DNA of 24,000 nucleotides from Crocosphaera sp. UHCC 0190 (GTDB taxonomy: Bacteria > Cyanobacteriota > Cyanobacteriia > Cyanobacteriales > Microcystaceae), in NCBI RefSeq assembly GCF_034932065.1, contig NZ_JAYGHP010000004.1:155585-179584 (forward strand), in the 5' to 3' direction. The notes below the pieces were generated by a model, which worked only from the letters and a program-made list of their open reading frames with translations, searched no databases and was not told the origin of the DNA. Below are positions 1 to 24,000 of the stretch, piece by piece; position 1 is the stretch's first letter, and each line of letters begins with the position of its first letter. The translations under genes and the position numbers were made by a program.

Positions 1-1290
1 AATAGAAGAATTTTCCCCATATAAATCATCCCAAGACAACCAAGGATCGTCTATCTTTTCACTATTAAATCCCTCTTGAGAAGCCTTAGCTGATGTTAAT
101 ATTTTATCGGATTGCTTTTGTTTTAATTGACTATTTCTCGAAGTTTTACCAAAAAAGTAATCAATGGCTGCATAAATTAAAACTTGCAAAGAAAATGGAT
201 CGGAATTATCAGCATTTAGGGACGAATTAGCTTTTTTTTCTGGGTTTACTCCCCATTTTTCCAGGATTTGCCAGGGTTTTTCTAATACCTGAATGGACTC
301 TGAACCCTCTATTAATGAAGGGTTGCTGTCTGGAGAAGAAGATAATTTCTGTTGAGAAGTTTTAGCAAAAAAGTAAGCGATCGCCTGTTGAATAATATTT
401 TTAAGTTGTCCTAACTTATCTGAAGATGTTTCTGGAATTGTTTTTTCCCAGTTAGCTAATTGATCATCCAGTTGCGTCAATAAGGGGAAAGTTTCACTTG
501 AGGTGGAGGAAGTGACTTGAGAAGAGGGGACAAGAGATGATTCTCCAAAGAGATCAATGGCGATCGCAACGGGACTGGTTTGCACCCAACGCATAATCTG
601 CCAAAACCAACGAATAGGGGGTAATACTTGCTCTTGACGTTGGGAAAATGTCGGGATTAATCCTAATTTTTCCTGAGTTTGGCTTTGTTTTAAATCGTAC
701 CAATAATTAGCGATTTCTAGGCTAATTTGTCTCTGTAAATAGATTTGTTGGGACTCAGACAAAATATCTAGGGTGCTGTTATCTTCGGTGACTAAGACTA
801 AATGATGATTGTTGATCTCACTGGCCATTCCTTGGATGAGAATAGGTAAGTCAATCGAGTTATTTTCTAAACTGTTGAGAATAGCATCGGGATCTGAGAG
901 AGATTCCTGAATTTTTTGGCGTATTTTTCGGGTTAAATTGCTTAAATATGGAGCATTTTCCTGATTTTGCTCATTTAAGATCTCTGTCTCCTCTAAGCAT
1001 CGTTCCGCCTCTTCTAAAAGCCGTTTGAGGGGACGATCAACCTGTTGGGGTGCCTCTATGGTTTGATGGGGTAAGACAGCTTGTTTAAAGGTGTTTCCTA
1101 GCCGTTTTTTGGTGCTGCGTCCCGCTTGTACCATAAGATAGATGGGGTAAATCAGGATTTGTGTTCCCCATTCCACAGCTATTCTGAGGTGTTGCGCGGA
1201 CTGAAATAGGCGATCGCGCCATCGTAGAGATTGACGGTTCAGAAAGTTAAAGAGTCTGCTTTTATAGGGACTATGATCAGAAGATGACAT
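1..1290 (-). CDS. hypothetical protein, C-terminally truncated by the window edge (430 codons visible)
   Basis: Not in the supplied track because it runs off the window. Hand translation of the reverse strand gives ATG at 1290-1288 (MSSSDHSPYKSRLFNFLNRQSLRWRDRLFQ...). The frame then stays open with no stop down to position 1 (...EKIDDPWLSWDDLYGENSSI). It contains a duplicated motif, AIAYFFAKTSQQK / AIDYFFGKTSRNS. No family recognised. Confidence 0.6.
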   Translation of the reverse strand, partial: MSSSDHSPYKSRLFNFLNRQSLRWRDRLFQSAQHLRIAVEWGTQILIYPIYLMVQAGRSTKKRLGNTFKQAVLPHQTIEAPQQVDRPLKRLLEEAERCLEETEILNEQNQENAPYLSNLTRKIRQKIQESLSDPDAILNSLENNSIDLPILIQGMASEINNHHLVLVTEDNSTLDILSESQQIYLQRQISLEIANYWYDLKQSQTQEKLGLIPTFSQRQEQVLPPIRWFWQIMRWVQTSPVAIAIDLFGESSLVPSSQVTSSTSSETFPLLTQLDDQLANWEKTIPETSSDKLGQLKNIIQQAIAYFFAKTSQQKLSSSPDSNPSLIEGSESIQVLEKPWQILEKWGVNPEKKANSSLNADNSDPFSLQVLIYAAIDYFFGKTSRNSQLKQKQSDKILTSAKASQEGFNSEKIDDPWLSWDDLYGENSSI

Positions 1291-1590
1291 TGCGCTTGCT
1301 TAGGGGCGACTCAATTGCTTTTTATTATGCCTGAAAAGGGCAAAAAATGATAAATTATCTTCTTTGTCCATAACGAGCATTAGATAACTTTAGAGAAATT
1401 TAATTGAATTTATCTTTTTATATAGTAGTATTTTTTTCTTTTAAAATCAAGGATTATTAACATTATTTCAAAAATAAATAGATTTTTATTCTTTAATCTT
1501 TTCTCAATCTTTGACAGACTGTCTTTGGTAATATCTGGATAAATTTTCTAGGATGATAATTATTTGTTGCCAAATCTAGTTGAGGCTAAG

Positions 1591-2526
1591 ATGATGAAAA
1601 ATTATTCTCATGACTTCCTGAAGTTTATTATCTTGCTAATCACCGTTTTATTTTGTGTCGGATTTTCAGCACAAGCTAATTCAACTTTGTCTCAAAAGTC
1701 TCAAGATTCTCAACTATTTTATCAAGGCATTGCTCATCTTAACCAGGAAAATTATCAACAAGCGATCTGGCATTTTACACAAGTCATTAATGAAGATTAT
1801 CCCTTAATAGGGGCGGCTTATACCAATCGCTGTTTAGCCCATTTACAATTAAATAATAATCAGTTAGCTAAACAAGATTGTACTCAAGCTTTAGCCTTAA
1901 ATTCCGAGAATATAGAAGCCTATTTGAATCAGGGAATGGCTAATTATCGCTTAGGTAATTTTTCAGACTCTTTAGCTGCTTATCAAGAAGTGATTAAACG
2001 AGATAAAACTGATTATCGTGCTTATTATAATCAAGGCTTAGTTTATTTTCAATTAAAGGACTATGATCGTGCTTTAGAGGGTTATGAGAAGGCTTTACAA
2101 TCTCACCAATTAAAAGAAGTATCTTCTAAAGCAATGATTTATTATGATCGGGGGTTAGTCCATTTACAATTAGGGGATTTTTCCTCTGCGATCGCTGATT
2201 TAACTCATGCCATTATTTTAGATAAATACAATGATAGAGCTTATTACAATCGAGCTTATGCCTATCAAAAAAGTAAAAATTATCGATTAGCATTTAGAGA
2301 TTTTAATGAAGTCATCAAATTAAACCCTCAGTCAACATCAGCTTATGTTAACCGAGGAATTGTAGAGCAGAATTTAGGATTTCAAACATCGGCTTTTCAG
2401 GATTTTCGGATAGCCATTGAACAATATAAACAACAGGAGAAAATTATGGCTTATGAGGAAACCCTGAGTTTAATTCAGCAGCTAAAACGGATTATTGCTC
2501 AATCTCATGAAACCCTAATTGCTTAA
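1591..2526 (+). CDS. TPR-repeat protein with N-terminal signal peptide or membrane anchor
   Basis: Track ORF 1564-2526. The ATG at 1591 is preferred because GAGG (1582-1585) lies 5 nt upstream. The N-terminus MMKNYSHDFLKFIILLITVLFCVGFSAQA looks like a signal peptide. Repeated 34-residue TPR signatures follow (AYYNQGLVYFQLKDYDRALEGYEKAL, AYYNRAYAYQKSKNYRLAFRDFNEVIKLNP, AYVNRGIVEQNLG...). Confidence 0.8.
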   Translation: MMKNYSHDFLKFIILLITVLFCVGFSAQANSTLSQKSQDSQLFYQGIAHLNQENYQQAIWHFTQVINEDYPLIGAAYTNRCLAHLQLNNNQLAKQDCTQALALNSENIEAYLNQGMANYRLGNFSDSLAAYQEVIKRDKTDYRAYYNQGLVYFQLKDYDRALEGYEKALQSHQLKEVSSKAMIYYDRGLVHLQLGDFSSAIADLTHAIILDKYNDRAYYNRAYAYQKSKNYRLAFRDFNEVIKLNPQSTSAYVNRGIVEQNLGFQTSAFQDFRIAIEQYKQQEKIMAYEETLSLIQQLKRIIAQSHETLIA

Positions 2527-2535
2527 ATTAAGTCA

Positions 2536-2550
2536 GTGGGGATTGCCCAC
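2536..2550. terminator. short GC-rich hairpin at a convergent gene junction
   Basis: GTGGG-gattg-CCCAC, followed by CCTAC. It lies between the stop of the TPR gene (2526, +) and the stop of the 159-aa ORF (2571, -). The 3' end (CCCACCCTAC) resembles the ACCCCTAC end of the 28-bp palindromes at 4452 and 12887. Confidence 0.3.
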
Positions 2551-2570
2551 CCTACAGATATTATTTAACA

Positions 2571-3050
2571 TTATAAATTATAGGTTTCTAGCCACTTTTT
2601 AGCTTGTTCTCTAATTATGTTAGAAATATTTTCTTTTGTTGCATTTGGCCAATAAAACTGGACATCATCATATCTGAAATCATCTAAAGCATTCCAAAGC
2701 AAATAAAAATCAAAAATTTCTTCTAAATAGTCCCAATTTAAACATAATTGATGAATTTCTCCAATCCCTTGAGCCTGAGAAATCTTGCCGTTGATAAAGT
2801 CTTTTAAAAGGACGGCAGTGTAAGCAAGAACTGCTGCTTTCCCTTCAAGTTTATAAACATTAAATTCTTGTAGAGTTTTATCGACATAATAAGTAATTTC
2901 TTGACGATTATTGACATGGGTTAATCCTGCTAAAATACGAAGACTAGGACTATCATAATCCATCATTAATAAAGAAACTGCCCAATCAATAATGTCTTCT
3001 AGAGGGACGCATAATGCACTAAATACTTGGGCTTTTGTAAAATCAGACAT
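2571..3050 (-). CDS. hypothetical protein (159 aa), no recognisable domain
   Basis: Clean ORF from the track with an ATG start. It is acidic and Trp/Tyr/Leu-rich and looks helical (…DYLEEIFDFYLLWNALDDFRYDDVQFYWPNATKEN…). No TM segment or signal peptide. It is divergent from the Uma2 gene. Confidence 0.5.
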   Translation of the reverse strand: MSDFTKAQVFSALCVPLEDIIDWAVSLLMMDYDSPSLRILAGLTHVNNRQEITYYVDKTLQEFNVYKLEGKAAVLAYTAVLLKDFINGKISQAQGIGEIHQLCLNWDYLEEIFDFYLLWNALDDFRYDDVQFYWPNATKENISNIIREQAKKWLETYNL

Positions 3051-3199
3051 TTTTTTACAATAAATTTATCCATCTCTATTCTCATCATAAAAGATTAACT
3101 GAGTTTAACTTAAATTATTTAAGAAACGTAAAAATCTTGAATAGTTAAGCAAATTAATGTCATAATAGTTATATATAGTTAAATAATCTATCAATTAAA

Positions 3200-3772
3200 A
3201 TGTCCCTACAAACCACAGAAAAACTATACAGTTTTGAAGACTATTGTACCTATGATGACGGCACAGACAACCGCTATGAATTAGTTGATGGAAAATTAGA
3301 GCTAATGAACCCACCTACCTTTCGACATTTACTGATTGCTGACTTTATTCAAGATATGTTTAAAGCAGAAATTAAGCGTCTTGAATTGCCTTGGTTATGT
3401 TTTAAAGAAGCAGGAATTAGAACAGGATGGCGTAAATCTCGATTACCAGATATTTATGTAATTCCTATCGAACAAATTAGGGAATATCTCGATCAATCTG
3501 CCATTGCTCAAACTTCACCTTTATTAGTAGTAGAAATTGTAAGTCCTGATTCAATTAAACGGGATTATCGTTATAAACGCTCAGAATATGCTGCCCTAGA
3601 AATACCTGAATATTGGATTATTGATCCCTTAGAAAATAAAATATCTATTCTTTACTTGGATGAGGGACTCTACGAAGAAACTAACTTAACCAATGACCAA
3701 AAAATTCAATCAAAAATTTTTACTGAATTATCTCTAACAGTTCAAAAAGTCTTAGAAGCTGGAAACTATTAA
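3200..3772 (+). CDS. Uma2-family (DUF820) restriction-endonuclease-fold protein
   Basis: Typical Uma2 hallmarks: YELVDGKLELMNPPTFRH near the N-terminus, PDIYVIP, LVVEIVSPDS…DYRYKRSEYAALEIPEYWIIDP (PD-(D/E)xK-like core). Length of 190 aa is typical of this highly paralogous cyanobacterial family. Confidence 0.85.
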   Translation: MSLQTTEKLYSFEDYCTYDDGTDNRYELVDGKLELMNPPTFRHLLIADFIQDMFKAEIKRLELPWLCFKEAGIRTGWRKSRLPDIYVIPIEQIREYLDQSAIAQTSPLLVVEIVSPDSIKRDYRYKRSEYAALEIPEYWIIDPLENKISILYLDEGLYEETNLTNDQKIQSKIFTELSLTVQKVLEAGNY

Positions 3773-3796
3773 TTATCAAATCATTGAGAAAATATT

Positions 3797-4423
3797 ATGA
3801 TTAAAGTTGCTGATATTATGACCCAAGATGTTGTTAAAATTCGCAGTTCAGCAACCATCTTACAGGCTGTTAAATTAATGCGAGAAAAGGTAATCCGTAC
3901 CTTAATTGTAGATCGTCGTTATCCTGAAGATGCCTATGGAATTATTACTGAAACTGATATTATCAATGAAGTTATAGCTTATGGAAAAGATCCACAAAAA
4001 ATCAGAGTTTATGAAATTATGACTAAACCCTGTATTGTCGTTAATCCTAACTTAGACATTAATTATGTAGCCAGACTCTTTAAAAATACAGGAATTCGTT
4101 GCGCTCCCGTCATAAAAGATGAACTTATAGGCATTATTTCTGTCACCGATATTTTAAGTAAAAGTGATTTTTTAGATAACCCTAGAGAAAAAATATTAAT
4201 CCAAGAAATTGAACAAAAAACAAGAGAAGCACGTCATATTTGTCAAGAATTTTCTCATGATTCTCAAAGATGTCAAGAAGCCTGGCTTTTAGTAGAAGAA
4301 TTGCAAGCAGAAGCGGCATTTAAAGAGGGTAAAAAGCCTAACAAAACTGCCTTACAAGAATATTTAGAAGAATATCCTGAAGCCACAGAAGCATTATCCT
4401 TAGATAATTGGTGTAGTGGCTAA
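3797..4423 (+). CDS. CBS-domain pair fused to a C-terminal CP12 domain (CBS-CP12 fusion protein)
   Basis: Residues ~1-125 show two CBS motifs (MTQDVVKI…GIITETDII; MTKPCIVVNP…GIISVTDIL). Residues ~149-208 match CP12: a Cys pair (CQEFSHDSQRC) followed by the CP12 core AWLLVEELQAEAAFK, then LQEYLEEYPEATEALSLD, which aligns with the canonical YCxDNPxxxEC tail. Confidence 0.85.
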   Translation: MIKVADIMTQDVVKIRSSATILQAVKLMREKVIRTLIVDRRYPEDAYGIITETDIINEVIAYGKDPQKIRVYEIMTKPCIVVNPNLDINYVARLFKNTGIRCAPVIKDELIGIISVTDILSKSDFLDNPREKILIQEIEQKTREARHICQEFSHDSQRCQEAWLLVEELQAEAAFKEGKKPNKTALQEYLEEYPEATEALSLDNWCSG

Positions 4424-4451
4424 AAAGTCCTAGGGGCAAACTAGAAAAATG

Positions 4452-4479
4452 GTAGGGGTGAATGGCCGTTGACCCCTAC
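4452..4479. repeat. 28-bp GC-rich palindromic element (copy 1, imperfect); likely bidirectional terminator
   Basis: GTAGGGGTGAATGGCCGTTGACCCCTAC. It lies between the convergent stops of CBS-CP12 (4423) and pstB (4504). It differs at 2 positions from the perfect palindrome at 12887-12914. Confidence 0.6.
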
Positions 4480-4503
4480 TATAAGGTAATTAGTAACCTA
4501 AAA

Positions 4504-5301
4504 TTAACCTATTCTACCGCTAATATAATCTTTCGTTCTATCTTGAGAAGGACTATCAAAAATCTCCTCAGTTAGTCCAGATTCTACCATTTCTCCTAAA
4601 TACATAAACGCAATATAATCAGAAATTCTCGCCGCTTGCTGCATACTGTGAGTGACAATAATCATAGTCACTTTTTGTTGCAGTCCACTCATTAATTGTT
4701 CAATACTATTAGTGGCAATAGGATCAAGTGCTGATGTCGGTTCATCAAAAAGAACAATTTCCGGTTCTGTTACTAATGCTCTGGCAATACACAACCTTTG
4801 TTGTTGTCCCCCAGATAACTCATAAGCAGAGGTATTTAGGCGATCTTTTACCTCATCCCATAAAGCAGCATCTTGTAATGCTTTTTCTACCTTTTCATCA
4901 AGAATACTGCGATTTCTTTCACCCCTTACCCGCAGTCCATAGACAACATTTTCATAAATTGACTTAGGAAAAGGATTAGGTTTTTGAAAGACCATACTGA
5001 CTCGCATTCTCACTTCAATCGGGTCAACAGTAGGGCTTAAAATATTTAAAGAATCAACTCTAATTTCCCCATCATAACGATTTCCTGGATAGAGATCATG
5101 TAAGCGATTAAAACATCGGAGTAAGGTTGTTTTTCCGCAACCAGATGGGCCAATTAAAGCAGTAATTTTTTGCTCAGGTATAGTTAAATTAACATTTTTA
5201 ATGGCATGGAAATCACCATAATAAAAATTAAAATTTTTGACTTCTGCTTTAGAATTAACGCTCTCTAAATTAGCTGAATTATTAGAAAAATGCTCTACCA
5301 T
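4504..5301 (-). CDS. pstB: phosphate ABC transporter ATP-binding protein PstB
   Basis: Walker [10 protein letters not shown], signature [15 protein letters not shown], Walker [13 protein letters not shown], and the PstB-typical N-terminal FYYG and C-terminal [10 protein letters not shown]. It is the last gene of the pstSCAB order. Its ATG overlaps the pstA stop (ATGGTAG). Confidence 0.95.
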
Positions 5302-6257
5302 TTGATTCCTTGACGTAGACGATAACGTAAATAAATTGCTAACCCATTAATGCCAAGAGTCATCATTAATAAAACTGTTCCCGCAGCAGCAGCATTGATT
5401 TGAAACTCTTGTTCAGGACGAGATACCCAAGCAAACATTTGAATGGGTAATACAGTAAATGGAGCATTTAACCAAGCAAAAAACTGTTGAAAGTTAAAGA
5501 AAGGAAAGGTATTTTGCAGAGGAATAAAAGGGAAAATGCTATCAAAAGGTGACTCCGGTAAAAAGGCAATAAATGTTAATGCACCAATGGTAATAACCGG
5601 AGCAGTTTCGCCAATTGCGCGGGCTAATCCGATGATAATTCCTGTTAAAATACTTCCTAGAGAATAGGGTAAAATATGATCCCAGACTGTTTGCCATTTC
5701 GTTGCTCCTACGGCAAAAGCTGCCTCTCTTAAGCTAGTAGGAATTGCCCGAATTGCCTCACGGGTAGTAACAATAACAACAGGTAAAATTAGCAAAGCTA
5801 AGGTTAATCCTGCGGTTAAAATACTCTGACCCAATTCCAAACGATAAACAAATAATCCTAATGCTAATAAACCGTAAATAATGGAAGGAATACCAGCTAA
5901 GTTAGTGACATTAATTTCAATGATGGCAGCTAACCAATTTTTGCGGGCATATTCTTCTAAATAAATACCAGATGCTAACCCGATAGGAATTGCAGCTACC
6001 GCAGTTACGAACATTACTAAACTACTTCCTACCCAAGCAGAAAGAATGCCCGCATTTTCCGCTTTACGGCTCGGAAAAGAGGTAAAAAATTGAGGGGTTA
6101 AACGGGGAATTCCTTCAATGACAATTTGTAAAATTAACCCCAATAAAATGAAGGTTGCCACAAAAATTATCAATAACCCAAAAATAGCAAATAAACTATC
6201 AATGAGTTGACGACGGGAGATTTCAGAACGAATTTGAGTTAACTTTGCTTGAGACAT
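5295..6257 (-). CDS. pstA: phosphate ABC transporter permease PstA
   Basis: Polytopic membrane protein with the ABC permease EAA-like loop ([21 protein letters not shown]). It sits between pstC and pstB. Confidence 0.9.
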
Positions 6258-6261
6258 ACAA

Positions 6262-7191
6262 TTAATAAATTTCTCGATAATGTTTAGCCAAAAAATAACC
6301 GATTATATTTAACAGTAACGTCATCAAGACTAAGGTTAATCCAGCAGCAAAAATTGTTTGATATTCTAGGGTTCCATAGGGTAAATCCCCTAAACTTACT
6401 TGTACAATATAAGCAGTAATTGTTGCACCTTGTTCGAGAGGATTTAGGGTAAATTGAGGTAATAAACCTGCAGCAATCGCCACAATCATTGTTTCACCAA
6501 CTGCACGGGAAGCACCTAAAATATAAGCGGCTCCAATACCAGAAATAGCGGCGGGAAAAACCACTTTTAAGGATGTTTGAAGACGGGTTGCACCCATTGC
6601 ATAAGAACCTTCTCGTAAAAAAGTTGGAACTGCTCGCATGGCATCTTCACTAATTGAACTTATTAGGGGAAGAATCATTAATCCCATCACTAATCCACCA
6701 CTTAACATATTAAATGTAGGCAAATCTGCTAATAGTTTTTGTAGCAAAGGAGTGACAACTAATAAGGCAAAATAGCCGTAAACCACGGTGGGAATAGATG
6801 CTAATAATTCTAAACTTGGCTTAACCCATTCTCTTAATTTAGGTGAGGCAAATTCACTCAAATAAATCGCCACAATAGTCCCGCAAGGAATTGCCAGTAA
6901 AAGGGCGACTGTTGAGGTGACTAAGGTGCCTGATAGTAATGGCAAAATGCCATAATGTTTGTCACTAAATAGAGGAGTCCATTCCGTATCGGTGAGAAAC
7001 TGAATGATGGGAACTTGTTGGAAAAAATGCCAAGATTCTGTTACTAAGATATCCAGAATGCCAAAGGTAGTAGCAACAGAAGAAAAAGCTGCGATAAAAA
7101 GGGCAAACTCTATAACTTTCTCCCACAAATTGCGGATAAAACGAGAAGAAATCTGCCCTTGATGAATTTCCTTAGACAAAGGTTGTGTCAT
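6262..7191 (-). CDS. pstC: phosphate ABC transporter permease PstC
   Basis: Polytopic membrane protein with the EAA-like loop (REGSYAMGATRLQTSLKVVFPAA). It lies immediately downstream of pstS. Confidence 0.9.
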   Translation of the reverse strand: MTQPLSKEIHQGQISSRFIRNLWEKVIEFALFIAAFSSVATTFGILDILVTESWHFFQQVPIIQFLTDTEWTPLFSDKHYGILPLLSGTLVTSTVALLLAIPCGTIVAIYLSEFASPKLREWVKPSLELLASIPTVVYGYFALLVVTPLLQKLLADLPTFNMLSGGLVMGLMILPLISSISEDAMRAVPTFLREGSYAMGATRLQTSLKVVFPAAISGIGAAYILGASRAVGETMIVAIAAGLLPQFTLNPLEQGATITAYIVQVSLGDLPYGTLEYQTIFAAGLTLVLMTLLLNIIGYFLAKHYREIY

Positions 7192-7194
7192 AAT

Positions 7195-8133
7195 TTAGCG
7201 AATAGCTTGAGTAAACTTCTGCTTATGAGCTTGATAGTCGGTGCGAGGAATAGAACGCACTTCTTTGACTAATTTAGGCGCATTGTCTAAATAGTATTGT
7301 ACGAATTCTTTAACAGCAGGTTTGCTTTTTGCAGCTTCAAGATTAACGTAAATAAAAATAGGACGACCTAAAGGTTTATAAGTCCCATCACTGACTGTTT
7401 TAGATGAAGGAGCAACCCCATCAATCTTTAACGCTTTGAGTTTATTTTCGTTTTCTTCGTAGTAAGTAAACCCAAAATACGCCAAGGCTTTGTTATCATT
7501 AGCAACCCCTTGAACTAACACATTATCATCTTCACTAGGAGTATAATCAGTGCGACTGTCTCCCGATTTACCCATAATTTCTTCGGTGAAATAATCAAAG
7601 GTTCCTGAGTCAGCACCAGGGCCATAAAGCTTTAAAGGCGCATCAGGCCAACTGGAATTTACCTGCTTCCATTTCATGATTTTTTTTGTAGCTGCGGGTT
7701 CCCACATCTTTTTAAGTTCCGCCGTTGTAATATTAGTTAAAGGGTTATCTTTTTTGACTACAACGGTAATTGCGTCATAAGCAACAGGAATTTCTAAATA
7801 CTTAACTCCTGCTGCTTTACACATTTCCTTCTCTTTATCTTTGATGGGTCGAGAAGCATTAGAAATGTCGGTCTTAACAGCATTATTATCAGAACAGAAT
7901 TTCTTAAACCCGCCCCCTGTTCCAGAGATACCTACTGTTACTTGAACAGCACCCCGTTTTTTGTTTTGAAACTCCTCAGCGACAGCTTCAGTAATGGGAT
8001 AAACCGTACTCGAACCATCAATTTTAATGACTGCACGACCTTGAGAATTAACCGGAATATTGGTCAAACTAACTAAGGCTAAACCTAGGGCAAATGCACT
8101 AGCGAAAAGCCAACGATTGATTCTAAAGTTCAT
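7195..8133 (-). CDS. pstS: phosphate-binding periplasmic protein, PstS family
   Basis: Signal peptide [25 protein letters not shown]-like-2 motifs are present ([42 protein letters not shown]). It is the first gene of the pst operon. Confidence 0.9.
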
Positions 8134-8264
8134 TGCTTGACTATCCTATGCTTTGAGATTGAACTTATTGGCTAGATGTAAGCCGGATCTATTATTTCAA
8201 ATAAACTGTCTAATAGGGTTAATAATAAGTAAATAAACGATTAAACTTTAGCAAATAAATATTC

Positions 8265-8294
8265 ATTAATTGTTTCTTAATACGTTGTTAATTT
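8265..8294. promoter_or_regulatory. candidate Pho boxes (SphR/PhoB-type): three TTAA-core octamers phased at 11 bp
   Basis: TTAA cores at 8266, 8277 and 8288, exactly 11 bp apart. The octamers are ATTAATTG, CTTAATAC and GTTAATTT, each separated by 3 bp. They match 6-7 of 8 positions of the cyanobacterial Pho-box octamer PyTTAAPyPy(T/A). Two further TTAA cores lie 22 bp apart at 8219 and 8241. The site is ~130-160 bp upstream of the pstS ATG. Confidence 0.4.
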
Positions 8295-8361
8295 TTACCT
8301 GAAAAATTTTCTCCGTTGAGGGCAACAAACGGGTAAATTTATGACTATCATCTAAAAGGGA

Positions 8362-9339
8362 ATGTTTACCCTAAAAACGTTGTACCTCATCCTGTTGAGA
8401 ACATTTATATTGAGTCAGATGAAATTGATTAAGCAGACGAAAAATTGGCTTTTAAGCTTGCGGTTCTTATTTCGGCCTATGTTCGTTATTTCTCTGGTTT
8501 TGCATGGCTGGCTGCTTAATTTACCCCTTCCTTCTGCTTCTAAACCAGAGTCTAAGAAACCGGAAGAAATTAAGGAGAAAGTACAAATTACTCGGTTAAT
8601 ACCCCCTTCTTCTCAAAGCACTTCTCAAACTAAACCAACTCCCACCCCTGTCAAGTCTCCTCCTAGAATTAAACCGACACCTAGTCTTCCTAAAATTACA
8701 GCACCACGTCAACAAATCCCACAAATTTCATCACCTTCTCCTCAGCGGAAAATAACCCCTAAGCCTCAAAATTCTTCCCCTAAAAGTTCCTCACAACCGC
8801 CAAAAAAAGAAGCTAAACCCACCCCAACCCCGAAAGCATCTCCGAGTAGTCAACCCAGCCCAAAACCTTCCCCTTCCCAACCTTTACCAGAGGCAAAAAT
8901 CGATAATTCTGCCGTTGCTAATGAAGCAGGTTCTAGTTTACTTGAAGAATTGCGTCCCAGAATTTTAAAACGCTTAGAACAAAGTACCAATGATTTAGCG
9001 GAAATGGAAAAATACCTAGATAGTTTGCCCATACAATTTATTAAAGATGAACAAATTTCTTTCTTTTTAACGGAACAAGAGCAACTAAAATCAGGGGTAT
9101 TAGGCTCATTAAATATTCCACAAACTAATCCTACTAATGCTTTTTTTGACTATATAGAACCCGTCGTGAAAAATGAACTAGGATTTGAAATTACTCAATT
9201 AGAACCTGACTATGGAAACTCCATATTATATCAAGCAAAAAATTCATCAAACGTAGTTTTTTATATGAGTATTGTAAAATTAAAAGGAAGTGGTGCTTTC
9301 TTAGTTTTATGGCCAGATAACCCTAATAAACCTCAATAA
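8362..9339 (+). CDS. TonB-like membrane-anchored proline-rich protein with a non-canonical C-terminal domain
   Basis: The N-terminal hydrophobic helix FVISLVLHGWLL carries an SxxxH(G) motif like E. coli TonB (LLSVCIHGAVV). A ~110-residue Pro/Ser/Lys-rich spacer follows (KPTPTPVKSPPRIKPTP…KPTPTPKASPSSQPSPKPSPSQP). The ~150-aa C-terminal domain lacks the usual TonB YP motif. The start is uncertain: in-frame ATGs occur at 8362, 8419 and 8479. Confidence 0.5.
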   Translation: MFTLKTLYLILLRTFILSQMKLIKQTKNWLLSLRFLFRPMFVISLVLHGWLLNLPLPSASKPESKKPEEIKEKVQITRLIPPSSQSTSQTKPTPTPVKSPPRIKPTPSLPKITAPRQQIPQISSPSPQRKITPKPQNSSPKSSSQPPKKEAKPTPTPKASPSSQPSPKPSPSQPLPEAKIDNSAVANEAGSSLLEELRPRILKRLEQSTNDLAEMEKYLDSLPIQFIKDEQISFFLTEQEQLKSGVLGSLNIPQTNPTNAFFDYIEPVVKNELGFEITQLEPDYGNSILYQAKNSSNVVFYMSIVKLKGSGAFLVLWPDNPNKPQ

Positions 9340-9454
9340 TAAAATATTACTTAAGGTTTAAGGCGATCGCTATCAATACAATGAAAAAAAACAAAATCTG
9401 AATTGCTGGTCAGGGATAGCAGTATAAAGAATTATTAAATTGTAGCGATCACAC

Positions 9455-9706
9455 TTAACAAGTATGTTCTAGCATATATTTTTCTAGTACGGCATTAATT
9501 AAAGTCTGATATTCTTGGGAAGATTGCTGTTTATACCAAGCAACAACCGAGGGATCAAGCTGTAGAGTTACAGGAACTTTTATCGGAGGATTAACAGTAG
9601 CTTCTTGCCAAAATTTGGCATCAGTAGCAGGTATATCTGAATAATCTATATCAGAATCTTTTATCTGACCAAGGATCTTTAATTGTTCCTCTCTCGACAT
9701 ACTCAT
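9455..9706 (-). CDS. brnA: BrnA-family antitoxin
   Basis: MSMSREEQLK…DYSDIPATDAKFWQEA…VPVTLQLDPSVVAWYKQQSSQEYQTLINAVLEKYMLEH matches the BrnA pattern (…lRLD.dvl.wfK..g.gYQt.iN..Lr.y). The track ORF starts at 9730. The ATG at 9706 is preferred because AAAGGAGGA lies 6 nt upstream. Confidence 0.8.
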   Translation of the reverse strand: MSMSREEQLKILGQIKDSDIDYSDIPATDAKFWQEATVNPPIKVPVTLQLDPSVVAWYKQQSSQEYQTLINAVLEKYMLEHTC

Positions 9707-9962
9707 AATAAATCCTCCTTTCCTCTGCATTAGCGCGTCTTGTAGATATAAGCCGTATTTTCTGCCCTCGTAGAGTATACACCGTAACTAAGATAAATTC
9801 TCCTAAAAGTCCCAAAGCGATTAATCTTTCTTCGCCGTAGTCTCTGCGATTATCAGGTTTTGAGATCCAGACTCCTGAAAAGATTTCCTTAGCAAAATTA
9901 AAGTCGATCCCGTGTTTTTCGATATTGATGTTGTTCTTTTGGTCATCCCACTCGAACTCCAT
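9651..9962 (-). CDS. brnT: BrnT-family toxin (DUF497 ribonuclease)
   Basis: MEFEWDDQKNNINIEKHGIDFNFAKEIF…IRLISTRRANAEERRIYYE is the classic BrnT signature (F.WD..K...N..KHG..F..A, IRIISAR.A…E…Y). It lies directly upstream of brnA. A TATAAT on the minus strand (complement of 9992-9997) sits ~30 nt upstream of the ATG. Confidence 0.85.
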   Translation of the reverse strand: MEFEWDDQKNNINIEKHGIDFNFAKEIFSGVWISKPDNRRDYGEERLIALGLLGEFILVTVYTLRGQKIRLISTRRANAEERRIYYEYVERGTIKDPWSDKRF

Positions 9963-10087
9963 CTTTTGACTCTAACTCCATAAAATAATAAATTATACTG
10001 CGATCGCAAATAAATAACTACCTAACAATGTTAACGAAATTTTGAACACTATTACCGAATCCGACATACTTGATAACAATACTTCAC

Positions 10088-10106
10088 GGAAATTGTTTTA
10101 ATTTCC
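10088..10106. terminator. AT-rich hairpin downstream of the exbBD operon
   Basis: GGAAATT-gtttt-AATTTCC, 16 nt beyond the exbD stop (10122). There is a T-run on the plus side (catttttttatt). It is a weak stem. Confidence 0.3.
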
Positions 10107-10121
10107 TTACAAATCATTTTT

Positions 10122-10547
10122 TTATTCCCCTTCAAATCCTAAAGAAACTCGCTCTCCTCCCACATCTCGCAATTGAGTTAATACTTGAATTACTTTTTCA
10201 TAGGAAACATTGGGTTCTGCTACTAATAATATTATTCCCTCTTTCTCTCGATTCAAATAATCTTGGACGGGTAACATAACTTGCTCTAAATTGTCTAAAT
10301 TATTGTTATTTATTTTAAACTTCTCATTAGATTGAATGGTAATTAATAAGTAATTAGGTTGTTTTGGGATGGGTTCATTCTCAGCTTTTTGCTCACTGGG
10401 TAACTGAATATTAACCCCTTGAGGACTGGGGGTTAATTCCATAGAAACAACCACAAAAAAAGCTAACACAGCAATCATAACATTGAGCATCGGGATAATA
10501 TCAATATTTGGCATAGAAGAGCTATGACGTTGACTTTTAAAGCGCAT
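10122..10547 (-). CDS. exbD: ExbD/TolR-family protein, paralog 2 (Asn replaces the conserved TM Asp)
   Basis: N-terminus MRFKSQRHSSSMPNIDIIPMLNVMIAVLAFFVVV aligns to E. coli ExbD INVTPFIDVMLVLLIIFMV. The 141-aa length and third position in the exbB-exbD-exbD operon both fit the family. Confidence 0.8.
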   Translation of the reverse strand: MRFKSQRHSSSMPNIDIIPMLNVMIAVLAFFVVVSMELTPSPQGVNIQLPSEQKAENEPIPKQPNYLLITIQSNEKFKINNNNLDNLEQVMLPVQDYLNREKEGIILLVAEPNVSYEKVIQVLTQLRDVGGERVSLGFEGE

Positions 10548-10555
10548 ATTACTCC

Positions 10556-10978
10556 TTATTTTTTATCATCAATTGCTAAAAATACTGAGCGATCACTAAC
10601 GGTTCCTATCTTTTTTAAGAAGATAGAAATCTGCTGATAAGAAAGTTTTTTGTCAGCTTTTATAATTACTTGTCCTGATGGATTTTTAGACAAAAAATCT
10701 TCTATTTTTGTAATCAATTCAGGTTCCGTAAAAGTTTGATTAGCCATCAAGATTTTGCCCTGATTATTCAAGCCAACAATCAGGGTTTTGGGGTTTTCTT
10801 TATTTTGACTAGATTCCCCTTTAATACTGCTATTAGGAAGATTAATATTCCCTAAATTCTGCCCCGTCAATGTTATTGATGTGATAATAAAAAAGATCAA
10901 AACTGACATCATGACATCAATCATTGGCACTAAATTTACTTCAGGAATTGATGAGCCTCGCTGTTGTTTAAACCGCAT
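10556..10978 (-). CDS. exbD: ExbD/TolR-family biopolymer transport protein, paralog 1
   Basis: MRFKQQRGSSIPEVNLVPMIDVMMSVLIFFII retains the conserved P-x-x-D TM motif. It is 140 aa and lies immediately downstream of exbB. Confidence 0.85.
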   Translation of the reverse strand: MRFKQQRGSSIPEVNLVPMIDVMMSVLIFFIITSITLTGQNLGNINLPNSSIKGESSQNKENPKTLIVGLNNQGKILMANQTFTEPELITKIEDFLSKNPSGQVIIKADKKLSYQQISIFLKKIGTVSDRSVFLAIDDKK

Positions 10979-10987
10979 ATATTTCTT

Positions 10988-11686
10988 TTAATAATTCTCG
11001 ACAGTAATGGAACTAGGGGGCGGTAAAACAGTTGTTCTTTGCTTATTTTGAACAGAAGGTTCATACCAAAATTGACGATAAATTAGTTCCAATTCTGTTC
11101 CTACTTCTGCAAAATAATCAACTTGGCCGGCTTGAAAAGTCACAGAAACCCGATAAATTAATAAAGCTAGAATAGCCACAATCATCCCTGCTGCTGTGGT
11201 AATTAAAGCTTCAGAAATACCCGCCGCAGCTTGAGAGGTTTCTGCCGCACTTCCCCCTTCTCCAATTTTTAAATTACTAAACGTTGTCATCAAACCTGTT
11301 ACCGTTCCTAATAATCCCAATAAAGGAGCAACAGCAATCACAGTTTCTAAAAATTTATCCCCTTTTCGCATTTCAATAAACTCCTTATCTCCCCTCGCTT
11401 CCATTGCTAAACGAAAGGTTTCTGGTGTGGGTTGTTTTAATTGTAGGGGGGCTAATAAAAAGCGTCCAATGGGTAAAAAACGGGCGTGCTGAGCAATTTT
11501 TTGCGCTTCATCAAGATCGTAACGAGCCGTTTCTAAAACATCATGAACAATGCGATTTTCTTGACTTAAAAGACGTATCCAAAACCAAGTTCTCTCTAAG
11601 GCAATGGTGATGGTAAAAACAGATAAACCTAATAAGGGCCACATCACTAGGCCGCCTTTCAAAAATAAGTCGTAAACGTGGGTCAT
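10988..11686 (-). CDS. exbB: ExbB/TolQ/MotA-family proton-channel protein
   Basis: Three predicted TM helices are present. The family signature is also present: APLLGLLGTVTGLMTTF…GISEALITTAAGMIVAILALLIYR. Confidence 0.9.
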   Translation of the reverse strand: MTHVYDLFLKGGLVMWPLLGLSVFTITIALERTWFWIRLLSQENRIVHDVLETARYDLDEAQKIAQHARFLPIGRFLLAPLQLKQPTPETFRLAMEARGDKEFIEMRKGDKFLETVIAVAPLLGLLGTVTGLMTTFSNLKIGEGGSAAETSQAAAGISEALITTAAGMIVAILALLIYRVSVTFQAGQVDYFAEVGTELELIYRQFWYEPSVQNKQRTTVLPPPSSITVENY

Positions 11687-11862
11687 GAACCTAAAAAATT
11701 GCTATTATTTCTAGAAATTGACTGTTATCATTATTTGACAGCAAGGTTAAAATAACGTTAACTGATTGTTTTTTTGCTATAGTTGAGTTATTAGGGCTTA
11801 ATATTATTAAGGCCTCTAGGATAAGATTAGGACTGGCATAAACAAACCTAACACCAAACTGA

Positions 11863-12477
11863 ATGTCTCAAGAAAACTCACCTTCATTAATGATTCCTCA
11901 ACTCATTGTCGGGTTAGGCAACCCAGAAGCAAAATATGATAAAACTCGTCATAATATTGGTTTTGAAGTCGTGGATAAGTTAGCCGATGCTTGGCAATTA
12001 TCTTGGAAAGAAAACCGCCGTTTTCAAGGGATGATCGCGGAAGGAAACAGTCGCAATAATCAAAAAGTTTACTTGCTTAAACCCTTAACCTATATGAACC
12101 GTTCAGGACAATCTGTGCGGGCGGTTACGGATTGGTATAAACTAAATTCAGCCGATGTTTTAACCATTTATGATGATATGGATTTGCCCATCGGACGAAT
12201 GCGAATGCGACTATCGGGTTCAGCAGGAGGACATAATGGGATGAAATCAATTATTGCCCATCTTGGCAACCAAAATTTTCCCCGTTTACGCATTGGTATT
12301 GGCAAGTCTAATCATACTGATGAAACGATTTCCCATGTTTTAGGGCGATTTTCTCCCGATGAAAAAGTTATTATCGATAAGATCTTTCCCCTAGTGGTAG
12401 ACGCGGTGGAAATGAGTCTCAAACAAGGCATTGAAAAAGCCATGAGTCTCTTTAATAGTCAAACCGTCACTAAATAG
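11863..12477 (+). CDS. pth: peptidyl-tRNA hydrolase
   Basis: [21 protein letters not shown]…[16 protein letters not shown]…GGHNGMKSI…RLRIGIG are the canonical Pth motifs. Confidence 0.95.
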
Positions 12478-12536
12478 GGTACAATGGAGTATTGTATGTT
12501 AATGATATTCGTGTAGTCTATTCACGGGAGGGGTCA

Positions 12537-12848
12537 TTGGAGCCTAGATTTATTTTAAAAGTTCTTTGGTTAGATGCTAACGTAGCGATCGCAGTTGATC
12601 AAGTGGTCGGAAAAGGAACCAGTCCCTTAACCGCTTATTTCTTCTGGCCACGTAATGATGCTTGGCAACAATTGAAAGATGAATTAGAAGCAAAGCATTG
12701 GATTTCTGAAAACGAGAGAATTGAAATTCTTAATCAAGCAACGGAAGTTATTAATTATTGGCAAGATCTTCGCAACCAAAACAAAAACGTTACCATGAAA
12801 GAAGCTCAAAGTAAGTTTCCTGAAGTCGTTTTTAGTGGTAGTAATTAA
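12537..12848 (+). CDS. ycf65: 30S ribosomal protein PSRP-3 / Ycf65
   Basis: [72 protein letters not shown] is the Ycf65 signature. There is no in-frame ATG. The track uses TTG at 12492. TTG at 12537 is preferred: GGGAGGGG lies at 12526-12533, and as I recall homologs begin just before FILK. Confidence 0.8.
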
Positions 12849-12886
12849 TACCATTTTCATCAACTTGGACTACAGATGTGGATGTT

Positions 12887-12914
12887 GTAGGGGTCAACGG
12901 CCGTTGACCCCTAC
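12887..12914. repeat. 28-bp GC-rich palindromic element (copy 2, perfect); likely terminator
   Basis: GTAGGGGTCAACGG|CCGTTGACCCCTAC is a perfect 14+14 palindrome. It lies 39 nt after the ycf65 stop, in the convergent spacer with the GH57 gene. Confidence 0.6.
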
Positions 12915-12970
12915 GAGAATGTGTGGCTAGACTTTAGGGAATTGGTATAATCAAATTAACTAACAGAAAA

Positions 12971-13043
12971 GGGGGTTTGCTTTGGGTAGCAACTTCCTTT
13001 TTTGCTTTTCAAACCCCTGGGAAGAGAGAAATTTCCCTCTTCC
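12971..13043 (-). terminator. compound intrinsic terminator of the GH57 gene
   Basis: Read on the minus strand after the stop at 13057. Hairpin 1 is GGAAGAGGG-aaattt-CTCTCTTCC (13043-13020). Hairpin 2 is GGGGTTTG…CAAACCCC(C) (13017-13010 pairing with 12979-12972), followed directly by TTTTCTGTT. Confidence 0.45.
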
Positions 13044-13056
13044 TAATTTCTTCAGA

Positions 13057-14646
13057 CTACAAAGGTCGATAAACCCGATAATTGATGTTGGGGAAGATAT
13101 TATCAATTTCTTCCACCTTTTCTAACCAACCGGAATCAACCTTACCCTCTCTGAGATCGTCATAAAGCTTGTTGAGTCGCAATAAATGCGATCGCGTCCG
13201 ACGCACTGCATAGGGAACCATAGTCCCTGTTCGCATAATAAAGGCCCAGTCAGAGGATTGAGCTAATAATAACTCCCGTGCGGCCTGATTTAAAGCCCTC
13301 CATTCCAACTCATCAGCAGGTTCGCGGGAACTCAATTCAATCATCCGTTCTGCTGCTTTATGGAGGTGGGGATAAATCCAGGTATTGGTATGGTTTAACC
13401 AATATTCATGGAACCCCTTATAACCCCAACTCGACTGAGAAGGACGACAAACCTGTTGAGTAGGATTATCCCGTAAATAGTCCGCTAAATGAGTCATATC
13501 AAAGGTATTTTGGTCATACCAGGACTTACGGAACAGGTAATCAATAAACCAAGGGCCCTCATACCACCAGTGACCAAATAACTCAGCATCATAGGGAGAT
13601 ACCACCAGAGGGGGACGTTGCATAATTCCCGCCAAATTCCCCACCTGTTGCTCGCGGTTGTACATAAAATTGGCTGCGTGTTCCGCCGCCTTTTCCTTAG
13701 CCCAATAGGGGTCATAGAGAGCTTTATCAGACATCGCCCCCTGACGATTAGTAATCTTATGATATTTAATCCCAATATTTTTGCGCTGACCATTTGGCAT
13801 GATGTAGGGCTTAATATATTCGTATTCCGCTTCCCAGCCTAAATCTTTGTAAAATTCCCGATATTCAGGATCACCAGGATAACCCACCTTAGAAGACCAA
13901 ACCTGTTGAGAAGATTCATGATCTCGTCCAAAGGCCGCCACCCCTGCTTCCGTAAAGATGGGGGCATAAGTGCCATAACGAGGGCGAGGACGAGCATATA
14001 AAATCCCATGACCATCCACTAAAAAGTAACGTAAACCAGCGTCCGCCAGCATCCGTTCTACCCCTTCATAATAAGCACATTCCGGCAACCAAATTCCCTT
14101 GGGAGGACGGCCAAAAGTTTCCTCATAATGCTCACAAGCGACCTTAATCTGGGCCCAAACCGCTTGAGGATACATTTTCATCAAAGGGAAATAACCATGA
14201 GTCGCCCCACAGGTAATAATTTCCAGGTTATTACTATCCAGAAATTGTTTAAAGGCTAGAATTAAATCCCCGTTGTGGCGTTCCCAGGTTTCCCGAATTA
14301 GAGCAAATTCCTTGTGATAGAACTCAGCCAAGTAGCGAATATGGCCATTATGTTCGTTATGCTCAATTTCCTTTTCAATCAGTTCTTGTAACTTGGCTAA
14401 ATGCTCATCATAACGCTCTTGTAATAAGGGGTCGCGCAACATCGACACCAAAGGCGGTGTCATACTCATGGTGATCTTGAAATCTATGCCATCCCGCTTA
14501 AGTCCTTCAAAGACATGAAGGAGAGGAATATAGGTTTCTGTGATCGCTTCATAAAGCCATTCTTCTTCTAAAACATAGTCACTTTCCGGATGTCGAACAA
14601 AAGGTAAGTGAGCATGAAGGACAAGGGCGACGTAGCCAAGAGCCAT
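13057..14646 (-). CDS. glycoside hydrolase family 57 protein (GH57-type alpha-glucan branching/processing enzyme, DUF1957-containing)
   Basis: N-terminus MALGYVALVLHAHLPFVRHPE, …CGATHGYFPL…, …WLPECAY…, …SPYDAELFGHWWYEGP… are GH57 hallmarks. Length is ~530 aa. The track start at 14658 is a TTG; the ATG at 14646 is preferred. Confidence 0.9.
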   Translation of the reverse strand: MALGYVALVLHAHLPFVRHPESDYVLEEEWLYEAITETYIPLLHVFEGLKRDGIDFKITMSMTPPLVSMLRDPLLQERYDEHLAKLQELIEKEIEHNEHNGHIRYLAEFYHKEFALIRETWERHNGDLILAFKQFLDSNNLEIITCGATHGYFPLMKMYPQAVWAQIKVACEHYEETFGRPPKGIWLPECAYYEGVERMLADAGLRYFLVDGHGILYARPRPRYGTYAPIFTEAGVAAFGRDHESSQQVWSSKVGYPGDPEYREFYKDLGWEAEYEYIKPYIMPNGQRKNIGIKYHKITNRQGAMSDKALYDPYWAKEKAAEHAANFMYNREQQVGNLAGIMQRPPLVVSPYDAELFGHWWYEGPWFIDYLFRKSWYDQNTFDMTHLADYLRDNPTQQVCRPSQSSWGYKGFHEYWLNHTNTWIYPHLHKAAERMIELSSREPADELEWRALNQAARELLLAQSSDWAFIMRTGTMVPYAVRRTRSHLLRLNKLYDDLREGKVDSGWLEKVEEIDNIFPNINYRVYRPL

Positions 14647-14887
14647 AGTAGTTCCCAATCGTGACGATTTAAGTTTTTACGGTTAAACTTTAAGATTAAG
14701 TCTAGTTGATTTTATACTATCTTAAGATTCTAGAATAGAATGGATAGGAAAAAAAGCTTCTTGTGACCGAGCCTTGCAACAAGATTGTCCAATGGTTCCA
14801 ATAAACATTAGAATCAATCCAATTCCTGCTTGCTGTCGGCTCGAAATAGAGTCTAACCTAATTGTAAGTATATAGTATTGAGTTACA

Positions 14888-16060
14888 GTGCTAGAACCTC
14901 CCAACCTCCAAACAACCACTGAATCTGCTCAGCCCGCGCTCCCATCAATTCAGCTACTGTTGTTTGTCGATGAGCGTCCCAGTTCTCATGAACATATTAA
15001 ACAAATCCGAGATTATATTGAAACAGTCAAAAAGGATAATCCTTGTGACCTAGAAGTCATTGAAATTCATGAACAGCCCCACCTTGTCGAGCATTTTCGT
15101 CTAGTGGCCACACCAGCCTTAGTAAAAGTAGCACCAGAACCCAGACAAACCCTCGCCGGCAGCAATTTGGTCAATCAACTCAAGAAATGGTGGCCCAAAT
15201 GGCAAGGGGTCCTAGAAGAACAAAAGACCATCAACCTGAATCACCAAGACGAGAATCATTCCTCTGGGATCATCAACTCCGTGGGCTATTCAGCCGAATT
15301 AATGCGCCTCTCCGATGAGATTTTTCGCCTCAAAAAAGAAAAAGAAGAATTATTAGAACAGCTAAAATTTAAAGACCAGGTTTTAGCCATGTTAGCTCAT
15401 GACTTACGTAGTCCCCTCACTGCGGCCTCTATTGCGGTTGAAACCCTGGAACTAGCTCAGAATCAAGAAAATACGGCCCGTCATCACAAACTCAAAGAAC
15501 AACTTCATCAACAGGCCCGTAAACAGTTTCGGGTGATGAACCGTCTGATTACGGACATTTTACAGGCCTCGAAAAGCATGAATGCTCAGTTAGAGGTACA
15601 CCGCAGTCAAGTTAATCTACCTGCTTTGTCGGAAGAAATTTTATGCCAATACCAAAATTTATTGGCCGAAAAAACCTTAAAATTGATTAAGGACATCCCT
15701 CAAGATGTACCCGAAGTCTACGCAGACGAAGAATTAATTCGTCAGGTGATTGTCAACCTGCTTGAGAATGCGATTAAATATACCCCAGAGGGAGGAGAAG
15801 TGACTGTCTCAATTCTCCATCGTACTACCCAAAAAATACAGGTTAGTGTTTGTGATACCGGGCCAGGCATTCCCGAAGAAAAGCGGGAGCGAATTTTTGA
15901 AGGTCATTTCCGGTTAAAACGAGATCAAGGAAAAGAAGGCTATGGATTAGGTCTTTCTCTCTGCCGTAAAATTGTTCGTGTTCACTATGGCCAGATTTGG
16001 GTTGATAGTGTTTTCGGACAAGGCAGTTGTTTTCATTTTACGTTGCCTGTATATCGTTAA
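14888..16060 (+). CDS. sasA: adaptive-response sensor histidine kinase SasA (KaiC-interacting clock output kinase)
   Basis: The N-terminal KaiB-like thioredoxin-fold domain is present (IQLLLFVDERPSSHEHIKQIRDYI…LEVIEIHEQPHLVEHFRLVATPALVKV). It is followed by a coiled linker, the H-box LAMLAHDLRSPLTA, and the HATPase N/G boxes (LLENAIKYTP, DTGPGIP, GYGLGLSLC). The start is GTG at 14888. Confidence 0.9.
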   Translation: MLEPPNLQTTTESAQPALPSIQLLLFVDERPSSHEHIKQIRDYIETVKKDNPCDLEVIEIHEQPHLVEHFRLVATPALVKVAPEPRQTLAGSNLVNQLKKWWPKWQGVLEEQKTINLNHQDENHSSGIINSVGYSAELMRLSDEIFRLKKEKEELLEQLKFKDQVLAMLAHDLRSPLTAASIAVETLELAQNQENTARHHKLKEQLHQQARKQFRVMNRLITDILQASKSMNAQLEVHRSQVNLPALSEEILCQYQNLLAEKTLKLIKDIPQDVPEVYADEELIRQVIVNLLENAIKYTPEGGEVTVSILHRTTQKIQVSVCDTGPGIPEEKRERIFEGHFRLKRDQGKEGYGLGLSLCRKIVRVHYGQIWVDSVFGQGSCFHFTLPVYR

Positions 16061-16147
16061 GGGGAACCATGGGTAATCTATTGATGAGGTGTGGTAGGTT
16101 CGTCTCACTAACTGAAAAGACAATATTCGCTCAATAATTTAACGGAT

Positions 16148-16849
16148 ATGCGTAAAGCCTTAATTATCGTCAATGCTGAAGTAAAAGCAGAAGGTACAAT
16201 CTATTTGGCCTCCCCTGCAACGGAAAAAATGGTGATGGCCCTGGAAGCGGCGATCGCGGCTGATTCCCCCAAGACTCAAGTTGAGGTGATGGCGGCCGCT
16301 ACTTTGTGGTCAAAAAACTTCAAAAGCCAAAAACCTGATGCTAATTTGCTCTATTGTCCCCTAACCATTGATATTCCTGCTTGGTTGCCCTTTCCAGGAC
16401 AAAAAATTTATCAAGATTGTAAGGACGTTAAGGCCAGACGGCAATGGGTTGAAAAAAAACTGGGCCACAAAACCACTATTGGCGATACTTGGTTAGGGGA
16501 TTTATGGTTACCTGTCGCTTTAACCCCAACGGAATTAGTCTATGGGGAAGTGATTGGGGAAGGAGCATTTCCTAATTCTTATGAGCAACCGATCAACCTT
16601 GATCGGGGTTTGCGTCGTCCTTTGTACGATTTAGCCCAAGGATTATTGGAATCCCTAGATGCGCCGCCTTCTGTTTACCTGCTGCAATTTCGGTTAAAAG
16701 GTCAGACCATTGTTTTTGACCGTTTATGGCCGTTTCCGGCTGCCCCCACTATCGCCTCTGTAAGATCTCAGCAACCTAATTTATTTACCTGCTATTGGCG
16801 TTGTTTAACCCATCAACCCATTGCTAATCTGACAGGCACTCCTGTCTAA
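16148..16849 (+). CDS. hypothetical protein (233 aa), no recognisable domain
   Basis: ATG-initiated ORF with coding-like composition. It is on the same strand as sasA, 87 nt downstream. No motifs recognised. Confidence 0.55.
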   Translation: MRKALIIVNAEVKAEGTIYLASPATEKMVMALEAAIAADSPKTQVEVMAAATLWSKNFKSQKPDANLLYCPLTIDIPAWLPFPGQKIYQDCKDVKARRQWVEKKLGHKTTIGDTWLGDLWLPVALTPTELVYGEVIGEGAFPNSYEQPINLDRGLRRPLYDLAQGLLESLDAPPSVYLLQFRLKGQTIVFDRLWPFPAAPTIASVRSQQPNLFTCYWRCLTHQPIANLTGTPV

Positions 16850-16864
16850 TTTTTCGCTAAAAAG

Positions 16865-16886
16865 GCTACAATACTAACATTGTAGC
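16865..16886 (+). terminator. hairpin after the 233-aa ORF
   Basis: GCTACAAT-actaac-ATTGTAGC is a perfect 8-bp stem, 16 nt after the stop at 16849. It is followed by tgatttcc, a weak U tract. Confidence 0.3.
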
Positions 16887-16969
16887 TGATTTCCAGGGAA
16901 CTAGCATCAAGAGAGTTAACAGAAAATCTTGTCGCTCGTTCCCGATTCCTTTGTAATCATTAAATTGAT

Positions 16970-19420
16970 ATGTTAATTAAATGGAGTGAGTCGGTTAAAG
17001 ATGGGGTTGAAGCGAGTAAACAGATCTTTGAATTAGCCAGAGTTCTCAAAGAAAATAAGGATAACGAAACTTTTAAAGAAGTCGTTTCTCAGGTTTCTTC
17101 TCTGCTGGATATTTTAAATGCTCCCTTGGGTCAAGTGGCGGCGGCTTCTTTACCTTTTGTTTCCATTGCCACTGGTATTATAACTTATATTGTTGAGAAA
17201 AATCAACAAGAACTAACCCTAGAACAAAGTATTGGATTAGTGGCACAAACCGCCTATTTAGAAAGTATTCAAAGTTTTTTTAGAAGTCATTTTGACTTGA
17301 CACAAACCTTAAGTAAAGATCCCGCATTAGCAGCCACATCTCAAAAAATTAAACAGTTAGGTCAAACCCTCAATGTCGAACGAGAAGAGGCTGAACAAGC
17401 CTTAGTTTGTTTTCATGAATCAAAGTTAGCTAAACAATTTAATGACTTACTACAAACAAGATTAGAAGAATCAGGTATTTCTGAAAATAAAGCTAAAATT
17501 ATTGTTGAAAGGATTTCTCGAAAAACCCATCGTTACCTTAAACCAAACTTTGCTAAGATCAAAGATAAAATACACAAATTATCTCCTATTTATGGCAAAA
17601 ATTGGCAACAAGAACTAACTTTTAATTATGGCATAGAAAAATATCTTAAAGAGAAAATTGACCAAGAGCCTTTAGGGACAATTTTTGCTGAATCCTTTAG
17701 TTTTCATGATCTTTATGTAACCTTAAAAGTTCAAGGTGTAACTAAGGGAATCATTGATGACAATGCCCCCTATGAAAATATCGAAACTTGGGCAATTAAT
17801 CATTTATTGAATCCTCATCAAGTGGGCAAAGTTTTGTTTATTCAGGGGCAGTCAGGAGGAGGAAAGAGCGTCTTTTGTCGAATATTTGCGGGAAGAATCA
17901 GACAATATTTACATCCCATTTATACCCCGATTTTAATTCGATTACGAGATATTAAAACTATTGAGAATAACTTTGAAAAAACCTTGGCATCTGCTATTGG
18001 TTGGGAATTTGCTACAGGTGATCACAATTGGTTAACTGATAAAAATACTCGCTTTCTTTTTATTTTAGATGGTCTTGACGAACTAATTTTAGAATCAGGT
18101 AAAAAAGATAGTTTACAAGTTTTTTTAGATCAGGTTGCCCATTTCCAACAACAATGTCAAGAAAATCCCGAACAAGGTCATCGTATTATTATAACAGGAA
18201 GACCTTTATCCCTTTACGGAATTGACGGGTTAATGCCCAATAATTTAGAATGGGTTAATTTAGCATTAATGGATGATGAAACCCAAAGCAAATGGTTAGA
18301 AAAATGGGAGCAAATAGTTGGTCTAGAAGAAGCACAAGAATTTCGTCAATTTTTATTTAATCAGCGTTGTCCTCAAACTATTAAAAAATTATCAAGAGAA
18401 CCCTTGTTGTTGTATTTATTAGGAGCAATGCACCGAGATAAACAGGTGAATTTAGACAATTTTATTAGAGGAGAAGAAGAACAAGTCAAGGTCAATATTT
18501 ATCAAAAAGCCATTGCTTGGATATTAACAAAACAACGGAACAAAAATCTTAACGAACAACTTTCTTCCTTAGAAATTGAAGATTTACATAGTGTTTTAGC
18601 GGAAGCAGGATTTTGTGTTTTACAATCAGGAAAAGAAAATGCTTTAATCCGAACAATTGAAGATCGCTTATTAGAAAAAGGTGATGAAAGTGCCAAAGAA
18701 TTAATTGAAAAAGCGAGACAAAGTAAAGAAAAAAATTCCCTTAAAAATGCTTTAGCTGTTTTTCATTTTAAAAAATCAACCGATGTTAATAATCCTATAG
18801 AATTCTTTCATAAGAGTTTTGGAGAATTTTTGGCATCAGAATGTTTAGTAGAAAGTATGGAAGAATGGACACAAAAAGGAGGTAGTAGTAAAAAGACTTA
18901 TTTTGTTAAAGATAGAGAATTTAGATGGCAAGTTTATGACTTATTTGGAGGAGGATATTTAAACCCTGAAGTGATGAGTTATTTGATGCCATTATTAAGA
19001 CAAAGAAACATCAATTGGGTGACATTGTATGAAAGATTATATGAGTTTTATTTAAGTTGGAGTGACGGAGAATTTATCGAAGCACTGGATAGTTCGGATG
19101 ATATGTTACCCTTGAAAAAAGCCAGGCAATTACAGAAATATGATTTAAAAAGAGGCCAGAGACAGGTGGATATTTGTACGGGATTAAATGTTTTAATTTT
19201 ACTCTTAGAAATTAATCGCTATGCACAAAGTAATGAAATATTAAAAGATAAGATTAGTTTTTATCCCTGGGGAAATCCAGATATTAAAACGGAATTTGAT
19301 GGTGATCGCTTACCAAGAATTATGGGTTATAGTGAGTGTTTAGGTAAGGATAAATTTAGGATTATTCTGGGCAAGTTTTTAGAAAATGTAAACTTCCAAG
19401 AGATTAATATAATGAATTAG
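16970..19420 (+). CDS. NACHT-domain STAND NTPase (NLR-like), with unknown N-terminal module and non-repeat C-terminus
   Basis: Walker A VLFIQGQSGGGKSVF (GQSGGGKS = nt 17846-17869). Walker B RFLFILDGLDEL (nt ~18053-18088). Other NACHT landmarks are IIITGRP, REPLLLYLLG and FFHKSFGEFLASE. The first ~285 aa and last ~200 aa match nothing I recognise. Confidence 0.85.
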   Translation: MLIKWSESVKDGVEASKQIFELARVLKENKDNETFKEVVSQVSSLLDILNAPLGQVAAASLPFVSIATGIITYIVEKNQQELTLEQSIGLVAQTAYLESIQSFFRSHFDLTQTLSKDPALAATSQKIKQLGQTLNVEREEAEQALVCFHESKLAKQFNDLLQTRLEESGISENKAKIIVERISRKTHRYLKPNFAKIKDKIHKLSPIYGKNWQQELTFNYGIEKYLKEKIDQEPLGTIFAESFSFHDLYVTLKVQGVTKGIIDDNAPYENIETWAINHLLNPHQVGKVLFIQGQSGGGKSVFCRIFAGRIRQYLHPIYTPILIRLRDIKTIENNFEKTLASAIGWEFATGDHNWLTDKNTRFLFILDGLDELILESGKKDSLQVFLDQVAHFQQQCQENPEQGHRIIITGRPLSLYGIDGLMPNNLEWVNLALMDDETQSKWLEKWEQIVGLEEAQEFRQFLFNQRCPQTIKKLSREPLLLYLLGAMHRDKQVNLDNFIRGEEEQVKVNIYQKAIAWILTKQRNKNLNEQLSSLEIEDLHSVLAEAGFCVLQSGKENALIRTIEDRLLEKGDESAKELIEKARQSKEKNSLKNALAVFHFKKSTDVNNPIEFFHKSFGEFLASECLVESMEEWTQKGGSSKKTYFVKDREFRWQVYDLFGGGYLNPEVMSYLMPLLRQRNINWVTLYERLYEFYLSWSDGEFIEALDSSDDMLPLKKARQLQKYDLKRGQRQVDICTGLNVLILLLEINRYAQSNEILKDKISFYPWGNPDIKTEFDGDRLPRIMGYSECLGKDKFRIILGKFLENVNFQEINIMN

Positions 19421-19425
19421 AAAAG

Positions 19426-19449
19426 GATTAATTCTCAGAATAATTAATC
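19426..19449. terminator. AT-rich hairpin in the 34-bp NACHT/M48 convergent spacer
   Basis: GATTAATT-ctcagaat-AATTAATC is an 8-bp stem. On the minus strand it is followed by CTTTTC, which overlaps the NACHT stop codon. Confidence 0.3.
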
Positions 19450-19454
19450 TAAAA

Positions 19455-21473
19455 TCAGTGAAAGATTAAGGGTAAGATAAGACCTATAATAATAATGATT
19501 GAACCCGTCACTAAAGAACCAAATCGAGGATAGCTGTTGACAGTTTTTTTGCCAGTTGATAACTCAATTAAATCTAGCCAAGGAGAAACACCCCTGCGAA
19601 ACCATCCCACCGAACCGACAGAATTATCAATTAAATTTTTAACTTGAGTTGTACCAAACAAGAAATTACCAATGGCACCAAAACGAGAAGCATAACGGAT
19701 AAAAATCATTCCCGTTCTATCTTGTAATTTCAAGTCAGAACCAAAGGCATAACCTGCATCACCGCGACCAATTAATTTACCTTTGAGTCGGACAGGTTTA
19801 CCCCTGACAGGACTACTGTAGGGATCACACATTAAAGTAAACATATCTGAGTCAGGAGACTTTTGAAAATCAGGATAGATAAAGATAGTTTTTAGGATTA
19901 ATCCTGAGCCAAAACCAAAGGTCAGAAAACTGAATAAAAGGACTGTGTTTTTGGTATTATTTATCATAATCATGCCAATAATAAATCCTAATAATCCCCC
20001 AATAATATGACTATTTCCTATAATTAATTCCAAGAAAAAAGTCTTTAAAAGTTTATTTTTATTGAGTTTATTTCCTTCTTTAATAATGCTGGCTATATTA
20101 AACTGAGAATCAATGCCCATTTGCTCAGCATAAGTACATAATGCTTGAATTCTTTTTCCCGTTAAGGGGTGAGTAGAATTTAACTCAGTTAATTTAGCCC
20201 AAGGATTAAATAAATCCCAAATAAATACTTTTCCTAACCGTTGAGAATCCGAAGTAATTCGATAAACTGTTCCCGCAGATGCTGCTGCTTTTGCATCACA
20301 AATTCCTAAAGCGCGGGTTCCTTGCATTAATTGACTGGGTTCTGGATTTTTGCTGTATTCTTCTGTAATACCATAAGCAATTTTAATCAATGCCCGTGAC
20401 AGTCCATTAGGGTTTCCAGTCATTTCTGCGGCAAAATGATCTGCATAATATTCCCTGGTTCTCGACAAATAAAGCATTAAATAAGTGCCAATCACATAGA
20501 AAATATAAGCAGCAACTGAGGCTAATTTAACAGCATACTCTAACTTATTATCACCATCTCCTCCATTCCCTAATTTCCTAGCAAATAAATAAATTAAATA
20601 AGTAATTTGTACTAAGGTAGCACCCAAGGTCATAATAGCAAAATCCCAATGAACAATATGCCCTAATTCATGAGCATAAACTGCGGCAATTTCATCATCA
20701 TCGAGATAAGTAAATAATCCTTGACTCACAACTACACGGGCATTACTAGGAAAGGAACCATAGGTGAATGCAGTGGGGTTTTGATCGTCAATAATTCCTA
20801 AACGGGGATGAGATAATTGTCTCTCTCGACAGATACGCAAAATCACTTCTGCTGCTTCGGGACTTTGACGTTTAATTTCTGCTAAATTGACCCAACGGGT
20901 TTTGTAAAGCCATTGTTGGGTAAAATCCATGATCAAGGGAGAAAGGAAAAATGTGACCCCATTAAACACTAAAGTAACAGCAATCGAGATTATTAATCCC
21001 AGACCAGGGTTTTTGTTATCGACAATAAAAAATAGACCAAGACACAATGATAAAACCATCCCCAACAGTAGAATAATGGTAAAACCAGAGGCGAATTTCA
21101 GACTATCAGCGATTTTAGGCATCATTAACCTAATTCCTGTCTGATTACCTCTTCCTGCTATCTGATAAAATTGGGGAGAATTGTCCTCTTGACGATTAGT
21201 AATAGTATCCTTACTAACCATACACAGAAAACTTTGGGCCCAATCTCGAATTTCTGTATTAGAATGTTTAACCAAAGTTTGGGTTAAGGCGATCGCTTTC
21301 TCTTGTTGACCATTTCCTCGATAGGCCCTGGCTAAAGCGATTAACCCTTGGATATAAAAGGGTGATTGCCGATCTTCATAATTCTGGCAAAAATTAGCGA
21401 GTAGGGCAACTGCTTCGGAATATTGTTGTTTTTGCAGGGCCTGCTGTCCGTCATTCAGTAAATTTAGTGACAT
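19455..21473 (-). CDS. M48-family (HtpX/Ste24-like) zinc metalloprotease with N-terminal TPR-like domain and long C-terminal extension
   Basis: HELGHIVHWD zinc site, with downstream REYYADHFAAEMTG (third ligand Glu) and THPLTGKRIQAL. The N-terminal ~100 aa are TPR-like (QQYSEAVALLANFCQNY…GLIALARAYRGNGQQEKAIAL). Several TM helices are predicted. An extra ~190-aa C-terminal region has 2-3 TM helices and a soluble segment. The ATG at 21473 (MSLNLL…) is preferred over the track start at 21554. Confidence 0.85.
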   Translation of the reverse strand: MSLNLLNDGQQALQKQQYSEAVALLANFCQNYEDRQSPFYIQGLIALARAYRGNGQQEKAIALTQTLVKHSNTEIRDWAQSFLCMVSKDTITNRQEDNSPQFYQIAGRGNQTGIRLMMPKIADSLKFASGFTIILLLGMVLSLCLGLFFIVDNKNPGLGLIISIAVTLVFNGVTFFLSPLIMDFTQQWLYKTRWVNLAEIKRQSPEAAEVILRICRERQLSHPRLGIIDDQNPTAFTYGSFPSNARVVVSQGLFTYLDDDEIAAVYAHELGHIVHWDFAIMTLGATLVQITYLIYLFARKLGNGGDGDNKLEYAVKLASVAAYIFYVIGTYLMLYLSRTREYYADHFAAEMTGNPNGLSRALIKIAYGITEEYSKNPEPSQLMQGTRALGICDAKAAASAGTVYRITSDSQRLGKVFIWDLFNPWAKLTELNSTHPLTGKRIQALCTYAEQMGIDSQFNIASIIKEGNKLNKNKLLKTFFLELIIGNSHIIGGLLGFIIGMIMINNTKNTVLLFSFLTFGFGSGLILKTIFIYPDFQKSPDSDMFTLMCDPYSSPVRGKPVRLKGKLIGRGDAGYAFGSDLKLQDRTGMIFIRYASRFGAIGNFLFGTTQVKNLIDNSVGSVGWFRRGVSPWLDLIELSTGKKTVNSYPRFGSLVTGSIIIIIGLILPLIFH

Positions 21474-21580
21474 AGGTTGTCTCTGGGATTGAAAAGAGAG
21501 GCATCTATCCTTAGAAGTACCCAATGTTTCCAGAAAAATTAACACCCTTAACAAAACAACAAGAAATCAATGCTGACATC

Positions 21581-22428
21581 TTATTGAAGTAGAGCAATTT
21601 TTATCCATTTGAGTTCTTTTTCACCTAAAGGCAATTTTAAGCAGAGGCTTGATATAATTGTCTTTTGTAAATAGACCATCAAAATTGATAAACTAGCAAC
21701 TACCCAGAATTCGGGTATAACTTGAGGATTAATGGCAAATATTCTTACCAGAGGCTTCCAATAATATAAAAAGAAAATATGCCAGAGATAAATCCATAAA
21801 GATGAACTACCTAGATAAATAAACCATTGTTCTAGATGGGTTGTTTTGAGAAATTTAGAATGATTTTTACTGACATAAGTGGCCATTACATAAAAAATAA
21901 TTGTCATCAAAATACTGTAAGAAATATAATAAAGTGTCGGGGGATATTTGTATTTTTGAGTTAAGACAAAAGAGCCAGTATCTTGACTATAATTTATCGC
22001 TAGAGTCACAAAGATTACAGCAAATCCTAACGCTATTGTTAAGAGTTTCTTCTGAGTAATTTGAGTGATGACAATTCCTAAAGCGAATAAAAGACTATAG
22101 GGAATAAGTAACATAATTATTTGAGACATCAACAAACTTACAAAAATTCTTTGATACAAAAAATCGCTAAAACTTGATATTTGAGTGAAAGACAAACTAT
22201 TAAACCAATAGACGAAGTCATCCAGAATAAAGCACCAGAAACTATCACCATTAAAGGAACATCAAAGTTTCTCAGTTGATAAATAAAAACCTCAGTTTTT
22301 GGCAAAGTATGAGCGAGTATAATACAAAATATGCCAAGGGTTTTTAGAATATCGAACTCTAAGGAACGAGTCCGAATAACCCTTGGGTTCAACTCATTAA
22401 AATGAGCATTAGAATTAGGTAAGGTCAT
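21581..22428 (-). pseudogene. acyltransferase family 3 (membrane O-acyltransferase) gene interrupted by one frameshift
   Basis: Track ORFs 22138-22428 and 21581-22195 are consecutive, overlapping and in different frames. The first has the family N-terminus (RTRSLEFDILKTLGIFCIILAHT…FDVPLMVIVSGALF). The second is a polytopic continuation (FLYQRIF…LLIPYSLLF…WHIFFLYYW) that starts only at a TTG preceded by TAA TAG. A single-base indel in the A/T-rich stretch near 22196-22212 (ggtttaatagtttgtc on the coding strand) would fuse them. Confidence 0.6.
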
Positions 22429-22513
22429 ATTTTTGTAAAGTTTATGGAAACAGGTATTATCAACCTTATCAGAAAATCGTATAATAGGAACAATACCGTC
22501 AAGATTTTAATCT

Positions 22514-23464
22514 ATGACCGAAACCCTAGCGATTACTACATCTAACCTCACCAAGCAATTTGACCGTCAAGTTGCCATTAATAAGGTAGAATTACAAGTC
22601 GAAAGCGGCGAAGTTTATGGGTTAATTGGTCCCAATGGTGCGGGTAAAACGACCTTAATCCGAATGTTAGCCGCAGCAGAAGAACCCACCACAGGAGAAA
22701 TTTATATCTATGGCGATCGCTTATTACGAGATAATAGTCATCCCCGTCTCAAACAAAAATTAGGCTATCTTCCTGATGATTTTCCCTTATATGAGGATCT
22801 CAATGTTTGGGACTATTTAGATTATTTTGCTCGACTATATCATCTCAAATCCTTGAATCGTCGTCGTCGGGTTCAAGAAGTCTTAGAATTAGTCCAATTA
22901 ACGAGTAAACGAGACAGTCGCATTAATACCTTATCACGGGGAATGAAACAGAGGTTAAGTTTAGCTCGTACTATTTTACATGATCCGCTTTTGTTATTAT
23001 TAGATGAACCTGTTTCTGGTTTAGATCCCATTGCGAGAATGCAGTTTAGAGAGATTATTCGGGTACTGCAAACCATTGGTATGACAATTTTAATTTCGTC
23101 CCATGTCCTCAGTGATTTAGCTGAATTATGTACATCAGTTGGTATCATGGAACTAGGCTTTTTAGTAGAAAGTACCTCTCTTAAAGAACTGTATCAACGG
23201 TTATCCCATCAACAAATTATTATTAAAACTTTAGGAGATTTAGAGGCATTAAAACGAGAAATAAAGCCATTTGCTCAAGTAGAAGAATGGGAAATCATGC
23301 CCCATCAAAATAGTTTACGGGTGAATTTTTCGGGAGGTGATGAAGACAGTGCAGAATTATTGCGATCGCTGATTAATGCGGGAATTCCTATCTGTGAATT
23401 TCATTGTACTCAAGAAGATTTAGAGTCTATTTTCTTGAAATTAGGACATAAACAGGTTTCTTAA
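22514..23464 (+). CDS. ABC transporter ATP-binding protein (ABC-2/DrrA-like exporter subunit)
   Basis: Walker A GPNGAGKTT, signature LSRGMKQRLSLART, Walker B LLLLDEPVSGLDP, H-loop SSHVL. A C-terminal ~90-aa accessory domain is present. Confidence 0.9.
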   Translation: MTETLAITTSNLTKQFDRQVAINKVELQVESGEVYGLIGPNGAGKTTLIRMLAAAEEPTTGEIYIYGDRLLRDNSHPRLKQKLGYLPDDFPLYEDLNVWDYLDYFARLYHLKSLNRRRRVQEVLELVQLTSKRDSRINTLSRGMKQRLSLARTILHDPLLLLLDEPVSGLDPIARMQFREIIRVLQTIGMTILISSHVLSDLAELCTSVGIMELGFLVESTSLKELYQRLSHQQIIIKTLGDLEALKREIKPFAQVEEWEIMPHQNSLRVNFSGGDEDSAELLRSLINAGIPICEFHCTQEDLESIFLKLGHKQVS

Positions 23465-23506
23465 ATAATAAGCAATACTCACACAACATTCTAAGAGGAA
23501 TTATCA

Positions 23507-24000
23507 ATGTTTATCAGTTATTTAGATCGATTAGGAGATTGGAACCCTCAATTATTTCGGGAAGTCAAAGGCAGGTTAAACTTCCGAAATTTAGGGATTG
23601 CAGGAGCAATTGCTATACTCGGTCAAATCCTACTTTTATTAACCTTTAGTGGACAACTTCCCACAGATCTTGATGCTTTGAATGATCCTCCATTTCAATA
23701 TAGTCGTTATTGTACAGCAACCGCACCACCAGGGTCTTATGCACCTTATAAACAATTATATTGTATTCAGGATTTATTTGGTAATTGGGTGATTAATTGG
23801 CAACTTTGGTGGTTAGATATTTTTAACACCTTAAGCGTAGTTGGTTTAGTTATCCTGTTGACTACTGGTATATTTTTACTGATTGCAGATTTATCACGAG
23901 AAGAAAATCGAGGGACTTTTAATTTTATTCGTTTAAGTCCCCGTTCTGCTAATAATATTTTGTTAGGTAAAATTTTAGGGGTTCCCTGTGTTATTTATTT
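23507..24000 (+). CDS. ABC-2-type transporter permease, C-terminally truncated by the window edge
   Basis: Not in the track. Hand translation from ATG 23507 (AAGAGGA at 23493-23499) stays open to the window end: MFISYLDRLGDWNPQLFREVKGRLNFRNLGIAGAIAILGQILLLL…SREENRGTFNFIRLSPRSANNILLGKILG. It lies 42 nt after the ATPase gene. TM1, a large extracytoplasmic loop and TM2 are typical of ABC-2 permeases. Confidence 0.6.
   Translation, partial: MFISYLDRLGDWNPQLFREVKGRLNFRNLGIAGAIAILGQILLLLTFSGQLPTDLDALNDPPFQYSRYCTATAPPGSYAPYKQLYCIQDLFGNWVINWQLWWLDIFNTLSVVGLVILLTTGIFLLIADLSREENRGTFNFIRLSPRSANNILLGKILGVPCVIY

Follow-up and report, generated by a model that had tools for sequence, protein, structure and literature searches.

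Bacterial proteins of the NACHT superfamily combine an N-terminal effector or adaptor, a NACHT switch and a C-terminal sensor, and the superfamily has members that are antiphage by experiment (bNACHT; Kibby et al., bioRxiv 10.1101/2022.07.19.500537). The same study lists pentapeptide repeats as a class of sensor, and it names the class of N-terminal helical (NNH) domains without giving it a function. Avs proteins are STAND NTPases that follow the same three-part logic but belong to another STAND clade, and the animal NLRs use CARD or PYD domains as effectors and LRRs as sensors. In NLRC4, removal of the LRR relieves autoinhibition. The preprint on bacterial NACHT antiphage proteins reportedly appeared later in Cell in 2023. 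Closest to the protein that we describe here are cyanobacterial proteins with NNH3, NACHT and pentapeptide domains (PF22735, PF05729 and PF00805), for example from Limnoraphis robusta, Trichodesmium erythraeum, Okeania, Lyngbya sp. PCC 8106 and Pseudanabaena yagii. This architecture is absent from Kaur et al. 2020 and 2021. In the literature, we found the term NNH3 in no searchable paper and no published experimental test of any family member.

We analysed a stretch of 24,000 nucleotides from Crocosphaera sp. UHCC 0190 (the window) and focus on a single gene within it (Table 1). The product has 100% identity to the NCBI entry 'NACHT domain-containing protein [Crocosphaera sp. UHCC 0190]'. The 816-aa ORF is a real, intact gene, and it encodes an NLR-like ATPase switch of a catalogued cyanobacterial family. 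Taking all evidence together, the likely explanation is that the gene is a member of the NNH3-NACHT-pentapeptide family that has secondarily become sensor-less.

Table 1. Features of the gene and its surroundings (positions refer to the window; aa, residues of the 816-aa protein; AF2, AlphaFold2 model)
Feature	Residues (aa)	Position	Strand	Basis
orf233, conserved cyanobacterial hypothetical downstream of sasA; context, upstream neighbour		16148..16849	+	
Complete gene, sensor-less NNH3-NACHT protein	816 aa	16970..19420 (incl. TAG stop)	+	ORF list, ATG start
NNH3 domain, all-helical, putative effector/adaptor	36-245	17075..17704	+	Pfam PF22735
Conserved, moderately hydrophobic segment AAASLPFVSIATGIITYIV, within NNH3; includes helix aa 63-77	57-75	17138..17194	+	
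NACHT nucleotide-binding domain	~286-433	17825..18268	+	Pfam NACHT, motifs
Walker A GQSGGGKS, with K299	293-300	17846-17869	+	Motif coordinates
Walker B LFILDGLDE	363-371	18056-18082	+	Motif coordinates
Sensor-1 strand IIITGRP, with R411	406-412	18185-18205	+	Motif coordinates
HD1 and winged-helix domain (WHD), approximate boundaries	~436-640	18275..18889	+	AF2 secondary structure, Foldseek
REPLLLYLL, within HD1/WHD region	476-484	18395-18421	+	
Conserved FFHKSFGEFLA, with H614, within HD1/WHD region	612-622	18803-18835	+	
C-terminal helical region, HD2-like, approximate boundaries	~648-804	18911..19381	+	Family conservation, AF2
Two vestigial pentapeptide units VNFQE-INIMN	807-816	19388..19417	+	Opposite ANLSx-ANLSx of relatives' array start
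AT-rich spacer to convergent M48 stop, 34 bp, no space for repeat remnants		19421..19454		
TPR and M48/HtpX-like membrane metalloprotease, convergent, context		19455..21554	-	Pfam, NCBIfam

The search for homologues returned 563 proteins. The closest 120 beyond the ortholog are 43-64% identical to the query over ~99% of its length (97-100%), and nearly all of them contain NNH3, NACHT and pentapeptide domains; nearly all relatives have a length of 900-1280 aa. End-to-end homology to the family over the whole 816 aa was observed for more than 100 proteins. Among 44 divergent members the domains are also frequent (NNH3 in 44/44, NACHT in 41/44 and pentapeptide in 36/44). The family is fairly narrow, with about 200 clusters at 50% identity; its hosts are largely filamentous cyanobacteria, and it is partly plasmid-borne. 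From these alignments, the protein is almost certainly an NNH3-NACHT family member. It has the same NNH3 domain, NACHT motifs and C-terminal helical region as its relatives, and its two repeat units line up with the first two of theirs. Unlike them, it has neither the pentapeptide array nor the cap (IxWxxxTxW...GL..A.NVPE.L), and unlike most of them it has no N-terminal leader of ~16 aa (LWxxLNTDI). By descent, as judged from these comparisons, the protein is a family member, and it is architecturally incomplete.

When the sequence was first read without database searches (the sequence-only reading), the N-terminal part was described as an uncharacterised module. It is instead a catalogued domain, since the region matches over its full length the curated Pfam entry 'NACHT N-terminal Helical domain 3', NNH3 (E=1.4e-43, 149.9 bits, profile positions 5-213 of 213). 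In the AF2 model the domain is all alpha with a pLDDT of 80, and the search of solved structures (PDB) and viral models (BFVD) gave no match to its fold at E<=1e-3. We considered a possible catalytic motif, 'CFHES' (aa 147-151), whose Cys and His are kept in close relatives; as the consensus of divergent members loses first the Cys and then the His, we did not count the motif as catalytic.

The segment AAASLPFVSIATGIITYIV in NNH3 had been proposed to be either membrane-inserting or buried. Across the family P62 never varies and F63 hardly ever, and the helices at aa 53-58 and 63-77 have a pLDDT of 78-88 in AF2 models. The segment has a KD value of 1.78 and a summed Hessa dG of +2.9 kcal/mol, and the equivalent segments of the family have a median of +5.0 with no member below 0. 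Because the predicted insertion energy is positive in every family member, we rejected a constitutive transmembrane anchor in NNH3. The protein has neither a predicted transmembrane segment nor similarity to a pore-former fold. Of the two proposals it is the buried position that the hydrophobic character of the segment suggests. These data bear on a rival explanation, in which the gene is an active single-gene antiphage NLR that has a novel membrane-inserting N-terminal effector and was horizontally acquired as defence-island cargo. The conserved hydrophobic segment and an N-terminal domain with no known fold relative would fit such an effector, but the domain is catalogued and the positive insertion energies speak against its membrane insertion.

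All NACHT motifs quoted in the sequence-only reading were located in the ORF. The Pfam NACHT match itself is marginal, with 29.3 bits compared to a cutoff of 26.7 (E=9.3e-7), and it spans only aa 288-384. Across the family, K299, D367, G368, D370 and R411 vary rarely or never. Walker A follows the pattern GxxxxGK[ST], with P295S as a departure from the family form GxPGRGKS, and Walker B follows hhhhDGxDE with the extra acidic residues and is accompanied by the sensor-1 Arg. The AF2 model of the full-length protein (pLDDT 87.6, pTM 0.87) has the NBD-HD1-WHD-HD2 fold of solved NLR NACHT modules. Its best Foldseek matches in the PDB are NOD2 (5irm), NLRP3 (7alv) and NLRC4 (4kxf), with E-values of 4.3e-9 to 1e-7 over 550-700 aligned columns, and the top 40 matches are all NLRs (NOD2, NLRP3, NLRC4 and NLRP1/2/7/9/14). 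The TM relative to the NLRP3 NACHT crystal is 0.47-0.50. Animal NLRs thus are the best structural match and share the logic of Walker A/B and sensor-1, whereas their sequence identity is 12-16% and their effectors differ from NNH3. The structural check that had been suggested found relatives for the NACHT module and none for the NNH3 fold. When the family profile was compared to the PDB by sequence, NLRP3 was matched weakly (E=0.007) and otherwise pentapeptide proteins only. The pentapeptide matches cover a part that is absent from the window protein.

The C-terminal ~200 aa had been said to match nothing. However, aa ~648-804 are conserved across the family, their helices have a pLDDT of ~90, and in relatives the region leads into the repeat array. 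Most likely, the C-terminal ~200 aa correspond in the model to the WHD/HD2 portion of the NACHT fold. We take the HD2-like region (aa ~648-804) as included in the NLR match because the lengths of the structural alignments imply this.

The description as a stand-alone NACHT/STAND NTPase that carries no repeat sensor was borne out, as the motifs are intact and Pfam gave zero matches to WD40, TPR, LRR or pentapeptide repeats in the window protein (PF00805, PF13599 and PF13576 for the latter). The suggestion that the protein is truncated compared to repeat-bearing cyanobacterial relatives was also right: in almost all relatives, roughly 80-460 residues of pentapeptide repeats follow, and then a conserved C-terminal cap. 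After the equivalent of residue 800, the tail has 16 aa here compared to 77-463 aa in 29/32 complete loci. The remaining three loci stop inside the NACHT module, one by a demonstrated frameshift (L004) and two by premature ends (L021 and L039). Among the closest 120 proteins, only five have short tails, and beside the Crocosphaera pair these include one partial sequence and one frameshift. The C-terminus reads ...VNFQEINIMN, which corresponds to the two vestigial units in Table 1. Using the C-termini of relatives as tblastn queries, we found no pentapeptide remnants beyond 19417 or in the 3' end of the M48 gene; the gap of 34 bp to the M48 stop that had been reported was confirmed by measurement.

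In a neighbour-joining tree, the query together with P0002 and the short-array P0003 is nested inside repeat-bearing clades. From this position of the truncated lineage, and from the alignments, we conclude that the sensor array was lost secondarily, by a clean deletion that is shared with the strain XPORK-15E. A genome scan with single-protein patterns for close relatives returned the XPORK-15E locus only, and no phage-encoded homologues were found. The short C-terminus superficially resembles that of the bNACHT01 clade-14 type; here, however, it reflects a recent array deletion and not a dedicated SNaCT-type domain. Compared to Avs, the fold match is weak (Avs3, E=5.9e-4), and the window protein carries neither a TPR-like sensor nor an effector of the nuclease or protease type.

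Loss of the sensor could mean that the gene is a decaying relic, that is, a pseudogene that still looks intact after the deletion. To estimate selection, we compared one pair of strains, the window gene and its counterpart in XPORK-15E, and in this pair dN/dS is 0.224 at a dS of 0.30 (Fisher odds ratio 0.21, p=3e-27). There are 0 internal indels over 813 codons, and neither strain has a stop codon in the 2.4 kb despite this dS. Every domain is constrained, with omega values of 0.17-0.33, and the catalytic residues are kept (the Lys of Walker A, the acidic residues of Walker B, the Arg of sensor-1 and the His of the WHD). Judged by this codon comparison, the gene is under purifying selection. 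Because of the low dN/dS, the lack of internal indels and the intact catalytic residues, it is probably still functional.

Other observations are in line with decay. Truncated members of the family are very rare, and the one other short form that was studied in detail (L004) is a frameshifted pseudogene. Omega is higher than in most neighbour genes (0.03-0.12) and 2-7x that of housekeeping neighbours. The fastest part is the degenerating C-terminal tail, with an omega of 0.42 and indels compared to XPORK-15E. At 174 family-conserved columns, the Crocosphaera lineage differs at 17 (16-23 substitutions over the lineage) compared to a family median of 1; the changed positions include P295S in Walker A, Y599H, R625C and C767W. 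The tree places this lineage, from a unicellular genus whereas most relatives come from filamentous genera, on a fast-evolving branch. The excess of changes at conserved columns and the higher omega fit relaxed constraint after the loss of the sensor, and the function may be degraded or changed. Since dN/dS is far below 1 in spite of these changes, we consider it improbable that the gene is a relic.

The gene had been noted to be more AT-rich than the sasA block, which is correct (GC 0.326 compared to 0.435 in sasA and 0.456 in orf233). As a mark of foreign DNA, this does not hold: the window mean is 0.367, 8/22 window ORFs have a GC of 0.343 or less, and the synonymous codon usage, GC and GC3 of the gene are typical of the window, where it is the GH57/sasA/orf233 block that stands out as GC-rich. 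Similarly, the stretch from 16258 to 21288 indeed lacks a HIP1 site (GCGATCGC), but the same window has a longer HIP1-free gap at 2196-9362. We thus rejected horizontal transfer on the basis of composition.

The gene starts 120 bp downstream of the sasA-orf233 pair. The synteny breakpoint lies at the 3' side of orf233, and in ATCC 51142 and in two MAGs the downstream flank is a different one; there, sasA-orf233 is conserved with neither a NACHT nor an M48 gene behind it. This is in keeping with an accessory gene. Because the DNA downstream of orf233 differs among genomes of the Crocosphaera group, a strictly syntenic core gene, against which the first reading had asked for a check, is excluded. 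The convergent M48 gene has its probable true start at 21473, which would result in 672 aa according to the length of its ortholog. Proximity to sasA-orf233 and to the M48 gene, together with the membrane metalloprotease M50B that flanks the Limnoraphis homologue, could point to a housekeeping signalling component tied to SasA and circadian output or to the M48 membrane protease. Such a role is very improbable, as the sasA-orf233 pair occurs without the gene, five other family contexts have no linkage to M48, M50 or SasA, and terminator-like hairpins separate orf233 from the NACHT gene. We therefore rejected the link with sasA/orf233, both of which are conserved in genomes that do not have the NACHT gene, and a functional link with an M48 or M50 metalloprotease, as this association does not recur in other family contexts.

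A position outside conserved synteny also agrees with an acquired antiphage NLR, as does the protection against phage by members of the NACHT superfamily (Kibby et al., bioRxiv 10.1101/2022.07.19.500537). The proposed defence island was however not found in the window, where the neighbours are housekeeping genes (Pst transporter, ExbBD, Pth, PSRP-3, GH57 and SasA) and only isolated Uma2 and BrnT genes occur, 7-13 kb from the gene. The PADLOC search that had been suggested gave 0 matches for the window protein at E<=0.1 (PADLOC-DB v2), including the bNACHT and Avs models, and for three full-length relatives none at E<=0.01 except a stray mad8 (E=0.0044). Furthermore, composition and codon usage are those of the host window, and the missing array is the part that would be expected to recognise phage. 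An active antiphage NLR with a novel effector is thus quite unlikely here.

Relatives of the gene are found in different surroundings. In 4/20 of their loci, a gene for a HEC-01-like ATPase lies directly at the NACHT stop codon or overlaps it, with the DUF4276 partner in three. On a Nostoc plasmid, CHAT and WD40-STAND genes adjoin a family member, and six cyanobacterial plasmids, among them the conjugative pREB8, carry members of the family. Conflict with phages or mobile elements would most likely be the biology of the family. For the gene itself, superfamily membership and the contexts of its relatives leave a role in defence or conflict about evenly balanced.

Returning to the secondarily sensor-less family member as our preferred explanation, we propose the following mechanism. 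In the manner of other NLR and STAND proteins, nucleotide binding and exchange at K299/D367 would lead to oligomerisation of the NACHT module, which would cluster the N-terminal NNH3 domains, and NNH3 would act as a non-enzymatic effector or adaptor once clustered. In full-length relatives, the pentapeptide beta-helix, which is the ancestral sensor of the Crocosphaera lineage, would serve as a ligand sensor and as an autoinhibitory lid. The Crocosphaera protein would no longer sense that ligand. Because the sensor array is absent and its ligand no longer sensed, the protein is probably a re-tuned switch that either responds to another input or partner or is weakly or constitutively active; removal of the LRR from NLRC4 is a precedent for a possible effect of sensor loss. 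A more speculative extension, to which we give a small chance, is that the protein is a selected, re-purposed NLR, which could act as a 'helper' that is activated in trans with full-length paralogues or another sensor, or as an autoactive switch that is restrained by a partner. NNH3 would then be an unrecognised non-enzymatic death or signalling effector fold that, in the family, cooperates with the HEC-01-like ATPase/DUF4276 pair.

Overall, the gene is a modest case: a derivative by domain loss of a catalogued and annotated NLR-like family and no new kind of system. The first reading is corrected in that NNH3 makes up the N-terminal part, the C-terminal part is most likely a piece of the NACHT module, and the gene bears no mark of foreign DNA or of a defence island. 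The family is fairly narrow and partly plasmid-borne, and a HEC-01-like candidate defence module lies directly downstream in about one-fifth of the sampled loci. A natural sensor deletion that is maintained by selection provides a comparator for the beta-helix as sensor and autoinhibitory lid. If the protein is indeed a re-purposed NLR, it would be a natural 'delta-sensor' allele for dissecting how this cyanobacterial NLR family fires.

By descent, the NACHT gene is a member of a catalogued family of cyanobacterial proteins that combine NNH3 and NACHT domains. Its product is already annotated, NCBI having an entry with 100% identity to it ('NACHT domain-containing protein [Crocosphaera sp. UHCC 0190]'). 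The ORF and all motifs quoted in the sequence-only reading were found exactly where it had placed them (see table), and the distance of 34 bp between the stops of the NACHT gene and the convergent M48 gene was confirmed. An N-terminal leader of ~16 residues (consensus LWxxLNTDI), present in most family members, is missing from the window protein, its ortholog in Crocosphaera sp. XPORK-15E and the relative P0003; no in-frame start is available in the window upstream of 16970.

Table. Features of the window, the window protein and the ATPase-bearing family loci
Feature	Position	Strand	Remark
NACHT gene	16970..19420	+	ATG start, 816 aa, TAG stop
Walker A GQSGGGKS	aa 293-300		window protein; K299
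Walker B LFILDGLDE	aa 363-371		window protein
IIITGRP	aa 406-412		window protein
REPLLLYLL	aa 476-484		window protein
FFHKSFGEFLA	aa 612-622		window protein
Hydrophobic stretch AAASLPFVSIATGIITYIV	aa 57-75		window protein
C-terminus			window protein; ...VNFQEINIMN
Uma2 (putative restriction endonuclease fold)	3200-3772	+	isolated
CBS-CBS-CP12 fusion	3797-4423	+	208 aa, adjoins Uma2 gene
BrnT toxin gene	9651-9962	-	isolated
orf233	16148-16849	+	no Pfam, NCBIfam or PADLOC family
M48/HtpX-like protease ORF	19455-21554	-	mechanical start TTG 21554, 699 aa
Acyl_transf_3 gene	21581-22428	-	split into 204-aa and 96-aa ORFs
ATPase-following locus	L009:9846-11884
ATPase-following locus	L010:9333-11374
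ATPase-following locus	L038:2037-3618
ATPase-following locus	L025:7086-7256

The N-terminal module had been called uncharacterised. We find that residues 36-245 match the Pfam domain NNH3 (PF22735, 'NACHT N-terminal Helical domain 3') from end to end (E=1.4e-43). The class NNH ('NACHT N-terminal helical domain') was named in a survey of bacterial NACHT proteins (Kibby et al.) that gives it no function and counts pentapeptide repeats among the repeat-type sensors; the term NNH3 is used in no searchable paper. An AlphaFold2 model of residues 1-285 is all-helical (pLDDT 80, pTM 0.78), and Foldseek searches with this model returned nothing significant from the PDB (best E=0.2, TM ~0.16) or from viral proteins. 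When the N-terminal 285 residues were searched against 1.84 billion representatives, only 201 clusters were found, and the domain is always at the extreme N-terminus. The Arg cluster R181/R184/R188 is conserved, divergent members included. We rejected the CFHES motif as an active site, as it is not retained in divergent members.

The hydrophobic stretch within NNH3, which is the most hydrophobic 19-mer of the protein (KD 1.78), had been suggested to be either a membrane-inserting or a buried helix. Its summed Hessa insertion energy is positive (+2.9 kcal/mol, with a family median of +5.0) and falls below 0 in 0/119 relatives. Around the conserved P62-F63, the model confidently places two helices of the bundle (aa 53-58 and 63-77), and on this model we take the segment to be a core helix of NNH3. 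It may be a latent, releasable membrane-active helix, a reading that found no support in anything we tested.

The match to the Pfam NACHT model lies just above the gathering score (29.3 versus 26.7 bits). The full-length AlphaFold2 model is confident (pLDDT 87.6, pTM 0.87), and its best PDB matches in Foldseek are NACHT modules of animal NLRs, including NOD2 (5irm, 4.3e-9), NLRC4 (4kxf) and NLRP3 NACHT crystals (TM 0.47-0.50 relative to the target); Avs3 is matched only at 5.9e-4. In a sequence search, the family profile matches NLRP3 only at E=0.007. Because the NLR alignments span 550-700 columns, the C-terminal ~200 residues, previously described as matching nothing recognised, most likely belong to the NACHT module as its winged-helix and HD2-like portion, rather than forming a domain of their own, as judged from alignment lengths.

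The window protein has 563 homologues. The XPORK-15E ortholog (813 aa) is 87% identical, and together the two form the Crocosphaera pair. The 118 closest relatives beyond it share 43-64% identity with the query over ~99% of its length and are 900-1280 aa long, and almost all contain NNH3, NACHT and pentapeptide repeats; their hosts are mostly filamentous cyanobacteria (such as Okeania, Trichodesmium, Limnoraphis, Lyngbya, Oscillatoria, Pseudanabaena). The 44 divergent long members have a similar composition (NNH3 in 44/44, NACHT in 41/44, pentapeptide repeats in 36/44). In the window protein, Pfam gives no match to WD40, TPR, LRR or pentapeptide repeats.

The suspected C-terminal truncation relative to repeat-bearing cyanobacterial relatives proved correct. 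In the alignment, the window protein ends with FLEN-VNFQE-INIMN, which lines up in register with the opening ANLSx-ANLSx units of its relatives, whose long arrays run to a conserved cap (IxWxxxTxW...GL..A.NVPE.L). Neither the DNA past the NACHT stop nor the 3' end of the M48 gene encodes anything array-like. The 3' end is complete in 32 family loci, of which 29 encode 77-463 aa past the equivalent of residue 800, compared to 16 aa in the window protein; the remaining three (L004, L021 and L039) terminate within the NACHT module, with L004 frameshifted and L021 ending 4 bp from the contig end. Short tails occur in 5/120 closest proteins: the Crocosphaera pair, one partial, one frameshifted (P0051 of L004) and one 883-aa protein. 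A neighbour-joining tree rooted with the most divergent members puts the Crocosphaera pair together with P0003 (872 aa, with a cap and six repeat units), in a group that is nested inside repeat-bearing clades. This indicates that the array was lost secondarily, prior to the split of UHCC 0190 and XPORK-15E. P0051 (821 aa, Limnoraphis-like genome, L004:8001-11040) is an independent frameshift disruption with pentapeptide remnants in two small downstream ORFs, whereas the deletion in Crocosphaera is clean.

The two Crocosphaera loci are collinear over 17 kb at 92-96% nucleotide identity. Between their NACHT genes, we estimated dN=0.068, dS=0.30 and omega=0.224 (126.7 differences at 1959 nonsynonymous sites versus 119.3 at 480 synonymous sites; Fisher odds ratio 0.21, p=3e-27). 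Neutral decay of the gene is strongly argued against by this omega, by the absence of internal indels and by the constraint on every domain (omega 0.17-0.33), with just the 16-residue tail being looser (0.42). Omega is lower in the housekeeping neighbours (0.03-0.12). Furthermore, of 174 columns with a conservation of 95% or more among the other family members, the Crocosphaera lineage departs at 16-23, compared to a family median of 1 and a 90th percentile of 5.3. The departures include P295S in Walker A, Y599H, R625C and C767W, whereas K299, D367/D370/E371, R411 and H614 are kept. From these patterns we read the protein as functional but re-tuned or partly relaxed; speculatively, the additional changes close to the P-loop may have a compensatory role.

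The surroundings of the gene are a housekeeping region, with a TPR protein, Uma2, CBS-CP12, the PstSCAB phosphate transporter, BrnT, ExbB/ExbD, Pth, PSRP-3, a GH57 branching enzyme and SasA, followed by orf233, the NACHT gene, the M48 protease, a split acyltransferase and an ABC ATPase. In PADLOC-DB, neither the NACHT protein nor the product of either adjacent gene has a match. The Pth-PSRP3-GH57-SasA-orf233 block is kept in C. subtropica ATCC 51142 and two MAGs, where orf233 is followed by a mechanosensitive channel (two genomes) or a glycosyltransferase (the third), and by no NACHT or M48 gene. As the flank downstream of orf233 thus varies, the NACHT gene is not a strictly syntenic core gene; it is accessory and lies at a synteny breakpoint. 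The conservation of the sasA-orf233 block without it also removes a functional link to SasA. By itself, orf233 (579 homologues, widespread in cyanobacteria, directly 3' of sasA in 4/4 genomes checked) may be an uncharacterised SasA-linked gene.

Downstream, the M48 ortholog of XPORK-15E has 672 aa from an ATG, which suggests that the true start of the M48 gene is probably 21473. Its product has TPR-like repeats at the N-terminus as well as a membrane M48 domain, and evolves relatively fast (89% aa identity, omega 0.19). The Acyl_transf_3 ortholog is a single intact 390-aa ORF in XPORK-15E (L002:14610-15782), and blastn shows ~300 bp missing from the window around 22206-22217, so that the split gene of UHCC 0190 has probably become a pseudogene through a deletion. 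The CBS-CBS-CP12 protein appears to be an ordinary cyanobacterial CP12 variant. Uma2 genes are also present in three unrelated family loci (L008, L009, L010), there just 5' of the NACHT gene, which may only reflect Uma2 abundance in cyanobacteria.

The NACHT gene had also been described as AT-richer than the sasA block and as lying in a gap of HIP1 sites. Both observations are borne out (GC 0.326 versus 0.435 in sasA and 0.456 in orf233; no HIP1 between 16258 and 21288), but neither is special within the window. Mean GC is 0.367, 8/22 ORFs have a GC of at most 0.343, and the GC3 (0.226) and synonymous codon usage of the gene are typical; the outlier is the GH57/sasA/orf233 block (0.43-0.46), and the longest HIP1-free gap (2196-9362) is larger. 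Composition thus provides no evidence for a foreign origin. The window has 12 unevenly spaced HIP1 (GCGATCGC) sites where 0.06 would be expected at random, a number consistent with a cyanobacterial chromosome.

The contexts of the relatives vary (Ycf54/RodZ; XisH/XisI with M50B; Uma2 with DUF433), and adjacency to a metalloprotease does not recur across their loci. Among the 20 family loci whose downstream DNA extends for at least 1.5 kb, four have an AAA_15/AAA_21 ATPase gene directly 3' of the NACHT gene, with its start overlapping or abutting the NACHT stop. A DUF4276 gene follows in three of these, and L025 has a short ATPase fragment only. The ATPase and DUF4276 pair of L009 and L010 matches the PADLOC candidate system HEC-01 (HEC-01A E~1e-50; HEC-01B weak, 1e-5 to 1e-6). 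NACHT, ATPase and DUF4276 may form a three-gene unit, of which we found no description. In addition, full-length members are located on six cyanobacterial plasmids, including the conjugative Acaryochloris pREB8, and on a Nostoc plasmid the NACHT gene lies between CHAT and WD40-STAND genes. The HEC-01-like neighbours and the plasmid carriage point to conflict-type biology for the family. No phage-encoded homologue was found. Full-length relatives equally gave no meaningful PADLOC match; the negative result is thus due to the database and not to the truncation.

By analogy with solved NLR/STAND proteins, the NACHT modules would oligomerise upon nucleotide exchange at the Walker A/B site and thereby bring the N-terminal NNH3 domains together. 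As NNH3 has no conserved catalytic constellation, it more likely acts as an adaptor, or as a non-enzymatic effector activated by proximity. The pentapeptide beta-helix of full-length relatives would be both their sensor and an autoinhibitory lid; having lost it, the Crocosphaera protein would use another input or partner, or have weak or constitutive activity. There is precedent for sensor loss, as LRR deletion activates NLRC4.

The window protein is neither an Avs protein nor a pentapeptide-repeat or membrane protein, and it matches no model of a catalogued defence system. It departs from the NNH3-NACHT-pentapeptide family in one architectural feature, the array, and is best filed as a sensor-less member of the NNH3 + NACHT family. 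Truncated NLRs are unsurprising. A natural sensor deletion kept under selection and the recurrent linkage to HEC-01 offer concrete experimental handles.
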